Virus record (IMG/VR): IMGVR_UViG_2695420863_000013
Strand: one strand, 5' to 3'
Length of the DNA: 13,420 bases
Source of the DNA: a virus
Taxonomy: Duplodnaviria; Heunggongvirae; Uroviricota; Caudoviricetes
Part shown: one piece after another, positions 1 through 13,420 of the stretch
Layout of the letters: each line of letters begins with the position of its first letter
Position numbering within the stretch: the stretch's first letter is position 1
Program-made: the position numbers and the translations under genes
The notes under the pieces: model-generated
Seen by the model: the letters and a program-made list of their open reading frames with translations, nothing else
Told to the model about the DNA's origin: nothing
The model's database searches: none

Positions 1-116
1 GTAATGGCAACCGGTCCGCCGTATGGCTGCCAGCCCTCTTTCAGTTTGTGTGTCAGCTTTTCCGCAAGGTCTGACGGCGACGCCGCCCTGACAACATCAT
101 AATGTTTAATCGACAT
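1..116 (-). CDS. Hypothetical protein, N-terminal fragment (gene continues beyond the left edge of the window)
   Basis: ATG at 116..114 preceded by GGGAGA Shine-Dalgarno 8 nt upstream; open frame reads MSIKHYDVVRAASPSDLAEKLTHKLKEGWQPYGGPVAI to the window edge. No family assigned. Confidence 0.4.
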   Translation of the reverse strand, partial: MSIKHYDVVRAASPSDLAEKLTHKLKEGWQPYGGPVAI

Positions 117-202
117 CGAATTTCTCCCGTGTAGAGGAACAGAGTTAAAAAGCCGGAAGCGGAATCAAATCACAGGATGACCATCTGCCAGTGGCTGGTC
201 GT

Positions 203-229
203 AAAAAAAAGGCCGCGCCATGCGCAGCC
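203..229 (-). terminator. Rho-independent terminator (GC-rich hairpin followed by T8 on minus strand)
   Basis: Minus strand reads GGCTGCGC-ATG-GCGCGGCC followed by TTTTTTTT (plus-strand A8 at 203-210). Lies downstream of the TerB-like gene and small ORF. Confidence 0.6.
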
Positions 230-430
230 GAAAATAAAGGGATAACGATGATAGTTTGAGAAAAACAGAAATAACACTTTTGTGGCAAAGCATGGTGCCG
301 GGTGCCTCCCGGTGAATTCAGTATCAGCACCTGAATCCGCGATTACCCCATATTCCTTCTTGCTGATTGCCCCACCGCACAGGGGGATTCACCATGCAGA
401 AGTGTTTTTAATAAACAGCAAACAAAAAAA

Positions 431-544
431 TCAAGCATTATGCAGGCTGTTTCTTTTTATCACCGGCCACAGCAATACCATAATGCCGCAGACCAGCACC
501 CCATCCGCCAGCACCGACATGATTCTGCTGGTGAAATCCACCAT
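431..544 (-). CDS. Possible small hydrophobic protein (37 aa, one predicted transmembrane segment)
   Basis: ATG at 544 to TGA at 431; translation MVDFTSRIMSVLADGVLVCGIMVLLWPVIKRNSLHNA. Below the size cutoff of the ORF track. No convincing Shine-Dalgarno; sits between the TerB-like gene and the terminator. Confidence 0.25.
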   Translation of the reverse strand: MVDFTSRIMSVLADGVLVCGIMVLLWPVIKRNSLHNA

Positions 545-593
545 CACCACCAGAAACAGCAGGAGTGCAGCCACAGTCAGGCGCAGTTTTACC

Positions 594-1027
594 GTCACAG
601 GTAATTCTCCAGACGAAGACCCAGAACACCGGCAATCTCTTCCAGCACCTTGCGCTCTTCCGGCTCAATTTCGCCGTCTGCCTCCGCAATGGCCACCGCC
701 ACATCCAGCACATCTTCCGCTTCACGCGTATCGTGTTTCACATCCTCGATCTCACGTAACGCCGCACGACGACCAGTTTTAAAGTTCGTATCCAGCTGAC
801 CGATAATGGTTGCGCTAATCGCATTAATTTCTGACGTAAACGCGTACAGCGCAGGCTGATTACGCAGTACCTGTTCGATCTTCGCTTTCTAGGAAGCCTC
901 ACATTCACCATCTGCACAGGCCACCAGGTATGCGGCGTTAATCACCACCTGTGCCAGATCGCGTTTTTCAAACTTTCTAATTTCCGTTGCCGCTCTGCGG
1001 GCTTTTTTTACCAAAAATACCAAACAT
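594..1027 (-). pseudogene. TerB-family (tellurite-resistance TerB-like) gene disrupted by a frameshift and an in-frame TAG
   Basis: ATG at 1027 with AAGGAA Shine-Dalgarno gives MFGIFGKKSPQSGNGN then stop. The TerB-like frame continues out of frame (ARRAATEIRKFEKRDLAQVVINAAYLVACADGECEAS-stop-KAKIEQVL...EADGEIEPEERKVLEEIAGVLGLRLENYL). The shift maps to a T7/A7 homopolymer at 1003-1009 and the amber codon to 889-891. Resemblance to TerB is from recalled sequence. Confidence 0.6.
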
Positions 1028-1196
1028 CGTGACGTTCCTTTGGGTGGGTGAGCCAACGCCCGGGAGCGATCTGCCCACAGAGAAAGTCACACTGACCACT
1101 CCATAAGCTCCCCCCGAAAGGCTCTGTGGTTGGTATGCGCCGGGCGTGGTGCGGATACAAAAAAGGTCCGCAAAAGCGAGCGAGGGAAAATAAGTG

Positions 1197-1273
1197 TGGT
1201 GCGTTGTACTGGGTTCGAACCAGTGACCGATTGCTTAGAAGGCAATTGCTCTGTCCGGCTGAGCTAAAAACGC
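1197..1273 (-). tRNA. argO: tRNA-Arg (anticodon TCT), 77 nt with encoded CCA
   Basis: Minus-strand cloverleaf: D stem GCTC/GAGC, anticodon stem ATTGC/GCAAT with loop CTTCTAA, T loop TTCGAAC, 3' CCA. One T-C mismatch in the acceptor stem. Symbol inferred from the ileZ-argN-argO order known in lambdoid/Stx phages. Confidence 0.75.
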
Positions 1274-1286
1274 AGAATACCGATAA

Positions 1287-1363
1287 TGGACCGCCATCGG
1301 AGACTCGAACCCCGCGAAACCAGCTTCGAAGGCTGGCGTTCTATCCCGATGAGCTAATGGCGG
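1287..1363 (-). tRNA. argN: tRNA-Arg (anticodon TCG), 77 nt with encoded CCA
   Basis: Minus-strand cloverleaf: perfect acceptor stem CCGCCAT/ATGGCGG (C1-G72), anticodon stem CCAGC/GCTGG with loop CTTCGAA, T loop TTCGAGT, 3' CCA. One mismatch in the D stem. Symbol assigned by order only. Confidence 0.7.
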
Positions 1364-1370
1364 TATGTGA

Positions 1371-1446
1371 TGGTGGCCCTTGCTGGATTTGAACCAGCGG
1401 CCTGGCGATTATGAGTCGCTCGCTCTCACCACTGAGCTAAAGGGCC
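1371..1446 (-). tRNA. ileZ: tRNA-Ile2 (anticodon CAT, lysidine type), 76 nt with encoded CCA
   Basis: Minus strand reads GGCCCTTTAGCTCAGTGGTGAGAGCGAGCGACTCATAATCGCCAGGCCGCTGGTTCAAATCCAGCAAGGGCCACCA. Near-identical in architecture to E. coli tRNA-Ile2 (ileX/ileY) as recalled; perfect acceptor stem. Confidence 0.85.
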
Positions 1447-1455
1447 GGGCGCAGG

Positions 1456-1484
1456 ATAATAACGTTACGAAATCAATGTTGCAA
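1456..1484 (-). promoter_or_regulatory. Sigma-70 promoter for the tRNA cluster (TTGCAA -17- TATTAT)
   Basis: Minus strand has -35 TTGCAA (1484..1479), a 17-nt spacer, and -10 TATTAT (1461..1456), ending 9 nt upstream of the tRNA-Ile 5' end. Confidence 0.55.
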
Positions 1485-1564
1485 GCATTCAAGAATCACC
1501 TGGTTAAAAATTACCCTTGCTTCCTCCACCAGCGCATTCACCATGTCTATCCGAGATAAGTGGC

Positions 1565-1598
1565 ACAAAAAAACCCGCTTGTGGGCGGGTTTTGTTTG
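1565..1598. terminator. Bidirectional intrinsic terminator just downstream of the Q-like gene (candidate tR'-like late terminator)
   Basis: Hairpin CCCGC-TTGTGG-GCGGG at 1574-1589, flanked by A7 upstream and TTTTGTTTGCTTTT downstream, so U-tracts exist on both strands. Position between Q and the tRNAs matches lambdoid pR'/tR' layout. Confidence 0.6.
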
Positions 1599-1656
1599 CT
1601 TTTGCCATCACGTACAAAATCGGCAAAATATCAGATTTGCATGAAATATATGCCTT

Positions 1657-2346
1657 TCAATCTACTTTTGCAACACTTTGCTTTGAAAATGCCGCCTTTT
1701 GTTTTGAACGCGTTCTCATTACAAACAATAAAGCCTCACTATCCAGTCGGTGAAAAATGTGTTTCATTGCAACCCAGTGACGAGTAAATGTTTTGGACCA
1801 GTTTTTAGTTGTCACTCCCACCAGTAATGCCAGCTCCTTGTATTCATAACCTTCCCCACCAAAAAGTTCTGCTTTTACTGCCTGCGCCGCCAGCCAGATT
1901 AATTTTTTCAGGCGTTCCTGCGTTTTCCCTGCAATTTTTCTGGTACCGGATTGAGTATTAAATTCATTCCACGCCCACTGTGTTATCGCGATCTGATATT
2001 CCCAACAAATACTCCCGCTGTAACACCACAACAACCAGGCTTTATGATGTTCTTCAAGAGACAGAACAGCCCGCCGCCACGATGATGTCGAAAACTCAAT
2101 CGGACTGACCAGAGGAATTGACGTCCCCTTCGCCAGCGATTGCTTTCCCGGGATTGGGGGATTATCCCGCGTTATCATTTTTCCAGTCACTTCATCGCGG
2201 TACCGGATTTTTTTACGCCTGTAACGCCCTGTATCGAACATGGCATTCTCCTGCCAGGCTTCAAGCTGACCTTTTGTTGCCCCACTCAAATCAGCGGTGG
2301 CGATAATGAGCTGCTCACGCACAAACTGTAAATACTGGTTATTCAT
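1657..2346 (-). CDS. Q-like late antiterminator (by position and loose family resemblance)
   Basis: Probable start ATG at 2346, overlapping the rusA TGA stop as ATGA (the track ORF begins 2 codons earlier at GTG 2352). Immediately upstream of a terminator and the tRNA cluster and downstream of rusA, the canonical Q position. No zinc finger of the lambda-Q type was seen, so the family is uncertain. Confidence 0.55.
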   Translation of the reverse strand: MNNQYLQFVREQLIIATADLSGATKGQLEAWQENAMFDTGRYRRKKIRYRDEVTGKMITRDNPPIPGKQSLAKGTSIPLVSPIEFSTSSWRRAVLSLEEHHKAWLLWCYSGSICWEYQIAITQWAWNEFNTQSGTRKIAGKTQERLKKLIWLAAQAVKAELFGGEGYEYKELALLVGVTTKNWSKTFTRHWVAMKHIFHRLDSEALLFVMRTRSKQKAAFSKQSVAKVD

Positions 2347-2708
2347 GCGCACCCCAGTTCTGTGATTTTTATCCCCAACCGCCCACCAGGAACAAGCTGA
2401 CCGCGCACAATATTGATTTCATCAAACTGCTCGTCGTCTATGAGCAGCCCCGCATGCGTCAGTGCATCCAGTGGTGCCTTCAGGATATTGTCCAGGTCAC
2501 GACGGCGCTTATCCGGTGGCTCTGCAATAATTTTTATTGCCAGCCTTCCGGACAGGTTTAATTTCAACCGCTGCTGGCGAACAATTAGTGCCACATCACG
2601 GCGATAACGCTCACCGACTTTTGATACAAAATATGTGCTGCCACGACGTCGCCAGTAAGTATTCACCGTTGGCGGGTAAGGCAAAACAAATTCTATGCGT
2701 TCAGTCAT
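2343..2708 (-). CDS. rusA: Holliday junction resolvase RusA
   Basis: 121-aa protein MTERIEFVLPYPPTVNTYWRRRG...PDKRRRDLDNILKAPLDALTHAGLLIDDEQ...GGRLGIKITELG. The RRRDLDN motif and overall pattern match RusA of DLP12 as recalled. Start abuts the upstream gene's stop. Confidence 0.85.
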   Translation of the reverse strand: MTERIEFVLPYPPTVNTYWRRRGSTYFVSKVGERYRRDVALIVRQQRLKLNLSGRLAIKIIAEPPDKRRRDLDNILKAPLDALTHAGLLIDDEQFDEINIVRGQLVPGGRLGIKITELGCA

Positions 2709-3764
2709 TTATGCTTTCCACTTCAGGACGCCCGAATTTCTCGCGTGCATTAAAAAACGAATCAGCAACAACAGCTGGCTGCCGTGTTTTTCTTCAAAAT
2801 CTTTTACCCCGGCGTGCAGTTCGTTATGACATTTACGGCACAGCGGAATAACAAACAAATCGTCAGCCTTCGTTCCCATCCCTCCTAGTCCATGACCAAT
2901 GATGTGATGCGGATCATCTGCCTGATTGTCACACGTCATGCATTTCTGCGTTTTTACCCAGCGCGTGTATACGGGCATCTCTTCCCGTTGTGGTTTCTGG
3001 CGCTGGAGATACTGAGCCGGTGACTCCGGATCAACGGCAATGCTTACCACCGTCTTTTCCTGTGGCGGGTTTTGCTGGTGGGCGTGAGGCATCGGCGCAA
3101 GATTTTTTGTGCGCTGCTTCAGTATGCTGGTGGCGGTCTGCTCTCCCGGCACGATGTCGCTTTCACGGTACATTGAGCGGATTTTTTCCGCACGCAACCC
3201 CAGCGAACGACGTAATACCGCTTCCGGTAGCGCGTCCGCCACCTGATTGCGGACCGCCCACCAGGATAATTCAGCCAGCGATAATTCCCGTTCCTGCGAG
3301 CCATTCATTGCATGGCGTATGACGTCAATCATCCATGCAGACAGGTTTTGGTGAGCAAGTTGCCCGAGTGATTCGGAGGTCTGGTCGCGCAGCTGGTTGT
3401 CGCAGTGCCAGCACAACACCATTGCGCCGGTACCATAACGGTGAATGACGGTTTCACTGTGGTGATAATCGCCGTGTGGCCACTGGCAGGATTTAACATG
3501 GCGCAGTAACCAATCAGACAATGCGCCAGCGCCACCAGCAGCACGAATCACTCGTTCGTCGCTGAAAAATGGCAGTAATGATTTATCCTCCGCCAGCGGC
3601 TGGCGAACGGCAGGAACGACCCCGGACGGCAGATTACGCATGCTTTTCGGTTCCGGCTCCACCAGTACCCGGGTATTGTGGAATACCGGCATGGATTCAC
3701 GGCCCGGCTTAACGATCACCAGCCCGAGTTCCGGTACCAGAACAGGTCGAAGTAATACCCGCAC
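2709..3764 (-). CDS. DUF968-type phage protein (YdfU-like) with a C-terminal HNH nuclease motif
   Basis: 351-aa ORF with GTG start at 3764 preceded by GGAGGT Shine-Dalgarno. C-terminus has CMTCDNQ...HHIIGH...CRKCHNELH (CxxC...HH...CxxCHxxxH, HNH-like). Same position as ydfU in the Qin prophage (quuQ-ydfU-rem-hokD), as recalled. Confidence 0.6.
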   Translation of the reverse strand: MRVLLRPVLVPELGLVIVKPGRESMPVFHNTRVLVEPEPKSMRNLPSGVVPAVRQPLAEDKSLLPFFSDERVIRAAGGAGALSDWLLRHVKSCQWPHGDYHHSETVIHRYGTGAMVLCWHCDNQLRDQTSESLGQLAHQNLSAWMIDVIRHAMNGSQERELSLAELSWWAVRNQVADALPEAVLRRSLGLRAEKIRSMYRESDIVPGEQTATSILKQRTKNLAPMPHAHQQNPPQEKTVVSIAVDPESPAQYLQRQKPQREEMPVYTRWVKTQKCMTCDNQADDPHHIIGHGLGGMGTKADDLFVIPLCRKCHNELHAGVKDFEEKHGSQLLLLIRFLMHARNSGVLKWKA

Positions 3765-4080
3765 GTTACCTCCAGATGCGTTGCTGGAATGTGCGGGACG
3801 GACGCGGTGGGCGTTCGGAGTAAGGGAGTCTGACTGAGATTATCCAGTGACGATAGTCGAGACTAAGAGCTTTCTTAACCTCGTATCCACGCCTGCGGTA
3901 ACACTGAATTATCCATTCAGCCTGCTCTTCAGTGCATGGAGGATGCTGGAACCAGTCTGATGTGAATGCGTGAAAACGCCGTCCGCACCTGCTGGCAAAG
4001 ACAGCAGAATCATTAGAATTGTGTAATTTGGTATCGTGCGCCATCGGTTGTCTCTGCTGGCGCAGCAGGTGCCAGTTGTT
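3067..4080. repeat. Direct repeat copy A of a ~1-kb segment (5' two-thirds of DUF968 gene + small basic protein gene)
   Basis: Sequence from 3067 is identical or near-identical to 4413 onward (ctggtgggcgtgaggcatcggcgcaagattttttgtgcgctgcttcag...); homology continues with increasing divergence into the small-protein genes. Confidence 0.7.
3766..4044 (-). CDS. Small basic phage protein (Rem-like position), copy 1 of a paralogous pair
   Basis: Start placed at internal ATG 4044 (MAHDTKLHNSNDSAVFASRCGRR...) by alignment with the paralog at 5103..5375; the longer track ORF (to 4173) would run through the hok terminator. Stop lies 1 nt before the DUF968 start. Confidence 0.5.
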   Translation of the reverse strand: MAHDTKLHNSNDSAVFASRCGRRFHAFTSDWFQHPPCTEEQAEWIIQCYRRRGYEVKKALSLDYRHWIISVRLPYSERPPRPSRTFQQRIWR

Positions 4081-4116
4081 CAGGCTGGCGTGCGAATTGT
4101 AAACCAGAATGCCAGG

Positions 4117-4143
4117 AAAAAACAAAACCCGCCGAAGCGGGTT
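4117..4143 (-). terminator. Intrinsic terminator downstream of hok copy 1 (copy 1 of a repeated hairpin)
   Basis: Hairpin AACCCGC-CGAA-GCGGGTT (4126-4143) followed on the minus strand by TTTTGTTTTTT. Confidence 0.6.
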
Positions 4144-4211
4144 AAGTGCGGGTGCATTGAGGATGCCTGACACATCAGAGGTGGCGAGGGATTTCTCCCC
4201 CGCCTGGTCTC

Positions 4212-4367
4212 TTACTCCTCAGGTTCGTAAGCTGTGAAGACAGCGACCTCCGTCTGGCCGGTTCGGATTCGTACCTCGCAGAGGTCTTTCCTCGTTACCA
4301 GTGCCGTCACTATGACGGTTAAACAGATGACGATCAGGACGATTAACATCGCCTTTTGCTGCTTCAT
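4212..4367 (-). CDS. hok: Hok-family type I toxin (HokD/RelF-like), copy 1
   Basis: 51-aa MKQQKAMLIVLIVICLTVIVTALVTRKDLCEVRIRTGQTEVAVFTAYEPEE; matches HokD/RelF as recalled except one A-to-V change. Start set at the MKQQ methionine within the longer track ORF. Confidence 0.85.
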   Translation of the reverse strand: MKQQKAMLIVLIVICLTVIVTALVTRKDLCEVRIRTGQTEVAVFTAYEPEE

Positions 4368-4402
4368 AGCCTGCTTCTCCTTGCCTTTCGGCACGTAAGA
4401 GG

Positions 4403-5101
4403 CTAACCTAACTGGTGGGCGTGAGGCATCGGCGCAAGATTTTTTGTGCGCTGCTTCAGTATGCTGGTGGCGGTCTGCTCTCCCGGCACGATGTCGCTTT
4501 CACGGTACATTGAGCGGATTTTTTCCGCACGCAACCCCAGCGAACGACGTAATACCGCTTCCGGTAGCGCGTCCGCCACCTGATTGCGGACCGCCCACCA
4601 GGATAATTCAGCCAGAGATAATTCACGCTCCTGCGTACCGCTTATTGCGTGACCGATGACGTCAATCATCCATGCTGACAGGTTTTGATGAGCAAGTTGC
4701 CCGAGTGATTCGGAGGTCTGGTCACGCAACTGGTTGTCGCAGTGCCAGCACAACACCATTGCGCCGGTACCATAACGGTGAATGACGGTTTCGCTGTGAT
4801 GATAATCGCCGTGTGGCCACTGGCAGGATTTAATATGGCGCAACAGCCAGTCAGACAATGCACCAGCACCACCAGCAGCACGAATCACCCGTGCGTTACT
4901 GAAAAACGGCAGCAATGTTTTGTCTTCCACCAGCGGCTGGCGAACGGCAGGAACGACCCCGGACGGCAGATTACGCATGCTTTTCGGTTCCGGCTCCACC
5001 AGTACCCGGGTATTGTGGAATACCGGCATGGATTCACGGCCCGGCTTAACGATCACCAGCCCGAGTTCCGGTACCAGAACAGGTCGAAGTAATACCCGCA
5101 C
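4403..5101 (-). CDS. Truncated DUF968 paralog (232 aa; lacks the C-terminal HNH region), probable gene remnant
   Basis: N-terminal ~230 aa nearly identical to the 2709..3764 protein, then ends at TAG 4403-4405 exactly where homology to the hok cassette begins. GTG start at 5101 abuts the upstream gene's stop. Confidence 0.6.
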   Translation of the reverse strand: MRVLLRPVLVPELGLVIVKPGRESMPVFHNTRVLVEPEPKSMRNLPSGVVPAVRQPLVEDKTLLPFFSNARVIRAAGGAGALSDWLLRHIKSCQWPHGDYHHSETVIHRYGTGAMVLCWHCDNQLRDQTSESLGQLAHQNLSAWMIDVIGHAISGTQERELSLAELSWWAVRNQVADALPEAVLRRSLGLRAEKIRSMYRESDIVPGEQTATSILKQRTKNLAPMPHAHQLG

Positions 5102-5420
5102 GTTACCTCCAGATGCGTTGCTGGAATGTGCGGGACGGACGCGGTGGGCGTTCGGAATAAGGGAGTCTGACGTAGATTATCCAGTGACGATAATCGAGGG
5201 TGAGGGCTTTCCTAAACTCATATCCACGTCTGCGGTAGTTATGAATCAGCCATTCGGCCTGTTCTTCAGTACAGGGATCGTGCTGATACCAGTCATATTT
5301 GAATGCGTGAGAACGCCACCCGTGCCTGCTGGCAAAGGCAGAATCAGAATTGCGAAATTTGAAATTATGCGCCATTGTCATCTCCAATGGCGCTGCAGGT
5401 TGCCAGTTGTTCAGGCTGGC
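4413..5420. repeat. Direct repeat copy B of the same ~1-kb segment
   Basis: Pairs with 3067-4080; junction with the hok cassette at 4404-4412. Confidence 0.7.
5103..5375 (-). CDS. Small basic phage protein (Rem-like position), copy 2 of a paralogous pair
   Basis: ATG at 5375 (MAHNFKFRNSDSAFASRHGWRS...) with GGAG 6 nt upstream; C-terminal half closely matches copy 1 (…LDYRHWII.VRLPYSERPPRPSRTFQQRIWR). Confidence 0.5.
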   Translation of the reverse strand: MAHNFKFRNSDSAFASRHGWRSHAFKYDWYQHDPCTEEQAEWLIHNYRRRGYEFRKALTLDYRHWIIYVRLPYSERPPRPSRTFQQRIWR

Positions 5421-5434
5421 TCACGTATTATAAC

Positions 5435-5608
5435 TTATTCCCGAACTACCTTGAAACCGAGTCTTTCCAAGTATTCAATGAATGCCTCAACAGATAACAC
5501 TACATGATCATCAGGAATTAACGCTGTGTAGGTAATACCCCCATTCTCAACGCGCACAGCATAGAGGCCATCTTCACTAAAAATTTCACGTAATTCTTCG
5601 ATTTTCAT
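5435..5608 (-). CDS. Hypothetical small protein (57 aa)
   Basis: ATG at 5608 with AAGGA Shine-Dalgarno 8 nt upstream; MKIEELREIFSEDGLYAVRVENGGITYTALIPDDHVVLSVEAFIEYLERLGFKVVRE. No family recognised. Confidence 0.45.
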   Translation of the reverse strand: MKIEELREIFSEDGLYAVRVENGGITYTALIPDDHVVLSVEAFIEYLERLGFKVVRE

Positions 5609-5691
5609 CAACAGAATCCTTCCAGATAAATAGCACTCCCCCTGTTCGGGGTCCATCCCTCTTCTCCCTGCGCGCTACTTAAGTATTTTTG

Positions 5692-5721
5692 ATTCTATTC
5701 TGGCACCGTCCAAAACTTCAA
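5692..5721 (-). promoter_or_regulatory. Candidate sigma-70 promoter for the 57-aa ORF (TTGAAG -18- TAGAAT)
   Basis: Minus strand has -35 TTGAAG (5721..5716), an 18-nt spacer, and -10 TAGAAT (5697..5692), just downstream of the module terminator. Confidence 0.3.
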
Positions 5722-5729
5722 ACACGTTG

Positions 5730-5761
5730 AAAATAAAAACAAAAAACCCGCCGAAGCGGGT
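5730..5761 (-). terminator. Intrinsic terminator downstream of the HTH-peptidase gene (copy 2 of a repeated hairpin)
   Basis: Hairpin ACCCGC-CGAA-GCGGGT (5746-5761) followed on the minus strand by TTTTTTGTTTTTATTTT; starts 5 nt after the 5766 stop. Confidence 0.7.
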
Positions 5762-5765
5762 ATAC

Positions 5766-6869
5766 TCAAACAATCTGGAAAATATTTCTTGGATTTGTAA
5801 TAGGTCTGTTGATGGAGAACAACTCACGAATTAAATCTTGGCTCAAGCCAGTTTTCATAAGAATTCTTAGCCAGGTTGCATCATCCAGCATTTCAATCGC
5901 CTCGGCCAGCATGCCGGGTTCTTCAGGGCGCAAAAGTTCATCACCAGGTTCAACTCTCGTATACCCTCTGGAATTAAGATGCATATAGCCAGTTCTTGCC
6001 TGTTCCTGGGTCAATAAGCCTAATGCGCTGGCTCGATAAATACACATTTTAAGGCTGATTTTCCATCTAAGTTTAAATTCAACCAGAGCATTCCAGTCGA
6101 ATTGCTTACCTCGTATTCGTGGAAATTCTTTAATGAAAGATAACCTGGGAACTAATAAGGCGCTCGAAAAGTGATCGGCTTGTGATTCCGTAAGTTTATC
6201 ACCTGTCGTTATGCCCTCATGCATTACTAAATGCCCTAATTCATGACCTAAATCAGAGCGAAATCTACATATGCTTTTTTTAACATTGTTCCTGATGATA
6301 ACAGGCCTGTTATTGTGAACAGTAAAAGCATCAACACGATCATCGACTCCCGTAACATGCGCAACGATTACCCCTAAACTCTCCGCCAATTTAACCATTG
6401 ATGATATAGGGCCAAGACCTAAATTCCAGGCACGGCGACAATCTTCTGCCACTCGCTCAATATCATTCGGAGTAAGTAATTCAGCCCCTGGGTGCTCCGG
6501 TATGTTAACGTCAGGAAATTCGATTTCACCTTCAACAGCAGAAATTATAATATTAAGAATCTCAGCCCTGGCCAATACACTATTAGTCAGCGTTTGAGTC
6601 CTGGACTTCTTACTCCGAAAATGGCAGACATCACTTTCCAGAGCGTATTTTCGTTCAGTAAAAAGAAAACTGGACTTAATCATAAGCGCTGAAGATATTA
6701 ACTCAAGACATTGCTCCGATGGCCTGCACCCCTTCTCCAGTTTGCTAACGAATTGCTTTGTCTTGCCAATTTTTTCGGCTAACTCTTCACAAGAAAGCCC
6801 AACAGCCATTCTCGCTAGTTTGAGCTTATCACCCCGATACTCAGTGAAGTTATTCACCTGATGTTCCAT
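5766..6869 (-). CDS. XRE-family HTH fused to an ImmA/IrrE-type (COG2856, Peptidase_M78-like) zinc metallopeptidase
   Basis: N-terminal HTH (LKLARMAVGLSCEELAEKIGKTKQFVSKLEKG). HEXXH zinc motif in RSDLGHELGHLVMHEG, and the downstream signature ESQADHFSSALLVP typical of COG2856. Start probably ATG 6869 (track gives GTG 6872); overlaps the upstream gene by about 20 nt. AT-rich relative to flanks. Confidence 0.75.
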   Translation of the reverse strand: MEHQVNNFTEYRGDKLKLARMAVGLSCEELAEKIGKTKQFVSKLEKGCRPSEQCLELISSALMIKSSFLFTERKYALESDVCHFRSKKSRTQTLTNSVLARAEILNIIISAVEGEIEFPDVNIPEHPGAELLTPNDIERVAEDCRRAWNLGLGPISSMVKLAESLGVIVAHVTGVDDRVDAFTVHNNRPVIIRNNVKKSICRFRSDLGHELGHLVMHEGITTGDKLTESQADHFSSALLVPRLSFIKEFPRIRGKQFDWNALVEFKLRWKISLKMCIYRASALGLLTQEQARTGYMHLNSRGYTRVEPGDELLRPEEPGMLAEAIEMLDDATWLRILMKTGLSQDLIRELFSINRPITNPRNIFQIV

Positions 6870-7500
6870 CACTGCTCACATCCAAATCTTTATCCTTCGT
6901 ACGCCGACGAAGAGGCACCTTATTAATCTCCGCTTCGTCAGGGAGTGTGTTATAATCAAGAGGCATAAGCGGCATCGATGCTGTAGATTGATGAGAAACT
7001 ATACTAATCTGAGCACCATAAGTATTAAATCCAACAAGAGCTACCTCCCAACGAGGCAGTGTGGACTCTAATTCACCATCGCCCTCTTCGGATAAAAAAG
7101 GCTCAGCTATGACTCGCCATGTAATATCTTGCTCAGCCTCAACATCACCAAACAATGAGAGCTGCTCATACTCTACTTTATTTCGACGCAGACGATGTTT
7201 CTTTTTGGGGTTATTAATGCAATCTTTGGTAAATTGTAGCGGAACTTTATTTAAAGCAACTACATAGTCCAACCCCTTGGAAATCATCTCAAGGCCAGGA
7301 ATTGCATCTTCATTTTGAATAAGATGATTTCTGACCCAATCATAAGCCCTTACACCTTCAGACCAGTTGCTGTCTAATGCGTGCTTATGATAGTACAGCT
7401 GCTCAAGTACGTTAGCGATCTCCGCCAACAAGTGGCGAACATAGTTTTCAGCAAGATAAGGTTGAAATTCCCAACAAGGAGCTAACTGATTTTCATTCAT
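6850..7500 (-). CDS. Hypothetical 216-aa protein, first gene of the two-gene module (candidate effector/toxin)
   Basis: ATG at 7500 (MNENQLAPCWEFQPYLAENYVRHLL...). No recognisable motif; has a basic patch KKKHRLRRNK and an acidic C-terminus. AT-rich. Translationally overlaps the HTH-peptidase gene. Confidence 0.55.
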   Translation of the reverse strand: MNENQLAPCWEFQPYLAENYVRHLLAEIANVLEQLYYHKHALDSNWSEGVRAYDWVRNHLIQNEDAIPGLEMISKGLDYVVALNKVPLQFTKDCINNPKKKHRLRRNKVEYEQLSLFGDVEAEQDITWRVIAEPFLSEEGDGELESTLPRWEVALVGFNTYGAQISIVSHQSTASMPLMPLDYNTLPDEAEINKVPLRRRTKDKDLDVSSDGTSGE

Positions 7501-7535
7501 TTCAAGTTTCGCTTTTTTTAGAATTCGTAAACCAC

Positions 7536-7564
7536 ATATTTTCGCATTTTTCTATTTTTGTCAA
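7536..7564 (-). promoter_or_regulatory. Candidate promoter for the two-gene module (perfect -35 TTGACA, weak -10)
   Basis: Minus strand has TTGACA (7564..7559), a 17-nt spacer, and AAATAT (7541..7536), about 35 nt upstream of the 7500 start. The -10 is poor, so the call is tentative. Confidence 0.3.
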
Positions 7565-7573
7565 CCAGACTAA

Positions 7574-7597
7574 TGCAAAAACCCGCCGAAGCGGGTT
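7574..7597 (-). terminator. Intrinsic terminator downstream of hok copy 2 (copy 3 of a repeated hairpin)
   Basis: Hairpin AACCCGC-CGAA-GCGGGTT (7580-7597) with a short U-tract (5 T) on the minus strand. Confidence 0.5.
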
Positions 7598-7858
7598 AAG
7601 TGCGGGTGCGTTGAGGATGCCTGGCACATCAGAGGTGGCGGGAGATTACTCCCCCGCCGGGTCTCTTACTCCTCAGGTTCGTAAGCTGTGAAGACAGCGA
7701 CCTCCGTCTGGCCGGTTCGGATTCGTACCTCGCAGAGGTCTTTCCTCGTTACCAGTGCCGTCACAATGACGGTTAAACAGATGACGATCAGGGCGATTAA
7801 CATCGCCTTTTGCTGCTTCATAGCCTGCTTCCCCTTGCCTTTCGGCACGTAAGAGGCT
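7580..7858. repeat. hok cassette repeat (terminator hairpin + hok + ~40 nt upstream), second copy; first copy at 4126-4404
   Basis: About 279 bp nearly identical between 4126-4404 and 7580-7858, including the hairpin and the whole hok ORF; homology ends at ggctaacct on the upstream side in both copies. Confidence 0.75.
7666..7821 (-). CDS. hok: Hok-family type I toxin (HokD/RelF-like), copy 2
   Basis: 51-aa MKQQKAMLIALIVICLTVIVTALVTRKDLCEVRIRTGQTEVAVFTAYEPEE, identical to HokD/RelF as recalled. Start set at the MKQQ methionine with a GGGGAAG Shine-Dalgarno-like element upstream. Confidence 0.85.
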   Translation of the reverse strand: MKQQKAMLIALIVICLTVIVTALVTRKDLCEVRIRTGQTEVAVFTAYEPEE

Positions 7859-8058
7859 AACCTACATTTGTGAGACATAGATTGGGCCTCAGATTAATGT
7901 TAAGCGTCTTGCAGGACGCGAAATGTTAACTGGGGCTTTTCTCTATCTGCCTTTCAGTGTTCATGCCTGAGACAGATAGCCTCAAGCACCCGCAGCCATT
8001 CTACTTAACTCACGTCACCTCGCCAATATGAAATCAATCAGAAAGGTGATCCATAAAA

Positions 8059-8745
8059 TCACTCCTTCTCTTCTTTTCCGTAGTGGAGTTGGCCAATTTT
8101 GATAAGAGGGCGTCCCTGAGATTTGCGGTGTAGATTGGTATCGCGCAGAGAATACACACAGCCACAATATTCCTGCTGATAGAATTTTTCGCGCTTGCTG
8201 ATTTCAATCATACGGGACGAGCCGCCCTGCTTGCGCCAGTTATAATCCCAGTACACCATACCCGGATAATGCGCAACAGCTCGCCGCCCACACTCGTTAA
8301 CCTGCTGCATATTTTTCCAGCGTGAAATGCCCAGTGAACTGCTGATCACACTGAAACCATTTTCAGCAGCGTACAACGCTGTCCGCTCAAAACGCATGTC
8401 AAAACACATGGTACAACGGATCCCCCTCTCAGGCTCCCATTCCATTCCTTTGGCACGTTCAAACCAGTTGTCGGTGTCGTAATCAGCATCGATAAACGGC
8501 ACGCCGTGTTGTTCAGCAAAGCGAATATTTTCATCCTTACGAATTAAATACTCTTTCTGAGGATGAATGTTCGGGTTGTAGAAAAAGATGGTGTAGTCGA
8601 TTCCCGAGGCCTGAAGCGCCTCCATCACTTCACCGGAACATGGAGCACAGCAAGAGTGCAGTAGTAGTTTGTTTGCCCCGTTTGGGAGCTCCAATTTAGG
8701 CCGTTTGAAATCAGCAATAGTCATAAATATTTTTATTGGGGTCAT
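8059..8745 (-). CDS. DUF208/QueH-like protein (putative epoxyqueuosine reductase family)
   Basis: 228-aa ORF with an N-terminal [11 protein letters not shown] motif and a C-terminal [11 protein letters not shown] motif, which I recall as characteristic of QueH. No good Shine-Dalgarno at either candidate ATG (8745 or 8724). Confidence 0.55.
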
Positions 8746-8898
8746 GAAAATAGCACAGAGTGTAGCATCAGAGCAGGGCTATCGGGAATATATGTCTAAA
8801 TCTGGTAATATCTGGTTTTGACGCAAAGCGGACAACCACGCTGGCTCTACCCTGCGCCATGAAAATGTCAATTCACATCTGAACTAATGCTCTTTAAT

Positions 8899-9324
8899 CT
8901 AGTAACGTCTAAAATACCTAACATTTCCTTGATAAAATGCCAGTACACGCTGCATAGCTTCGCTCTTCCGGCACTCGCGACAGATTATATTCAGGCGCCT
9001 GTCGTAGCGGCGTATTTCGCCGTCTGGTAACGACCAGATAAGGTCCGGATCAACCACTGCAGGTTTCTTCACCTTTGCCCTTGAGAGTTTTTTGCGAGCA
9101 TTTTGCCAGTCCTTACGCGCCTGTTCAGACGGGAATAACCCGTAACCAGAGTTGTATACATCGCCACTGGCAACCAGCTCTCTGGCGAGAACACTCATCA
9201 GATATCTTGTCGCACCTGTCTTGGCTTCCAGTTGCCGCAACGTCTCGCGACCGCTCAGACGTACAAGTTCAACAACCTGCCCTTTAATTTTTTCCCGCTC
9301 TTCTTGTGTAAATACTTTTGCCAT
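8899..9324 (-). CDS. Hypothetical phage protein (141 aa)
   Basis: ATG at 9324 (MAKVFTQEEREKIKGQVVELVRLSG...) with GGAGG 7 nt upstream (track ORF starts at TTG 9339). No family recognised. Confidence 0.5.
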   Translation of the reverse strand: MAKVFTQEEREKIKGQVVELVRLSGRETLRQLEAKTGATRYLMSVLARELVASGDVYNSGYGLFPSEQARKDWQNARKKLSRAKVKKPAVVDPDLIWSLPDGEIRRYDRRLNIICRECRKSEAMQRVLAFYQGNVRYFRRY

Positions 9325-9339
9325 AAGCGCCTCCGGCAA

Positions 9340-10110
9340 TCACTTTTCCGATACAACACGGCGGGAAGAATCAGTAATCTGTCGAACAATATCCCGGTGC
9401 TTGTTCAGCTCCCGCAGCGCGGCGCAGACTCGCTCCCACTTCTGAACATCACTTTTCGCCCTGCGCAGCGCCAGGTTTGCCCTGCGAAGGGACGGAAAAA
9501 TCAGCTCATCTGCTTGCGTTTCGGTAAACGATGGCAACGGCTGCACAATGTCCGCCACAGTTTCTGTTTTAATTTCTTCCTGTGTTGCGGCTTCCCGGAC
9601 TGGTAACGCAGCACCTGCTGGCTGAGGAAAGGCCTTACCATCACTTTCCGTTACCAGCGCGGCTTTCGGCTCTGCTGGTAAATTATCGCCCGGCATGCAG
9701 TAACGAAATTTACCGTTCTGATTAACGCGTGCCAGCCGCCCCGTTGCGGTTACCACCGCCAGCGTGGAAGCAACCTTGCGAGTACTGACACCGAACTTAC
9801 CCGCCAGTTCCTCACACGTTTTAGCCCCATCCTGACCGATAAACTCAATCATCATGTCTGCGGTAACTTTTTGTTCGACCTCCCCGGTCAGCATATCCTG
9901 TGCTTCAGATTTTACTGGCCGCTCTTCGGTTACCCGGGATTCACCTTCGCCAGCCAGAAACCAGGTGTGACCAGTTTTATCAACGACGCCTTTTCTTTTG
10001 AGTTCCCACAGCTCGTTGAGAACCTCTTCACGACTGATATCAAGTCGCGCGGCCAGTTCTACCGATGTGGCTTTTCCCATTGCTTTCAGTGCGTCAAATA
10101 CGGTTTCCAT
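9340..10110 (-). CDS. Hypothetical phage protein (256 aa) with two winged-helix-like segments
   Basis: ATG at 10110 ([43 protein letters not shown]...) with GGAGG 9 nt upstream (track ORF starts at TTG 10128). A second similar segment is [32 protein letters not shown]. Family unassigned. Confidence 0.5.
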
Positions 10111-10143
10111 TAAAATTTCCTCCGACAAAATCGTTTCTCAGAT

Positions 10144-10809
10144 TCAAATAAAACCAGCTGCCTTCCGGCGTTCGTATTCCTGTTTCAGCCGTTCAATTGG
10201 CGTTGGCCCTTGCGGGTGTTTCGCCCCTTCCAGTTGTCGTCGCACTGGCGGAACACTCATCCCGTTACCAACATGCTTTGCCCATTTCGTCAGTTGCCGT
10301 TCCGCAAGTCGTTTTAACTCACCCTGCGTCATCTGGCGCTCAATCCCTCTGGTACGCATTTCGAGGCAGATGTGGTACAGCACAGGCTGAGGCCACGGAT
10401 ATTTGTCGCTTCCGTCATATCGCCAGGACTCATCACGCCAGCGGCGGTACTCCTCCATCACAGCATCCACCGTCAGGCCAAATGGATTGGCCCCGCTTTC
10501 TGAAATCAGCGCCACAAACTCAGCCAGGTCCGGAGGCCATGTTTCACCCGCCCGGCAGCGGTCCATGCACTGGCGGCAGACCTGTCGGATTTGCTGCTCA
10601 GTCATCGCGCCAATCTGTGCAATCCAGAGCTTCGAAGGTGCGGCCCCGTTCTTCTGGGTCCAGCGGTTCGAATAAACCTCCCCCATGAGTTCCCACAGCT
10701 TCCAGACCGTTTCCGTCGCTGATAAATCCGTTTTCACGTTCCCACTGCTCACGTGCTGCCCGAATTTCCTGAACTGCCCGTGATGCGGTGCCACCTGGTG
10801 CTGCTGCAT
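10144..10809 (-). CDS. Replication protein P-like (lambda P family helicase loader)
   Basis: C-terminal region (…DKYPWPQPVLYHICLEMRTRGIERQMTQGELKRLAERQL…PPV…) resembles lambda P as recalled. ATG 10809 has a GGGGG Shine-Dalgarno; this start lies 211 nt inside the upstream O-like ORF, so the true start is uncertain. Confidence 0.65.
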   Translation of the reverse strand: MQQHQVAPHHGQFRKFGQHVSSGNVKTDLSATETVWKLWELMGEVYSNRWTQKNGAAPSKLWIAQIGAMTEQQIRQVCRQCMDRCRAGETWPPDLAEFVALISESGANPFGLTVDAVMEEYRRWRDESWRYDGSDKYPWPQPVLYHICLEMRTRGIERQMTQGELKRLAERQLTKWAKHVGNGMSVPPVRRQLEGAKHPQGPTPIERLKQEYERRKAAGFI

Positions 10810-11644
10810 GGTTTACCCCCTTGCTGACTGGCTTAACCTGCGCCCTGACGTGATTTACGTGACGGGCGAATTTCTGCTCCCACTGAACCTGCGTGAAAAC
10901 TTTCCCCTCCGCTGCCCAGTAGTCCCGGAAAGCGGCAAGTTCAGCAGGTGTAAATTCCGGCTCCGGCAAAGCCATCCCCCACAACGCAGCCCGTCGTCGA
11001 AAATCCGGCGACGGATGCCAGTCATCGACCATCGGAAATTTCCCGATGGGTTCGCTCAGTCCATCCAGGGATGCAGGTTCTGCTGCCTGCAACGGCGTAC
11101 CACTCGACTCACTGGTCGGAGCACTCTCGCGCACGTGCGCGTTATGTGTGGGGTTTAATTCTTTATCTGTATCTTTATCTGTCGTGACTCGTCGTGACAT
11201 GTCGTGACATATGCGTGACTCGTCGTGACACCCCTCATTCTGTTTTCGTAATTTTTCCCTCTCGCGCTGCGCTCTCTTGCGCTCTGCCGGGGATTTCGCG
11301 GTTTGTGAAACGTTGCCATTGTCCTCTTTCAGTACCTGGCGTTTTTCCCATCCGGTGATTAAATCTCCATCAAGTACCCGCCCCTGCATTGCCTGTAAAA
11401 TTGAATCAATTACTTCTTCCGTCACATCAAGCGCACTTGCTAAATCTTCCGTCGTGACATCAATGTGACCACGTAGTGACACGCCGTGACATGTCGTGAC
11501 ATTTCGTGACGCGCTCACCAGAAGGTGGATATACACTGCCATCACTGTTGCAATTGGCTGCCCTGACACCCTGGCAATTGTTCGCCACTTAGGGTCATTT
11601 GGCATGTCATGCCATAATCTGAGCCAGGCGTTAGCCATACTCAC
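10598..11644 (-). CDS. Replication initiator (O-like position) containing internal iteron arrays
   Basis: 348-aa ORF directly upstream of the P-like gene and downstream of the YdaT-like gene. GAGGTG Shine-Dalgarno with GTG 11644 or ATG 11638 as start. Two clusters of periodic repeats lie inside it. The low-complexity C-terminal tail overlaps the P-like gene and may not be real coding sequence. Confidence 0.55.
   Translation of the reverse strand: MSMANAWLRLWHDMPNDPKWRTIARVSGQPIATVMAVYIHLLVSASRNVTTCHGVSLRGHIDVTTEDLASALDVTEEVIDSILQAMQGRVLDGDLITGWEKRQVLKEDNGNVSQTAKSPAERKRAQREREKLRKQNEGCHDESRICHDMSRRVTTDKDTDKELNPTHNAHVRESAPTSESSGTPLQAAEPASLDGLSEPIGKFPMVDDWHPSPDFRRRAALWGMALPEPEFTPAELAAFRDYWAAEGKVFTQVQWEQKFARHVNHVRAQVKPVSKGVNHAAAPGGTASRAVQEIRAAREQWERENGFISDGNGLEAVGTHGGGLFEPLDPEERGRTFEALDCTDWRDD
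11150..11232. repeat. Candidate replication origin: AT-rich stretch with two CTTTATCTGT repeats, then five GTCGTGAC-type direct repeats at about 10-bp spacing
   Basis: GTCGTGAC (or a one-base variant) begins at 11181, 11191, 11201, 11213 and 11222, preceded by ttaattctttatctgtatctttatctgt. Located mid-gene in the O-like ORF, as ori-lambda is in O. Confidence 0.5.
11449..11510. repeat. Second array of six CGTGAC/GTGAC repeats at 10-11 bp spacing (iteron-like)
   Basis: GTGAC cores end at 11458, 11469, 11480, 11490, 11500 and 11510, in the 5' part of the O-like ORF. Confidence 0.45.
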
Positions 11645-11709
11645 CTCTTCTGATACCGAATCTTTTTACTCACAAATTGCCGGAAGTGATCCGGTATGAA
11701 TATTGCGAG

Positions 11710-12135
11710 TCAATGCACAGCCACAATATTTCCTGCAGGGCCACCACGATTCATCTGGTTGAAACCAGCGATCGCCACTGCGACAAAATCATCAGCGTCT
11801 CTCACCAGTCGTTCCCGCGTCTCCACCAGCTCCCGAAAATAAGCTGAACTGTGGCTGCGCATTCGGGCCACCAGCAGAGGCGGCATTGCTTTTTCGATCG
11901 CTGGTAACAACGCCTGAATTTTTTTAACCGCATCAGGAGTGTCTTTCTCCACCCAGCGGAAAATTTTCTGGGTATTGCGAGCCAGGGCTTCCGGATGGCT
12001 GTCGTCATATAATTCCGGGAACGTCATACCAAGCTCAAAATAAGCCCGGGTTATTTCAGCTGCCGGAACTTTTTCACCGTCCGGATGCGCCCAGGCATTC
12101 ATCGCCATGCGGATGTGCTCATGCCTGATTTTCAT
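11710..12135 (-). CDS. YdaT-like protein (CII-position protein of Rac-type prophages)
   Basis: 141-aa MKIRHEHIRMAMNAW...KIQALLPAIEKAMPP...NIVAVH. Start and end pattern and length match Rac YdaT as recalled. GGAG Shine-Dalgarno 9 nt upstream; overlaps the upstream HTH gene by 17 nt. Confidence 0.6.
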   Translation of the reverse strand: MKIRHEHIRMAMNAWAHPDGEKVPAAEITRAYFELGMTFPELYDDSHPEALARNTQKIFRWVEKDTPDAVKKIQALLPAIEKAMPPLLVARMRSHSSAYFRELVETRERLVRDADDFVAVAIAGFNQMNRGGPAGNIVAVH

Positions 12136-12394
12136 GAATCAACTCCGATGCATTTGGTGTGTTAGCCTTGAATCCAACAGGTAAGCCGTCGGTTGGATTC
12201 GGGTAAATATCAGGCCGGAGTTCATGAGGTGTAACCTCGAAATTCGTTACTTCAGCAACACGTAATGCTTTTTCAGGGCTGAATCTTTCATAGCCCCCCA
12301 GCACTCGACTTACATGCACCTGAGATAAACCCGTTAGCTTCCCAAACTGTAGCTGGGTGATATGTTTCTCTTTTAAATAGTCTCTTAAGTTCAT
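12119..12394 (-). CDS. Cro/YdaS-like HTH regulator
   Basis: ATG at 12394 (MNLRDYLKEKHITQLQFGKLTGLSQVHVSRVLGG...) with GAAGG Shine-Dalgarno (track ORF starts at TTG 12400). HTH motif; first gene of the leftward early operon, divergent from the repressor. Confidence 0.65.
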   Translation of the reverse strand: MNLRDYLKEKHITQLQFGKLTGLSQVHVSRVLGGYERFSPEKALRVAEVTNFEVTPHELRPDIYPNPTDGLPVGFKANTPNASELIHENQA

Positions 12395-12501
12395 AGCCAA
12401 CCTTCTACGTTATGCCTCGAGCAAATATTAGCCCCGCTAATTTTAAAGATCAATAGCCAGACTATCTTTGATAATATTGGTAAAACAAATAAACTCTATG
12501 T
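12395..12501. promoter_or_regulatory. Divergent immunity-switch region (operators and promoters between the Cro-like gene and the repressor)
   Basis: 107-bp AT-rich intergenic region between divergent HTH genes; contains the palindrome ATTAGC-CCC-GCTAAT (12427-12441) and a TAATAT -10-like element upstream of the repressor start. Confidence 0.5.
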
Positions 12502-12963
12502 ATGAAAAAAACACGCGAAGTGATTGCAACTCCAGAAGCGAGCAAGAATTTAAAAGCCGCATGGAATGCAAGAAAAAAAGAGCTGAAGCTGACTCAAGAG
12601 CTGGCGGCTGAGTTGTTGGGATTCGAATCTCAAGGCACCGTTAGCCAGTATCTGAACGGCAAGATACCGGTAAATACCGACGCTGCGCTAAAATTTGCGG
12701 CTCTGTTAAAGGTAAAACCAGAGGACATTCGAGAAGACCTTAAAGACTTAATGAATTATGTAAGATCATCAGATACTTATGATGATAACTTTTCAGGCAA
12801 AGGATGGAGGCTGGTCAATGAAGAACAGGCAGAGTTACTTAACCTCTTCGAGATTCTACCTGCGTCAGAAAAAGCCAAACTCCTTAACCAGCTACGTGGA
12901 CTAAACAAGCTCTACGAGGAAGCCTTCGAGAACATGCTGGCACTAAAGAAACGTAACCAGTAG
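12502..12963 (+). CDS. Prophage repressor, RacR-like (XRE-type HTH)
   Basis: 153-aa MKKTREVIATPEASKNLKAAWNARKKELKLTQELAAELLGFESQGTVSQYLNGKIPV...; HTH near the N-terminus; divergent from the Cro/YdaS-like gene; followed by a strong terminator. Confidence 0.65.
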   Translation: MKKTREVIATPEASKNLKAAWNARKKELKLTQELAAELLGFESQGTVSQYLNGKIPVNTDAALKFAALLKVKPEDIREDLKDLMNYVRSSDTYDDNFSGKGWRLVNEEQAELLNLFEILPASEKAKLLNQLRGLNKLYEEAFENMLALKKRNQ

Positions 12964-12989
12964 CCACCGCTCACTACCCCATCCACAAC

Positions 12990-13019
12990 AAAAAAACCGA
13001 CGTCTTAGTCGGTTTTTTT
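12990..13019. terminator. Bidirectional intrinsic terminator after the repressor gene
   Basis: A6 - AACCGAC-GTCTTA-GTCGGTT - T7, a perfect 7-bp stem flanked by A and T tracts. Confidence 0.7.
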
Positions 13020-13116
13020 GTGCCATAACTTCTGCAAATCAGCTGTATAACTAATATTTTTCCCTTGAAAAAACATTTACATAGTTACCAAAACAAAAAT
13101 ATCATACGCCATACTG

Positions 13117-13145
13117 TTGACTTAAAATATCCGCGTTACTAATAT
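13117..13145 (+). promoter_or_regulatory. Strong sigma-70 promoter (TTGACT -17- TAATAT), candidate pL-like early promoter
   Basis: -35 TTGACT at 13117-13122, 17-nt spacer, -10 TAATAT at 13140-13145; about 70 nt upstream of the 51-aa ORF. Confidence 0.55.
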
Positions 13146-13216
13146 TTCTATCAAGAACAGCACGGCGCTGTAGGTTTTAGTTCCGCCACCCGGCGTTAAG
13201 GGGAAATGAGGTCAGC

Positions 13217-13372
13217 ATGGATACTATCGAGCTTGGCAACAACGAATCTCTGGTGTACGGCGTGTTTCCCAACCAGGACGGCACATTCACCGCGATGACG
13301 TATACCAAAAGCAAAACGTTTAAAACCGAAAATGGTGCCCGTCGCTGGCTGGAAAGAAACTCAGGTGAGTGA
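13217..13372 (+). CDS. Small protein (51 aa), first gene of the rightward operon beyond the repressor (YdaF/YdaG-like position)
   Basis: ATG 13217 with GAGG 5 nt upstream; MDTIELGNNESLVYGVFPNQDGTFTAMTYTKSKTFKTENGARRWLERNSGE; TGA at 13370-13372. Below the ORF-track size cutoff. Confidence 0.5.
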   Translation: MDTIELGNNESLVYGVFPNQDGTFTAMTYTKSKTFKTENGARRWLERNSGE

Positions 13373-13373
13373 T

Positions 13374-13420
13374 ATGGATTTCGACACAATCATGGAAAAG
13401 GCTTACGAAGAATACTTCGA
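13374..13420 (+). CDS. Hypothetical protein, N-terminal fragment (continues beyond the right edge)
   Basis: ATG 13374 lies 1 nt after the preceding stop; reads MDFDTIMEKAYEEYF to the window edge. Confidence 0.35.
   Translation, partial: MDFDTIMEKAYEEYF

What the first reader, a model, noticed from the sequence alone, without database searches (positions are those of the whole stretch)
1197..1484. Phage tRNA cluster (Ile-CAT, Arg-TCG, Arg-TCT) with its own strong promoter and non-canonical acceptor stems
The three tRNAs match the ileZ-argN-argO type cluster known downstream of Q in lambdoid/Stx phages and decode rare AUA, CGA and AGA/AGG codons. A near-consensus promoter (TTGCAA-17-TATTAT) sits 9 nt upstream of the first tRNA, implying expression independent of Q antitermination. 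The Arg-TCG tRNA starts with C1-G72 and the Arg-TCT tRNA has a T-C acceptor mismatch. In Stx phages toxin genes follow this cluster; here a disrupted TerB-like gene follows instead.
Basis: partly seen in the sequence, partly recalled or inferred. Interest (0 to 1): 0.45.

Follow-up and report, generated by a model that had tools for sequence, protein, structure and literature searches.

The report
Known prophage tRNA cassette with own promoter
This is the well-known three-tRNA cassette (Ile, Arg, Arg) carried behind the late-gene regulator Q of lambda-like E. coli prophages; it has its own conserved promoter, so it is real and correctly read but ordinary, and this copy is slightly degraded.

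Summary
Three tRNA genes lie on the minus strand: CAT 1446..1371, TCG 1363..1287 and TCT 1273..1197. A TTGCAA-17-TATTAT motif ends 9 nt before the first one. They sit downstream of Q, a pR'-like promoter and a strong tR'-like terminator. The 601-bp locus is 100% identical in hundreds of E. coli genomes, including O157:H7, and is the ileZ-argN-argO cluster annotated in Sakai and Stx phages.

The CAT tRNA is an ileX-type tRNA-Ile2: 88% identical to ileX and 68% to tRNA-Met.

The promoter matches consensus at only 9 of 12 positions, so "near-consensus/strong" is overstated on sequence alone. But in about 120 related loci with 8 different upstream contexts, homology begins exactly at the -35. Published dRNA-seq in Sakai Sp5 (Sy et al. 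2020) already reports a primary start site driving these tRNAs.

C1-G72 with U73 is a family-wide trait of argN. The U6·C67 mismatch in argO is an allele-specific lesion. This allele also carries an argN D-stem mismatch and a crippled post-argO terminator. The TerB-like gene is broken by a nonsense codon.

The cognate rare codons are 3.6-11 times enriched in the prophage genes.

Verdict: already known, low interest.

The parts
1371..1446 (-). tRNA-Ile2 (anticodon CAT, ileZ-type; C34 presumably converted to lysidine to read AUA); CCA encoded
   Evidence: ARAGORN and Rfam at 72.5 bits. It is 88% identical to K-12 ileX and 68% to metT/metU, and shares the G1-C5 acceptor start and the anticodon stem-loop GCGACTCATAATCGC. 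PGAP calls identical copies tRNA-Ile. It is nearly invariant in relatives: pi is 0.002 outside the ascertained part.
1287..1363 (-). tRNA-Arg (anticodon TCG, argN-type) with C1-G72 and U73; this allele also has a C.A mismatch in the D stem and a G.U in the T stem
   Evidence: ARAGORN structure and Rfam at 44.4 bits. C1-G72 with U73 is present in all but a few degenerate alleles of the 32-allele alignment. The D-stem mismatch is specific to this allele. This is the least constrained of the three genes: pi is 0.079, and 23 of 47 copies have at least one stem mismatch.
1197..1273 (-). tRNA-Arg (anticodon TCT, argO-type) with a U6.C67 acceptor-stem mismatch and A73
   Evidence: ARAGORN and Rfam at 63.3 bits. 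Ninety of 95 sampled argO copies have G6-C67, and the T6 allele is the window/O157-TR01 allele. Predicted stability is -18.0 kcal/mol against -23.1 for the common allele.
1456..1484 (-). sigma-70-type promoter of the tRNA cassette: -35 TTGCAA (1484..1479), 17-nt spacer, -10 TATTAT (1461..1456). It is followed by the G+C-rich 9-nt stretch CCTGCGCCC (1455..1447), so the predicted 5' leader is only about 3-4 nt
   Evidence: Scan result is 9 of 12. In 40 distinct upstream haplotypes, conservation jumps from about 0.5 to 0.9 exactly at the first T of the -35, and the -10 is 0.88-0.97 conserved. The architecture is kept in 8 different far-upstream contexts. A dRNA-seq primary TSS for the tRNAs was reported at the homologous Sp5 locus (PMC7547250), and Sp5 carries TTGCAG-17-TATTAT-9-ileZ.
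1159..1182 (-). Degenerate remnant of the cassette's intrinsic terminator (hairpin plus T-run) after argO
   Evidence: The consensus GGCTCGC-TTTT-GCGGGCC plus T6 folds at -13.8 kcal/mol (z -4.45). The window allele has two non-compensating substitutions and folds at -4.4 (z -0.96). About two thirds of sampled modules keep the strong hairpin, and the window-type tail occurs in 8 of 99.
1567..1593 (-). tR'-like intrinsic terminator between Q/pR' and the tRNA promoter
   Evidence: CCCGC-CCACAA-GCGGG followed by T7 folds at -16.4 kcal/mol (z -3.95). The hairpin is also flagged by the scan.
1645..1673 (-). pR'-like late promoter candidate (TTGCAA-17-TATATT) overlapping the end of Q
   Evidence: Scan result. 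Its position relative to Q and the terminator matches the lambdoid Q-pR'-tR' layout. No experimental test was made here.
1657..2352 (-). Antitermination protein Q gene
   Evidence: Pfam PF06323 Phage_antiter_Q, E = 9.8e-93. Annotated as Q in relatives.
595..1023 (-). TerB/TciA-like gene inactivated by an in-frame TAG at 891..889 (codon 45 of 142)
   Evidence: Alignment with the intact O157 TR01 gene (WP_001303558.1) shows 3 substitutions in 780 nt, one of them GAG->TAG. A TerB domain (PF05099) is found in the part after the stop.

Best explanation
The feature is a copy of the ileZ-argN-argO tRNA cassette that lambdoid prophages of E. coli, including Stx phages, carry between the Q/pR'/tR' late-control region and the first late-region cargo genes.

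The cassette is a small autonomous transcription unit. A sigma-70 promoter (TTGCAA-17-TATTAT) lies 9 nt before the first tRNA. RNA polymerase should start about 3-4 nt upstream of ileZ and transcribe all three tRNAs as one precursor, which is then cut by RNase P and 3' exonucleases; CCA is encoded. In most relatives transcription stops at a hairpin-plus-U terminator just after argO.

Because the promoter lies downstream of tR', the tRNAs are made in the lysogen and early in infection, without Q. After induction, Q-modified polymerase from pR' adds to this.

The products are tRNA-Ile2 (CAU to lysidine, reads AUA), tRNA-Arg(UCG) (CGA/CGG) and tRNA-Arg(UCU) (AGA/AGG). They supplement host tRNAs that are scarce, for codons that prophage genes use 3.6-11 times more often than core genes.

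Shown here: the genes, their identity, their placement, conservation of the promoter as part of the module, the codon bias, and the terminator state. Shown by others at a homologous locus: a primary TSS for the tRNAs. Inferred: activity of this particular copy, processing, modification and charging.

This allele is mildly degraded. It has U6.C67 in argO, C.A in the argN D stem, a weakened terminator that probably lets transcription run into the downstream gene, and a nonsense-mutated TerB-like gene.
For: tRNA calls come from two methods. The locus is 100% identical in more than 300 E. coli genome records, where it is annotated tRNA-Ile plus two tRNA-Arg next to Q. It is homologous to the named ileZ/argN/argO of Stx2a_F723 and Sakai Sp5. 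ileZ is 88% identical to ileX. The Q/RusA/DUF968 genes lie upstream, and a strong terminator lies between Q and the tRNA promoter.

Promoter evidence: the homology boundary sits at the -35, the hexamers are the best-conserved upstream positions, spacing is fixed at 17 and 9(10) nt, and 8 independent upstream contexts keep the architecture. [quoted passage not shown] Host ileX has the same layout, with TATAAT ending 10 nt before the mature 5' end. The terminator is conserved in the family.

Codon usage per 1000 codons: ATA 8.7, AGA 8.7, AGG 8.1, CGA 9.6 in window ORFs, against 2.4, 1.2, 0.7, 2.6 in 42 K-12 core genes. The bias is as strong in early as in late genes. tRNA genes just downstream of Q are reported for several lambdoid phages (PMC3636060).
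Against: The promoter is only a 9-of-12 consensus match, and such matches are common in this region. No transcript data exist for this exact copy, and the published TSS coordinate could not be retrieved because the supplement is not held. A leader of 3-4 nt is unusually short for RNase P substrates. The argN and argO alleles here carry stem mismatches, and argN in general evolves fast with uncompensated changes, so their function as decoders is not assured. Charging and lysidine modification are untested.
Confidence: 0.82

Rival explanations
1. The promoter-like motif is not used. The tRNAs are made only when Q-modified polymerase from pR' reads through tR', as late-gene products, and the hexamers are conserved merely because they lie inside a recently spread homologous block.
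For: The consensus match is only 9 of 12, and 8 comparable sites occur in 3 kb against 3.2 expected. All sampled modules are close relatives, so conservation could partly reflect shared descent.
Against: The 17-nt spacer and the 9-nt stretch before the tRNA vary (pi 0.26 and 0.23), while the -10 (0.11) and the TTG of the -35 are held. The homology boundary falls exactly at the -35 in 8 contexts. dRNA-seq in a non-induced Sakai culture called a primary TSS for these tRNAs. Host ileX has the same promoter placement.
Confidence: 0.07
2. In this copy only ileZ is a working gene. The argN and argO alleles are decaying pseudo-tRNAs in a defective prophage, and the 'non-canonical stems' are simply damage.
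For: Window-specific lesions are U6.C67 in argO, C.A in the argN D stem, G.U in the argN T stem, two uncompensated hits in the terminator, and a nonsense codon in the next gene. argN has pi 0.079 against 0.002 for ileZ, half of its copies have mismatches, it has no compensatory changes within the TCG group, and it is absent from 29 or more of 120 cassettes. The argN Rfam score is only 44.4 bits. The predicted MFE of the window argN is not a cloverleaf.
Against: The same allele is 100% identical across hundreds of genomes. A single mismatch per tRNA is commonly tolerated. argN and argO are still far more conserved than the spacers and flanks, which have pi 0.15-0.29. MFE prediction also fails to give a cloverleaf for the intact ileZ and for the consensus argO, so it is uninformative. 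Both tRNAs pass ARAGORN and the Rfam thresholds.
Confidence: 0.25
3. The cassette, or at least the argN-type scaffold, serves mainly as a counter-defence device. It would supply replacement or decoy tRNAs that escape host anticodon nucleases, for example those attacking tRNA-Arg or tRNA-Lys, rather than supplementing codon usage.
For: The argN scaffold is hypervariable and switches anticodon (TCG, TCT, TTT) while keeping C1-G72/U73, with 3 compensated pairs in the Lys form. Sister cassettes behind the same promoter carry Lys(TTT), Thr(TGT) and Gly(TCC). Phage tRNAs that evade tRNA-targeting defences are an established concept; this is from my own knowledge of the literature and was not checked here.
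Against: The anticodons match exactly the codons that are enriched in the prophage genes, which the simpler hypothesis explains. The anticodon loops are ordinary. No nuclease or defence gene was linked to the cassette in this window. No experiment bears on it.
Confidence: 0.08

Closest known systems
ileZ-argN-argO tRNA genes of Stx-converting and other lambdoid prophages of E. coli O157:H7 (e.g. ileZ2/argN2/argO2 of Sakai Sp5; 933W-type phage Stx2a_F723)
   Same: Same three anticodons in the same order and on the same strand, in the same position downstream of Q/pR'/tR'. The sequences are homologous, with ileZ differing at one base. The promoter architecture is the same (TTGCAG or TTGCAA-17-TATTAT-9 nt). 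The window's 601-bp locus is 100% identical to one carried by non-Stx lambdoid prophages of O157:H7 and many other strains.
   Different: A TerB/TciA-like gene, here a pseudogene, plus a DUF3927 gene follow instead of stxAB. Upstream is a different Q type with tR' about 80 nt away, rather than a methyltransferase remnant. This allele has TTGCAA, one consensus match more than TTGCAG, along with U6.C67 in argO, C.A in the argN D stem and a crippled terminator.
E. coli K-12 ileX (tRNA-Ile2, lysidine-modified CAU anticodon)
   Same: 88% identity, an identical anticodon stem-loop and G1-C5 acceptor start, a -10 hexamer ending 9-10 nt before the mature 5' end, and CCA encoded.
   Different: ileX is monocistronic with its own strong terminator, while ileZ heads a polycistronic prophage cassette. 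The 6-67 pair is C-G in ileX and U-A in ileZ.
Morons of lambdoid phages (autonomous promoter-gene-terminator units inserted between conserved phage genes)
   Same: The family consensus has its own promoter and its own terminator, has variable cargo (Arg/Arg, Arg only, Lys/Thr/Gly, none), is inserted at a module junction, and is expressed in the lysogen.
   Different: The cargo is tRNA rather than protein. In this window the terminator is degraded to -4.4 kcal/mol, so the unit is probably no longer insulated from the downstream genes.
tRNA genes downstream of Q in other lambdoid phages (SfI, Sf6, ST64T, phage 21: Asn/Thr)
   Same: Same genomic slot, and the same proposed role of supplementing tRNAs for codons over-used by the phage (PMC3636060).
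   Different: Different tRNA species. No sequence relationship was tested.

Membership tests
Lambdoid-prophage ileZ-argN-argO tRNA cluster | Three co-oriented tRNA genes with anticodons CAT, TCG, TCT in that order | tested here: met
   ARAGORN and Rfam.
Lambdoid-prophage ileZ-argN-argO tRNA cluster | Located downstream of antiterminator Q and its pR'/tR', ahead of late-region cargo and lysis genes | tested here: met
   Q (PF06323) lies at 2352..1657, the terminator at 1593..1567 and the tRNAs at 1446..1197. The late genes that follow are seen in the identical O157 locus.
Lambdoid-prophage ileZ-argN-argO tRNA cluster | Sequence homology to the named genes of Stx phages | tested here: met
   Alignment with Stx2a_F723 and Sakai Sp5, where the genes are annotated ileZ/argN/argO.
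tRNA-Ile2 (ileX type, lysidine at position 34) | CAU anticodon on a body closer to tRNA-Ile2 than to elongator or initiator tRNA-Met | tested here: met
   88% identity to ileX against 68% to metT/metU, with a shared acceptor start and anticodon stem-loop. PGAP labels it tRNA-Ile.
tRNA-Ile2 (ileX type, lysidine at position 34) | C34 converted to lysidine by TilS and charged by IleRS | not testable with these tools
   Requires mass spectrometry or aminoacylation assays.
E. coli-type tRNA-Arg (ArgRS identity set: A20, C35, U/G36, purine 73; from established tRNA-identity literature, recalled) | A20 in the D loop and C35 with G36 or U36 | tested here: met
   Read from the sequences and the ARAGORN structures. 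The D loops are AUCGGGAUA (argN) and AGCCGGACA (argO), and the anticodons are UCG and UCU.
E. coli-type tRNA-Arg (ArgRS identity set: A20, C35, U/G36, purine 73; from established tRNA-identity literature, recalled) | Purine at discriminator position 73 and the usual G1-C72 start | tested here: not met
   This is met for argO (G1-C72, A73). It is not met for argN, which has C1-G72 and U73 in essentially every sampled allele. Position 73 is a minor identity element, so charging with Arg remains plausible but unproven.
Sigma-70 promoter | -35 and -10 hexamers at 16-18 nt spacing | tested here: met
   TTGCAA-17-TATTAT, a 9-of-12 match.
Sigma-70 promoter | Evolutionary conservation of the hexamers and spacing beyond that of neighbouring positions | tested here: met
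   40 upstream haplotypes and 8 contexts were compared. TTG is 0.88-0.95 conserved and TATTAT 0.88-0.97, against about 0.5 upstream of the -35. Among strict modules, pi is 0.11 for the -10 against 0.26 for the spacer.
Sigma-70 promoter | Mapped primary transcription start site | not testable with these tools
   Not available for this copy. It is reported by dRNA-seq for the homologous Sp5 promoter (PMC7547250), but the coordinate table is not held.
Moron (autonomous promoter-cargo-terminator unit) | Own terminator directly after the cargo | tested here: not met
   The family consensus hairpin folds at -13.8 kcal/mol (z -4.45), but the window allele folds at -4.4 (z -0.96). The family qualifies; this copy has lost the feature.
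Moron (autonomous promoter-cargo-terminator unit) | Variable presence or content at a fixed junction between conserved phage modules | tested here: met
   Eight architectures occur behind the same ileZ and promoter, in 8 upstream contexts.

The most novel reading that the evidence does not exclude
The argN-type scaffold (C1-G72, U73, a conserved A at -1 that could form an eighth acceptor pair, and an invariant 7-nt spacer after ileZ) may not be an ordinary decoder. It could be a fast-evolving, anticodon-switching phage tRNA platform (UCG, UCU, UUU on the same body) whose diversification is driven by conflict with host tRNA-targeting defences or by unusual 5' processing or charging. In this allele, loss of the cassette terminator would additionally turn the tRNA promoter into a constitutive lysogenic promoter for the downstream TerB/DUF3927 genes.
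Probability: 0.1. Interest if true: 0.5.

Novelty: already known. Interest (0 to 1): 0.14.

Why it matters
The cassette matters biologically. It lets lambdoid prophages, including Shiga-toxin phages, translate AUA-, AGA/AGG- and CGA-rich genes in a host that is poor in those tRNAs. Because it has its own promoter, it does so already in the lysogen. However, the genes have been named and annotated for over two decades, the exact sequence is present in hundreds of genomes, and a transcription start site for the tRNAs has been published.

This analysis adds only detail:
- The promoter is the 5' edge of the mobile module.
- The family has its own terminator, which this allele has lost.
- Constraint falls steeply from ileZ to argO to argN.

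Tried and rejected
1. ARAGORN's label 'tRNA-Met' for the CAT tRNA was rejected in favour of tRNA-Ile2 after comparison with K-12 ileX and metT/metU and the PGAP annotation.
2. My first guess, that a frameshift in the A-run at the start of the TerB-like gene disrupts it, was rejected. The intact O157 gene has the same A-run and starts at an in-frame TTG, and the lesion is a GAG->TAG nonsense codon.
3. The idea that the Thr(TGT) and Gly(TCC) tRNAs of sister cassettes are anticodon-switched argO/argN was rejected, because they are only 56-70% identical. Only Lys(TTT) derives from the argN scaffold, at 82%.
4. Single-sequence MFE folding as a test of whether the mismatch alleles still form cloverleaves is uninformative. 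Even ileZ and the consensus argO do not give a cloverleaf MFE.
5. Full-text searches for ileZ/argN/argO returned nothing relevant. The original 933W genome paper is not held, and the supplement with the TSS coordinates is not held.
6. A first diversity calculation on a gapped alignment mixing different cassette architectures was discarded in favour of 47 ungapped strict modules.
7. The whole 13.4-kb window has no full-length match among complete E. coli genomes; the best covers 87% at 98% identity. The exact source strain was therefore not identified, and it is not needed for the verdict.

Full report
**Observation**

ARAGORN finds exactly three tRNA genes in the window, all on the minus strand: anticodon CAT at 1446..1371, TCG at 1363..1287 and TCT at 1273..1197. 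Rfam's tRNA model confirms them at 72.5, 44.4 and 63.3 bits against a gathering score of 29.

The consensus scan scores this site 9 of 12. It finds eight sites of that quality in the first 3 kb, against 3.2 +/- 2.0 in shuffles. On sequence alone the promoter is therefore neither "near-consensus" nor beyond chance.

The Arg-TCG tRNA begins C1-G72 and has U73. The Arg-TCT tRNA has a U6.C67 mismatch in its acceptor stem.

**Context**

Upstream on the same strand lie three genes:
- a DUF968 gene at 3764..2709;
- rusA at 2708..2343;
- antiterminator Q at 2352..1657 (PF06323, E = 1e-92).

A promoter-like site (TTGCAA-17-TATATT, 1673..1645) overlaps the end of Q. It is followed by a strong intrinsic terminator at 1593..1567 (-16.4 kcal/mol, z -3.95). 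This is the lambdoid Q-pR'-tR' arrangement. The tRNA promoter lies about 80 nt beyond that terminator.

Downstream of the tRNAs is a TerB/TciA-like gene. Compared with the intact 142-codon gene of O157:H7 strain TR01, it differs by three substitutions in 780 nt. One of these turns codon 45 (GAG) into TAG, at window 891..889. The TerB domain is still detectable after the stop, and a DUF3927 gene follows. The gene is therefore disrupted, by a nonsense mutation.

**Identity**

- The 601-bp stretch 1100-1700 is 100% identical in hundreds of complete E. coli genomes, including many O157:H7 strains. There, RefSeq annotates tRNA-Ile, two tRNA-Arg and Q.
- More than 350 phage records match, most of them Stx-converting phages.
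- In Stx2a_F723 and in Sakai prophage Sp5 the homologous genes are named ileZ, argN and argO, and are followed by stx2AB.
- The CAT tRNA is 88% identical to K-12 ileX, with the same G1-C5 acceptor start and the same anticodon stem-loop. It is only 68% identical to elongator tRNA-Met. It is therefore a tRNA-Ile2 and not the "Met" that ARAGORN prints.
- The literature also records tRNA genes directly downstream of Q in several other lambdoid phages, and an ileX-like gene next to stx2 (PMC3636060).

**Promoter**

I collected about 120 further loci that carry the 5' part of ileZ and compared their flanks.
- Among 40 distinct upstream haplotypes, positional conservation is about 0.5 upstream of the -35. 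It jumps to 0.93/0.95/0.88 at the TTG of the -35 and is 0.88-0.97 across TATTAT.
- The far-upstream sequence falls into eight unrelated classes. These include a methyltransferase remnant, the window's tR' region, and a terminator abutting the -35. All of them keep TTGnnn-17-TATTAT-9(10)-ileZ.
- The pairwise alignment with Stx2a_F723 and ML35 shows homology starting at the -35.
- In 47 strictly collinear modules, nucleotide diversity is 0.11 in the -10 and 0.18 in the -35, against 0.26 in the spacer and 0.23 in the 9 nt before the tRNA.

The promoter is thus the 5' edge of the mobile tRNA module.

Independently, Sy, Lan and Tree (PNAS 2020, PMC7547250) mapped primary 5' ends in a Sakai lysogen. 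[quoted passage not shown] Sp5 carries TTGCAG-17-TATTAT-9-ileZ at that place. I could not retrieve the coordinate itself.

Host ileX shows the same layout, with TATAAT ending 10 nt before the mature 5' end. Q-independent transcription is therefore well supported, but it is not a new idea. The word "strong" remains untested.

**The other end of the module**

In most relatives argO is followed by GGCTCGC-TTTT-GCGGGCC and a T-run. This folds at -13.8 kcal/mol (z -4.45) and varies in its loop while keeping its stem. The family is thus a promoter-cargo-terminator unit of the moron type.

The window's allele has two non-compensating substitutions in this hairpin and folds at -4.4 kcal/mol (z -0.96). 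Transcripts from the tRNA promoter therefore probably continue towards the TerB-like pseudogene.

**The "non-canonical stems"**

C1-G72 with U73 occurs in essentially every sampled allele of argN and of its derivatives. It is a lineage trait.

U6.C67 in argO is different. Ninety of 95 sampled copies have G6-C67, and the T6 variant is the window/O157-TR01 allele. The same allele also has a C.A mismatch in the argN D stem and a G.U in its T stem.

Constraint falls steeply along the cassette:

| Segment | Nucleotide diversity (pi) |
|---|---|
| ileZ | 0.002 |
| argO | 0.033 |
| argN | 0.079 |
| second spacer | 0.155 |
| 3' flank | 0.29 |

Half of the argN copies carry at least one stem mismatch. 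Changes within the TCG group are one-sided or disruptive. argN is also missing from many cassettes. MFE folding could not decide whether the window alleles still fold correctly, because it also fails on the intact genes.

**Function**

Per 1000 codons, the usage of the codons these tRNAs read is as follows:

| Codon | Window, 16 prophage ORFs | K-12, 42 core genes |
|---|---|---|
| ATA | 8.7 | 2.4 |
| AGA | 8.7 | 1.2 |
| AGG | 8.1 | 0.7 |
| CGA | 9.6 | 2.6 |

The same bias holds for early and late genes of the O157 prophage that carries the identical cassette, and for stx2AB. Bias in early genes fits a promoter that works before Q acts.

**Verdict**

The feature is the long-known ileZ-argN-argO cassette, in a copy identical to sequences annotated in hundreds of genomes, and its own promoter has already been seen by dRNA-seq. 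The only unusual points are that this allele is mildly degraded and that the argN scaffold evolves oddly. It switches anticodon to TTT or TCT in relatives, and the Lys form has three compensated stem pairs. These are minor leads and not a discovery.

Noticed in passing
window 254-426 (-): Full-length Rfam match to sRNA family STnc100 (100.8 bits against a gathering score of 47), just downstream of the DUF3927 gene. It is a prophage-borne sRNA candidate in the late-region cargo slot.
   Followed up: no
window 7816-7991 (-), with ORF 7666-7878 (-): sok antisense RNA (Rfam, 120.5 bits) with an adjacent hok-type toxin ORF. This is a type I toxin-antitoxin locus inside the prophage early region, annotated hokD in relatives.
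   Followed up: no
window 8059-8745 (-): Prophage-encoded epoxyqueuosine reductase QueH (PF02677, E = 1e-65). A tRNA-modification enzyme sits in the same prophage as the tRNA cassette.
   Followed up: partly
window 4403-5101 (-): A second ORF that carries only the first third of the DUF968 domain. It is an apparent truncated duplicate of the full DUF968/HNH gene at 2709-3764.
   Followed up: no
IMG/VR loci such as L008 (tRNAs at +1..310 from ileZ); L001 3089-3329: Behind the same ileZ and promoter, sister cassettes carry Lys(TTT)-Thr(TGT)-Gly(TCC) (14 loci), Arg-TCT only (29), or ileZ alone (6). The Lys(TTT) gene is the argN scaffold (82% identity, C1-G72 and U73 kept) with three compensated stem pairs, and one argN copy has anticodon TCT. 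This is natural anticodon switching on one tRNA body.
   Followed up: partly
window 1364-1370 (-) and position 1364: The 7-nt spacer TCACATA between ileZ and argN is invariant in all 47 strict modules, while the 13-nt argN-argO spacer varies (pi 0.155). The A at -1 of argN is kept even in cassettes with a 6-nt spacer deletion, and it could pair with U73 to give an eighth acceptor pair.
   Followed up: partly
L001 (Stx2a_14040 / PPompW) 1547-3005 and 3177-3252: In PPompW-type prophages an ISEc20 element is inserted immediately after the tRNA cassette. The Lys(TTT) variant there has a G3.U70 pair and a 1-nt deletion in the D arm, so it is probably decaying.
   Followed up: no
L126 10560-10720 (K-12 ileX): Host ileX has a perfect TATAAT ending 10 nt before the mature 5' end, and a 12-bp terminator right after the gene. 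This is the same compact layout as the prophage cassette, suggesting that ileZ was captured together with its promoter.
   Followed up: partly
window 1567-1673 (-): The pR'-like promoter and the tR'-like terminator are only about 70 nt apart. That predicts a short, constitutively made terminated RNA analogous to lambda 6S RNA or StxS, but much shorter than the 258-nt StxS precursor.
   Followed up: no
two IMG/VR loci in the strict set (argO alleles ending ...AAGCAGCTGTGGTTGCACTCC...): argO is truncated after the anticodon stem by a deletion that fuses it to the DUF3927 gene, another sign of ongoing erosion of the 3' part of the cassette.
   Followed up: no

Follow-up and report, generated by a model that had tools for sequence, protein, structure and literature searches.

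One of the closest known relatives of the locus studied here is the Qin prophage of Escherichia coli K-12, in which the genes are arranged as relB-relE-hokD(relF)-rem-ydfU-quuQ and each of them is present in a single copy. An unannotated homologue of a small basic protein is found between rem and ydfU in Qin, and there is no rusA. Two lineages of E. coli lambda-like prophages are also relevant. The P1 type is an ompW-site prophage with the order cI, YdaS/T, O, P, DUF1627, DUF977, QueH, hok/sok, RosmerTA, Rem, small protein and YdfU. The P2 type has the order hok/sok, small protein, YdfU, RusA, Q, three tRNA genes and TerB. Both single-copy arrangements are annotated in complete genomes. In the model of Hendrix and Juhala, the mosaic joints of lambdoid phages are reportedly formed by illegitimate recombination. 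Martinsohn in 2008 and De Paepe in 2014 are said to have described the exchange of phages with defective prophages by relaxed homologous recombination. Here, we analyzed a stretch of viral DNA of 13,420 nucleotides (the window) that carries a repeated ydfU module next to a truncated hok cassette. We believe that the arrangement most likely results from a very recent illegitimate join of two prophages whose leftovers would be non-functional, and our confidence in this is slightly better than even.

Self-BLAST of the window revealed two direct repeats, R1 (3075-4089) and R2 (4412-5420), with 91.0% identity over 1,016 nt, 4 gaps and E = 0. They lie head-to-tail with a spacing of 1,337 nt, and R1 contains a small-protein gene and ydfU codons 1-230. 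This agrees with the preliminary description, where a repeated module of a small basic protein and a DUF968 protein had been noticed. The identity between the copies was uneven. The ydfU part was 94.9% identical in DNA and the small-protein part 82.8%, and the two small proteins shared 75% of their amino acids, so the remark that the small proteins are more diverged also held.

The full-length YdfU-like protein in the ORF list (351 aa; 2709-3764, minus strand) consists of an N-terminal region, DUF968 and a C-terminal HNH-type zinc-finger nuclease motif. Pfam placed DUF968 at residues 160-343 (2.8e-63; profile positions 1-169 of 171) and HNHc_6 at residues 266-327. Among the PHROGs it matched phrog_96, 'HNH endonuclease' (3e-166). 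The full profile with CxxC...HH...CxxCH, as in DUF968/YdfU nucleases of the HNH type (His-Me finger), was present in this ORF and absent from the second one, ydfU' (232 aa; 4403-5101, minus strand). The ydfU' product has 229 YdfU residues, departs from the longer protein at residue 231 and then reads LG-stop. It matched only positions 1-61 of the 171 in the DUF968 profile, and Pfam found no HNHc_6 match in it. The two ORFs had 220 of 229 residues (96.1%) in common. Thus, both the near identity of the N-terminal 230 aa or so and the missing HNH part of the second copy were as first described. Exact look-ups of the 232-aa product gave no match, but this is uninformative, as the same look-ups also missed the source contig, which encodes it (gene 8320-9018). 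The exact sequence of the full-length, mosaic YdfU was a singleton, occurring in one contig among 15 billion proteins.

Both small basic proteins belong to phrog_1212 (function unknown). The 92-aa protein (3766-4044, minus strand) is the P2-lineage allele, annotated as a 279-nt CDS in the P2 reference, and the 90-aa protein (5103-5375, minus strand) is the P1-lineage allele, annotated as a 273-nt CDS in the P1 reference. The small basic protein is not Rem; the Rem homologue is a 73-aa ORF at 5435-5656 (minus strand; Pfam PF27490 Rem, phrog_340). This ORF lies in the P1-lineage arm just outside the repeat, and its DNA is 90% identical to the K-12 rem region.

As judged by alignment, the window is a mosaic of the two known lineages. 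Strain Z1323HEC0108 was used as the reference for the P2 type and strain MSB1_7C for the P1 type. Positions 1-4410 align to the P2 reference and 4412-13420 to the P1 reference, with the break exactly at 4410/4412. There is one mismatch to P2 in 1-3278 (position 2929) and one mismatch to P1 in 4930-13420 (position 13093), and 5638-13420 is 100% identical to strain N10, whose prophage adjoins ompW. Within each arm lies a patch of the other lineage. The full ydfU, otherwise of the P2 lineage, carries 'a' alleles of the P1 lineage at 3279-3592 (314/314 to P1, 89% to P2), and this patch contains all left-arm mismatches to P2 but one. The 3' part of the truncated copy, 4412-4929, carries 'b' alleles of the P2 lineage (518/518 to P2, 93% to P1) and contains 37 of the 38 right-arm mismatches to P1. 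Positions 3593-4410 are identical to P2 (818/818). Outside the swapped patches, the arms are 99.98-100% identical to their respective parent types. A block of 227 nt (4930-5156, with its partner at 3593-3819) is identical in both copies and both lineages, and a further identical block of 128 nt lies at 3151-3278. The three homologous switches of lineage fall in 4930-5156, 3593-3819 and 3151-3278, all within these identical blocks of 128-227 nt. Both parental types are common: 540 genomes covered the left arm to 80% or more, and 133 genomes did so for the right arm.

This map bears on a simple recent tandem duplication within one phage, the copies of which diverged by mutation. The head-to-tail repeat with a single novel joint and a period of 1,337 nt fits such an origin, and ydfU' and hok' are both 100% P2-type, as a duplication internal to P2 predicts for that part. 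However, the DNA of the two small-protein halves differs by 17%, and their identical counterparts are found in two different extant lineages; the 8.5 kb upstream of 4930 are P1-type throughout, with a single mismatch. About 90 sites distinguish R1 from R2, and the allele that each copy carries at any of them is that of one of the two extant lineages. The differences between the copies are thus imported alleles and not new mutations, which refutes simple duplication as a complete explanation. We regard it as highly improbable; at most, such a duplication may have been the first of several steps. The preliminary description had instead proposed recombination between modules from different phages. 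That part was supported, as each arm is about 100% identical to a different, widespread type of E. coli prophage; the boundaries of the lineages, however, do not coincide with those of the repeat copies.

The truncated copy abuts the hok cassette, as had been stated: homology to ydfU extends to 4412 and homology to hok starts at 4410, with a single base in between. On the ydfU side the parental sequence is ...CCCACCAG|CAAAAC, the P2 hok leader is ...CAAATC|TAGGTTAG, and the window reads ...CCCACCAG-T-TAGGTTAG. Base 4411 is T on the minus strand; both references have C, and neither matches. Since there are hok leaders that read T-TAGGTTAGCC, this base may be part of the hok side; TTAGGTTAGCCTCTTACGTGCC is carried by fourteen viral contigs. 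No contig was found that carries ydfU followed by T. Sequence common to both parents, in which a homologous linker-mediated exchange would cross over, was not found at 4410/4412. Microhomology was considered and rejected: a CAAA is common to ydfU and the hok leader, but in ydfU it comes after the break and in the leader before it, which is the wrong way round, and it is missing from the joined product.

The join was rare. A 301-nt junction probe matched none of 5,426 complete E. coli genomes, nor was a junction 24-mer found in GTDB representative genomes, IMG/VR or JGI metagenomes. In the phage collection only single-copy arrangements were found, without the joint. The best identity in complete genomes was 97.2% over 4412-5700 and 97.9% over 2709-4410. 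Since no complete genome exceeded these values, both swapped patches are private to this contig, and with the same values we considered it unlikely that the patches came from unsampled parental variants.

The self-BLAST gave a second pair, 4124-4410 against 7578-7864, with 96.9% identity over 287 nt, which represents two hok cassettes. The one at 7578-7864 had not been mentioned in the preliminary description. It belongs to a complete hok/sok locus (7578-8026, minus strand), which we label hokA (unrelated to the K-12 gene hokA). This locus has a promoter-like site (7998-8026), a 172-nt leader (7816-7991; Rfam RF01794, 120.5 bits, E = 1.4e-27), the coding region of Hok (7666-7821), an fbi-like element (7604-7616) and, at 7580-7597, a terminator. 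It thus has a full leader as well as a toxin ORF, a promoter and a terminator, and motif searches found its tac and fbi elements to be complementary. The cassette at 4124-4410 (minus strand), which we label hokB (unrelated to the K-12 gene hokB), is truncated at its 5' end and is 100% identical to P2 up to 4410. It retains a leader of 44-45 nt, a Hok ORF (4212-4367), an fbi-like 3' element (4150-4162) and a terminator hairpin (4126-4143). The ORF is intact (51 aa) and matches Pfam HOK_GEF at residues 6-47 (3.9e-23), as expected of a Hok/Gef toxin; the Hok peptides of hokA and hokB differ by one residue, A10V. Alignment showed that no more than the last 44 nt of the leader remain in hokB, so that the Sok target, the Sok gene and the start of mok are missing. 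Of the two cassettes, only hokA has a promoter-like site upstream. The Rfam sok-leader had no match in hokB, and the only match at gathering score in the window was that of hokA. Similarly, the tac motif GGGTGCTTGAGG was not found at hokB and occurs in the window only at 7980-7991, leaving the fbi-like motif of hokB without a tac partner. No promoter was found by scanning within 200 nt upstream of hokB. The sole match was a weak one (9 of 12) at 4799-4826, within ydfU'; the scan as a whole gave 2 promoter-like sites, where shuffled sequences gave an expectation of 0.9.

We asked whether this could be a selected functional arrangement. The ydfU' and hok' genes might form an operon in which a Hok insensitive to Sok is expressed under early phage transcription and kills the host on induction or superinfection, or the dosage of the small protein or of the YdfU N-terminal part might matter. 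Neither the two small-protein ORFs nor the Hok ORF is interrupted, and the hokB ATG follows the ydfU' stop codon at a distance of 35 nt, which makes translational coupling conceivable. In addition, the comparable relBE-hokD arrangement has been kept in K-12. Against these points stand the truncated DUF968 profile, the lack of a promoter nearby and the deletion of the mok start; in the model of plasmid R1, translation of hok depends on mok. Moreover, the ydfU'-hok' unit occurs in a single contig, compared with thousands of genomes that carry both parental modules, which gives no sign of spread or conservation. We therefore consider a selected function very unlikely. We give as little credence to a related account, in which the contig is correct and shows lambdoid mosaic evolution under way: one very recent event, such as replication with template switching between co-resident prophages, made one illegitimate and three homologous switches in 2 kb and created a Sok-blind Hok in a ydfU'-hok' unit expressed only by early read-through. 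If it were true, this unit could, for example, act to kill the host upon induction or superinfection. In our preferred reading, the locus is not a functional duplicated system.

An assembly artefact deserves more weight. The window is one complete contig of 13,420 bp in a short-read draft assembly (GCA_001285685.1), exactly the setting in which repeated prophage modules are mis-joined. The genome may contain separate P1-type and P2-type prophages, or a P2-type prophage with a small real duplication, and the contig may be wholly or partly misassembled. A short-read assembler or scaffolder could have threaded the shared ydfU and hok repeats, switching copy in the identical blocks and possibly making the 4410/4412 join itself. 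Several observations are consistent with this. For each segment there is an extant prophage with 100% or nearly 100% identity, and the three homologous switches are all confined to the identical blocks. The junction and the mosaic YdfU were both found in this contig only. The exchange of the 'a' and 'b' patches is close to reciprocal, and neither swapped context occurs in the 5,426 complete genomes; a near-reciprocal swap between identical blocks exceeding short-read size is a typical sign of repeat mis-phasing. Position 4410 is also the point at which the identity of the P1 and P2 hok leaders ends. The next base upstream is C, G or T among hok paralogues; an extension by read consensus would stall there, and base 4411 is unlike that of either reference.

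Other features speak against an assembly error. The join lies 58 nt inside a ydfU stretch common to P1 and P2 (window 3017-4089 aligns to the P1 reference), and its two sides do not overlap. In a k-mer (de Bruijn) graph, leaving a shared node in its middle would need supporting or spanning reads. The possibility that base 4411 is a placeholder inserted by a scaffolder was considered as well; the window contains no N, which gives no sign of an unclosed scaffold gap. A single contig passes through the two-copy repeat, which is easier if the 'a' and 'b' patches occur once each, as assembled. Taken together, we think that an artefact has a considerable, though less than even, chance of being the explanation.

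We return to the preferred reading, a very recent illegitimate join of two prophages. A single non-homologous join made out of register would have linked codon 230 of ydfU to the hok leader of a P2-type phage, 44-45 nt before the start codon, and would thereby have duplicated a 1.34-kb unit. The remnants would be a ydfU' without the HNH nuclease domain and a hok' without promoter, tac, mok start, and Sok target and gene. Transcription of hok' could come only from read-through of upstream phage transcription, and its control by Sok would be impossible. Three further lineage switches in the identical blocks would have given the truncated copy its P2 alleles and the full copy its 314-nt P1 patch. 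The mosaic map, its breakpoints, the absence of the lost elements and the rarity of the junction are observed, whereas how the join arose, in which order the events took place and that both remnants have no function are inferred. There are three possible routes. A deletion may have occurred between tandem prophages at ompW, together with a reciprocal exchange of patches; tandem prophages at this site are on record; for example, 'PPompW' is also included in Stx2a phage records of about 90 kb. Alternatively, a small tandem duplication in a P2-type phage may have been followed by homologous exchange with a P1-type phage, or a single replication event with template switching may have produced the whole arrangement.

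One illegitimate join with a purely reciprocal patch swap was also considered, and it fits incompletely. P2 alleles are present in both copies at sites 4429/3092 and 4487/3150, where the P1 genomes examined have G or A and T, respectively. If the structure is real, it would have taken two or three distinct events, all very recent, in a region of 2 kb. Because the segments barely diverge from extant prophages, the event was either very recent or artefactual.

The biological importance of the locus is small. Its genes, both parental arrangements, mosaic recombination of lambdoid phages and the loss of a hok leader, as in K-12 hokD, are already known. If the contig is correct, it offers a neat, unselected example of an out-of-register illegitimate join with duplicated debris and patch exchange between diverged repeats. 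It also carries a lesson: seeming duplications in the nin regions of prophages in short-read drafts should be confirmed at the level of reads before they are interpreted.

Compared with the parental lineages, each arm has its own counterpart. The P1-type prophages at ompW (for example MSB1_7C, N10, VR50 and the 'PPompW' phage records) are single-copy and match one arm. The P2-type prophages are also single-copy; Z1323HEC0108 matches the other arm, and O157:H7 prophages are about 94% identical. The ydfU'|hok' joint, the duplicated module and the swapped patch of 314 nt are absent from both types. As in lambdoid mosaicism, the window has one non-homologous, out-of-register join, and its diverged modules have also exchanged sequence several times at short stretches of identity. 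Established mosaic joints usually lie at gene boundaries, after selection. The join in the window, in contrast, is intragenic and its duplicated debris is retained, which indicates either a very young, unselected join or one that is not real.

The comparison with Qin, which the preliminary description had suggested, gave both likeness and difference. In both, hok lies upstream of ydfU and ydfU upstream of the antiterminator Q; the K-12 hok region is 98% identical to the truncated cassette (4118-4381), and K-12 ydfU is 85-87% identical to that of the window. The order hokD-rem-ydfU was not reproduced. In Qin, rem lies between hok and the small-protein gene, whereas the P2 arm of the window has hok, small protein and ydfU without rem; Rem precedes the other copy, and the module occurs twice. 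A further likeness concerns hokD, which, like hokB, has no leader, promoter or sok region and lies directly behind another gene. A common truncation point was considered and rejected, because hokD is cut 15 nt upstream of its ATG behind relE and hokB is cut 44-45 nt upstream behind a ydfU fragment. These different cut points indicate that the truncations of K-12 hokD and of hokB arose independently.

All genes of the region are carried by the minus strand, and the gene order runs from high to low coordinates. QueH (epoxyqueuosine reductase, 8059-8745) is followed by a complete hok locus, here hokA (7578-8026), an RmrT-like protein of 216 aa (6850-7500), an RmrA-like HTH/M78-peptidase protein of 368 aa (5766-6872) and a Rem-like ORF of 73 aa (5435-5656). 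Then come a small basic protein of 90 aa (5103-5375), the truncated DUF968 ORF ydfU' of 232 aa (4403-5101), a second hok ORF (4212-4367) within a 5'-truncated cassette, here hokB, and another small basic protein of 92 aa (3766-4044). The DUF968/HNH protein of 351 aa (2709-3764), RusA (2343-2708), the antiterminator Q (1657-2352) and three tRNA genes 3' of Q (Arg-tct, Arg-tcg and a CAT-anticodon tRNA, 1197-1446) complete the order. The CAT-anticodon tRNA was called Met by ARAGORN, yet annotations of related genomes give its counterpart as tRNA-Ile. The names hokA and hokB are labels for this window only and have no relation to the K-12 genes so called.

The preliminary description reported a repeated DUF968 module, and the repeat was confirmed in this sequence. 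In self-BLAST, 3075-4089 and 4412-5420 were 91.0% identical across 1,016 nt, far beyond chance, and the period was 1,337 nt. The hok sequences at 4124-4410 and 7578-7864 were 96.9% identical in the same comparison. The 351-aa and 232-aa DUF968 ORFs have 220 of 229 residues in common and diverge from residue 231, where the short ORF continues only as LG-stop. The second copy does lack the HNH part, as had been described: the Pfam HNH-type motif occupies residues 266-327 of the full copy, and the short copy matches the DUF968 profile over positions 1-61 of 171 only. In a published description (PMC4118853), DUF968 proteins combine an Orf-like DNA-binding domain with a zinc-finger HNH motif in one fusion. 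Because ydfU' is without the nuclease half and the DUF968 profile itself is cut at 61 of 171, the fragment is probably non-functional.

The two arms of the window belong to two lineages of E. coli lambda-like prophages, here P1 type and P2 type. Positions 1-4410 align unbroken to the P2-type prophage of strain Z1323HEC0108, with the gene order SEC-C protein, hokD, small protein, DUF968, RusA, Q, tRNAs and TerB. Positions 4412-13420 align gap-free to the P1-type prophage of MSB1_7C, with the gene order cI, YdaS/T, O, P, DUF1627, DUF977, QueH, hokD, 216-aa protein, HTH protein, small protein, DUF968, RusA and Q. In strain N10, a P1-type prophage adjoins ompW and is 100% identical to window 5638-13420. 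Both single-copy parental arrangements are common: at least 80% of the left arm was found in 540 complete genomes, and of the right arm in 133. In N10, an IS3-family element (7733-8946 of that locus) cuts the P1-type prophage immediately after the RmrA gene; the rem-to-Q segment is gone and the prophage is joined to terminase genes, which is another private rearrangement at the same spot. Rfam gave a match to STnc100 (an sRNA; 100.8 bits) at 254-426 on the minus strand of the P2-type arm, downstream of fragments of TerB and DUF3927. The nin region of the P1-type prophage carries the QueH gene immediately upstream of the complete hok/sok locus. Within the O-like (DnaT-domain) replication gene, two clusters of GTCGTGAC(A/T)-type repeats with 10-nt spacing (11171-11220 and 11463-11512) look like origin iterons.

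A four-way alignment of both copies and the two parental loci, followed by BLAST of each segment, gave a finer mosaic. Nearly all mismatches of each arm to its "parent" were confined to one patch, where the alleles of the other lineage were present. From 13420 to about 4930 the window is P1 type (one mismatch, at 13093); 4929-4412 is P2 type (518/518 identical); 4411 is the junction base; 4410-3593 is P2 type (818/818 identical); 3592-3279 is P1 type (314/314 identical); and 3278-1 is P2 type (one mismatch, at 2929). Three homologous switches fall within stretches that do not vary between the copies or between the lineages: two paired stretches of 227 nt (4930-5156 and 3593-3819) and one of 128 nt (3151-3278). 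The earlier proposal that the copies came from different phages is thus right: each segment matches one of two lineages. The lineage boundaries, however, are not at the copy boundaries. The ydfU' fragment and the hok cassette fused to it are of the same lineage.

On the minus strand the joint reads ...CACGCCCACCAG-T-TAGGTTAGCCTC..., where T is base 4411. Both parental ydfU genes continue as ...CCACCAG/CAAAACCCG, and the P2 hok leader reads ...GGCAAATC/TAGGTTAGCC (slash, position of the joint). There is no shared sequence at the joint, and therefore the join is non-homologous. Base 4411 is unlike both parental loci. A T at this position was present in the hok leaders of 14 IMG/VR contigs, and ydfU followed by T was looked for and not found; therefore the join may be blunt, with 4411 as a hok-side base.

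The window comprises all 13,420 bp of contig CYFL01000049.1, from the draft assembly GCA_001285685.1. A 301-nt probe spanning the joint had no match with at least 80% coverage in 5,426 complete E. coli genomes, and the joint 24-mer ACGCCCACCAGTTAGGTTAGCCTC was absent from GTDB representative genomes, IMG/VR and JGI metagenomes. In the phage collection, only single-copy arrangements were found, without the joint or the duplication. Among 15 billion proteins, the mosaic 351-aa protein occurred on a single contig; look-ups for the 232-aa sequence gave no match and missed the source contig itself too, hence they are uninformative on uniqueness. The best identity in complete genomes was at most 97.2% over 4412-5700 and at most 97.9% over 2709-4410. 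An assembly artefact, whole or partial, is a serious possibility, though somewhat less likely than a real structure. Both anomalies, the joint and the swapped patches, are private to one contig, the swap is near-reciprocal and bounded by identical blocks exceeding a typical short read, the segments have almost no divergence from extant prophages, and the hok paralogues begin to differ at position 4410. However, the two sides do not overlap at the joint, which is placed 58 nt into sequence common to the P1-type and P2-type ydfU genes, a connection that a k-mer graph could not make unless reads span it. The contig contains no N, and resolution of a two-copy repeat to a single contig is expected if each patch occurs once. 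The phage records LC567818, LC567820, LC567824 and others, about 90 kb in length and named as Stx2a-converting phages, also contain a phage 'PPompW'. Their content points to a tandem arrangement of lambdoid prophages at the ompW site, from which hybrids like the window could arise by deletion; a deletion there would yield exactly such a hybrid, which also argues against an artefact. With modest confidence, we believe that the window is a real and very recent recombination product.

A real origin would require one illegitimate join and homologous exchanges. First, a deletion between tandem P1-type and P2-type prophages could have fused codon 230 of the first prophage's ydfU to the hok leader in the second, with patch exchange between the two ydfU genes. 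This route fits imperfectly, since P2 alleles are present in both copies at 4429/3092 and 4487/3150. Second, a 1.34-kb tandem duplication could have arisen inside a P2-type phage; this phage would then have crossed over with one of P1 type in the 227-nt block, and the 314-nt patch would have been converted. Third, a single replication event with several template switches might account for the structure.

The hokA locus is complete. The Rfam sok/hok-leader model matches 7816-7991 (120.5 bits), and a scan placed a promoter-like site at 7998-8026, just upstream of the leader 5' end. The 5' sequence GGGUGCUUGAGG (7980-7991) and a 3' element (7604-7616) are complementary; this is the tac/fbi pairing known from plasmid R1. 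In hokB (4124-4410), the Hok ORF with one substitution (A10V), an fbi-like element (4150-4162) and the terminator (4126-4143) are kept, and just 44 nt of the leader remain. The scan, motif searches, alignment and Rfam found no promoter, tac element, Sok target or Rfam match in hokB. There is also no upstream in-frame start, the counterpart of which in hokA is the ATG at 7876-7878. In the plasmid R1 paradigm, as the introduction of a preprint puts it, translation of hok is coupled to that of mok, so hokB may not be translated. Between the stop codon of ydfU' and the downstream hok ATG the distance is 35 nt. Judged from its sequence, hokB would be transcribable solely by read-through from upstream phage transcription, and Sok control would be impossible.

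Between hokA and rem (5766-7500, minus strand), the genes for the 216-aa and 368-aa proteins match PADLOC RmrT (5e-25) and RmrA (6e-105) of the RosmerTA anti-phage system. Direct repeats of 20-26 nt, derived from the hairpin of the hok terminator, flank the pair (5736-5761 and 7571-7596), and 5742-5761 and 7577-7596 are identical (20/20). These repeats suggest that the terminator was the insertion site of the defence module. Unlike the window, K-12 and the PPompW phages have hok-terminator-rem without this module.

Overall, we regard the structure as a recombination scar of an ordinary kind, or else as an assembly product, in a prophage region that is well known. Every component is already known and there is no evidence for a new function; a functional arrangement maintained by selection is very improbable. 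In K-12 Qin the order is relB-relE-hokD-rem-ydfU-quuQ. The K-12 hokD is also leaderless, but its homology begins 15 nt upstream of the ATG, compared with 44-45 nt in hokB; since the cut points differ, the two truncations are independent. The counterpart of K-12 rem in the window is the 73-aa ORF, not the repeated small basic protein. A homologue of the latter (phrog_1212) is present in Qin as an unannotated ORF between rem and ydfU, at 3810-4085 of the MG1655 segment (NC_000913.3, about 1644309-1644584; 76% over 92 aa, tblastn E = 2.6e-46).

Follow-up and report, generated by a model that had tools for sequence, protein, structure and literature searches.

A predicted RosmerTA toxin-antitoxin module flanked by identical terminator-like hairpins in a Rac/Qin-like prophage of Escherichia coli

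Why does one and the same hairpin recur three times around a two-gene module in a prophage, and do its copies mark the joints through which the module was acquired? The window, i.e., the whole 13,420-nt stretch of DNA analyzed here (IMG/VR record IMGVR_UViG_2695420863_000013), is, as judged from its sequence, part of an E. coli Rac/Qin-like lambdoid prophage, with genes in the order cI-like, YdaS/YdaT, DnaT-like and P-like replication genes, QueH, hok, RusA, and Q. The hairpins sit between the replication genes and the Q antiterminator, in the equivalent of the lambda nin region, and genes for an HNH-like DUF968 protein and RusA are found near the module.

An exact string search recovered the 14-mer CCCGCCGAAGCGGG at 4128-4141, 5747-5760, and 7582-7595, where the first-pass annotation had placed the hairpin core, and no further site in the window, even with two mismatches allowed. 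The expected count is 0.07 and three or more copies occurred in none of 200 shuffles, an estimate that overstates how special the recurrence is, as the hairpin is very common among phage terminators. All three hairpins are on the minus strand, the coding strand of all genes in the region, and a terminator scan called every one of them (stems 7597-7580, 4143-4126, and 5761-5746) as a stem of 6 to 7 pairs, five of them GC, with a 4-nt loop and a T-run after it. Folding of the RNAs, a check proposed in that annotation, yielded ACCCGC-UUCG-GCGGGU stems capped by a cUUCGg tetraloop and followed by a U-tract in each copy (-10.9 to -15.1 kcal/mol; z-scores of -2.6 to -3.8). Each hairpin, further, is positioned where a transcription unit would close, shortly past a stop codon: about 70 nt separate copies 1 and 3 from the stop codons of the Hok/Gef ORFs, and copy 2 begins 4 nt past the stop codon of the gene for a 368-aa product combining HTH and Peptidase_M78 domains (RmrA). 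Having both a stem-loop and a U-tract, they are predicted Rho-independent terminators of the minus strand, in agreement with the earlier assignment of the copies at 4126-4143 and 7580-7597 to two hok cassettes and of that at 5746-5761 to the HTH-peptidase gene.

The three copies are not equivalent in their bearing on the module. A 287-nt repeat (4124-4410 and 7578-7864, 97% identical) ends in copies 1 and 3, which hence represent one cassette present twice rather than independent recurrences of the hairpin. Both cassettes have the Hok/Gef ORF of a type I hok/sok toxin-antitoxin system (HOK_GEF match of 6.5e-23 for hok1), and a mok-like frame overlapping hok2 runs to 7878. The hok1 cassette is cut at 4410, without sok, promoter, or mok-start region, and adjoins a truncated DUF968 ORF (4403-5101); the only match to the sok family RF01794 in the window is that of hok2. 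The junction 4410/4411, the sole reason for the nearness of copy 1 to the module, was absent from all searched collections, and copy 1 has no role in bracketing the module. It is copies 2 and 3 that do so: exact identity around them reaches 20 nt (5742-5761 and 7577-7596; AAAAACCCGCCGAAGCGGGT), and a repeat search recovered the two as arms of a direct repeat spaced 1,835 bp apart. The proposal that the two-gene module lies between two copies of the hairpin is thus upheld for this pair (Table 1).

Table 1. Coordinates of the hairpins, the module, and neighboring features in the window
Feature	Position	Strand	Description
Predicted terminator, copy 3	7577..7597	-	3' hairpin of the complete hok/sok cassette; AACCCGC-UUCG-GCGGGUU then UUUUUG; left arm of the 20-nt direct repeat (7577-7596)
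Predicted terminator, copy 2	5742..5761	-	ACCCGC-UUCG-GCGGGU then UUUUUUGUUUUU; right arm of the 20-nt direct repeat
Predicted terminator, copy 1	4126..4143	-	3' hairpin of the 5'-truncated second hok cassette
hokD-like toxin CDS (hok2)	7666..7821	-	Pfam HOK_GEF, 3e-23; relatives annotated hokD
sok region of the complete hok2 cassette	7816..7991	-	Rfam RF01794, 120.5 bits
hok1 partial cassette	4124..4410 (CDS 4212-4367)	-	97% identical to 7578-7864
Segment present here, absent from empty sites	5762..7596	-	1,835 bp, module plus one hairpin; phase arbitrary within the 20-nt repeat
rmrT	6850..7500	-	Predicted RosmerTA toxin, 216 aa; PADLOC RmrT PDLC03929, 4.6e-25, near full length
rmrA	5766..6872	-	Predicted RosmerTA antitoxin; PADLOC RmrA, 6.2e-105; Pfam HTH_3, 5e-7, and Peptidase_M78, 6e-11
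Promoter-like site of the module	7536..7564	-	-35 TTGACA (7564-7559), 17-nt spacer, -10 AAATAT (7541-7536); read from sequence and alignment
rem-like small backbone gene	5435..5656	-	Own promoter-like site TTGAAG-18-TAGAAT (5721-5692); outside the insertion

Profile matches identify the module as a predicted version of the known anti-phage toxin-antitoxin system RosmerTA, consisting of RmrT and RmrA (bioRxiv 10.1101/2022.05.11.491447; PMC10440598). As in the described system, the toxin gene comes first, the antitoxin couples an HTH to an ImmA/IrrE-like Zn-peptidase, and the profiles of both partners are matched. RmrA has an N-terminal HTH_3 domain and a Peptidase_M78 (ImmA/IrrE) domain with the HExxH motif, whose H210, E211, and H214 are invariant in an alignment of alleles. 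The adjacent RmrT-family toxin gene is in one operon with it, the probable ATG of rmrA (6869) giving an overlap of about 20 nt with rmrT. A Pfam search retrieved no match for the rmrT product; its PADLOC match spans residues 7 to 209 of 216 at a moderate score of 86 bits, as against the canonical subtype (PDLC03929 and PDLC03943; 308 and 666 bits), which is that of the L056-type allele. Upstream of the two genes, TGGTTGAC is invariant, and together with AAATAT conserved, in six diverged alleles, in which RmrA identity to the window falls to as low as 32%; the promoter-like site they form has a weak -10 element and was not called by a consensus scanner. The module is also AT-rich, with 39 to 44% GC against 51 to 58% in the flanks.

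Comparison with relatives, likewise proposed at the outset, defined the boundaries of the insertion. In the Qin prophage of K-12, hokD (relF), a single hairpin, and rem are contiguous and the 1,835-bp segment is absent; the sequence on either side corresponds to that left of copy 2 and right of copy 3 in the window, the hokD 3' region, hairpin, and rem 5' region being collinear with the window flanks at about 94% identity. Unlike the window, K-12 Qin has relBE upstream of hokD and lacks both sok and the module between hokD and rem. To represent the empty site, 5441-5760 was joined to 7596-7915; this synthetic query aligned as one piece, with coverage of 80% or more, in 1,871 of 5,426 E. coli genomes (best identity, 96%), as against 231 genomes with the filled arrangement. 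Empty sites are thus about eight times more common, and they occur on several diverged backbones.

These features recall the moron concept of Hendrix and Juhala for lambdoid phages. Like lambdoid morons, the module consists of extra genes that are absent at the same position in close relatives (K-12 Qin and the 1,871 genomes), has its own promoter-like site and a predicted terminator of its own (copy 2; a hairpin with the same stem also ends related alleles elsewhere), is distinct in base composition, and lies between two backbone genes with a plausible benefit to the lysogen. Unlike them, its cargo is a two-gene defense toxin-antitoxin system, and its terminator is identical to that of the neighboring gene, which allows the joints to be mapped to the hairpin. 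The evidence supports the module being a moron, a clear but textbook case of prophage gene acquisition.

The joints are illuminated by the variety of sequences that meet at the hairpin. For both rem-type and y94-type backbones, what comes after the module hairpin is the same as what comes after the hok hairpin of empty sites. The downstream backbone offers either rem or a y92/y94 gene, with the hairpin as the switch point, and one and the same Rosmer lineage (94 to 100% nucleotide identity) adjoins rem in some cases and y92 in others, breaking exactly at the hairpin. The slot also houses at least six other types of cargo, each with a hairpin copy after it; these include a 94%-identical allele of the Rosmer lineage of the window, two further Rosmer subtypes, a pair encoding an HTH protein and an M78 peptidase, and a lipoprotein, which has a truncated left hairpin and a repeat of about 28 nt that takes in the backbone-specific T-tract. 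In the network of junctions, 12 downstream classes meet the hok 3' end and six upstream classes the y94 upstream region. The gathering of the loci by searches with the hairpin itself inflates its apparent role as a joint. The original reading of a moron inserted at, or recombined through, a terminator gains support from the empty site, GC content, promoter-like site, terminator, and hairpin-exact switch of backbone.

We propose, with a probability of about 0.7, that this is a terminator-ended RosmerTA moron whose joints formed by recombination inside short identical terminators. Two of the hairpins would end hokD-type toxin transcripts, and the third would end a self-contained unit running from the TTGACA-N17-AAATAT promoter-like site through rmrT and rmrA to the hairpin. 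Relative to the common hokD-terminator-rem order, this unit adds 1,835 bp directly after the U-run of the hok terminator, resulting in a 20-nt direct repeat (hairpin plus five U) on each side. Most likely, the Rosmer cassette would already have ended in a terminator with the same generic stem; crossovers inside such short identical terminators between collinear lambdoid genomes, probably catalyzed by phage Red/RecET-type enzymes, would then have placed it between hok and either rem or y94. Such joints would be kept by selection, as a position between a terminator and the next promoter leaves both neighbors undisturbed. In the lysogen, the hairpins would insulate hok, Rosmer, and rem from one another, and during lytic growth, antiterminated transcription would pass through them; the flanking repeats should also ease loss or swapping of the cassette. 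Frequency, base composition, and cargo diversity point to gain rather than loss as the probable direction of change.

A homology of 20 nt is at the low end of what Red-type recombinases use efficiently, which counts against this proposal. In its favor, experiments have shown relaxed homologous recombination of the Red type between lambda and the Qin and Rac prophages, with homologies of hundreds of base pairs and identity runs of at least 49 bp (PMC3945230). In line with the linker or short-homology model of mosaicism, the joints of the module fall at a gene boundary, on a short stretch of conserved sequence, in prophages of the same Qin/Rac kind; unlike the homologies of that study, this stretch spans only about 20 nt and, as a terminator, is under structural selection. 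The locus bears on the old debate on lambdoid mosaicism, in which short-homology linkers are set against illegitimate recombination followed by selection.

The latter finds expression in an account that we consider unlikely, though worth weighing at length: a Rosmer cassette with a generic terminator of its own was joined nonhomologously beside the hok terminator, the hairpin played no part in recombination, and survival of insertions only between a terminator and the next promoter mimics guidance by the hairpin. The hairpin is indeed a generic phage terminator, the first 120 viral-contig matches to AACCCGCCGNAGCGGGTAT covering more than 60 unrelated flank contexts. Rosmer alleles of 91 to 93% identity outside hok contexts still have a terminal ACCCGC-loop-GCGGGT, in one case with the exact sequence and otherwise with different loops; derivation of the second hairpin copy from the hok terminator is therefore not required, and convergence may account for part of the exact 20-nt identity. 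The loops of the 94% allele and of the Tritos allele (UACG and CUCG) differ from the UUCG of hok. Also against the preferred reading, alleles of 59 to 74% identity are without the hairpin, and one type lies upstream of hok without a terminator of its own; of the more distant alleles in other contexts, L005 retains the stem around a different loop and L006 has none. The first-pass annotation had held that contexts not bounded by the hairpin, or hairpin copies belonging to longer unrelated homologous sequences, would speak against its reading; both are encountered in part, in these distant alleles and in copies 1 and 3 within the longer hok repeat, but the reading is not overturned. Against nonhomologous joining, the T-tract and flank after the second hairpin are, in three backbone types, those that normally follow the hok hairpin, so that each time the joint must be no more than about 10 nt away from the hairpin. 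The repeat on either side of the lipoprotein cargo is a partial duplication, backbone-specific T-tract included, and independent joints are repeatedly exact at the hairpin.

A more far-reaching version of hairpin-based exchange, which we hold to be improbable, would cast the cUNCGg hairpin as a portable cassette-boundary element of lambdoid prophages and a preferred exchange point for defense cargos (several Rosmer subtypes, the HTH/peptidase pair, the lipoprotein, and hok itself), acting via hairpin-focused short-homology recombination or a structure-specific enzyme, e.g., the neighboring HNH-like DUF968 protein or RusA. If true, the position after the hokD terminator would be a previously undescribed defense hotspot with a defined exchange mechanism.

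Slightly less probable still is that the filled state is ancestral and that empty sites arose by deletion between the 20-nt direct repeats. Such repeats promote precise deletion, and empty and filled sites differ by exactly one repeat unit plus the cargo; nevertheless, the predominance of empty sites on several diverged backbones, the base composition of the module, unlike that of its surroundings, and the other cargos in the slot, which one ancestral filled state leaves unexplained, argue against it. Occasional secondary loss of the cassette is likely. Finally, it is scarcely credible that the hairpin is a structured recombination site recognized by a dedicated enzyme, comparable to an integron attC or a REP element, with the repeats as site duplications: the many different cargos bounded by the same hairpin and the nearby DUF968 and RusA genes would fit, but the cassettes carry no recombinase (the module being rmrT and rmrA only), repeat extent (12 to 28 nt) and loops vary among cargos, the same hairpin is an ordinary gene-end terminator in many unrelated phages, and contexts without DUF968 have it too. 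Classification as a transposon target-site duplication or an attC-like cassette was likewise rejected, as the module has no recombinase or transposase and the repeats are not fixed.

Recombination within terminators, our preferred reading, involves no new kind of element; it is ordinary biology, cleanly documented. It provides a base-pair-resolved example of a prophage gaining, swapping, and possibly losing an anti-phage system, with the cargo in a neutral post-terminator gap and short identical terminators at both joints. In Qin/Rac-like prophages, the position that follows the hokD terminator serves as a variable slot for several RosmerTA subtypes and other small cargos, which makes it useful for the mining of defense genes. 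The L056-type Rosmer allele occupies the same slot in other prophages.

The first-pass annotation had described one terminator hairpin present three times in this region, at the ends of two hok cassettes and of an HTH-peptidase gene, and an exact search for its 14-nt core (CCCGCCGAAGCGGG), a terminator scan calling all three copies, the ORF positions, and the folds bear this out. No fourth site for the core turns up in the window when two mismatches are tolerated; the three occurrences compare with an expectation of 0.07, and three or more were seen in 0 of 200 shuffles, which, together with the empty sites described below, rules out chance recurrence. Like all of the genes around them, the copies are read on the minus strand, where each gives ACCCGC-UUCG-GCGGGU followed by a U-run. 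The cUUCGg loop is a very stable tetraloop closed by a C-G pair, and the folding that had been proposed as a check returned a stem-loop in every case (-10.9 to -15.1 kcal/mol; z-scores of -2.6 to -3.8). Two Hok/Gef ORFs (Pfam, 6.5e-23 and 3e-23) stop ~70 nt before copies 1 and 3, respectively, and these two copies form the ends of a 287-nt repeat with 97% identity; the sok region accompanies only the second cassette, hok2. Copy 2 begins 4 nt past the stop codon of a 368-aa protein combining HTH_3 and Peptidase_M78 domains. The proviso that the copies could be parts of longer homologous sequences thus holds for copies 1 and 3, through the hok repeat, and what copy 2 shares with copy 3 is a 20-nt direct repeat.

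Coordinates of the hairpin copies, the inserted module, and neighboring features in the window
Feature	Position	Detail
STnc100 sRNA	254-426	Rfam match, 100.8 bits
Segment before the junction	329-4410	~94% identity to other prophages
Three tRNA genes	1200-1446	
Further hairpin	1565-1596	bidirectional form
Q antiterminator gene	1657-2352	
135-aa ORF	3766-4173	spans copy 1
Partial hok cassette (hok1)	4124-4410	
287-nt repeat	4124-4410 = 7578-7864	97% identity
Hairpin copy 1	4128-4141	end of hok1
Truncated DUF968 ORF	4403-5101	
Junction	4410/4411	
Segment after the junction	4412-13420	99.5% identity to one viral contig (L210)
rem-like gene	5435-5656	
20-nt direct repeat	5742-5761 = 7577-7596	
Hairpin copy 2	5747-5760	end of rmrA
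rmrA (antitoxin)	5766-6872	minus strand
rmrT (toxin)	6850-7500	minus strand
Hairpin copy 3	7582-7595	end of hok2
sok region	7816-7991	RF01794
QueH gene	8059-8745	Pfam 1e-65
DnaT-like gene	10598-11644	
CGTGAC(A/T) clusters	11171-11230; 11463-11512	10-nt spacing

A further hairpin, situated between the Q antiterminator gene and the tRNA genes, has the same CCCGC/GCGGG stem with a 6-nt loop and A-run and T-run flanks and is a candidate late-operon terminator. The listed 135-aa ORF is probably overextended; its homologues are 90 to 94 aa long and start at an ATG near 4045.

In the Qin prophage of Escherichia coli K-12, hokD, a single hairpin, and rem are contiguous, with the sequence to the left of this hairpin corresponding to the left flank of copy 2 and that to its right corresponding to the right flank of copy 3. 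The window therefore differs from K-12 by 1,835 bp, namely, the module and one hairpin, and this segment is flanked by the 20-nt direct repeat. A synthetic empty junction, made by joining the window's own flanks without the module, aligned to E. coli genomes as one piece with a best identity of ~96%, and 1,871 of 5,426 genomes covered 80% or more of it; the filled arrangement is found in 231 E. coli genomes and the module itself is found in 238. The search for relatives lacking the module, suggested along with the original observation, thus succeeded in Qin and these 1,871 genomes. We also considered an insertion of three genes, including rem, as the hok1 and hok2 units become homologous to each other again only at 5433; the contiguity of hok, hairpin, and rem in K-12 and the 1,871 genomes rules this out and therefore assigns rem to an alternative backbone rather than to the cargo. 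The rem-like gene of the window is itself a mosaic, only its 5' part (~5541 to the hairpin) matching K-12 rem and its 3' part matching a different variant seen in two other loci (L032 and L035).

The claim that hairpin copies bracket the module stands for copies 2 and 3, whereas copy 1 plays no part in it, having been brought near by the junction at 4410/4411. Here, the truncated DUF968 ORF is fused directly to a hok cassette whose 5' end, including sok, the promoter, and the mok start, is missing, and the sequences on the two sides match different relatives at different levels of identity. The junction is missing from all of the viral and metagenome contigs searched and from each of 5,426 complete E. 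coli genomes; either a rare rearrangement or an assembly artifact is therefore all that puts copy 1 close to the module. If the junction is real, hok1 would be without antisense control.

The 368-aa protein matches the PADLOC profile RmrA (6.2e-105) and the 216-aa protein encoded upstream of it matches RmrT (4.6e-25). On the basis of both matches, the module is predicted to be a RosmerTA anti-phage toxin-antitoxin system, a family whose antitoxin is a Zn-peptidase and whose toxins vary (bioRxiv 10.1101/2022.05.11.491447; PMC10440598). Its GC content is 39 to 44%, versus 51 to 58% in the flanking phage genes. The U-run of the hok terminator leads straight into CTGGTTGACA, with AAATAT 17 nt further. 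Across six alleles, with RmrA as little as 32% identical to that of the window, TGGTTGAC does not vary and AAATAT keeps its position; one of these alleles has no hok upstream. With its weak -10 element and its absence from the consensus scanner's reports, the site can be called only promoter-like. The module start also resembles the region upstream of y94, the backbone gene that alternates with rem (GCATT..TCTGGTTKACAA), which may be no more than a resemblance of -35 elements. For relatives of the module, the informative search was an alignment-based scan of viral contigs; a single-protein scan of genome contigs with RmrA returned one locus only, from E. albertii and 100% identical, and is uninformative on other genera. 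A diverged RosmerTA (RmrA 59% identical) is found upstream of hok/sok in STEC-type prophages (L006, 2782-4540; L298; L299), where it adjoins the hok cassette without a terminator of its own, and Rosmer transcription could therefore run into hok/sok.

Among 134 occurrences of the hok-type hairpin in viral contigs and genomes, 40 are empty sites of the rem type and 41 are of the y94 type. Filled sites with a second hairpin carry the window-type Rosmer, a 94% allele of it (UACG loop), a Tritos-type Rosmer (CUCG loop), an L056-type Rosmer of the canonical PADLOC subtype (exact hairpin), or an HTH and M78-peptidase pair (exact hairpin). A 130-aa lipoprotein is a further cargo, in more than 25 loci (e.g., L157, L190, and L152), with the transcription order QueH, hok, truncated hairpin, lipoprotein, full hairpin, and y92 gene. 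On its hok side, the truncated hairpin reads CCCGCTTCGGCG and continues into TTTTTTCC; the full hairpin with TTTTGTTTTTTCC lies on the far side. In effect, ~28 nt are duplicated, and one of the copies has lost 7 nt. To judge from the truncation, termination is probably weakened, such that the lipoprotein gene would be read through from hok. In one locus (L029, ~340-1700 of the segment), a split HTH protein (119 aa) and M78 peptidase (158 aa, HELGH) are encoded between two exact hairpins; they have a PADLOC match to HTH_VI only and could be either a pair of regulators or a toxin-antitoxin or defense module not described before.

The joints lie at the hairpin. In the window allele, it is followed by TTTTTTGTTTTTATTTTCAACG, the sequence after the hok hairpin in rem-type empty sites, and in the 94%-identical allele (L004 and L273-L276), the UACG-loop hairpin is followed by TTTTGTTTTTTCC, as is the hok hairpin of y94-type empty sites, copy 1 of the window among them. 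Thus, two unrelated backbones carry one and the same Rosmer lineage, and in both the break point falls inside the hairpin or within a few nucleotides of it. A two-sided table of everything on either side of the hairpin, biased in that its loci were gathered by searching for the hairpin, pairs the hok 3' end with 12 downstream classes and the y94 upstream region with 6 upstream classes. The empty sites, the position of the joints, and the several cargos in one slot favor the original reading of insertion at, or recombination through, a terminator. They support the identification of the element as a moron of a kind already known, carrying RosmerTA and occupying a variable slot that follows the hokD terminator. 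In the literature, we found no specific account of a hokD/ydfU defense hotspot or of terminator-guided moron exchange, which is weak negative evidence.

The module most likely arrived by crossover at a terminator combined with selection. The Rosmer cassette would have come with a generic terminator, short identical terminators would have been where collinear lambdoid genomes crossed over, and selection would have kept those joints that lie beyond one terminator but short of the following promoter, where the gap is neutral. Red-type relaxed homologous recombination of lambda with the Qin and Rac prophages has been demonstrated with longer homologies (PMC3945230). Illegitimate joining followed by selection is a serious rival. 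The hairpin is a generic terminator, with more than 60 unrelated flank contexts for AACCCGCCGNAGCGGGTAT (four variants, each giving a UNCG loop) in the first 120 viral-contig matches, which weakens any strong claim of guidance by homology. Rosmer alleles of 91 to 93% identity in prophages without hok still end in ACCCGC-loop-GCGGGT, with UAUAU, UUCAU, UGCAU, UGCUU, or AUU loops and the exact sequence once, and one distant allele has a compensated CCCAC/GUGGG stem; the module terminator is therefore probably its own and not a copy of that of hok. The exact 20-nt identity may reflect an earlier similarity that recombination exploited, or it may have been homogenized. The module does occur in contexts unbounded by the hairpin, as had been raised against the bracketing, in that alleles of 59 to 74% identity are without it (one type lying upstream of hok without its own terminator), but the 91 to 93% alleles outside hok contexts keep the stem. 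Some losses are probably due to deletion between the repeats, which does not explain the diversity of cargos. Insertion by a dedicated site-specific system is unlikely, and a target-site duplication was rejected, as the module has no transposase and the extent of the repeat varies.

From the gene order (cI-like repressor, YdaS, YdaT, DnaT-like, P-like replication gene, DUF1627, DUF977, QueH, hok, Rosmer, rem, 92-94-aa gene, DUF968, RusA, and Q antiterminator), the hairpins can be placed between the replication genes and Q, in what is predicted to be the early-right operon of a lambdoid prophage resembling Rac and Qin. PADLOC gave no match for the 73-aa rem-like protein, and Pfam gave none for the rem-like or y94 proteins. 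The epoxyqueuosine reductase QueH, encoded immediately upstream of the hok/sok cassette, is likely itself the product of a cargo gene. Near the late-gene end of the window is a match to the sRNA STnc100. Inside the DnaT-like gene, two clusters of CGTGAC(A/T) repeats resemble the iterons found at lambdoid replication origins.

Follow-up and report, generated by a model that had tools for sequence, protein, structure and literature searches.

The hok/sok (parB) locus of plasmid R1 belongs to the Hok/Gef family, whose intact relatives share the logic of a hok leader, mok, Sok and a 3' fold-back. Toxicity in R1 is abolished by mutating the mok start codon or by placing stop codons in mok upstream of hok, and the authors concluded that mok translation is needed at least as far as the hok Shine-Dalgarno sequence (PMC9841398). 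The hokW-sokW loci of the Stx phages Sp5, VT2-Sakai and 933W lie in the lambdoid prophage early region and are complete, with mokW and a 71-nt SokW RNA. HokW is reported to be a type I toxin which, in Sp5, is made after mitomycin C treatment and assists lysis and phage release on induction (PMC8621323). The hokD (relF) gene of the K-12 Qin prophage is the third gene of relB-relE-hokD; it is reported to be co-transcribed with relBE, and its ancestral 70-codon frame to have been truncated by the relBE insertion (PMC5120126, PMC6379469). The gene order in MG1655 is relB, relE, hokD, rem, ydfU (DUF968) and Q.

We analyzed the E. coli prophage IMGVR_UViG_2695420863_000013, a stretch of 13,420 nucleotides (hereafter the window) that carries two hok copies. 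The genes of interest are all on the (-) strand, so upstream means higher coordinates. In the direction of transcription, the order starts with the complete locus of hok copy 2 (hok ATG at 7821, from the open reading frame (ORF) list and Pfam), followed by an ORF with no assigned function (6850-7500), a gene for a helix-turn-helix (HTH) and ImmA/IrrE peptidase protein (5766-6872), a rem-like ORF whose N-terminus is similar to K-12 Rem (5435-5656), a small ORF (5103-5387), a truncated DUF968 gene of 232 amino acids (DUF968', 4403-5101) and hok copy 1. Downstream of copy 1 are a second small ORF (3766-4044) and an intact DUF968 gene of 351 amino acids (2709-3764), and the order ends with RusA, Q (1657-2352) and three tRNAs.

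Copy 2 served as the reference. Its hok/mok/sok locus (7577-8026, -) was delimited with Rfam RF01794, promoter and terminator scans and the fold of Sok. The promoter scan found a promoter-like TTGGCG-17-TAGAAT (8026-7998, -), and the leader runs from about 7991. Within the locus, mok starts in frame at an ATG at 7878 and hok at the ATG 7821-7819, and the terminator is at 7597-7580. Sok of copy 2 is encoded on the (+) strand (7870-7940), with a 14-nt 5' tail, a long terminator hairpin and a terminal UUUU (fold z = -4.88), and it is complementary to the hok2 mRNA at 71/71 positions (-139.6 kcal/mol). Copy 2 is the true counterpart of hokW-sokW in this prophage, copy 1 having neither mok nor a Sok RNA. 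Full loci are the norm among complete E. coli genomes: the complete copy-2 locus was present at a coverage of at least 80% in 4,354 of 5,426, and the only truncated hok class in the survey's spread sample was the K-12 type.

The ORF list places copy 1 at 4212-4367 (-, ATG at 4367-4365), encoding 51 amino acids before the stop. Judged by its sequence, this small protein is a member of the Hok/Gef toxin family: it scores 81.2 bits against Pfam HOK_GEF (PF01848; residues 6-47, E = 3.9e-23), above the curated cut-off of 22, and a single residue (A10V) separates it from copy 2 and K-12 HokD. The ORF has 100% nucleotide identity with the annotated hokD of Z1322HEC0003, and the ORF and 3' untranslated region together have 98% identity with K-12 hokD. 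Against hokW-sokW, the hok ORF, Shine-Dalgarno region and sok promoter are 98-100% identical. The 3' untranslated region is retained as well (4124-4211, -), with its fold-back (fbi) segment and a terminator hairpin (4143-4126) followed by a T-run; as far as the terminator, its identity to copy 2 and to K-12 hokD is 97-98%.

Pairwise alignment and a repeat finder gave 97% identity between copy 1 (4124-4410) and copy 2 (7578-7864) across 287 nt, with mismatches such as 4334 against 7788. The upstream limit of this homology is TAGGTTAGCC, 43 nt 5' of the hok ATG, and its downstream limit is in the T-run past the terminator hairpin; beyond -43, the upstream sequences of the two copies are unrelated. 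The original prediction had put this upstream homology at only about 40 nt, in good agreement with the alignment. From the other side, the DUF968 regions can be aligned without a break up to G4412 (...CACGCCCACCAG). Past the equivalent point the intact gene reads CAAAACCC (CAAAACC), whereas DUF968' reads T-TAGGTTAG. The non-homologous junction is at 4411-4412, with G4412 the last DUF968-derived base, A4410 the first base of the hok locus and T4411 a filler that matches neither parent sequence. No microhomology is retained at the junction in the product. DUF968' is cut at codon 230 and continues with Leu, Gly and a stop codon (TAG, 4405-4403) from hok leader sequence, 35 nt before the hok ATG. 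It matches only positions 1-61 of the 171 in the Pfam profile, whereas the intact copy matches 1-169 and HNHc_6; the HNH-like part and the rest of the C-terminal two thirds of the domain are missing. Chance is not a concern for these assignments, since the alignments are long and nearly perfect and their boundaries are exact to the base.

The comparison set for the origin of the junction consisted of two related prophages taken from complete genomes, and each side of the window was covered by one blastn alignment. Window positions 1-4410 match the Z1322HEC0003 prophage (L003, 2302-6711) at 99.14%, ending exactly at 4410, and positions 4412-13420 match the MSB1_7C prophage (L001, 4523-13531) at 99.58%, starting exactly at 4412. 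Each parent type is annotated with one hok and one DUF968 gene, and the hok of the Z1322 type has a full normal leader (Rfam 110 bits, and by alignment). The order of hok, small gene and DUF968 is the common one: window positions 3700-4440 were matched at a coverage of at least 80% in 4,169 of the 5,426 genomes, and homology ended at 4410 among the matches listed. As reconstructed from these alignments, the junction arose when two lambdoid prophage genomes underwent a single illegitimate (non-homologous) recombination. The Z1322-type parent (parent B) contributed hok, the small gene, DUF968, RusA, Q and the tRNAs. The other parent (parent A) contributed the immunity and replication genes, the complete hok/sok locus, the ImmA-type module, rem, the small gene and DUF968. 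Position -43 of the hok of parent B was joined onto codon 230 of the DUF968 gene of parent A. The sequence is essentially identical to both parents, which suggests that the structure is recent.

The same event left copy 1 between two DUF968 copies. A direct repeat of about 1 kb (4412-5420 and 3075-4089) flanks it on both sides. The two repeat units are offset by 1337 nt and are 94% identical, reaching 100% in blocks of about 200 nt. Copy 1 looks unstable in this position, since homologous recombination between the flanking repeats could delete it.

Among the collections searched, the junction is private to the source genome. Megablast of the junction region (4250-4570) against the 5,426 complete E. 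coli genomes did not recover the junction. Just two matches had a coverage of at least 80%, and these were made of two pieces across 959 bp, in the normal order of hok, small gene and DUF968. The junction was also absent from phage records. As an exact 32-mer it was absent from IMG/VR and from GTDB representative genomes, and as a 21-mer it had no match in JGI metagenomes. An 18-mer gave only two chance matches in GTDB representative genomes, in an archaeon and an actinobacterium, and an exact-protein look-up of the 232-residue product returned no record. The junction rests on a single assembly, as no other searched sequence contains it. These searches would fit an assembly or chimeric-read artefact, in which the real genome carries two separate prophages and no 4411/4412 join. 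On its DUF968 side, the junction is also bordered by roughly 200 nt with 100% identity to the other DUF968 copy, a repeat of the kind that confuses assemblers. However, assemblers mis-join inside shared repeats, whereas this join is at the edge of the repeat and leads into unrelated sequence. The join at the repeat edge, the unrelated sequence beyond it and the filler base would have required reads containing the junction. The product is moreover a coherent, gene-complete lambdoid early region. We consider an artefact quite unlikely.

The loss on the upstream side of copy 1 is extensive. RF01794 models the sense-strand hok leader as far as the hok AUG, and its gathering score is 59. With this model, copy 2 reaches 120.5 bits (7991-7816), whereas copy 1 has a residual 16.4 bits. 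This score and the base-exact alignments bear out the suggestion that the native upstream region of copy 1 is lost and that the copy adjoins a truncated gene. Compared with copy 2, copy 1 lacks the hok promoter and the 5' leader with tac/ucb. Also gone are both initiation signals of mok, the ribosome-binding site and the start codon, as well as the target of Sok and all 71 nt of the Sok RNA, terminator included. The mok ATG (7878) and GAGG (7891-7888) of copy 2 both fall upstream of the breakpoint, so neither has a counterpart in copy 1. The stretch in the place of the Sok RNA (4416-4486, +) is antisense to the 3' end of DUF968' and has neither a Sok-like fold nor a terminator: the corresponding 71 nt have a fold z of -0.01, no better than shuffles, and the terminator scan found no (+)-strand terminator in 3700-5500. 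The Sok RNA of copy 2 would not compensate for this loss. Its longest exact complement in the DUF968'-hok1 RNA is 7 nt, and the predicted duplex (-42.3 kcal/mol) is no better than those with shuffled targets (mean -49.1). Copy 1 has no Sok of its own and no complementarity to that of copy 2, which places it outside Sok control both in cis and in trans. Post-segregational killing is impossible for copy 1, since it has no Sok and no Sok target. By its sequence, copy 1 falls short of a complete hok/mok/sok type I toxin-antitoxin locus. As it has no leader, no mok and no Sok RNA, annotation as a toxin-antitoxin system would be wrong. Automatic pipelines apply the name 'hokD type I toxin-antitoxin system toxin' to all copies of this kind, whereas copy 1 has no antitoxin.

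One control element was nevertheless kept. The original prediction held that any leader-encoded control elements were absent, which is right for the mok start, its ribosome-binding site and the Sok RNA but not for the sok promoter, which is complete. It lies at 4381-4409 (+), with the -35 TTGCCT (4381-4386), a 17-nt spacer and the -10 TAACCT (4404-4409), and the surrounding 4379-4410 is identical to 7833-7864 of copy 2 at 32/32 positions. The position of the -10 was taken from the mutagenic primers YO-421/YO-422 and the probe YO-597 of the hokW-sokW study; the primers for promoter-less sokW replace the hok-sense TAGGTTA, which reads TAACCT(A) on the sok strand (PMC8621323). The 71-nt sokW annotated in the VT2-Sakai record starts 49 nt 5' of the hokW ATG, and in an alignment of four loci the sok elements share one register. 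A consensus promoter scan was dropped as a test of the sok promoter, which it lists in neither copy. TAACCT shares only three of six positions with TATAAT, which explains the miss; the negative scan is uninformative for sok, and the published mutagenesis primers and the sokW annotation were used in its place.

The break falls one base past the sok -10. As a result, the sok promoter is complete and all of the transcribed Sok bases are swapped for antisense DUF968' sequence. With the -35, spacer and -10 all retained, an antisense transcript into the DUF968-derived sequence is predicted, starting at about 4415-4417. The predicted transcript is not a Sok RNA and does not overlap the hok ribosome-binding site.

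The captured promoter raises the idea that the recombination created new regulation in one step. It would act as a replacement antitoxin against DUF968'-hok1 read-through, silencing hok1 by transcriptional collision or by RNase III cleavage of the sense/antisense duplex immediately 5' of hok. The elements of the promoter are intact, mutation of the identical promoter abolishes the antitoxin activity of sokW (PMC8621323), Sok promoters are described as strong (PMC1635323), and this one is convergent with any read-through transcription. However, the predicted transcript (from about 4416) runs away from hok and misses the Shine-Dalgarno sequence and the AUG. It has neither a terminator nor a stable fold, the bases between the -10 and +1 are altered, and a single recent event gives no evidence of selection. 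We regard such regulation as highly improbable. A wider version, in which illegitimate recombination in the early regions of lambdoid phages tends to break at hok loci and the captured strong sok promoter makes a new antisense RNA that silences both the toxin and the truncated gene, is a speculation to which we give little credence. If it were true, a break just past the sok -10 would be the one-step birth of a replacement control element by transcriptional interference.

The local structure around the hok ribosome-binding site was also kept. A hairpin is predicted at 4367-4405 (-), with the same fold in copies 1 and 2, an outer stem of UAGCCUCUU / AAG-C-AGGCUA and an inner hairpin of UGCC-GAAA-GGCA. 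In this predicted fold, an interior loop holds the Shine-Dalgarno AGGAG (4381-4377), and the A of the hok AUG is paired. The counterpart of the hairpin in Rfam RF01794 is the final helix of the alignment. Alignment with copy 2 shows what copy 1 has kept: the hairpin with the Shine-Dalgarno sequence, the ORF, the fold-back region and terminator at the 3' end, and the sok promoter in full. Of the control apparatus of R1, nothing is left but the sok promoter, this hairpin and the 3' end. We also inspected a possible substitute fold-back, between GAUGCCU in DUF968' and AGGCAUC in the hok 3' untranslated region, in the minimum-free-energy fold of 349 nt. It does not use the native tac/fbi residues and was rejected as a chance 7-mer.

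The sole translated frame upstream of copy 1 is DUF968', which stops 22 nt before the hok Shine-Dalgarno sequence. The hok frame has no upstream ATG, and no (-) ORF crosses the Shine-Dalgarno sequence except from an in-frame GTG (4394) that has no ribosome-binding site. Given the mok rule of R1 and the lack of a frame translated across the Shine-Dalgarno sequence, poor Hok output from copy 1 is expected, and translation from its own Shine-Dalgarno sequence would probably be inefficient. The UAG of DUF968' is itself part of the hairpin stem, and a ribosome terminating there would melt the outer stem. In the thermodynamic model, the mean unpaired probability of the initiation region is 0.43, and 0.51 with a ribosome placed at the DUF968' stop. 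This change is too weak for a claim of translational coupling from DUF968' to hok, which we rejected. The model predicts no strong block, and copy 1 could be more translatable than the R1 rule implies.

The upstream sequence also gives little sign of independent transcription. No convincing hok-sense promoter was found in 4412-5100 (-), where the single 9/12 site is no commoner than in shuffles, and no convincing terminator was found between 5100 and 4367 (-). The lack of a convincing promoter makes the original prediction, that expression could come only from read-through, plausible. Copy 1 is probably transcribed only as a passenger of (-) transcripts that begin further upstream. The main candidate source would be the phage early operon, from the cro-like gene (12119-12400, -) via the replication genes to Q. 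In the ORF list and the annotations of the parent types, the genes between the cro-like gene and Q, these two included, are all (-), which places copy 1 within the early transcription unit. Copy 1 would then be largely silent in the lysogen and transcribed upon induction. One observation counts against transcription restricted to induction: a promoter-like TTGAAG-18-TAGAAT (5721-5692, -) lies directly past a strong terminator (5761-5746). If active in the lysogen, this site could transcribe rem, the small gene, DUF968' and hok1.

Taken as a whole, copy 1 is best explained as a recombination-truncated cassette of the hokD/hokW type, with passenger transcription and weak translation, in a structure that looks recent and unstable; we put the probability of this reading at roughly 60%. 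The lack of a promoter together with weak translation would explain how an unguarded toxin gene is tolerated. Expression at induction would be harmless to the phage, since HokW is reported to be made at that stage and to aid release. We infer that copy 1 is weakly translated, tolerated in the lysogen and possibly expressed on induction.

A simpler reading is that copy 1 is never made into protein and is an inert scar, a neutral by-product of recombination that will decay or be deleted. It is a serious alternative, though we think it doubtful. The missing promoter and the missing mok-type coupling agree with it, as R1 demands mok translation (PMC9841398), and so do the end of DUF968' 22 nt short of the Shine-Dalgarno sequence, the hairpin retained over this sequence and the AUG, and the restriction of the junction to the source genome. 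The intact hok ORF is uninformative on selection, because the flanks are still about 99% identical to the parents. On the other hand, the predicted accessibility of the initiation region is moderate rather than low, and a ribosome terminating at 4405-4403 would open the hairpin. The hokD/relF gene of K-12, with an even shorter leader, is also said to be toxic if transcribed, a result attributed to Gerdes in 1986.

Among described systems, hokD is the clearest precedent for copy 1. The original prediction compared the arrangement to the chromosomal hokD/relF locus, and the likeness is real: K-12 hokD keeps 14 nt of upstream sequence joined to the end of relE, and is reported to be transcribed together with relBE (PMC5120126, PMC6379469). 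The two toxins are of one subfamily. In both cases, unrelated coding sequence has replaced the leader, and a mok start, a Sok RNA and an own promoter are lacking. Expression depends on upstream transcription in hokD and probably in copy 1. The downstream context is common as well, with rem or a small gene, DUF968/ydfU and Q. The differences are equally clear. Copy 1 keeps 43 nt with the sok promoter and the hairpin, whereas hokD keeps neither of these elements. The upstream neighbor is DUF968' in copy 1 and relE in hokD, and hokD is widespread in the K-12 lineage, whereas the copy 1 junction is private. The different breakpoint (-43 versus -14) and neighbor mark an event independent of that of hokD. 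By this comparison, copy 1 is a functional analogue of the hokD/relF type, in which foreign coding sequence replaces the leader, and not an orthologue; its arrangement is a known type repeated at a different breakpoint.

Copy 1 is a second, independent natural case of a hok gene separated from its RNA antitoxin and from mok, and it indicates that unguarded hok copies can persist, at least temporarily, within a prophage early operon. Its breakpoint falls between the sok promoter and the Sok RNA, with the Shine-Dalgarno hairpin still in place, which would make it useful for testing the need for mok in the hokD/hokW subfamily. In other respects, copy 1 is an ordinary scar of phage mosaicism.

In connection with the speculation on hok loci as favored breakpoints, the window alone contains three hok-associated scars. 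The first is the -43 junction, the second is the 1.8-kb ImmA/HTH module between two copies of the hok terminator hairpin, and the third is homology to the -14 junction region of K-12 relBE/hokD.

The leaderless hok gene (copy 1) lies between the two arms of a roughly 1-kb direct repeat, 3075-4089 and 4412-5420, which share 94% identity and each carry a small ORF followed by the 5' part of DUF968. Homologous recombination between these arms would remove hok copy 1 and restore a single intact DUF968 gene. The repeat has a mosaic structure in which stretches of about 200 nt are 100% identical, a pattern suggestive of earlier gene conversion between alleles of different phages.

The hok terminator hairpin (ACCCGCTTCGGCGGGT followed by a T-run) occurs three times in the window, at 4117-4142, 5736-5761, and 7571-7596. 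No hok gene precedes the occurrence at 5736-5761. The region that includes this hairpin and the sequence following it (5541-5761) corresponds to positions 3833-4050 of the K-12 sequence used for comparison (L002) with 90.5% identity, and the K-12 span runs from the hokD terminator into rem. A 1.8-kb module (5762-7575) is therefore flanked by two copies of the hok terminator. The module contains an HTH-ImmA/IrrE gene (5766-6872) and an unknown ORF (6850-7500). The module looks like an insertion into the hok terminator hairpin or the product of recombination there.

The 3' untranslated region of hok copy 1 gave a match to the Rfam family isrK at 4122-4203 on the minus strand. Its score of 27 bits (E = 8e-4) is below the gathering score of 50. 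Since the similarity comes from the terminator and the two hairpins, the match is probably a structural coincidence. A read-through RNA is predicted to run from the truncated DUF968 gene into hok copy 1. In its 349-nt minimum-free-energy fold, GAUGCCU at the 3' end of the DUF968 part (4424-4430) forms a duplex with AGGCAUC of the hok fold-back segment (around 4162-4168; both on the minus-strand RNA). This 7-bp complement could imitate a long-range closure; we judged it to be a chance pairing.

The Tyr47 codon is TAC in a UACG context on the minus strand in both copies (4227-4229 in copy 1 and 7681-7683 in copy 2). Copy 1, despite its missing leader, retains this candidate editing site unaltered. 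According to a preprint, hokC, hokD, and hokE mRNAs undergo A-to-I editing as first described for hokB, where it is mediated by TadA, and editing at the Tyr47 codon recodes Tyr to Cys (bioRxiv 10.1101/2025.08.07.668861).

The Q antiterminator gene is followed immediately by three tRNA genes (1200-1446, minus strand), which is the typical arrangement in Stx-type lambdoid phages; related RefSeq records annotate them as Arg, Arg, and Ile. Downstream of this cluster, 254-426 on the minus strand matches the Rfam sRNA family STnc100 (RF02076) with 100.8 bits against a gathering score of 47, with a poor fit over the 3' part of the model. The STnc100 match is also found in the related Z1322HEC0003 prophage. 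The complete hok locus (copy 2) is adjoined on its upstream side, in the prophage early region, by an epoxyqueuosine reductase QueH gene (8059-8745, minus strand), as annotated in a related RefSeq prophage.

Follow-up and report, generated by a model that had tools for sequence, protein, structure and literature searches.

RosmerTA toxins are diverse as a class. In the case of E. coli OLC-716, phage defence by the RosmerTA system has been verified (Millman et al. 2022), and an rmrA gene encoding both an HTH domain and a Zn-peptidase comes after the toxin gene. In Gordonia phage Kita, RmrT-D5 is encoded by the phage itself; its C-terminus is predicted to localise to the membrane, which this toxin depolarises (Ernits et al. 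2023, PMC10440598). The antitoxin of RmrT-D5 is an ImmA-type protease. The Vmi480/Vmi470 pair is derived from the genomic island MGIVmi1 of Vibrio mimicus VM573. Induction of Vmi480 by itself kills E. coli, co-expression of Vmi470 abolishes this lethality, and vmi470 can be deleted only together with vmi480 (Luo et al. 2015, PMC4671572). The suicide vectors pLP11 and pLP12 employ the same toxin gene for counter-selection (PMC4671572). As a marker it is in wide use, and the papers listed as citing it cover several Gram-negative genera, including Vibrio, Acinetobacter and Burkholderia. In E. coli E101, the prophage pair E101_02645/E101_02644, whose members share 33% and 42% identity with Vmi480 and Vmi470, respectively, makes clpP essential, an effect suppressed by prophage excision or by the toxin substitution T46S (Rousset et al., bioRxiv 10.1101/2020.05.25.114553). 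In the literature consulted, RosmerTA phage defence has been verified only with toxins unrelated to the Vmi480 family, namely those of OLC-716 and Kita.

The DNA analysed here, a stretch of 13,420 nucleotides hereafter called the window, carries on its minus strand a gene for a 216-aa protein, followed by a gene for an HTH-peptidase. The 216-aa protein is very probably the RmrT toxin of a RosmerTA-class cassette of the Vmi480/Vmi470 family, a degree of confidence that covers its identity and role and not its mechanism. The features of the cassette, in the direction of transcription, are as follows.

7577..7596 (terminator scan: 7597-7580), minus strand: upstream copy of a 20-nt terminator hairpin (the hok terminator), left boundary of the cassette; from the terminator scan and the repeat
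7507..7567, minus strand: rmrTA promoter and candidate operator; from the repeats and the conservation upstream of homologues
6850..7500, minus strand: rmrT, gene of the 216-aa Vmi480-family toxin; from the ORF and its translation, PADLOC, Vmi480 homology, dN/dS and AlphaFold
6850..6869, minus strand: 20 nt shared by the stop region of rmrT and the start of rmrA; from the sequence and the overlaps of 11–29 nt in relatives
5766..6869, minus strand: rmrA, gene of the 367-aa antitoxin (WP_000401168.1) with an N-terminal XRE-type HTH and an M78 (ImmA/IrrE) Zn-peptidase; from Pfam, PADLOC and homology
5742..5761 (terminator scan: 5761-5746), minus strand: downstream copy of the 20-nt hairpin, ending the rmrTA transcript, right boundary of the cassette; from the terminator scan and the repeat

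The toxin–antitoxin pair and its relatives

The rmrT frame begins with ATG and, including its stop codon, spans positions 6850-7500; its product is RefSeq WP_001004956.1, labelled there as 'hypothetical protein'. Residues 99–108 form the basic patch KKKHRLRRNK, and residues 203–216 form the acidic C-terminal tail DKDLDVSSDGTSGE; the frame, the patch and the tail described in the initial annotation were thus all recovered from the sequence. Between rmrT and its homologue in Enterobacter bugandensis, dN is 0.082 and dS is 1.145 (dN/dS 0.07), which marks rmrT as a genuine gene on which purifying selection is strong. The protein is acidic, with a pI of 4.9, and is predicted to be globular. No transmembrane segment exists in RmrT, as had been anticipated; the maximal Kyte–Doolittle mean in a 19-residue window is 0.84. 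For want of a hydrophobic segment, the reading of RmrT as a membrane toxin of the Kita type was rejected. The Kita system resembles the present one as a RosmerTA pair on a phage with an ImmA-type protease antitoxin, but its toxin acts on the membrane and is unrelated in sequence.

The initial annotation had reported no recognisable motifs in the 216-aa protein. This holds for Pfam and NCBIfam, neither of which gave a match; it does not hold for PADLOC, whose RmrT model PDLC03929 matches residues 7–209 of 216 (E 4.6e-25), or for PHROGs, in which phrog_5786, an entry annotated as function unknown, matches with E 8e-85. Only isolated chance matches to Pfam were obtained with the 62 family members, and the RmrT profile search of PDB sequences also gave chance matches only. 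The homology searches returned no confident match to a housekeeping, structural or replication protein, the outcome that had been named beforehand as speaking against an effector. The view that function could not be predicted from the sequence holds by half: the role of a toxin can be derived from profile homology, and the biochemical activity, as that view had it, cannot.

The antitoxin RmrA contains the Pfam domains HTH_3 (E 5e-7) and Peptidase_M78 (E 6e-11), with an intact HEXXH Zn-peptidase motif, H209-E-L-G-H213. It matches the PADLOC RmrA model PDLC03943 with E 6e-105 and additionally gives weak PADLOC capP and capH matches. The RefSeq start of rmrA, the ATG at 6869, yields an overlap of 20 nt with rmrT, in agreement with the approximately 20 nt noted previously, and the alternative GTG at 6872 yields 23 nt; to judge from this arrangement, the overlap is a translational coupling of the two genes. 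Both of the sequence features of RosmerTA membership, an RmrA with HTH and intact HEXXH and an adjacent RmrT on the same strand, are present. At the level of sequence, the rmrT/rmrA locus has every property by which RosmerTA, as catalogued, and the Vmi480/Vmi470 family are recognised. The earlier proposal that the protein is the candidate effector of a module with the HTH-peptidase gains support from this catalogued pairing and from the kinship of the two genes with Vmi480/Vmi470, for which the growth and co-expression experiments suggested in that annotation are already published (PMC4671572).

The identity of Vmi480 in the sequence collections can be traced as follows. One subgroup of the toxins begins with MT(K/P)KPEFY. 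The published vmi480 primers specify MTKKPEFY as the first and QKKVSDE as the last residues of a protein with a stated length of 198 aa (PMC4671572), and the family member P0123 agrees with the start, the end and the length. Furthermore, the 90% cluster of P0123 holds P0146, which is 671076.VMD_06480 (EEW11792.1), the locus tag published for vmi480. Vmi480 also matches PDLC03929; it is 26% identical to the window RmrT over 176 aa (BLASTP E 1e-15) and aligns with the window RmrT profile at an hhalign probability of 97.9%. The gene located 5 bp downstream of P0123 encodes 362 aa, the published vmi470 length, and this Vmi470-type antitoxin is 47% identical to the window RmrA over 347 aa (E 3e-124), with PDLC03943 as its best match. 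Since both the toxin and the antitoxin are homologous, the whole two-gene unit is homologous to vmi480–vmi470.

The two units share, besides the homology of both genes, the same PADLOC models, the position of the toxin gene in front, the tight linkage and a promoter of their own. However, the Vibrio unit is situated in a mobilisable genomic island with its genes 5 bp apart, whereas the present unit is situated in a lambdoid prophage with its genes overlapping by 20 nt. Compared with Vmi480, the window RmrT is 18 aa longer and possesses an acidic insert (residues 136–149) and a different C-terminal tail.

The E101 pair is likewise borne by an E. coli prophage and belongs to the same family by transitivity via Vmi480/Vmi470, but its proteins are WP_001179380.1 and WP_000481765.1 instead of WP_001004956.1 and WP_000401168.1. 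Dependence on clpP is known only for the E101 member. The OLC-716 system has the same layout, a toxin followed by an RmrA with HTH and Zn-peptidase, and its RmrA is 29% identical to the window RmrA (E 2e-35). Its RmrT, by contrast, belongs to a separate family, PDLC03935 as against PDLC03929, and was rejected as a distant relative of the window RmrT (BLASTP E 7, hhalign probability 0.3%). With respect to the literature searched, the explicit sequence link between the E. coli prophage genes, PADLOC PDLC03929 and Vmi480 may be new.

A word-indexed search recovered only approximately 20 close relatives, in Enterobacterales. When 1.84 billion cluster representatives were searched exhaustively with a profile, 69 matches at E ≤ 0.001 were obtained; approximately 65 of these are about 200 aa in length, and two of the 69 are long proteins that look spurious. 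All of the full-length aligned family members (62/62) match PDLC03929. Ten distinct gene neighbourhoods were inspected: E. coli (the window and strain 042), Enterobacter, Xenorhabdus, two Serratia prophages, three chromosomal metagenome or MAG contexts, and a Vibrio-type contig. In all ten, the toxin gene is followed by a gene of 362–377 aa with HTH_3 and Peptidase_M78 domains; the genes overlap by 11–29 nt in nine and are separated by a 5 bp gap in the Vibrio-type contig (L014). The three chromosomal contexts are unrelated and lie outside prophages, and the pair is linked there as well. The Enterobacterales pairs are always located in a lambdoid prophage at a varying position. Those of E. coli, Enterobacter and Xenorhabdus occupy the nin region, and those of Serratia are found between Q and the lysis genes.

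Prophage setting and control region

Read on its minus strand, the window corresponds to the early-right/nin region of a lambdoid prophage. The following genes mark its layout.

12502-12963, plus strand: cI-like repressor
8059-8745: QueH
7666-7991: hokD/sok
2343-2708: RusA
1657-2352: antiterminator

YdaS/YdaT-type cro/cII analogues, O- and P-like replication genes, DUF1627 and DUF977 genes, DUF968 genes and three tRNAs are also present in the window. The rmrTA cassette is inserted between hokD and the DUF968/RusA/Q genes as a 1.8-kb insert between two identical terminator hairpins. The two hairpin copies (5742-5761 and 7577-7596) form a perfect 20-nt direct repeat with a spacing of 1835 bp. 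Strain JNE21-009 displays the empty site with a single hairpin, and the insert is missing from most E. coli prophages that carry hokD and DUF968.

Among 5426 complete E. coli genomes, 238 (approximately 4%) contain the cassette, mostly at ≥99% identity; the carriers include 042, a pathotype reference strain, and ABU 83972, a strain of asymptomatic bacteriuria. The cassette is also found on two E. coli plasmids. Neither the cassette nor the window RmrT nor Vmi480 was found in 50,697 deposited phage genomes by nucleotide and protein search. Judging from its 20-nt repeat boundaries, the empty site and the presence in 238/5426 genomes, the cassette behaves as a mobile unit. Through its sequence link to the PADLOC RosmerTA models and Vmi480, a 'hypothetical protein' in approximately 4% of complete E. 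coli genomes gains a testable role, as the toxin of what may be an abortive-infection cassette. An IS5 element interrupts the toxin gene of strain FDAARGOS_1249, where rmrA is intact, and toxin variants with a frameshift or a truncation are present in the databases; such decay is what is expected for a toxin gene.

The initial annotation had placed rmrT first in its operon, and the signals around it bear this out, with the hok terminator upstream, then the -35 element, and the second terminator after the peptidase gene. The -35 element is a perfect TTGACA at 7564-7559, accompanied by a weak -10-like AAATAT at 7541-7536; the rmrTA promoter was not called in a consensus promoter scan of the region. 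The 60 bp that lead from the -35 element to the start codon contain two direct repeats of 28 nt each, at 7540-7567 and 7507-7534, with the pattern GGTT(G/T)AC...GCGAAA. The whole stretch 7507-7567 is nearly identical upstream of the Enterobacter and Serratia homologues, with the synonymous sites of the gene near or at saturation, and a related upstream repeat is found at the Xenorhabdus homologue. These repeats are the likely operator for the HTH domain of RmrA.

Fold model and conserved residues

The AlphaFold model of RmrT reached a pLDDT of 62 with an alignment of 13 sequences, and a pLDDT of 86 with a pTM of 0.76 with an alignment of 62 sequences, the topology being the same in both. The model comprises two long helices (residues 18–37 and 45–62), a three-stranded meander (residues 70–74, 80–83 and 86–92), a basic loop with a helix at approximately residues 98–115, and three further strands (residues 127–135, 150–158 and 164–171); the C-terminal tail is less confident. 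Foldseek gave no match of the model at E < 0.001 in PDB or BFVD, and the fold matches to the Hjc and RecU resolvases are weak. In the PD-(D/E)xK (restriction-endonuclease-like) nucleases, such as NaeI and Hjc, a catalytic D opens the second core strand and (D/E)xK lies on the third. These residues are not conserved in RmrT: when predicted secondary structure, and not a superposition, is used for mapping, the family shows FVFxI and VPxRF on the corresponding strands, neither with a conserved acidic residue.

The residues conserved within the family are D43, W46, G49, R51, Y53, R/Q89, D93/94, P98, E110, Q113, W128, R129 and E133. Four of these, D43, E110, R129 and E133, are nearly invariant although the family has diverged to approximately 20% identity. 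The literature search found no mechanistic work on RmrT or Vmi480, no paper naming the RefSeq accession and no biochemical activity for the Vmi480 family. Together, the model and the short list of conserved residues make the activity of the Vmi480 family directly testable; both are possibly new relative to the literature searched, as is the observation that proof of phage defence is absent for Vmi480-type toxins.

Possible modes of action

We infer that the RmrT of the E. coli window is itself toxic and phage-defensive, and that RmrA autoregulates. The cassette, with its own promoter and terminator, constitutes a 'moron' insert in the lambdoid prophage, in which rmrT and rmrA are co-transcribed and translationally coupled. 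RmrA, by virtue of its HTH and M78 Zn-peptidase, would hold RmrT harmless and would probably repress the promoter via the conserved direct repeats. Once the control by RmrA fails, for example when another phage infects or the element is lost, free RmrT would stop growth or kill the cell, resulting in abortive infection or addiction.

With regard to the activity of the toxin, RmrT may be soluble and adopt a divergent form of the restriction-endonuclease-like fold, acting on nucleic acid via a non-canonical group of conserved charged residues, D43, R51, R/Q89, E110, Q113, R129 and E133. As the canonical PD-(D/E)xK residues are missing while other residues are conserved, this nuclease-like reading is adopted only tentatively. 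The missing residues, together with the weak fold matches, would equally suit a non-enzymatic toxin, either a dead nuclease-like or a novel fold, that blocks a conserved essential machine of the host and whose level is set by RmrA and/or ClpP proteolysis. A conserved target would also fit the several Gram-negative genera covered by the papers listed as citing the vmi480 marker, and the toxicity of the E101 pair upon clpP knock-down, relieved by a point mutation in the toxin, fits a toxin that is normally degraded. However, the near-invariance of D43, E110, R129 and E133 is a pattern met more often at catalytic or ligand sites than on surfaces that bind proteins, and the non-catalytic binder, in itself somewhat doubtful, ranks close behind the nuclease-like reading. 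A requirement for ClpP to keep the toxin harmless is known from the type VI toxin-antitoxin system SocAB, and the one reported for the E101 homologue resembles it; a function of RmrA as a ClpXP adaptor is purely conjectural. In a more specific proposal, which we regard as unlikely, Vmi480/RmrT would be a hitherto unrecognised, non-canonical restriction-endonuclease-like branch whose members are clipped or degraded by the HTH-protease antitoxin and ClpP via the conserved C-terminal tail, and the system would fire when a phage disturbs proteolysis or titrates RmrA. If true, the toxin would be removed continuously instead of sequestered, a protease-antitoxin mechanism akin to the type VI/VII toxin-antitoxin systems.

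Pairs of an M78 peptidase and an HTH protein are classic regulatory switches, as in ImmA/ImmR, IrrE/DdrO and CapP/CapH. RmrA resembles them in coupling an M78 protease to an HTH, but differs in that both are fused in one protein. This kinship, the weak capP and capH matches, and the position of the cassette in the early regulatory region of the prophage would suit an RmrT that is a sensor or co-regulator and not a toxin, the HTH-peptidase being the real actor and controlling transcription of the prophage or the host much as ImmA/ImmR or IrrE/DdrO do. Such an arrangement is highly improbable, given that Vmi480 alone is lethal and the antitoxin can be deleted only with the toxin (PMC4671572), and that the pair also occurs outside prophages beside unrelated chromosomal genes. 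The neighbouring RusA and DUF968/RecA-dependent nuclease genes, as well as the weak Hjc/RecU fold matches, could suggest an ordinary nin-region nuclease of DNA metabolism, an accessory of recombination or replication with the regulator adjacent by chance. The gene is, however, missing from the 50,697 deposited phage genomes, its prophage position varies, and it is lacking in most related prophages; this housekeeping reading, scarcely credible on these grounds, was rejected on account of the strict linkage to the HTH-peptidase gene in non-phage contexts.

With the toxin role retained for RmrT, one further detail concerns the E101 suppressor. In several relatives that are approximately 35% identical to Vmi480, T46 is situated within a conserved D-x-x-W-T-x-G motif, and it may be conjectured that the T46S substitution of E101 lies in this motif.

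Terminator hairpins at the cassette borders

The rmrTA cassette is enclosed by a 20-nt terminator hairpin, AAAAACCCGCCGAAGCGGGT, which is repeated perfectly and in direct orientation on both sides (window 5742–5761 and 7577–7596), and a single copy of this hairpin is located at the empty site, the same prophage position without the cassette. Because the hairpin flanks the cassette as a direct repeat and is single at the empty site, recombination at terminator hairpins is suggested as a means by which morons may be inserted or exchanged. Past the right-hand hairpin copy, a segment of about 320 bp (window 5419–5741) differs from the sequence at the empty site.

Upstream, the rmrTA cassette is directly preceded by a complete type I toxin–antitoxin locus, hence the arrangement of two toxin systems back to back:

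7666–7991, minus strand: complete hokD/sok type I toxin–antitoxin locus (Rfam sok, 120 bits)
7666–7878: Hok peptide ORF, within the hokD/sok locus

The hok terminator hairpin is reused and duplicated by the rmrTA insert.

Plasmid, disrupted and chromosomal relatives

The toxin gene of the window, with 99.5% identity, is also present on two E. coli plasmids, NZ_AP026904.1 (200346–200993) and CP088590.1 (98426–99073), where it is adjoined by an XRE-family gene. Both plasmids are large and non-mobilisable; they could be phage-plasmids, or a segment of a prophage could have integrated into them. In E. coli FDAARGOS_1249 (L002, NZ_CP069459.1, locus 2651–4210), rmrT is interrupted by an IS5 element, leaving a 140-aa remnant ORF beside an intact rmrA; the toxin is thereby naturally knocked out.

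Meanwhile, a distant chromosomal rmrTA relative on metagenome and MAG contigs (L003–L005; L003 locus 3163–3820) directly adjoins a HigB-type toxin–antitoxin pair, and the two pairs form a small toxin–antitoxin cluster flanked by housekeeping operons (nif/isc, HMGL-like genes).

Other genes and a tandem duplication in the prophage

Further genes are carried by the prophage:

8059–8745, minus strand: gene for the epoxyqueuosine reductase QueH (DUF208), within the early region of the prophage
1197–1446 (minus strand) and 254–426: three phage-borne tRNAs and a STnc100 small RNA match, downstream of the Q antiterminator

QueH is a tRNA-modification enzyme, for which the prophage early region is an unusual location. 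In addition, the DUF968 gene, together with its small upstream ORF, is partially duplicated in tandem (window 2709–4173 and 4403–5387), with a 300-nt repeat of 95% identity; the duplicated DUF968 ORFs, of 351 aa and 232 aa, are near-identical over the N-terminal 230 aa, the second copy being truncated. The phage-borne tRNAs comprise Arg-tct, Arg-tcg and a third with a cat anticodon, assigned to Ile by the RefSeq annotation of strain 042.

Follow-up and report, generated by a model that had tools for sequence, protein, structure and literature searches.

Among the described hok/sok type I systems, the closest to the locus considered here is mokW/hokW/sokW of 933W and VT2-Sakai (Sp5), with ~93% DNA identity from the hok -10 box to the fbi (fold-back inhibitory) element. 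HokW is toxic, and sokW, expressed from its own promoter, neutralises it (PMC8621323, Takada et al. 2021). The sokW RNA of 71 nt is complementary to the hokW 5' UTR, was detected by Northern blot and relies in part on RNase III and Hfq for its action; once the prophage is induced, sokW disappears and HokW is produced, resulting in faster lysis and doubled phage release (PMC8621323). In the canonical hok model, the closed state of the mRNA is formed by a tac/fbi stem, with ucb sequestering the mok SD, and 3' trimming is followed by the tac/ucb stem, Sok binding and RNase III cleavage, as described for R1 (PMC9841398). For R1, exonucleolytic processing from the 3' end, cleavage of the duplex by RNase III, an unstable Sok beside a stable hok mRNA and killing once Sok is lost are established (PMC9841398), and for hokW-sokW in part (PMC8621323). 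The R1 hok/sok and hokC-sokC (gef) loci have the same order of elements as our locus, namely tac, ucb, mok SD, sokT, hok and dcb/fbi (PMC9841398), and the same alternative folding logic.

The locus is located in a 13,420-nt stretch of a Caudoviricetes virus (IMG/VR record IMGVR_UViG_2695420863_000013), which was analysed in full and is hereafter called the window. A preliminary description of this DNA had flagged 7822-8058, next to the second of two hok genes (copy 2), as a 237-bp non-coding region and a possible hok leader or antisense RNA locus. We consider it highly probable that an intact hok/sok type I module is carried in the nin region of a lambdoid prophage and that this region forms its regulatory half. 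As a control region it is already known: it is a textbook hok/sok, near-identical to the experimentally characterised phage allele. The elements of the module are as follows (positions in the window; minus-strand features are given from 5' to 3'):

8026..7998 (-): putative hok promoter, sigma-70-like, with -35 TTGGCG at 8026..8021, a 17-nt spacer and -10 TAGAAT at 8003..7998
7991..7572 (-): predicted full-length hok mRNA of ~420 nt, with a putative start at 7991 and an end past the intrinsic terminator
7991..7980 (-): tac element, GGGUGCUUGAGG, with which the hok mRNA opens; predicted partner of fbi in the full-length fold and of ucb in the trimmed one
7991..7932 (-): 5' tac/ucb hairpin, an inverted repeat and Rfam helix 1, which holds CTATCTG/CAGATAG
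~7936..7930 (-): ucb (anti-SD), GCCCC(AG), within the leader
7931..7891 (-): second leader hairpin, complement of the Sok terminator stem; its 16-nt apex, 7919..7904, is GCGTC-TTGCAG-GACGC
7890..7853 (-): sokT target hairpin, Rfam helix 3, which contains the mok SD GAGG (7890..7887) and the mok AUG (7878..7876)
7878..7666 (-): mok frame of 70 codons, from the ORF list, in frame with hok and with a common stop codon
7836..7830 (-): hok SD, AAGGGGA, preceding the hok ATG
7821..7666 (-): hok CDS, 51 aa (PF01848); identical DNA is annotated as hokD by PGAP
7624..7603 (-): fbi element, with the core CCUCAACGCACCC at 7616..7604
7597..7580 (-): intrinsic terminator of the hok mRNA, AACCCGCTTCGGCGGGTT followed by TTTGC; conserved in hok copy 1 as well
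7835..7863 (+): putative Sok promoter, with -35 TTGCCT at 7835-7840, a 17-nt spacer and -10 TAACCT at 7858-7863
7870-7940 (+): predicted Sok antitoxin RNA of ~71 nt, aligned to the annotated sokW misc_RNA

The hok copy 2 gene is encoded on the minus strand (CDS 7821..7666, 51 aa in the ORF list), and 7822-8058 is therefore positioned upstream of it in terms of transcription. Its Hok toxin matched PF01848 (HOK_GEF) over the whole profile with 82.9 bits against a cut-off of 22, and PF02677 (221.5 bits) confirmed the gene upstream of it on the minus strand, 8745..8059, as a true QueH. The CDS sits inside a longer in-frame ORF of 70 aa (7878..7666), and the succession of an SD (GAGG, 7890..7887), an AUG at 7878 and 70 codons running into hok identifies this ORF as mok. 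Since the mok frame begins at 7878, joins hok in frame and stops at 7666, the flagged region is not wholly non-coding: the designation holds for most of it and fails for 57 of the 237 nt, which fall inside mok. The in-frame arrangement of mok and hok is common to the window, K-12 hokC (annotated mokC) and 933W (annotated mokW), and by analogy with the described systems the translation of hok is predicted to be coupled to that of mok. In R1, mok occupies another frame than hok.

A covariance-model search against the Rfam hok/sok families had been suggested in the preliminary description, and it bore out the proposed hok leader. The scan of the whole window returned RF01794 over its complete model (1-157 of 157) at 7991..7816 (-), with 120.5 bits against a gathering score of 59 and E = 1.4e-27; only 7992-8058, where the hok promoter is located, remains outside the predicted hok transcript. 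The match begins at 7991 with GGGUGCUUGAGG, while the RF01794 consensus opens with GGGUGCUUGAG and closes at the hok AUG. Because the consensus runs from tac to the hok AUG, the family describes the hok mRNA leader and not the antitoxin.

Taken literally, the Rfam name 'sok' would mean that the functional RNA is a minus-strand sRNA of 157-176 nt and that there is no antisense gene on the plus strand, and the orientation of the match at 7991..7816 is indeed minus. The reference loci refute such a reading. In K-12 (L003), RF01794 matched at 602..754 (-), the strand of hokC/mokC, with sokC curated as an ncRNA at 653..711 (+); in 933W (L001), the match is at 1723..1897 (-) and the annotated SokW at 1777..1847 (+). 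With both curated antitoxins (59-71 nt in length) placed opposite to the RF01794 strand, and with the consensus itself being a hok leader, we regard a minus-strand antitoxin as extremely improbable; the true Sok gene is therefore a partial reverse complement of the Rfam match. It should be added that automatic annotation relying on RF01794 as 'sok antitoxin' would misplace both the strand and the length of the antitoxin.

On the plus strand, the annotated 71-nt SokW of 933W (1777..1847) aligned to 7870-7940, in line with the antisense RNA locus proposed earlier. The preliminary description had not spotted any sok-like sequence directly; it is present nevertheless, as the reverse complement of part of the leader. 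The predicted Sok opens with a 5' tail that is single-stranded, continues into a hairpin of 54 nt and ends in a U-rich tail; its complementarity to the part of the hok mRNA with the mok SD and AUG is complete. Folding of 7870-7944 (+) gave -29.6 kcal/mol (z = -4.81), which none of the 200 shuffled sequences equalled; 9-14 nt of the 5' tail stayed free in this fold, and the hairpin is the predicted terminator.

In the alignment with 933W, the Sok promoter matches the sokW promoter region without a single difference. Primer YO-421 replaces TAACCT in sokW, and the resulting 'pro-less' construct was devoid of antitoxin activity (PMC8621323), which identifies the Sok -10, found with the same sequence at 7858-7863 of the window. 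The consensus promoter scan of 7450-8150 did not report this promoter, because TAACCT is a poor consensus match (3 of 6 positions only); the sole promoter-like site it detected was that of hok. With an exact 26-mer of the conserved leader, 120 IMG/VR loci were collected, and 87 distinct full-length sequences, the window counted, were aligned; across these phage copies the hok -10 is conserved, with a mean entropy of 0.23 bits. Given a sokW-identical promoter and a sokW-homologous body overlapping the mok initiation region, we infer from the sequence that Sok is transcribed at this locus and, likewise, that the hok promoter is active.

The two inverted repeats mentioned in the preliminary description were located with slight adjustments. 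The first, GCGTC/TTGCAG/GACGC, placed there near 7905-7920, is at 7904-7919; the second, CTATCTG...CAGATAG, placed near 7940-7975, has its arms at 7943-7949 and 7973-7979 and was extended by repeat search to arms of 21 nt each (7932-7952 and 7970-7990). The 5-bp GCGTC/GACGC stem is by itself statistically unremarkable and not above chance, and the RefSeq copies bear no other annotation, both of which would suit a generic spacer or a QueH 3' UTR, with inverted repeats arising by chance or acting as a QueH terminator. The family match with its E-value of 1.4e-27 and the modular conservation refute this interpretation, to which we give practically no likelihood. In pairwise alignment, homology with 933W begins just upstream of the hok -10 and ends at fbi, and the hok/sok unit is set there beside unrelated flanks, which defines it as a discrete module. 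What makes the 5-bp stem of the hok/sok module significant is its context, namely the Rfam E-value, fold z-scores from -4.8 to -6.0 and the presence of the apex in 86 of the 87 phage copies. The hairpins as a QueH terminator were rejected also on the grounds that the scan of 7450-8150 found no terminator-like site between QueH and the hok promoter.

Folding of the hok mRNA was predicted for two lengths. The full-length molecule (420 nt) gave an MFE of -170.3 kcal/mol (z = -5.96), with GGGUGCUUGAGG at the 5' end paired to CCUCAACGCACCC at the 3' end, and its centroid additionally joined ucb CCCCAG to the mok SD CUGAGG. In the trimmed mRNA (7991..7630; z = -5.58), the tac/ucb hairpin was local at the 5' end (-25.8 kcal/mol if folded alone) and the sokT hairpin was formed. 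The two predicted folds reproduce exactly both states of the canonical model. With regard to the tac/fbi contact, 7601-7609 and 7986-7994 are complementary at 9 of 9 positions, plus an extension; considered for the window alone, the duplex surpasses those of shuffled 5' ends only modestly (z = -2.0), an equally good one having arisen in 8 of 200 shuffles.

The mechanism proposed for the locus follows the canonical one. The promoter at 8026..7998 (-) would drive a hok mRNA of ~420 nt, in which the 5' tac (7991..7980) would pair with the 3' fbi (7616..7604) and the ucb CCCC with the mok SD; closed in this way, the full-length mRNA would be neither translated nor bound by Sok. Slow 3' trimming would remove fbi, upon which tac would fold onto ucb (7991..7932), the sokT hairpin (7890..7853) would form and the mok start would become exposed. 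A separate plus-strand promoter, TTGCCT-17-TAACCT, would make the unstable 71-nt Sok (7870-7940), whose single-stranded 5' tail would attack the sokT loop. The ensuing duplex would cover the mok SD and AUG and then be cleaved by RNase III, and by blocking the translation of mok, Sok would block the coupled translation of hok. Should Sok synthesis stop, the stable hok mRNA would be translated and Hok would damage the inner membrane. By analogy, the role of the module in the prophage could be in lysis assistance, as for hokW, or in maintenance or exclusion, as for R1 hok/sok.

Genome contigs were scanned with a degenerate pattern of 15 specified bases. Most hits were chance matches in unrelated phyla, and ~12 enterobacterial loci were sorted out as genuine with blastn and Rfam. 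Full-length RF01794 matches were obtained for 12 further sequences, including Atlantibacter, Siccibacter, Photorhabdus, Klebsiella (plasmid), Kosakonia and Chimaeribacter; the rest were from two Serratia species, Buttiauxella, Cedecea, E. albertii and a gammaproteobacterial MAG. Alignment of 14 homologs with MAFFT followed by RNAalifold recovered the conserved helices alone, with little formal covariation (4 of 22 pairs), because the variable stems were out of register. This approach was replaced by folding of each sequence between conserved anchors and by RNAduplex for tac/fbi. The second hairpin and the sokT hairpin were then predicted in all 14 homologs, from ~10 genera, despite differing inner-stem sequences, and the tac/ucb hairpin in 12 of them, the exceptions being Buttiauxella and Cedecea. 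The outer stem of sokT, GAGGC/GCCUC, was invariant; among the phage copies, the pair 7977-7945 of the tac/ucb hairpin is AT in 72 and GC in 10. Furthermore, in the other homologs whose available sequence was long enough, a tac-complementary box was present 336-399 nt downstream, and the tac/fbi changes across genera are clearly compensatory, as seen from the following pairs:

Window: tac 5' UUGAGG, fbi 3' CCUCAA
Serratia: tac 5' UCUGGAUC, fbi 3' GGAUCCACGA
Buttiauxella: tac 5' UUAGGGC, fbi 3' GUCUUAAG
Chimaeribacter: tac 5' UUAAGGC, fbi 3' GCCUUCAG

As a negative control we used K-12 hokC, in which IS186 cuts the 3' end 20 bp past the stop codon and fbi has been lost; RNAduplex found no fbi-like box in it (z = -0.8). 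The hokC locus scored 118.3 bits with RF01794 at a DNA identity of ~76% to the window, and its second leader hairpin, the Sok terminator, is ~20 nt shorter. In the RF01794 alignment, the apex of this hairpin in the window appeared as a 16-nt insertion in respect to the family consensus. The apex (GCGUC-loop-GACGC) occurs in 933W as well as in the phage copies mentioned above and is absent from K-12 hokC and from 11 homologs of other genera, which makes it a lineage-specific extension of the Sok terminator stem, confined to the hokW/hokD phage lineage.

Features found in both the window and 933W hokW-sokW are a mok that is in frame with hok, the sequence of the Sok promoter, a 71-nt Sok whose terminator carries the 16-nt apex, and the boxes tac and fbi. 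The two loci share no homology in their hok -35 regions, terminators or flanks, the C-terminus of Hok differs slightly from that of HokW, and 5 of the first 16 nt of Sok differ (GUGAGACAUAGAUUGG here, GUUCAGCAUGGAUUGA in sokW). The 933W module is situated near the right end of the genome, antiparallel to the upstream ORF L0134, whereas that of the window belongs to the nin region, with QueH to one side and Q to the other, and is encoded on the strand that also bears the cro, O, P and Q homologs.

The other close relative is the K-12 Qin gene hokD (relF), which encodes an identical 51-aa Hok and has a 3' UTR, fbi and terminator with 97.7% identity. Homology of K-12-type hokD to the window is restricted to 7576-7835 and ends 14 nt upstream of the ATG, with relE directly upstream; this gene therefore has nothing of the flagged region: neither a hok promoter nor mok or a Sok gene is present, and the elements tac, ucb and sokT are likewise missing. 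Judging from this comparison, copy 2 is the intact form of the K-12 hokD gene and would show the truncated gene as it was before relBE displaced its control region.

Several K-12 chromosomal hok loci are inactive, and intactness of sequence is for this reason no proof of activity. Copy 2 could, like most of the K-12 loci, be a silent relic in which at least one step (promoters, 3' processing or Sok pairing) has failed. K-12 hokD, which lacks the whole leader in spite of its identical protein, would be a precedent for this, and so would K-12 hokC with its loss of fbi to IS186 and the truncated copy 1 in the same window; the PGAP annotation, too, consists of the CDS alone. Such decay appears improbable to us in view of the presence of every canonical element, in register, and of the near-invariance of tac, the mok AUG, the Sok -10 and the hok CDS over the 87 distinct phage copies, which indicates purifying selection; moreover, the 93%-identical hokW-sokW is functional (PMC8621323). 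The mean entropy was 0.008 bits for tac, 0 bits for the mok AUG and 0.13 bits for the hok CDS in these copies. As a complete module, copy 2 would represent a potentially live membrane toxin switch, comparable to the one that in Sp5 accelerates lysis and raises phage release twofold.

A side value of the same alignment is that it points at the Sok recognition tail as the hypervariable part of the module. Nucleotides 1-6 of Sok, which correspond to the sokT loop (7875-7870), had a mean entropy of 1.22 bits (maximum 1.94) and are the most variable stretch of the whole transcribed unit, flanking the invariant mok AUG; for nucleotides 10-16 the mean was 0.74 bits. The 87 copies contained 14 distinct Sok 5' 16-mers on an almost invariant Sok body, with the allele of the window, GUGAGACAUAGAUUGG, in 14 copies and that of sokW in 12. 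Diversifying selection may act on the 16 nt with which Sok begins and on the sokT loop that matches them, giving rise to non-cross-reacting specificity classes; if true, several prophages in one cell would each keep an independent kill switch, similarly to antisense-RNA plasmid incompatibility groups. Relaxed constraint on codons 2-3 of mok accounts for the variability of the tail equally well. Co-resident copies were represented by two pairs only, one with differing and one with identical Sok tails.

Another reading beyond the textbook concerns the trigger. The module is co-oriented (7560-12400, -) with the cro-like, O-like, P-like, QueH, DUF968, RusA and Q genes, i.e. with the early rightward operon, and read-through from pR could therefore cross it in the hok sense and meet the Sok promoter; the interval between QueH and the hok promoter is the one in which the above scan found no terminator-like site. 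Upon induction, this read-through would run head-on into the Sok promoter and could supply the trigger for Hok production. Jointly, the Sok-tail specificity classes and the pR-driven trigger are put forward tentatively, as unlikely.

The main value of the locus is in annotation, and no new question is opened by it. At least 25 complete E. coli chromosomes carry the 501 nt of 7560-8060 with 100% identity. Matches to this stretch occurred in 4938 of 5426 E. coli genomes, at a median of 2 places per genome and a maximum of 9; in addition, ~600 plasmid records carry the leader, mostly with 80-90% identity. At loci identical to the window, e.g. in NZ_CP032515.1, PGAP/RefSeq lists hokD and QueH only, with neither RNA nor mok, and the label 'hokD' derives there from the truncated K-12 gene. 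Thousands of E. coli genomes carry such loci labelled only 'hokD', with Sok, mok and the leader left unannotated.

The first hok gene of the window, copy 1 (CDS 4367..4212; region 4212-4410), is a 5'-truncated orphan without Sok. Its homology to copy 2 is limited to the part that starts at the position equivalent to 7864 and extends downward. Of the Sok gene, the -35 and -10 remain and the body is gone, as are the mok start, tac, the hok promoter and, from sokT, the 5' arm; with RF01794, copy 1 scored only 16.4 bits. Regulation of copy 1 by the Sok of copy 2 was considered and rejected, as copy 1 keeps none of the Sok-complementary segment. Upstream, copy 1 is fused to a truncated DUF968 ORF (4403-5101), whose TAG stop is at the junction. 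A search of 5,426 complete E. coli genomes, INPHARED phages and IMG/VR yielded no contiguous instance of this junction, which represents either a private rearrangement or an assembly artefact.

The DUF968 gene is present twice (2709-3764 and 4403-5101), and so is the small ORF preceding it (3766-4173 and 5103-5387), in each case with one full and one truncated or diverged version. These paired copies indicate a segmental duplication or a join of two nin-region modules around copy 1. In the 3' UTR of copy 1, at 4122-4203 (-), Rfam isrK was matched below threshold (27 bits, where the gathering score is 50; E = 8e-4); the match spans the hairpin of the hok 3' UTR, the fbi region and the terminator, and is probably a mere resemblance of a hairpin with a terminator. 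Finally, a full-length Rfam STnc100 match (100.8 bits) and a three-tRNA cluster were observed just downstream of Q, at 254-426 (-) and 1200-1446 (-). In Stx-type lambdoid phages a tRNA cluster is located downstream of Q, and the arrangement in the window is similar.

Follow-up and report, generated by a model that had tools for sequence, protein, structure and literature searches.

A prophage-borne queH gene common in Escherichia coli and its probable role in cobalamin-independent completion of queuosine

QueH is an iron-sulfur enzyme acting on tRNA-Asp, -Asn, -His and -Tyr, in which it converts the epoxyqueuosine (oQ) at position 34 to queuosine (Q). Q is finished on the tRNA by QueA followed by either QueG or QueH (PMC5372724; PMC9508795), and the two alternatives differ in their cofactors, QueG needing cobalamin whereas QueH is cobalamin-independent and iron-dependent (PMC11906303; PMC13443448). 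A later account (PMC6850298, summarising Frey et al. 1988) states that the tRNA of bacteria grown without B12 in glucose-salts medium contains oQ34 and not Q34, and that growth in rich medium leads to Q34. Staphylococcus aureus has both QueG and QueH, which are expressed differently, and this has been read by the authors of that study as a response to cofactor supply (PMC13443448). Phages are known to reuse FolE, QueC/D/E and DpdA for DNA modification, but Hutinet et al. state that they found no homologues of QueA, QueG or QueH in the viruses analysed in 2019 (PMC6884629). A search of the accessible literature for QueH, DUF208 or epoxyqueuosine reductase in combination with phage or prophage found no discussion of a phage-borne QueH.

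The DNA analysed here (the window) is a stretch of 13,420 nucleotides from IMG/VR virus record IMGVR_UViG_2695420863_000013. Compared over its whole length, it is matched best by E. coli chromosomes, which cover 87% of the window at about 98% identity. The original prediction was that a QueH-like gene lay beside a toxin cassette in a lambdoid prophage that also carried its own tRNAs, and this description of the setting has been borne out. The presence of cI/cro/cII-like, O/P, RusA and Q genes identifies a lambdoid prophage, and in strain MSB1_7C the element is complete, having genes for head, tail, lysis and integrase, and adjoins ompW. A repressor gene on the plus strand (12502..12963) is divergent from the cro/cII-like genes. 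The order on the minus strand is then cro-like, cII-like (YdaT family), O-like, P-like, DUF1627 (9340..10128), DUF977 (8899..9339; 'Ren-like' in PHROGs), which directly precedes queH, then queH itself, sok/hok (7666..7991) and an RmrT/RmrA pair (RosmerTA; 5766..7500, PADLOC matches), followed by a second hok with a truncated DUF968 copy, DUF968, RusA, Q and three tRNA genes (1197..1446). The toxin cassette adjoining queH is hok/sok, in which sok scores 120 bits in Rfam and hok matches HOK_GEF. The tRNA genes, also on the minus strand, have the anticodons Arg-UCU, Arg-UCG and CAU (Ile or Met; annotated as Ile). A tie between queH and these tRNAs was considered and rejected, since their anticodons are not of the GUN type and they are therefore not substrates for queuosine.

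The gene had been placed at 8059..8745, and the longest open reading frame in the ORF list does occupy these positions (minus strand, ATG start, 228 aa), but translation probably begins from the second ATG (8724), seven codons or 21 nt inside that frame, because the RefSeq annotation and the N-termini of homologues agree on this point. RefSeq WP_000150294.1 ('epoxyqueuosine reductase QueH', 221 aa) begins at the second ATG, the same position is used in loci L001 and L002 (the latter being the MSB1_7C prophage), and MTIADFKRP is where the N-termini of close homologues align. On this basis the coding sequence extends over 8059..8724 on the minus strand and specifies 221 aa plus a stop codon. Inspection of the upstream sequence found no recognisable Shine-Dalgarno sequence before either candidate start.

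The protein is a member of the QueH family (DUF208, PF02677), as had been supposed from its motifs. The profile search against Pfam PF02677 ('Epoxyqueuosine reductase QueH') gave E=1.1e-65 and 221.5 bits against a curated cut-off of 23.5 bits, with residues 27-201 of the 228-aa frame aligned to positions 1-174 of the 175 in the profile. A profile search of NCBIfam returned no matching model, despite the RefSeq name QueH, and phmmer against the PDB sequences matched Thermotoga maritima QueH (7lc5) at E=7.8e-22. Matches of this strength lie well outside what chance would produce. An AlphaFold2 model built from 32 sequences is of moderate confidence only (mean pLDDT 71.3, pTM 0.72), and its top five Foldseek matches in the PDB, namely 7lc7, 7lc5, 9d86, 9deu and 9dco, are all structures of T. 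maritima QueH (E values of 1e-9 to 7e-8, target-normalised TM of 0.72-0.76). The next matches, with E values some four orders of magnitude weaker, are TilS, TtuA and LarE, which are tRNA enzymes of the adenine-nucleotide alpha-hydrolase fold. The model thus predicts a QueH-like fold for the prophage protein.

Two cysteine motifs, HSCCAPCS and YCGC, had been named in the original prediction and both are present, at residues 30-37 (codons 8635..8658, minus strand) and 193-196 (8158..8169, minus strand) of the 228-aa frame, and a third, RCTMC, a CxxC motif at residues 110-114 (8404..8418, minus strand), was also found. In the numbering of the 221-aa protein the cysteines concerned are Cys25 and Cys26, which are aligned to Cys9 and Cys10 in the T. 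maritima enzyme, Cys104 and Cys107 in RCTMC, and Cys187 and Cys189 in YCGC. All six are invariant in an alignment of six proteobacterial homologues with the T. maritima crystal sequence, so that every conserved cluster ligand shared with the T. maritima enzyme is kept. HSCCAPC, RCxxC and YCGC occur in all of the 80 best genome homologues, which represent many proteobacterial lineages and some others, and also in a homologue of only 37% identity. One difference from the T. maritima enzyme is that Cys29 sits opposite its Asp13 (CCAPC vs CCAPD), this being the residue altered in the D13N mutant of T. maritima QueH named in the PDB title of 9dco, as Cys9 is in the C9S mutant of 9d86. Since a cysteine occupies the Asp13-equivalent position in all 80 of the nearest homologues and in the 37%-identical one, Cys29 appears to be a normal variant of the family and no peculiarity of the phage copy. 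Taken together, the profile match, the predicted fold and the full set of cysteines make it very likely that the gene encodes an active QueH enzyme.

The gene is far from rare. A megablast search found it in 995 of 5426 complete E. coli genomes (18%), with at least 80% of its length covered in 985 of the 995, at least 99% identity in 707 and the lowest identities at about 91%; in every E. coli match listed the annotation is 'epoxyqueuosine reductase QueH'. The exact protein is on at least 1000 contigs under the name 'MULTISPECIES: epoxyqueuosine reductase QueH [Enterobacteriaceae]', its 90%-identity protein cluster includes Shigella proteins, and a 100%-identical copy lies inside the matching prophage module of E. 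albertii. In IMG/VR 195 viral contigs encode a relative, and the best 80 are all 100% identical in protein. Deposited phage genomes present a different picture. Among 50,697 records the sole carrier detected by DNA similarity is Escherichia phage HannyBb, an isolated, viable phage whose copy (93.6% identical in nucleotides, 96.8% in amino acids) occupies the same slot as in the prophages and is annotated 'hypothetical protein'. The expectation that queH would be unusual cargo for such an element therefore holds for deposited phage genomes, from which it is nearly absent, but not for E. coli prophages, in which it is common. A tblastn search of the phage collection returned 25 records, most of them unconvincing. 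The one virome contig examined, MT835504.1, labelled 'Bacteriophage sp.', was rejected as a source of phage queH because its ABC-transporter, arginine-biosynthesis-type and topoisomerase genes mark it as bacterial-looking DNA, and the 'Acinetobacter phage MD-2021a' records (328-378 kb), which hold an Acinetobacter-type QueH, were left uncounted; our count of phage QueH excludes both of these and the other unannotated tblastn contigs. The PHROGs family, phrog_3217, is described as of 'unknown function' and its profile begins at an internal methionine, and hence has no CCAPC motif. The identity of the gene is thus already known, in that it is an ordinary QueH and is named so in RefSeq, and what has gone unremarked is that it is common cargo of Escherichia prophages, that it is strongly constrained there and that it is nameless in phage-centred resources.

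The position of queH is constant on one side only. DUF977 lies immediately before it in all of the 80 IMG/VR viral contigs compared (the best 80 of 195), and further upstream the replication modules differ between prophages, being either of the O/P or of the YdaU/YdaV type. Downstream the IMG/VR contigs have hok-DUF968, hok-RmrT-RmrA-DUF968, hok-Rem or DUF968 directly, E. coli 7/2 has a Kiwa KwaB-like gene with a partner ORF, and strain ST70 has a DUF1971 gene. Because the downstream genes change whilst queH stays, queH is not tied to the toxin cassette and is better described as stable cargo at the edge of a variable slot. The carriers include apparent cryptic elements of the Qin/Rac type.

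An important consideration is whether the gene has been maintained during its residence in prophages. Five prophage alleles (those of the window, HannyBb, ST70, 95-3322 and 7/2) have intact frames and keep all ligand cysteines, and the pairwise Nei-Gojobori estimates among them are 0.03-0.45 for dS and 0.046-0.091 for dN/dS. The low dN/dS ratio across dS values of up to 0.45 means that the protein has been kept functional, and there is strong purifying selection on queH during prophage residence. Outside this group of alleles the closest relatives are QueH proteins from Citrobacter koseri, Klebsiella and Enterobacter, at about 90% identity, and at 78-86% identity there are those of Klebsiella aerogenes, Kosakonia, Erwinia, Pectobacterium, Providencia, Photorhabdus, Serratia and others. 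The genomic contexts of three relatives were inspected and all are chromosomal and non-phage. The Erwinia gene has a PurL-type gene before it and a two-component sensor kinase after it, the Providencia gene is near a TmcA-type tRNA acetyltransferase gene, and that of a Citrobacter-like contig lies beside a LysR regulator and acetyltransferases.

The sequence immediately upstream of queH bears both on the origin of the gene and on its expression. A putative extended -10 element, TGCTACACT (8759..8767, minus strand), precedes the 8724 ATG by about 35 nt. It is kept in four of the five aligned prophage alleles, strain 7/2 having TGCCACACT. The upstream DNA of these alleles is mosaic, and a segment of roughly 45 nt that begins with CTCTGATGCTACAC and runs up to the ATG is common to all, with one base different in 7/2; the ST70 allele becomes homologous to the others at CTCTGATGCTACAC, a little upstream of the -10-like motif. 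Chromosomal queH genes are preceded, at a comparable distance, by similar motifs, namely TGCTAAAAT in the Citrobacter-like contig, TGCTACACT in Erwinia and TGCTATATT in Acerihabitans. Because a -10-like motif is common to the prophage alleles and to chromosomal queH, the gene was probably captured from another Enterobacterales chromosome with its own promoter region included. A simple scan for the sigma-70 consensus called no promoter upstream of queH, including at TGCTACACT, and a terminator scan found none flanking queH and none between queH and hok, the nearest being at 7580..7597, after hok. Compared with a moron, which has its own promoter and terminator, queH has a conserved -10-like motif that the scan did not call and no terminator before hok. 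With no promoter called and no terminator separating queH from its neighbours, expression of the gene in a repressed prophage is uncertain.

The explanation that best accommodates these observations is one in which the prophage supplies the last step of queuosine synthesis in a B12-independent form. In agreement with the expectation that the E. coli chromosome uses QueG for this step, queG was found with at least 80% coverage in all 5426 complete E. coli genomes, and therefore each carrier of prophage queH has two genes for one step. Cobalamin synthesis is beyond E. coli, and it is because QueG needs cobalamin which the cell cannot make that a B12-independent benefit is proposed. The gene now sits as cargo directly after DUF977, in the early-right region of the Qin/Rac-like lambdoid prophages that Escherichia carries. 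On this proposal its product would act on host tRNA, turning oQ34 into Q34 with no need for cobalamin, and a lysogen or infected cell would gain a B12-independent route to Q, the host QueG depending on imported cofactor. We infer an active enzyme that may be expressed in the lysogen, and regard it as likely overall that a working QueH, captured from an Enterobacterales chromosome, gives B12-independent completion of Q, a statement that can be rated so highly because its core is the identity of the enzyme. That the benefit lies in B12 independence in the lysogen is a plausible but tentative suggestion. In E. coli no strong phenotype is known to set oQ apart from Q, and for this reason the selective benefit of queH may be small or may lie elsewhere.

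The same activity might alternatively be used by the phage itself, if queH is transcribed along with the early-right operon in lytic growth. Conversion of host oQ-tRNA into Q-tRNA would then tune how the NAU and NAC codons of phage genes are decoded, in which case queH would be a translation-oriented auxiliary gene comparable with the phage tRNAs. The arrangement of the region is what would be expected, in that queH is co-oriented with and downstream of the cro/cII-like, O/P, DUF1627 and DUF977 genes with no terminator-like site between, the same prophages carry tRNA genes and the viable phage HannyBb retains queH. We nevertheless consider this use, and the auxiliary role that goes with it, unlikely, given that the phage tRNAs are of Arg and Ile/Met types and are not Q substrates, that the -10-like motif common with chromosomal queH points to expression independent of pR and that queH is intact in the apparently degraded Qin-like element of 7/2, where only a benefit to the host can act. 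We also know of no difference in decoding between oQ and Q. Use by the phage and benefit to the lysogen are mutually compatible. The variable downstream slot raises a further possibility, since it holds hok/sok and RosmerTA in the window and a Kiwa KwaB-like gene in 7/2, and colicin E5 cuts Q-bearing tRNAs; queH might accordingly have a part in defence against phages or in counter-defence, for instance through a change in an anticodon modification recognised by a tRNA-cleaving toxin. Such a function is very improbable, as QueH itself matches no PADLOC family (RmrT and RmrA being matched by a pair of ORFs further downstream), the varying neighbours beside a constant queH imply that it has no fixed partner and the existence of near-identical orthologues on chromosomes points to an enzymatic role that has not changed.

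It was also proposed that the gene could affect the queuosine status of tRNA or belong to a nucleoside-modification pathway, and the two parts of this proposal have fared differently. The former fits the data presented here. The latter, which would include a phage DNA modification such as 7-deazaguanine protection from restriction, has a precedent in the phages that reuse FolE, QueC/D/E and DpdA (PMC6884629), but we find it scarcely credible for this locus. No DpdA/TGT-like, FolE, QueC, QueD, QueE or QueF gene is among the 74 annotated features of the MSB1_7C prophage and its flanks, and a check of other prophage contexts for further 7-deazaguanine pathway genes likewise found none among the annotated genes of those inspected; the 2019 study that provides the precedent states that neither QueH nor QueA or QueG homologues were found in its viruses (PMC6884629), and an identity of 78-90% to chromosomal QueH makes a new substrate unlikely. 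Finally, queH might be a functionless passenger, a captured fragment drifting on defective prophages. Every genome already has queG, so that the step is duplicated, many carriers resemble cryptic Qin/Rac-type elements and PHROGs assigns the family no function, yet a drifting fragment would hardly show dN/dS of 0.05-0.09 over dS of up to 0.45, five of five alleles intact with all ligand cysteines and at least 80% of the gene in 985 of 995 genomes, and we think this highly unlikely.

The setting is one in which prophages spread a tRNA-modification enzyme with a different cofactor need from one E. coli strain to another, and in which that enzyme is strongly constrained. It may be, and we put this tentatively, that prophage queH is a lysogenic-conversion gene that makes the last step of queuosine synthesis B12-independent in about one fifth of E. 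coli strains. Were this so, such strains would hold Q and not oQ when corrinoids are scarce, as in B12-free media or under competition for corrinoids in the gut, and queH would be the first documented phage-borne enzyme from the tRNA-specific part of the queuosine pathway. Should lysogens express the gene, a lack of B12 would leave some strains with oQ in their tRNA and others with Q, a difference that would bear on comparisons of tRNA modification, codon decoding and B12 physiology across E. coli isolates. The distribution of the gene also exposes a gap in the annotation of phage resources, PHROGs giving 'unknown function' and the HannyBb record a hypothetical protein for what RefSeq calls QueH.

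The prophage protein can be compared with several known systems. It has the full length of the Pfam family, the six cysteines and, in its predicted fold (TM 0.72-0.76), the architecture of T. maritima QueH (7LC5/7LC7/9DEU), but the identity is about 30-33%, CCAPD there is replaced by CCAPC here and the prophage protein has some 20 extra residues at each end. The QueH proteins of other Enterobacterales (C. koseri, Klebsiella and Enterobacter at about 90% identity; Erwinia, Providencia and Photorhabdus at 79-86%) are almost the same protein, being like it in length, in motifs and in having a similar upstream -10-like motif, whereas in the three contexts inspected their genes are chromosomal and non-phage, and the present gene is flanked by DUF977 and hok/sok within a lambdoid prophage whose host already has queG. 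QueG of E. coli (YjeS) carries out the same reaction (EC 1.17.99.6) and the two genes occur together in 995 genomes, but the families are non-orthologous (PMC5372724) and cobalamin is needed by QueG and not by QueH. The 7-deazaguanine clusters of phages (DpdA with FolE and QueC/D/E) are likewise phage-borne queuosine-pathway genes (PMC6884629), although they modify DNA and are without QueA, QueG or QueH, whereas the prophage here has QueH alone. The pair of enzymes in S. aureus is similar in that one genome has QueG and QueH for one step with different cofactors (PMC13443448), but there both are described as the bacterium's own, and here the second enzyme is prophage-borne and present in only 18% of strains.

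The queH gene of the prophage is followed directly at its 3' end by a hok/sok type I toxin-antitoxin locus (minus strand, 7580..7991), delimited by Rfam, ORF and promoter/terminator scans, which comprises sok (7816..7991; Rfam, 120 bits) and a Hok/Gef ORF (7666..7878), together with a site resembling a promoter at 8026..7998 and, at 7597..7580, a terminator-like hairpin. Other prophages carry different genes in this slot. In a Qin-like element of E. coli 7/2 (L013 3153..4792) the slot just 3' of queH is without hok/sok and is taken instead by a gene annotated as 'Kiwa anti-phage protein KwaB-like' together with an adjoining hypothetical ORF, and in E. coli ST70 a DUF1971 gene occupies it. Genes for defence or toxins recur at the position after queH, which acts as a hotspot for such cargo.

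A further cargo block in the window is a RosmerTA-type anti-phage toxin-antitoxin pair, recognised by PADLOC matches as two overlapping ORFs on the minus strand (5766..7500). RmrT (6850..7500, minus strand) matched PDLC03929 with E=4.6e-25 and is without a Pfam domain, and RmrA (5766..6872, minus strand) matched PDLC03943 with E=6e-105 and carries HTH_3 and Peptidase_M78 domains. The pair looks like a recent insertion, since it was found in only about 7 of the 80 related IMG/VR contigs examined (the best 80 of 195 viral contigs encoding a QueH relative). The hok region is present in two copies with 97% identity (window 4124..4410 and 7578..7864), and a second duplication, with 95% identity, covers the DUF968 N-terminal coding part (3075..3374 and 4412..4711), there being a truncated DUF968 copy at 4403..5101. 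As the RosmerTA block is flanked by the two hok copies, its arrangement suggests that it was inserted via recombination between repeated modules.

Beyond the 3' end of the Q antiterminator gene come a match to the STnc100 sRNA family (254..426, minus strand; 100.8 bits) and three tRNA genes (1197..1446, minus strand) for Arg-UCU, Arg-UCG and a tRNA with a CAU anticodon, which is assigned to Met by ARAGORN and to Ile by RefSeq. None of the three prophage tRNAs is a queuosine substrate.

MT835504.1, a virome contig deposited as 'UNVERIFIED Bacteriophage sp.', carries a QueH homologue and looks like bacterial DNA because its other genes encode ABC transporters, an argininosuccinate-lyase-type protein, a semialdehyde dehydrogenase and a topoisomerase. 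The 'Acinetobacter phage MD-2021a' records, of 328-378 kb, likewise look like host sequence, and such bacterial-looking 'phage' records inflate the apparent number of phage-borne QueH. In phage resources queH goes unnamed: the queH of phage HannyBb (L003 5980..6666) is annotated as a hypothetical protein and the PHROG family for QueH, phrog_3217, is labelled 'unknown function', its profile being without the CCAPC motif because it starts only at Met34 (221-aa numbering), inside the protein.

The QueH proteins of E. albertii fall into two groups, one with a 220-aa QueH that clusters with the Citrobacter/Klebsiella type and the other with a prophage QueH that is 100% identical to the window copy and lies in the same module as there (cI, cro, O, P, DUF1627, DUF977, QueH). 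The most divergent prophage allele is that of E. coli O7:H15 ST70 (L010 4988..5656), with 91.7% nucleotide identity, in which Arg replaces the Ile that precedes the CxxC motif by two residues and Ser replaces Cys145, the reading frame being otherwise intact. Cys145 is nearly invariant among close homologues and lies outside the set of cysteines held in common with T. maritima QueH.

Follow-up and report, generated by a model that had tools for sequence, protein, structure and literature searches.

A probable iteron-type origin of replication within the gene that encodes the initiator of a Rac-like lambdoid prophage

That a replication origin can lie inside the gene for its own initiator is a principle long established, with lambda, SPP1 and pSK41 as examples. 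In the case of ori-lambda, gene O contains four iterons, each 18 bp long, together with an AT-rich tract of 38 bp (PMC3349717). Stx phages carry six iterons, the extra ones being modulatory, and lambda O also binds the single-stranded form of the AT-rich region (PMC7466680). The SPP1 G38P gene likewise contains its own origin, oriL, which is made up of repeats in direct orientation plus a DNA-unwinding element rich in AT, with a second cluster (oriR) located elsewhere (PMC6316719). In the case of pSK41, a DnaD-like winged-helix N-terminal domain binds Rep boxes situated centrally in rep, the linker encoded by ori is dispensable, and the C-terminal domain is partner-specific; in the natural chimera pPR9, the N-terminal domain and ori have been swapped together as a module of ~500 bp (PMC5703833). 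The Rep boxes themselves are semi-palindromic around an A-tract (PMC7145576). With respect to prophages of the Rac type, open papers state the existence of the Rac origin oriJ and give no sequence definition of it, and the Eru1-3 types defined for non-lambdoid Stx replication regions are different modules (PMC8044961).

The DNA analyzed here, a stretch of 13,420 nt of viral sequence (hereafter the window), contains the early region of a prophage of the lambdoid, Rac-like type, whose replication initiator gene has two arrays of short direct repeats. From the arrangement of this sequence we consider it likely that the repeats form an iteron-type origin, located inside the prophage's own initiator gene and working in the manner of ori-lambda, SPP1 oriL and the pSK41 ori. 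No description of this iteron family was found in the open-access literature, a search that may miss older subscription papers.

Gene order and the initiator protein

A cI-like repressor gene is located on the plus strand of the window at 12502-12963, and the minus strand encodes a Cro/YdaS-like HTH protein (12119-12400), a CII/YdaT-like protein (11710-12135), the replication initiator and a lambda-P-like helicase loader (10144-10605). The CII/YdaT-like gene lies directly upstream of the initiator gene, which occupies 10598-11638 when the PGAP start is used (346 aa) and extends as an open reading frame to a GTG codon at 11644 (348 aa). The loader gene and the stop codon of the initiator gene share an 8-nt overlap, and genes of the DUF1627 and DUF977/Ren-like types are found past the loader gene. 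A stretch of 1113 nt across the initiator gene has a 100%-identical counterpart in E. coli 118UI, within a prophage that adjoins ompW and carries an integrase and an excisionase. Among 5426 complete genomes of E. coli, 2564 contain related sequence and 658 have near-full-length matches, at up to six places per genome; the carriers include O157-type strains with several copies each.

The initiator protein falls into the PHROG replication-initiation families phrog_1408 (8.8e-117) and phrog_3729, and a Pfam DnaT domain is recognized at residues 203-269 (10832-11032, minus strand), in line with the 100%-identical E. coli record, in which the product is annotated as having a DnaT-like ssDNA-binding domain. 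The full-length DnaT model NF002770 aligns with residues 192-278 of the C-domain only, scoring 97.4 bits against a cut-off of 201. This C-domain is 56-58% identical to residues 84-153 of DnaT, which make up its ssDNA-binding domain, and superposes on it at 1.0 Å. The loader scores 59.3 bits against a cut-off of 26 with Pfam Phage_lambda_P (PF06992, 5.2e-16), and it also matches phrog_109, 'P-like helicase loader' (2.2e-63). In a related record PGAP annotates it as a protein of 153 aa, shorter than lambda P.

The N-terminal part of the initiator, by comparison, has no match among Pfam or NCBIfam models. Specifically, the protein does not match Phage_rep_O (PF04492), even at E <= 5 with the N-domain alone, the Pfam model for RepA_N (PF06970), or PF09681/TIGR01714. 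One relative (L003) gives a weak full-length match to the latter pair, with E = 0.12 and 12.8 bits for PF09681 (cut-off 23.3) and E = 0.016 and 15.4 bits for TIGR01714 (cut-off 49.8), and the NCBI pipeline names close relatives 'phage replisome organizer'. The gene had been called O-like in a preliminary description of this DNA. The designation holds in the functional sense, the gene being an analogue of lambda O; it does not extend to detectable sequence homology, given the result with Phage_rep_O.

Structural features of the initiator were predicted with AlphaFold using 39 homologues (mean pLDDT 71). The N-domain is modeled with confidence as helices at residues 2-14, 16-25, 29-45, 63-70 and 74-84 followed by a beta wing at 85-96, and its top replication-related fold matches are DnaD-NTD and 4pta. 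On the basis of this model, the N-domain appears closest to a winged helix of the DnaD-NTD/RepA_N type. Residues 1-100, encoded at 11339-11638 on the minus strand, are presumed to constitute the iteron-binding domain. Two segments of the model stand out from the confident parts, which include the C-domain: a lower-confidence loop at residues 46-62, and a disordered stretch at residues 145-194. As described below, both are encoded by DNA that carries the candidate origin elements.

Phased repeats, an AT-rich tract and selection on the DNA

The repeats have the core GTGAC on the plus strand, which reads GTCAC on the gene strand. In gene direction, array A (11451-11510, minus strand) comprises six units with the core GTCAC[G] and spacings of 10, 10, 10, 11 and 11 bp, and it encodes the loop of the N-domain (residues 43-63). 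Array B (11181-11229, minus strand) lies ~230 bp further on and comprises five ATGTCACGAC-type units with spacings of 10, 11, 10 and 10 bp; it encodes residues 137-153, at the start of the linker. On the plus strand, GTGAC begins at 11454, 11465, 11476, 11486, 11496 and 11506 in array A and at 11184, 11194, 11204, 11215 and 11225 in array B, so that 11 of the 20 copies of this word in the 13.4-kb window sit within two arrays of ~50-60 bp. Longer words are still more concentrated, with all six copies of GTCGTGAC and seven of the eight copies of TCGTGAC in the window residing within the arrays. CGTGAC is present in 9 of the 11 units, those at 11465 and 11476 being degenerate, and the full unit on the gene strand can be written as (A)TGTCACGAC with a step of 10 or 11 bp. 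Tandem Repeats Finder detected period-10 arrays at 11181-11229 and 11476-11510, and a repeat search returned 7-copy families with spacings of 10/10/21 and 10/10. The counts and the Tandem Repeats Finder output thus bear out the two GTGAC arrays, of five and six units, that had been listed in the preliminary description.

Directly after array B in gene direction is an AT/purine-rich tract, ACAGATAAAGATACAGATAAAGAATTAAA, at 11150-11182 on the minus strand, in which ACAGATAAAGA occurs twice on the gene strand. The two TCTTTATCTGT repeats previously noted in an AT-rich stretch are indeed present at 11160-11170 and 11172-11182. The tract is 70% AT, as opposed to 46% for the gene, and represents the least stable 35-bp window of the entire gene (z = 3.4), which makes it a candidate DNA-unwinding element. 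Beyond it, again in gene direction, is a perfect 14-bp GC-rich palindrome, CGCGCACGTGCGCG, at 11128-11141, an element without strand polarity. For ori-lambda, too, an AT tract with one purine-rich strand and a palindrome on its far side have been described. Array B, the AT tract and the palindrome are all situated in DNA that encodes the disordered linker, the stretch at residues 145-194 taking in the greater part of array B. On its antisense strand the palindrome has a terminator-like score, of a kind found at chance frequency. A scan of 10900-12550 for promoters and terminators returned none within the arrays and no promoter-like site adjoining either of them.

A single inverted copy of the core, CGTCACAT, is found on the plus strand at 11418-11427 (core 11421-11425), 33 nt downstream of the last unit of array A in gene direction. 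It is present in 18 of 18 relatives of the GTC core class (see below) that have array A, mostly at +33, and in half of the GCA class, and is missing from other classes. The significance of this copy is uncertain, and the same DNA codes for a conserved L-D-V-T. We considered it as an element co-varying with the iterons and retain it as no more than a side observation, as it fails outside the GTC class and half of the GCA class and coincides with conserved residues.

In terms of the origin of the arrays, chance and coding constraint are excluded as their source. The units fall in all three reading frames, where they are translated as VTT, SR or CH(D/G), and this use of three frames together with the 10-11-bp period means that a peptide repeat cannot have given rise to them. 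In 20,000 synonymous recodings, the expected numbers of GTCAC in the two array segments were 0.83 and 0.95, as compared with the observed 6 and 5 (P < 5e-5 and 1e-4). The same test applied to the genes of four distant relatives gave P <= 0.009, a conservative codon model included. Selection on the DNA is also evident among close relatives, where a gap-free alignment of 42 distinct modules shows no variation in the GTCAC cores of array A. Third-codon sites are polymorphic at 6 of 22 positions inside the cores versus 90 of 144 outside. We draw on array A and this third-codon contrast only, as ungapped analysis of array B is confounded by 10/11 register shifts and differing C-terminal modules.

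Conservation and modular exchange among relatives

A close set of 80 IMG/VR loci with 84-100% identity, representing 48 distinct E. coli N-modules, was used to follow the number of units. Expressed as units in arrays A and B, respectively, the counts were (6,5) in 30 modules, (6,4) in 13, (4,5) in two, and (5,3), (6,6) and (6,9). Array A thus contains four to six units in relatives, with in-frame changes of 21 bp, and array B three to nine. The length change inspected directly was that of phage 689R5, which lacks 21 bp (7 aa) of array A in frame. A tblastn comparison of the N-domain led to phages of Aeromonas (69%) and Pseudomonas (63%) in which the core is again GTCACG, the arrays occupy the same two positions and array B is followed by an AT/purine tract. 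The same architecture is found in the Ralstonia phage Hennie (37%) with the core GCAACG, and a metagenomic phage (46%) has the core G(T/A/G)AACGC.

To cover more distant relatives, two IMG/VR scans were combined into a set of 160 loci with 30-70% identity, of which 150 have a recognizable gene. An array was scored where the N-half of the gene contained three or more copies of one 5-mer at a spacing of 10/11 bp. Arrays of at least three units were detected in 145 of the 150 loci (96.7%), versus 2.8% of 284 flanks and 1.9% of 750 codon shuffles, and arrays of at least four units in 79% of the loci versus 0% of controls. The mean spacing between units in this distant set is 10.2 bp. The core differs between loci (GCAACG, GTAACG, CGAACG and others), and what remains is its position, the 10-bp phasing and the AT-rich flank. 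When placed in register, the core takes the form NNN-ACG(C), and the loci fall into the classes CGA (43 loci), GTC (28), GTA (23), GTG (14), GAA (13), GCA (12) and GGA (11). Of 138 distinct loci in the distant set, 134 have array B and 84 have array A. The presence of array A in only ~60% of distant relatives indicates that it is not essential to the design.

The elements next to array B are similarly widespread. The 40 nt that follow it are 76% purine on the coding strand and average 62.5% AT as compared with 42.9% for the gene, the value exceeding that of the gene in 98.5% of 137 loci (P = 3.6e-24). A GC-rich inverted repeat begins at a median of 41 nt past the last unit, and a perfect stem of at least 7 bp is present in 41% of loci versus 5% of control segments (P = 4.6e-21).

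The class of the core also follows the similarity of the N-domain. With the array-coded residues left out of the computation, nearest neighbors agree in core class with a concordance of 0.61, versus 0.17 when permuted; concordance is 0.08 where identity is 20-40% and climbs to 0.83 where it exceeds 80%. Since the iterons lie physically within the module that encodes the N-domain, co-inheritance of the two is unavoidable and does not in itself reveal what binds them. A search for covariation between residues and iteron class returned as its top columns the array A-coded residues themselves, a trivial result, and no signal at the predicted recognition helix (residues 74-84). Some close protein pairs (70-86% identity) have differing majority triplets, and some arrays mix triplets, so that the variable triplet may not be a strict determinant of specificity.

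Comparison by BLAST with phages and E. coli genomes revealed that the gene splits at 11160-11180, inside the AT tract. The P-like gene and the C-half of the initiator (10144 to ~11164-11180) are 90-91% identical to Rac-SA53 and PPompW phages, and the N-half with both arrays (11160-11644) is 87-88% identical to Evi, Tritos and 689R5. In Rac-SA53 the N-domain is a DUF1376 domain and GTCAC arrays are lacking, yet both the AT tract and the palindrome are retained. Phage 689R5 shares its N-domain and arrays with the window, joined to an unrelated C-terminal region, and is without a P-like gene. These swaps indicate that the DNA-binding half moves with the repeats and the other half with the loader, as in the logic of lambda. 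The possibility that the arrays are simply oriJ was ruled out, in that Rac-SA53, the one Rac-type phage examined, carries a DUF1376-type N-module lacking them.

Competing explanations, proposed mechanism and known systems

Two features of iteron-type theta origins in general are found together in the window: phased copies in the initiator gene that are conserved at the DNA level, and an adjacent AT-rich unwinding element. Several other explanations for the repeats must nonetheless be weighed against an origin. A mainly regulatory function, above all for array A, with the repeats bound by the initiator or by some other protein of phage or host and acting by way of autoregulation, titration/handcuffing, a transcriptional roadblock within the initiator gene or binding of the CII/YdaT-like protein, is improbable in our estimation, though it has the most to recommend it among these alternatives. 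The lambda counterpart of the CII-like (YdaT) regulator recognizes direct repeats 10 bp apart. The CII/YdaT-like gene lies directly upstream, extra iterons with a modulatory role are known in Stx phages (PMC7466680), and array A, being ~230 bp from the AT tract, missing in ~40% of relatives and flanked by a conserved inverted unit, fits an auxiliary role better than that of a core origin. Array B, however, always has beside it an AT/purine tract and then a GC hairpin, an arrangement that belongs to an origin rather than an operator, and the arrays have no promoter-like site in or beside them. Moreover, there are relatives with arrays whose upstream genes are unrelated to YdaT, for example the Ralstonia and Pseudomonas phages. 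A Rac-type phage with a gene annotated as ydaT, a C-half and loader that are 90-93% identical to those of the window and a different N-domain is without GTCAC arrays. Still less probable is that the arrays are simple repeats prone to slippage or linkers for module exchange, with no role in protein binding, persisting because the protein segments concerned accept any sequence and because the repeats favor recombination between initiator modules. Such an explanation would account for their location in DNA coding for a loop and a disordered linker, for the variable number of units in close relatives and for the mosaic joint beside array B. It is contradicted by cores that stay invariant amid variable synonymous sites (6/22 vs 90/144), by the sharing of one core across E. 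coli, Aeromonas and Pseudomonas phages, and by the 10-11-bp phasing that 145 of 150 loci retain despite differences in the core, a pattern that neutral slippage does not predict; the recombination joint, furthermore, falls in the AT tract and not in the iterons.

Centromere-like sites for partition and sites recognized in packaging can both consist of short direct repeats with helical phasing, as does parC of plasmid R1, and two clusters of about five direct repeats of 10-11 bp bear a likeness to parC. We regard either role as highly unlikely, for a related record, in which the prophage sits beside ompW with its integrase and excisionase, is without partition genes in the region, and the arrays stay with the initiator gene in phages whose genome backgrounds and hosts differ widely, always coupled to the AT tract inside that gene. 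That the repeats are the by-product of an amino-acid motif or a chance cluster carries a negligible probability. The recurring CHD, SR and VTT seen in the protein, which could suggest a peptide motif, are one DNA word read in three frames, and the recoding results (P <= 1e-4) and the clustering of 11 of 20 copies in two arrays speak against chance.

Taken together, these considerations leave an iteron-type origin as the likely function of the repeats. As part of this same reading, with the same likelihood attached, the origin proper would consist, in gene direction, of array B, the AT/purine tract of ~33 bp and the 14-bp GC palindrome. Judged by its sequence context, array B is the putative origin-proximal iteron array, and array A is probably an auxiliary cluster serving in bridging, cooperativity or control. 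The iterons lie where the protein tolerates constraint, in a loop and a disordered linker, which fits an origin within coding DNA. The preliminary description had offered an origin-iteron interpretation, a parallel to ori-lambda and the idea of a different initiator-origin type, and had asked for conservation beyond coding constraint. The first is supported by the selection on the DNA, by the conserved number, phase and position of the units, by the pairing of initiator and P-like loader, and by the module boundary at the AT tract. The parallel is upheld by the location of the origin in the initiator gene and the joint at the AT tract, and the difference in type by an N-domain that is not lambda-O-like and by contiguous units of ~10 bp instead of 18-19 bp. 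Conservation, for its part, held in close and distant relatives alike.

With respect to mechanism, the structural model, the linkage of the N-half with the repeats and the agreement of core class with N-domain similarity suggest, indirectly, that the N-terminal winged helix would bind the iterons. A site period of 10-11 bp would place the protomers on one face of the helix and allow an oligomeric nucleoprotein complex to assemble, possibly one that bridges arrays A and B. Formation of this complex may then stress and open the adjacent AT tract, whereupon the C-terminal DnaT-like domain would be expected to bind the single strand so exposed and to recruit host DnaB jointly with the P-like protein inherited alongside it. 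A more elaborate and decidedly tentative version, which we think possible but would not favor, has a DnaD-NTD-like initiator polymerizing on contiguous 10-bp NNN-ACG(C) iterons. The triplet, with at least seven classes, would act as a specificity code for prophage replication-compatibility groups, the loop-coding array A would couple protein to site or serve in bridging, and the locus would be the first recognized example of a very large class of origins in proteobacterial temperate phages, one that our searches did not find described.

What is new relative to the classical principle, as far as the open-access literature searched goes, is the core with a variable triplet and a family-wide layout of phased ~10-bp iterons, AT/purine tract and GC hairpin in nearly all of ~150 divergent initiator genes of phages and prophages, whose sources are metagenomes and hosts of the Entero-, Pseudomonas-, Aeromonas- and Ralstonia-type. 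With this layout as a rule, origins can be located from sequence in a family that lacks a Pfam model for its N-domain, and can be sorted into candidate specificity classes. It also yields testable ideas regarding origin specificity and prophage cross-talk, the use of a host-derived DnaT domain in phage initiation, and DNA function within coding sequence, the iterons being translated in all three frames and confined to a loop and a disordered part of the protein.

Compared with known systems, the locus resembles ori-lambda in that the proposed origin is in the middle of the initiator gene, the iterons are followed by an AT tract, the N-half goes with the iterons and the C-half with a P-type loader, and the joint between modules is at the origin. 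It departs from ori-lambda in its contiguous direct units of ~10 bp with an 8-bp core, as opposed to the four to six units of 18-19 bp in lambda and Stx phages, in having two arrays, one of them inside the coding region of the DNA-binding domain, and in the DnaT-like nature of the C-domain. Unlike in SPP1, the second cluster is ~230 bp away in the same gene rather than at a distance of 13 kb, and the partners would be the P-like loader and host DnaB instead of G39P and G40P. The protein differs from DnaT itself in being phage-encoded, fused to an origin-binding domain and without the DnaT N-domain. The absence of above-threshold matches to PF04492, PF09681/TIGR01714 and PF06970, along with the ~10-bp, contiguous, direct geometry of two arrays, points to a known principle in a new variant.

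The remaining comparison is with the RepA_N replicons (PF06970), from which the locus is set apart by its occurrence in a proteobacterial temperate phage and not a Firmicute plasmid, by a P-like loader in place of DnaG as partner, and by iterons that are shorter than Rep boxes, purely direct and contiguous. The predicted fold of its N-domain may correspond to their DnaD-NTD-like winged helix, and the position of the proposed origin, inside the initiator gene in DNA for a segment predicted to be disordered, would fit that of theirs; its N-terminal domain and iterons move as one module, like the unit swapped in pPR9. By analogy, it is pSK41 that the design of this putative origin would appear to match most closely.

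Variation and an inverted core near the iteron arrays

With respect to the two iteron arrays in the initiator gene, unit number was found to differ among E. coli relatives (loci L011-L090, including L087, IMGVR_UViG_2563366853_000009), with 3-9 units in array B (11181-11229 in the window) and 4-6 in array A (11451-11510). These differences suggest that the arrays often expand and contract. The sole length change inspected directly, in phage 689R5, is a 21-bp loss that preserves the reading frame. In the deposited genome of Escherichia phage 204576, the initiator gene is frameshifted at gene nt ~315, and its arrays of 4 and 5 units, as well as the AT tract, are intact despite this frameshift. 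The frameshift may have arisen as an error in sequencing, or the gene may be decaying while its origin is preserved.

A single inverted iteron core also lies at 11418-11427, 33 nt past array A. When relatives are grouped by the variable triplet of the iteron core, an inverted core near array A is present in all GTC-class relatives having that array (18/18), as well as in half of the GCA-class relatives, where it has the core sequence of that class. In the window this element overlaps the codons of conserved residues L-D-V-T and is considered here a candidate DNA signal only.

The DnaT-like domain and the helicase loader

The C-domain of the initiator (window 10832-11032, aa 203-269) shares 56-58% identity with the ssDNA-binding domain of host DnaT, and this resemblance suggests a fairly recent exchange between the phage C-domain and the host gene, as well as a possible interplay of the DnaT-like domain with the PriA/PriB/DnaT restart primosome. 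The adjoining P-like helicase loader ORF (10144-10809, - strand) has an open frame of 221 codons, ~200 nt of which lie within the initiator gene; as annotated, the gene encodes 153 aa from a start at 10605, with an overlap of 8 nt. The Pfam alignment of this protein starts at position 27 of the 162-position profile, which suggests a P-type loader shortened at its N-terminus.

Other features of the window and comparison with 118UI

Three tRNA genes (Arg-TCT, Arg-TCG and a CAT-anticodon tRNA) are located at 1197-1446 on the - strand, the last being assigned as Met by ARAGORN and as Ile by PGAP in a related record. Clusters of this kind are a typical late-region feature in prophages of the lambdoid and Stx types. 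Within the ORF at 5766-6872, a 20-nt unit, ATGCCCTAATGCATGACCTAA, is tandemly repeated (2.1 copies) at 6211-6255, where a period-12 repeat overlaps it. When the window is compared with the E. coli 118UI record, which is 100% identical over the initiator gene, the coordinate offset at the tRNA cluster and that at the initiator gene are ~586 bp apart. This means that the window either carries an indel relative to 118UI or derives from a different strain.

Comparison with hairpin-bearing loci and Rac-SA53

Many distant loci (for example L005, at gene nt ~455-490, L108, L173, L224 and L231) carry a stereotyped GC hairpin after the AT tract, ACCCCCC-TTA-CCCCCC...GGGGGG, which codes for P-P-Y-P-P-like peptides across unrelated lineages, whereas the window has AACCCC followed by CGCGCACGTGCGCG. 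The ydaU gene of Escherichia phage Rac-SA53 encodes a DUF1376-type initiator and has the AT tract (11150-11182 in the window), the palindrome (11128-11141), the C-domain and the loader in common with the window. GTCAC arrays are absent from this initiator gene, and in their place, immediately upstream of the AT-rich tract (gene nt ~425-460), is an inverted repeat, TGTTCAAACA-N13-TGTTTGAACA, that may be a binding site of DUF1376-type (Rac/oriJ-type) initiators.

Follow-up and report, generated by a model that had tools for sequence, protein, structure and literature searches.

The divergent gene cluster at positions 11710–12963 of a 13,420-nt stretch of DNA from a virus of the Caudoviricetes (the whole stretch is termed here the window) raises a question of identity: is it a Rac-type immunity region, possibly one that behaves as a toxin-antitoxin-like switch, as an earlier note had proposed, or a lysis-lysogeny control region of a more general kind? 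The results below indicate that it is very probably the ordinary lysis-lysogeny control region (immunity switch) of a lambda-like E. coli prophage, with analogues of CI, Cro, and CII.

All genes, coordinates, the 17-nt gene overlap, and the palindrome described in the earlier note are present as described, and open reading frames and Pfam matches bear out its outline of an immunity region in which a repressor gene diverges from an operon that comprises a helix-turn-helix (HTH) gene and then a YdaT-like gene and runs into replication genes. The gene order is Q, RusA, DUF968, nin-region genes, P, O, ydaT, cro-like gene, divergent repressor gene, terminator, PL, and ydfA-like gene. The operon does lead into O and P: Pfam identifies, downstream in the PR operon, an O-like replication initiator with a DnaT DNA-binding domain (10598–11644, minus strand; Pfam DnaT, 1e-17; NCBIfam DnaT, 7e-28, under the cut-off of that model) and a lambda-P-like replication protein (10144–10809, minus strand; Pfam Phage_lambda_P, 5e-16, in agreement with the annotation of strain 042; 153 aa from the shorter start used by RefSeq). 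Because of their PDB and Pfam matches, the three genes of the immunity region itself are far beyond chance. Prophages in ~140 complete E. coli genomes, those of strains 042 and ABU 83972 among them, match the region at 99.9% identity. In strain 042, int/xis and ompW flank the prophage, whose leftward operon is Qin-like (DUF1391/ydfA, then ydfB, ydfC, and dicB).

The gene at 11710–12135 (minus strand; 141 aa), which has the Shine-Dalgarno sequence GGAG 7 nt upstream of its start, encodes a true YdaT, the putative CII analogue. Its product matches Pfam YdaT_toxin (PF06254) with 39.1 bits (cut-off 21), matches PDB 3C4R (E 3e-91, ~97% identity) and PDB 8BT1 (E 4e-79, 83–85% identity, full length), is 83% identical to YdaT of Sp12/CP-933P, and is 32% identical over its full length to YdaT of Rac (E 2e-14). 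It fits the description of the YdaT family, whose members have a POU-like HTH with a conserved Arg60 and a long C-terminal tetramerisation helix (PMC9986795); the DNA-contact arginine R60 is conserved here in the motif F59-R60-W61. Across the ydaT start codon lies a YdaT-box, TTGATT-CATGAA-AATCAg (12125–12142, minus strand), which differs by one mismatch from the footprinted CP-933P sequence TTGATTN6AATCAA, has no counterpart elsewhere in the window at 2 or fewer mismatches, and aligns column for column with the boxes of Sp11, Sp12/CP-933P, Rac K-12, and Rac-SA53. YdaT footprints on the box have been reported (PMC9986795; PMC11879457); the YdaT proteins of CP-933P and Rac bind it and switch on a promoter that reads leftward into the repressor gene (PMC9986795; PMC8630535; PMC11879457), and a box with one mismatch is functional in Rac (PMC11879457). 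By analogy, we predict that 12125–12142 is a high-affinity YdaT site driving a PRE-like leftward promoter. A promoter scan shows no consensus-like plus-strand promoter inside the cro-like gene (12143–12394), and the repressor-cro intergenic region, where Rac has secondary YdaT sites, contains none within 3 mismatches of the box. Together with the first codons of ydaT, the YdaT-box makes up a conserved ~35-bp block, at which modules have evidently been exchanged.

The first gene of the rightward operon (12119–12394, minus strand; 91 aa) overlaps ydaT by 17 nt, at 12119–12135. Its reading frame is open from a TTG at 12400 (12119–12400), but the ATG at 12394, which is used by RefSeq and has a GAAGG Shine-Dalgarno sequence 6 nt upstream, is the better start. 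The description of the product as Cro/YdaS-like holds, by a narrow margin: the protein matches Pfam HTH_3 and, at 30.8 bits, marginally exceeds the gathering cut-off of 30 for Pfam YdaS_toxin (PF15943), and its gene occupies the expected position. The product aligns with YdaS of CP-933P (28% identity, E 1.6e-8) and with YdaS of Rac (32% over 50 aa, E 5e-7), matches the 'antirepressor protein Cro' of PDB 8CO2/8C7K (E 0.004) and the Cro analogues of Gifsy and other phages, and is named 'YdaS family helix-turn-helix protein' by RefSeq. No similarity to DicC was found. From its sequence, we classify the protein, marginally, as a YdaS-family Cro analogue.

The divergent gene (12502–12963, plus strand; Pfam HTH_3, 1e-09) encodes a 153-aa repressor, the presumptive CI analogue, composed of two parts. 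The N-terminal domain (approximately residues 8–81, extending to 82 in some matches) is a lambda-CI-like HTH domain: a repressor profile searched against PDB matches the lambda CI N-terminal domain (E 8e-10; 29–32% identity), and Foldseek aligns this domain of the repressor model with 1LMB/3KZ3 at TM 0.75–0.83. The C-terminal domain is of the helical DicA/PaaR2 type, with the motif ELLxLFxxLPxxE (ELLxLFxxLPxxEQ in the form that defines membership); hhalign aligns the repressor profile with DicA (probability 94.9%, E 4.7e-8, 117 columns) and with PaaR2 (probability 89.6%, 97 columns). The 153 aa yield no Pfam match to the S24 peptidase (PF00717), and similarity to lambda CI is confined to the N-terminal domain, which places the protein outside the lambda CI/LexA-type cleavable class and, with its HTH_3 domain and C-terminal helical motif, among the peptidase-less repressors of the DicA/PaaR2 type. 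Relatives that bear PF00717 align over only ~45–50% of the repressor query, and the CI proteins of Stx2a phages carry the same N-terminal domain (50% identity), there fused to an S24 peptidase. The score of the repressor against the NCBIfam DicA model NF007257 (35.1 bits, E 9.9e-9) falls under the curated cut-off of 101, and the repressor is therefore not a member of the DicA subfamily. The predicted structure is helical throughout, with a confident N-terminal domain and a C-terminal half at pLDDT 42–58, so that the fold search is silent on the tail; for PaaR2, the structures found in PDB are of the N-terminal domain alone (7NKV, 8C3K, 8C3L), with none of the C-terminal domain. Repressors of this type are found in ~3% of complete E. 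coli genomes, and Enterobacter, Hafnia, and Serratia have them too. The proposed likeness to RacR is rejected: BLASTP of the repressor against RacR gives E=26, hhalign with a 10-sequence profile gives a probability of 1.0% (E 0.053, 20 columns), and RacR itself has no HTH_3 match, only a sub-threshold match to HTH_17.

The lack of an S24 domain makes induction through RecA-stimulated repressor self-cleavage unlikely. Segment 11700–13420 contains no LexA box; the two exact matches to CTGT-N8-ACAG are at 5259 and 6307. A protein with HTH and M78 (ImmA/IrrE-like) domains, encoded at 5766–6872, was considered as a repressor-cleaving protease and rejected, since it forms a RosmerTA defence pair with its neighbour (PADLOC: RmrA, 6e-105; RmrT, 5e-25).

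Between the cro-like and repressor genes lies a 107-bp divergent control region (12395–12501), equivalent to OR. The trio of genes, with a spacer of 106–107 bp and the promoter elements, is kept in homologues from Hafnia, Serratia, and metagenomes. Toward the repressor gene, the promoter scan reports a PRM-like promoter, TTGATA-16-TAAACT (12468–12495, plus strand), whose −10 element ends 6 nt before the repressor ATG, with no Shine-Dalgarno sequence. This arrangement, in which a −10 element TAnAAT is followed by 6 nt and ATG, is kept in 5/5 homologues and implies a leaderless repressor mRNA, as for lambda cI and paaR2 (PMC8630535). Toward cro-ydaT-O-P, we read from the sequence a PR-like promoter (12425–12453, minus strand) with −35 element TTGATC (12448–12453), a 17-nt spacer, and −10 element TAATAT (12425–12430); it matches consensus at 8/12 positions and therefore falls under the threshold of the scan, which does not report it. 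Both hexamers are kept in four of the five homologous loci.

The palindrome ATTAGC-CCC-GCTAAT, which the earlier note had singled out as a candidate operator, is present exactly at 12427–12441. By itself it is not significant: when the 107-bp region was shuffled 2000 times, 466 shuffles (23%) contained a perfect palindrome with 6-bp arms and a spacer of 0–8 nt. Its significance derives instead from its position over the PR −10 element and from conservation, in related loci, of the 21-bp dyad that holds it (AATATTAGC-CCC-GCTAATTTT; 12424–12444; 8/9 arm matches), which overlaps the PR −10 element and spacer. The dyad pattern, AATAT-N11-ATATT, occurs in the window at PR, at PL, and at one other site; derived from the same sequences in which its conservation is counted, it is found at the same positions in Rac-SA53, Hafnia L007, and L011, and is missing from the most divergent locus (Serratia) and from OR of L013. 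The inner G:C pair of the palindrome is lost in Rac-SA53, despite a 99% identical repressor. Judged from these sequences, it is reasonable to regard the dyad with its palindrome as a candidate OR.

Downstream of the repressor gene is a bidirectional intrinsic terminator (12988–13021; perfect 14-bp arms, a 6-nt loop, an A-run before and a T-run after); homologues also have a hairpin with a T-run. Beyond it, the promoter scan identifies a PL-like promoter, TTGACT-17-TAATAT (13117–13145, plus strand), which reads into a DUF1391 (YdfA/YdaF-like) gene at 13217 and is kept in the Hafnia, L013, and Rac-SA53 loci. Overlapping its −10 element is a candidate OL, AATATCCGCGTTACTAATATT (13126–13146), which fits the dyad pattern perfectly. 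Across the two control regions there are three copies of the 9-mer CTAATATTT (12423–12431, 13051–13059, and 13139–13147), a count reached in only 22 of 2000 shuffles.

These elements suggest a mechanism, in which the assignment of protein to dyad, leaderless translation, the location of PRE, and the route of induction follow experiments on CP-933P and Rac and the precedent of lambda. The repressor, a DNA-binding domain of the lambda CI type joined to a helical oligomerisation tail of the DicA/PaaR2 type, would be a functional CI analogue, made as a leaderless mRNA from the weak PRM-like promoter; it would bind the 21-bp dyads covering the −10 elements of PR and PL and thereby silence transcription rightward through cro-ydaT-O-P and leftward through the ydfA-like operon. 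Upon failure of repression, the YdaS-family protein would act in a Cro-like manner on the same control region. A YdaT tetramer would act in a CII-like manner, binding the YdaT-box over its own start codon and activating a weak leftward PRE-type promoter, with antisense transcription through cro into the repressor gene; such transcription would favour the establishment or maintenance of repression.

Comparison with known systems indicates that the region is a new combination of alleles in a switch of an already known type. The closest characterised system is CP-933P/Sp12 of E. coli O157:H7 (paaR2/ydaS/ydaT; PMC8630535; PMC9986795; PDB 8BT1) and not Rac, whose layout the earlier note had invoked. 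CP-933P has the same layout (divergent region 97 bp there vs. 107 bp here), a YdaT that is 83% identical, an identical TTGATT-CATGAA-AATCA over the start codon, a Cro analogue of the same YdaS family, a repressor with the same type of C-terminal helical domain, and a repressor start that is likewise apparently leaderless. It differs in that the repressor N-terminal domain here is lambda-CI-like, with no similarity to that of PaaR2 detectable by BLASTP; in that the repressor gene is followed there by the paaA2-parE2 toxin-antitoxin genes and here by the terminator; in its operator repeats (GTTTAGTAA-type there vs. AATAT-N11-ATATT here); in its cro/ydaT overlap (4 nt there vs. 17 nt here); and in its replication genes. 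With Rac of K-12 (PMC5700373; PMC5700377; PMC11879457) the region shares the racR/ydaS/ydaT gene order, members of the YdaS and YdaT families (both of which align significantly with their Rac counterparts), and the YdaT-box (ATGATTCATGAAAATCAA in Rac), and in Rac itself YdaT turns on a reverse promoter from which repressor is made. The layout is nevertheless that of lambdoid cI/cro/cII regions in general and not specific to Rac; RacR is unrelated to the repressor here, the YdaT proteins are only distantly similar, ydaS and ydaT are 22 nt apart in Rac and overlap here, and the leftward operon and replication genes are of other types. Qin of K-12 (dicA/dicC/ydfX) resembles the region in a repressor, DicA, that aligns over its full length and shares the C-terminal motif ELLELFxxLPESE, in a DUF1391 ydfA-like gene that opens the leftward operon, and in YdfX, a truncated relative (36% over 95 aa) of the YdaT that is full-length here; it differs in the subfamily of the repressor and in DicC, which is of the P22_Cro type. 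Lambda shares the functional layout, with PR, PRM, PL, and candidate operators over −10 regions, the homologous repressor N-terminal domain, and a repressor mRNA that here is probably leaderless. It differs in its S24 autocleavage domain, in Cro and CII proteins unrelated in sequence to the analogues here, and in its N gene, none being evident beside PL here; YdaT also reads its site differently, since its 222-symmetric tetramer binds a repeat that is inverted and not direct (PMC9986795). All three classical regulators are in all likelihood present as non-lambda alleles, and we have high confidence in reading the region as a lambdoid immunity switch.

We consider it improbable that the region is instead a toxin-antitoxin-like or 'toxin-repressor' module, in which YdaS and/or YdaT would kill or arrest the host upon loss of an addictive repressor. 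The idea draws on names (YdaS_toxin and YdaT_toxin in Pfam; 'toxin YdaT family protein' in RefSeq), on weak, sub-threshold matches of the Cro-like protein to HigA and HipB-type antitoxin models, and on Rac, where silencing of racR is lethal through ydaS/ydaT (PMC5700377; PMC5700373), derepressed YdaS and YdaT are toxic (PMC5700377; PMC11879457), and YdaT causes filamentation via rcsA (PMC11879457). Apart from these sub-threshold matches, the sequence gives no sign of a type II toxin-antitoxin system, in which a labile antitoxin would bind and neutralise a toxin with a cellular target and the complex would regulate its own operon. However, CP-933P YdaT is a non-toxic, DNA-binding activator; the authors of the CP-933P work, who showed YdaS and YdaT to be Cro and CII analogues, conclude that the pair is not a toxin-antitoxin system (PMC8630535; PMC9986795); and Jobling argues against such a system from genetic context (PMC5917428). 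Moreover, the pair precedes O and P, in exactly the places of cro and cII, and has kept the YdaT-box; neither protein matches a PADLOC model; and lambda CII is also toxic when overexpressed, a property that does not define a toxin. The close relatives have already been characterised as regulators and not as a toxin-antitoxin pair, and for both CP-933P and Rac published work assigns the trio the parts of CI, Cro, and CII; given the toxicity in Rac, some harm from the pair here is possible.

Still less probable is a decayed remnant, a cryptic prophage whose genes happen to have stayed intact and whose switch regulates nothing. Defective lambdoid prophages are numerous in E. coli, and CP-933P, Rac, and Qin are each cryptic. 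Yet the three reading frames, both promoters, the terminator, and the YdaT-box are all intact; 180 complete genomes match the immunity segment at 95% identity or more across at least 80% of its length; the cryptic switches of CP-933P and Rac remain functional regulators (PMC8630535; PMC11879457); and a prophage that retains PR-operon genes typically cannot do without such a repressor. Least probable of all is a Rac allele with a RacR homologue and Rac immunity specificity, which gains from the gene order and from the full-size Rac-like phage Rac-SA53, where the same repressor (99% identical) and the same Cro (96%) adjoin kilR, racC, recE, and recT and a ydaT of the Rac-K-12 type, but founders on the unrelatedness of the repressor to RacR, on the Qin-like leftward operon, and on replication genes of the DnaT-domain-O and lambda-P type in place of ydaU/ydaV.

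The preferred reading, a lambdoid immunity switch, has a speculative extension. About 55% of complete E. coli genomes carry YdaT alleles of the CP-933P type, at as many as 7 matching places in one genome, and YdaT proteins that share as little as 30% identity activate one another's boxes; the YdaT of one prophage could for this reason strengthen the repression of co-resident prophages with different immunities. We suggest, tentatively and as something rather doubtful, that the repressor is a natural chimera in which a DicA/PaaR2-type tail replaces S24 behind a lambda-CI-type domain, conferring RecA-blind immunity in combination with such reinforcement among co-resident prophages. If so, switching would need another route, for example an antirepressor or bistable noise as in CP-933P. 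The main importance of the results is for annotation: the 'toxin' label that Pfam and RefSeq attach to YdaS and YdaT is misleading, and the locus is best read as a switch equivalent to cI/cro/cII, with a YdaT allele that already has a crystal structure and a repressor that represents an uncharacterised immunity type, in which a lambda-CI-like DNA-binding domain is joined to a non-cleavable DicA/PaaR2-type tail.

The DNA in the window comes from the early region of an E. coli lambdoid prophage; its minus-strand gene order is Q antiterminator, RusA, DUF968, nin-region cargo, lambda-P-like, DnaT-domain O-like, a 141-aa YdaT-like ORF (11710-12135, -) and a Cro-like HTH ORF (12119-12394 or 12400, -). 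On the plus strand lie the 153-aa HTH ORF that encodes the repressor (12502-12963), downstream of it a hairpin terminator with perfect 14-bp arms (12988-13021) and, past the terminator, a DUF1391 ydfA/ydaF-like gene (13217-13372). Chromosomal prophages of E. coli 042, ABU 83972, VR50 and others match the 1.5 kb around the trio at 99.9% identity; in E. coli 042 the element is bounded by int/xis adjoining ompW. The earlier note, which had described a Rac-type immunity region, gave correct coordinates throughout, among them those of the 17-nt overlap and of the palindrome (12427-12441); its observation is confirmed and its interpretation supported in part only.

The start of the lambda-P-like gene (10144-10809, -) is uncertain: in the 221-aa ORF, Pfam aligns from residue 55 onwards, ahead of the RefSeq start (residue 69, giving 153 aa), and use of the long ORF would create a 212-nt overlap with the O-like gene. 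The nin region carries a RosmerTA anti-phage defence pair (5766-7500, -), comprising RmrT (6850-7500, -; PADLOC 4.6e-25) and RmrA, an HTH_3 plus Peptidase_M78 protein (5766-6872, -; PADLOC 6e-105); the E. coli 042 prophage has the same pair, where the annotation says no more than HTH protein and hypothetical protein. Also among the early/nin genes is a QueH-type epoxyqueuosine reductase homologue (8059-8745, -; Pfam 1.1e-65), which is variable cargo, since the E. coli 042 prophage has different small ORFs in the corresponding part. A hok/sok type I toxin-antitoxin locus (7666-7991, -) consists of a mok/hok ORF (7666-7878, -; Pfam HOK_GEF 3e-23) and sok RNA (7816-7991, -; Rfam 120.5 bits). Of two DUF968 ORFs (2709-3764 and 4403-5101, -), the second aligns with roughly the first third of the domain model only (positions 1-61 of 171) and resembles a truncated duplicate. 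Downstream of Q are an STnc100 sRNA (Rfam 100.8 bits) and a cluster of three tRNAs with anticodons CAT (Ile in the RefSeq annotation), Arg-TCG and Arg-TCT (254-426 and 1197-1446, -), an arrangement also seen in many Stx-type and lambdoid prophages.

The repressor is not RacR-like, as the earlier note had labelled it: comparison with RacR gives a BLASTP E-value of 26 and, with a 10-sequence profile, an hhalign probability of 1%. The same profile aligns end-to-end with DicA of the Qin prophage (94.9%, E 4.7e-8) and with PaaR2 of the O157:H7 cryptic prophage CP-933P (89.6%, E 1.9e-6), and all three proteins have the C-terminal helix motif ELLxLFxxLPxxE; the repressor itself scores far under the NCBIfam DicA cut-off. 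Homology to the lambda CI N-terminal domain covers residues 8-82 (profile E 8e-10), and the confident N-terminal half of the AlphaFold model superposes on the lambda CI structures 1LMB and 3KZ3 (TM 0.75-0.83, 29-32% identity). Relatives fall into two groups, full-length 153-aa proteins of E. coli, Enterobacter, Hafnia and Serratia, and longer CI proteins with an S24 peptidase that have only the N-terminal domain in common. Because of the DicA/PaaR2 alignment, the CI homology and the two groups of relatives, we conclude that the repressor joins a DNA-binding head of CI type to a non-cleavable tail of DicA/PaaR2 type, the tail being predicted helical with low confidence. The missing S24 domain implies that induction would proceed without RecA-mediated cleavage.

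The other two members of the trio do align with their Rac counterparts, as the earlier note had expected. The Cro-like protein, whose likely start is ATG 12394 (GAAGG Shine-Dalgarno 6 nt upstream; same start in RefSeq), is 32% identical to Rac YdaS across 50 residues and 28% identical to CP-933P YdaS (E 1.6e-8), with marginal Pfam YdaS membership (30.8 bits vs 30) and an HTH_3 match as well; it resembles Cro analogues of Stx2a phages, Gifsy-1/2 and others, and shows no similarity to DicC of Qin. The 141-aa protein passes the Pfam YdaT threshold (39.1 bits vs 21) and keeps the DNA-contact arginine (F59-R60-W61). It shares 32% identity along its whole length with Rac YdaT and 83-85% with CP-933P YdaT (8BT1), and differs little from 3C4R, a structural-genomics entry (E 3e-91). 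CP-933P YdaT is a POU-like HTH tetramer that footprints TTGATT-N6-AATCAA at the ydaS/ydaT junction and switches on a leftward PRE-type promoter (PMC9986795, PMC8630535). In Rac, YdaT binds ATGATTCATGAAAATCAA, a site that straddles the ATG of its own gene, and activates racR via a reverse promoter located in ydaS; each of the two YdaT proteins can also activate at the box of the other (PMC11879457). The window has a single match with at most two mismatches, the predicted YdaT-box TTGATTCATGAAAATCAG (12125-12142, -), which spans the ydaT ATG and aligns column by column with the boxes of Sp11, Sp12/CP-933P, Rac K-12 and the full-size Rac-like phage Rac-SA53.

The distribution of these modules is mosaic. 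The repressor-cro segment is present at 95% identity or more in 180 of 5426 complete E. coli genomes, and the ydaT segment, at 80% identity or more, in 2990 of the 5426, with up to seven matching places per genome. Rac-SA53 has the window-type repressor and Cro beside a Rac-type ydaT, its match beginning at 12112; other phages have the window-type ydaT and O with different cro genes, their matches stopping at 12140-12149 (12145 in the two best). The breakpoints thus flank a conserved block of ~35 bp, GATTCATGAAAATCA[AG]GCATGA[AG]CACATC, which contains the YdaT-box and is also a likely recombination linker between modules. The block (12112-12145) comprises the box and the first seven ydaT codons, occurs also in loci L004, L005, L001 and L006, and is nearly invariant in five otherwise differing immunity regions; it looks like a module-exchange linker. 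A 32-bp exact match also lies at a ydaT/HTH junction of an Actinobacillus phage.

The trio and its 106-107-bp divergent spacer are kept in homologous loci of Hafnia, Serratia and metagenomes, and the spacer alignment has three conserved features: a predicted rightward promoter, PR (-35 TTGATC, 12448-12453; -10 TAATAT, 12425-12430), a predicted repressor promoter (TTGATA-16-TAAACT, 12468-12495) with a conserved weak -35 and TAnAAT -10, and an invariant 6-nt gap from the latter -10 to the ATG. This gap, which holds no Shine-Dalgarno, would be the signature of a leaderless repressor mRNA, of the kind established for paaR2 and lambda cI (PMC8630535). A conserved PL-like promoter (TTGACT-17-TAATAT, 13117-13145) is predicted downstream of the terminator. 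The leader past it (13150-13216), with the sequence ACAGCACGGCGCTGTAGGT ... CCCGGCG..A.GGG, is conserved among divergent loci (L007, L013 and L006 equivalents) and contains a small hairpin (13157-13171); a nut-like or attenuator role is possible for the leader, although no N-like gene is evident. The palindrome proposed as an operator in the earlier note forms the centre of a 21-bp dyad, AATATTAGC-CCC-GCTAATTTT (12424-12444), over the PR -10. Its outer pattern, AATAT-N11-ATATT, has a perfect copy over the PL -10 (13126-13146) and one further match only in the 13.4 kb; it recurs at the corresponding places of PR and PL in Rac-SA53 and in Hafnia L007 and L011, L013 has it at PL, and it is absent from the 58%-identical Serratia locus. 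The 9-mer CTAATATTT has three copies across the two control regions, a count reached in 22 of 2000 shuffles; the 6-3-6 palindrome on its own is unremarkable (23% of shuffles). The dyads are thus reasonable but unproven candidate operators, and the statistic is partly circular in that the pattern came from these same sequences.

The best-supported reading, by analogy with the CP-933P and Rac experiments and from the conserved anatomy, is a switch equivalent to cI/cro/cII. The repressor would occlude PR and PL, the YdaS-family protein would serve as the Cro-like counter-repressor, and YdaT, a CII-like activator, would bind the predicted YdaT-box and drive transcription that runs antisense to cro and on into the gene of the repressor. 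The Pfam "toxin" names of YdaS and YdaT trace to a 2007 prediction. That the pair is a toxin-antitoxin system, a behaviour that the earlier note had raised as a possibility, appears very improbable: derepressed Rac ydaS/ydaT is harmful (PMC5700377, PMC5700373) and Rac YdaT causes cell filamentation through rcsA activation (PMC11879457), but CP-933P YdaT, 83% identical to the window protein, was not toxic, its authors concluded that YdaS-YdaT is not a toxin-antitoxin system (PMC8630535), and Jobling argued the same from context (PMC5917428). The repressor subtype is uncharacterised; the switch logic, YdaT structure and YdaT operator are already published. We conclude that this is a well-known kind of system in a new combination of alleles.
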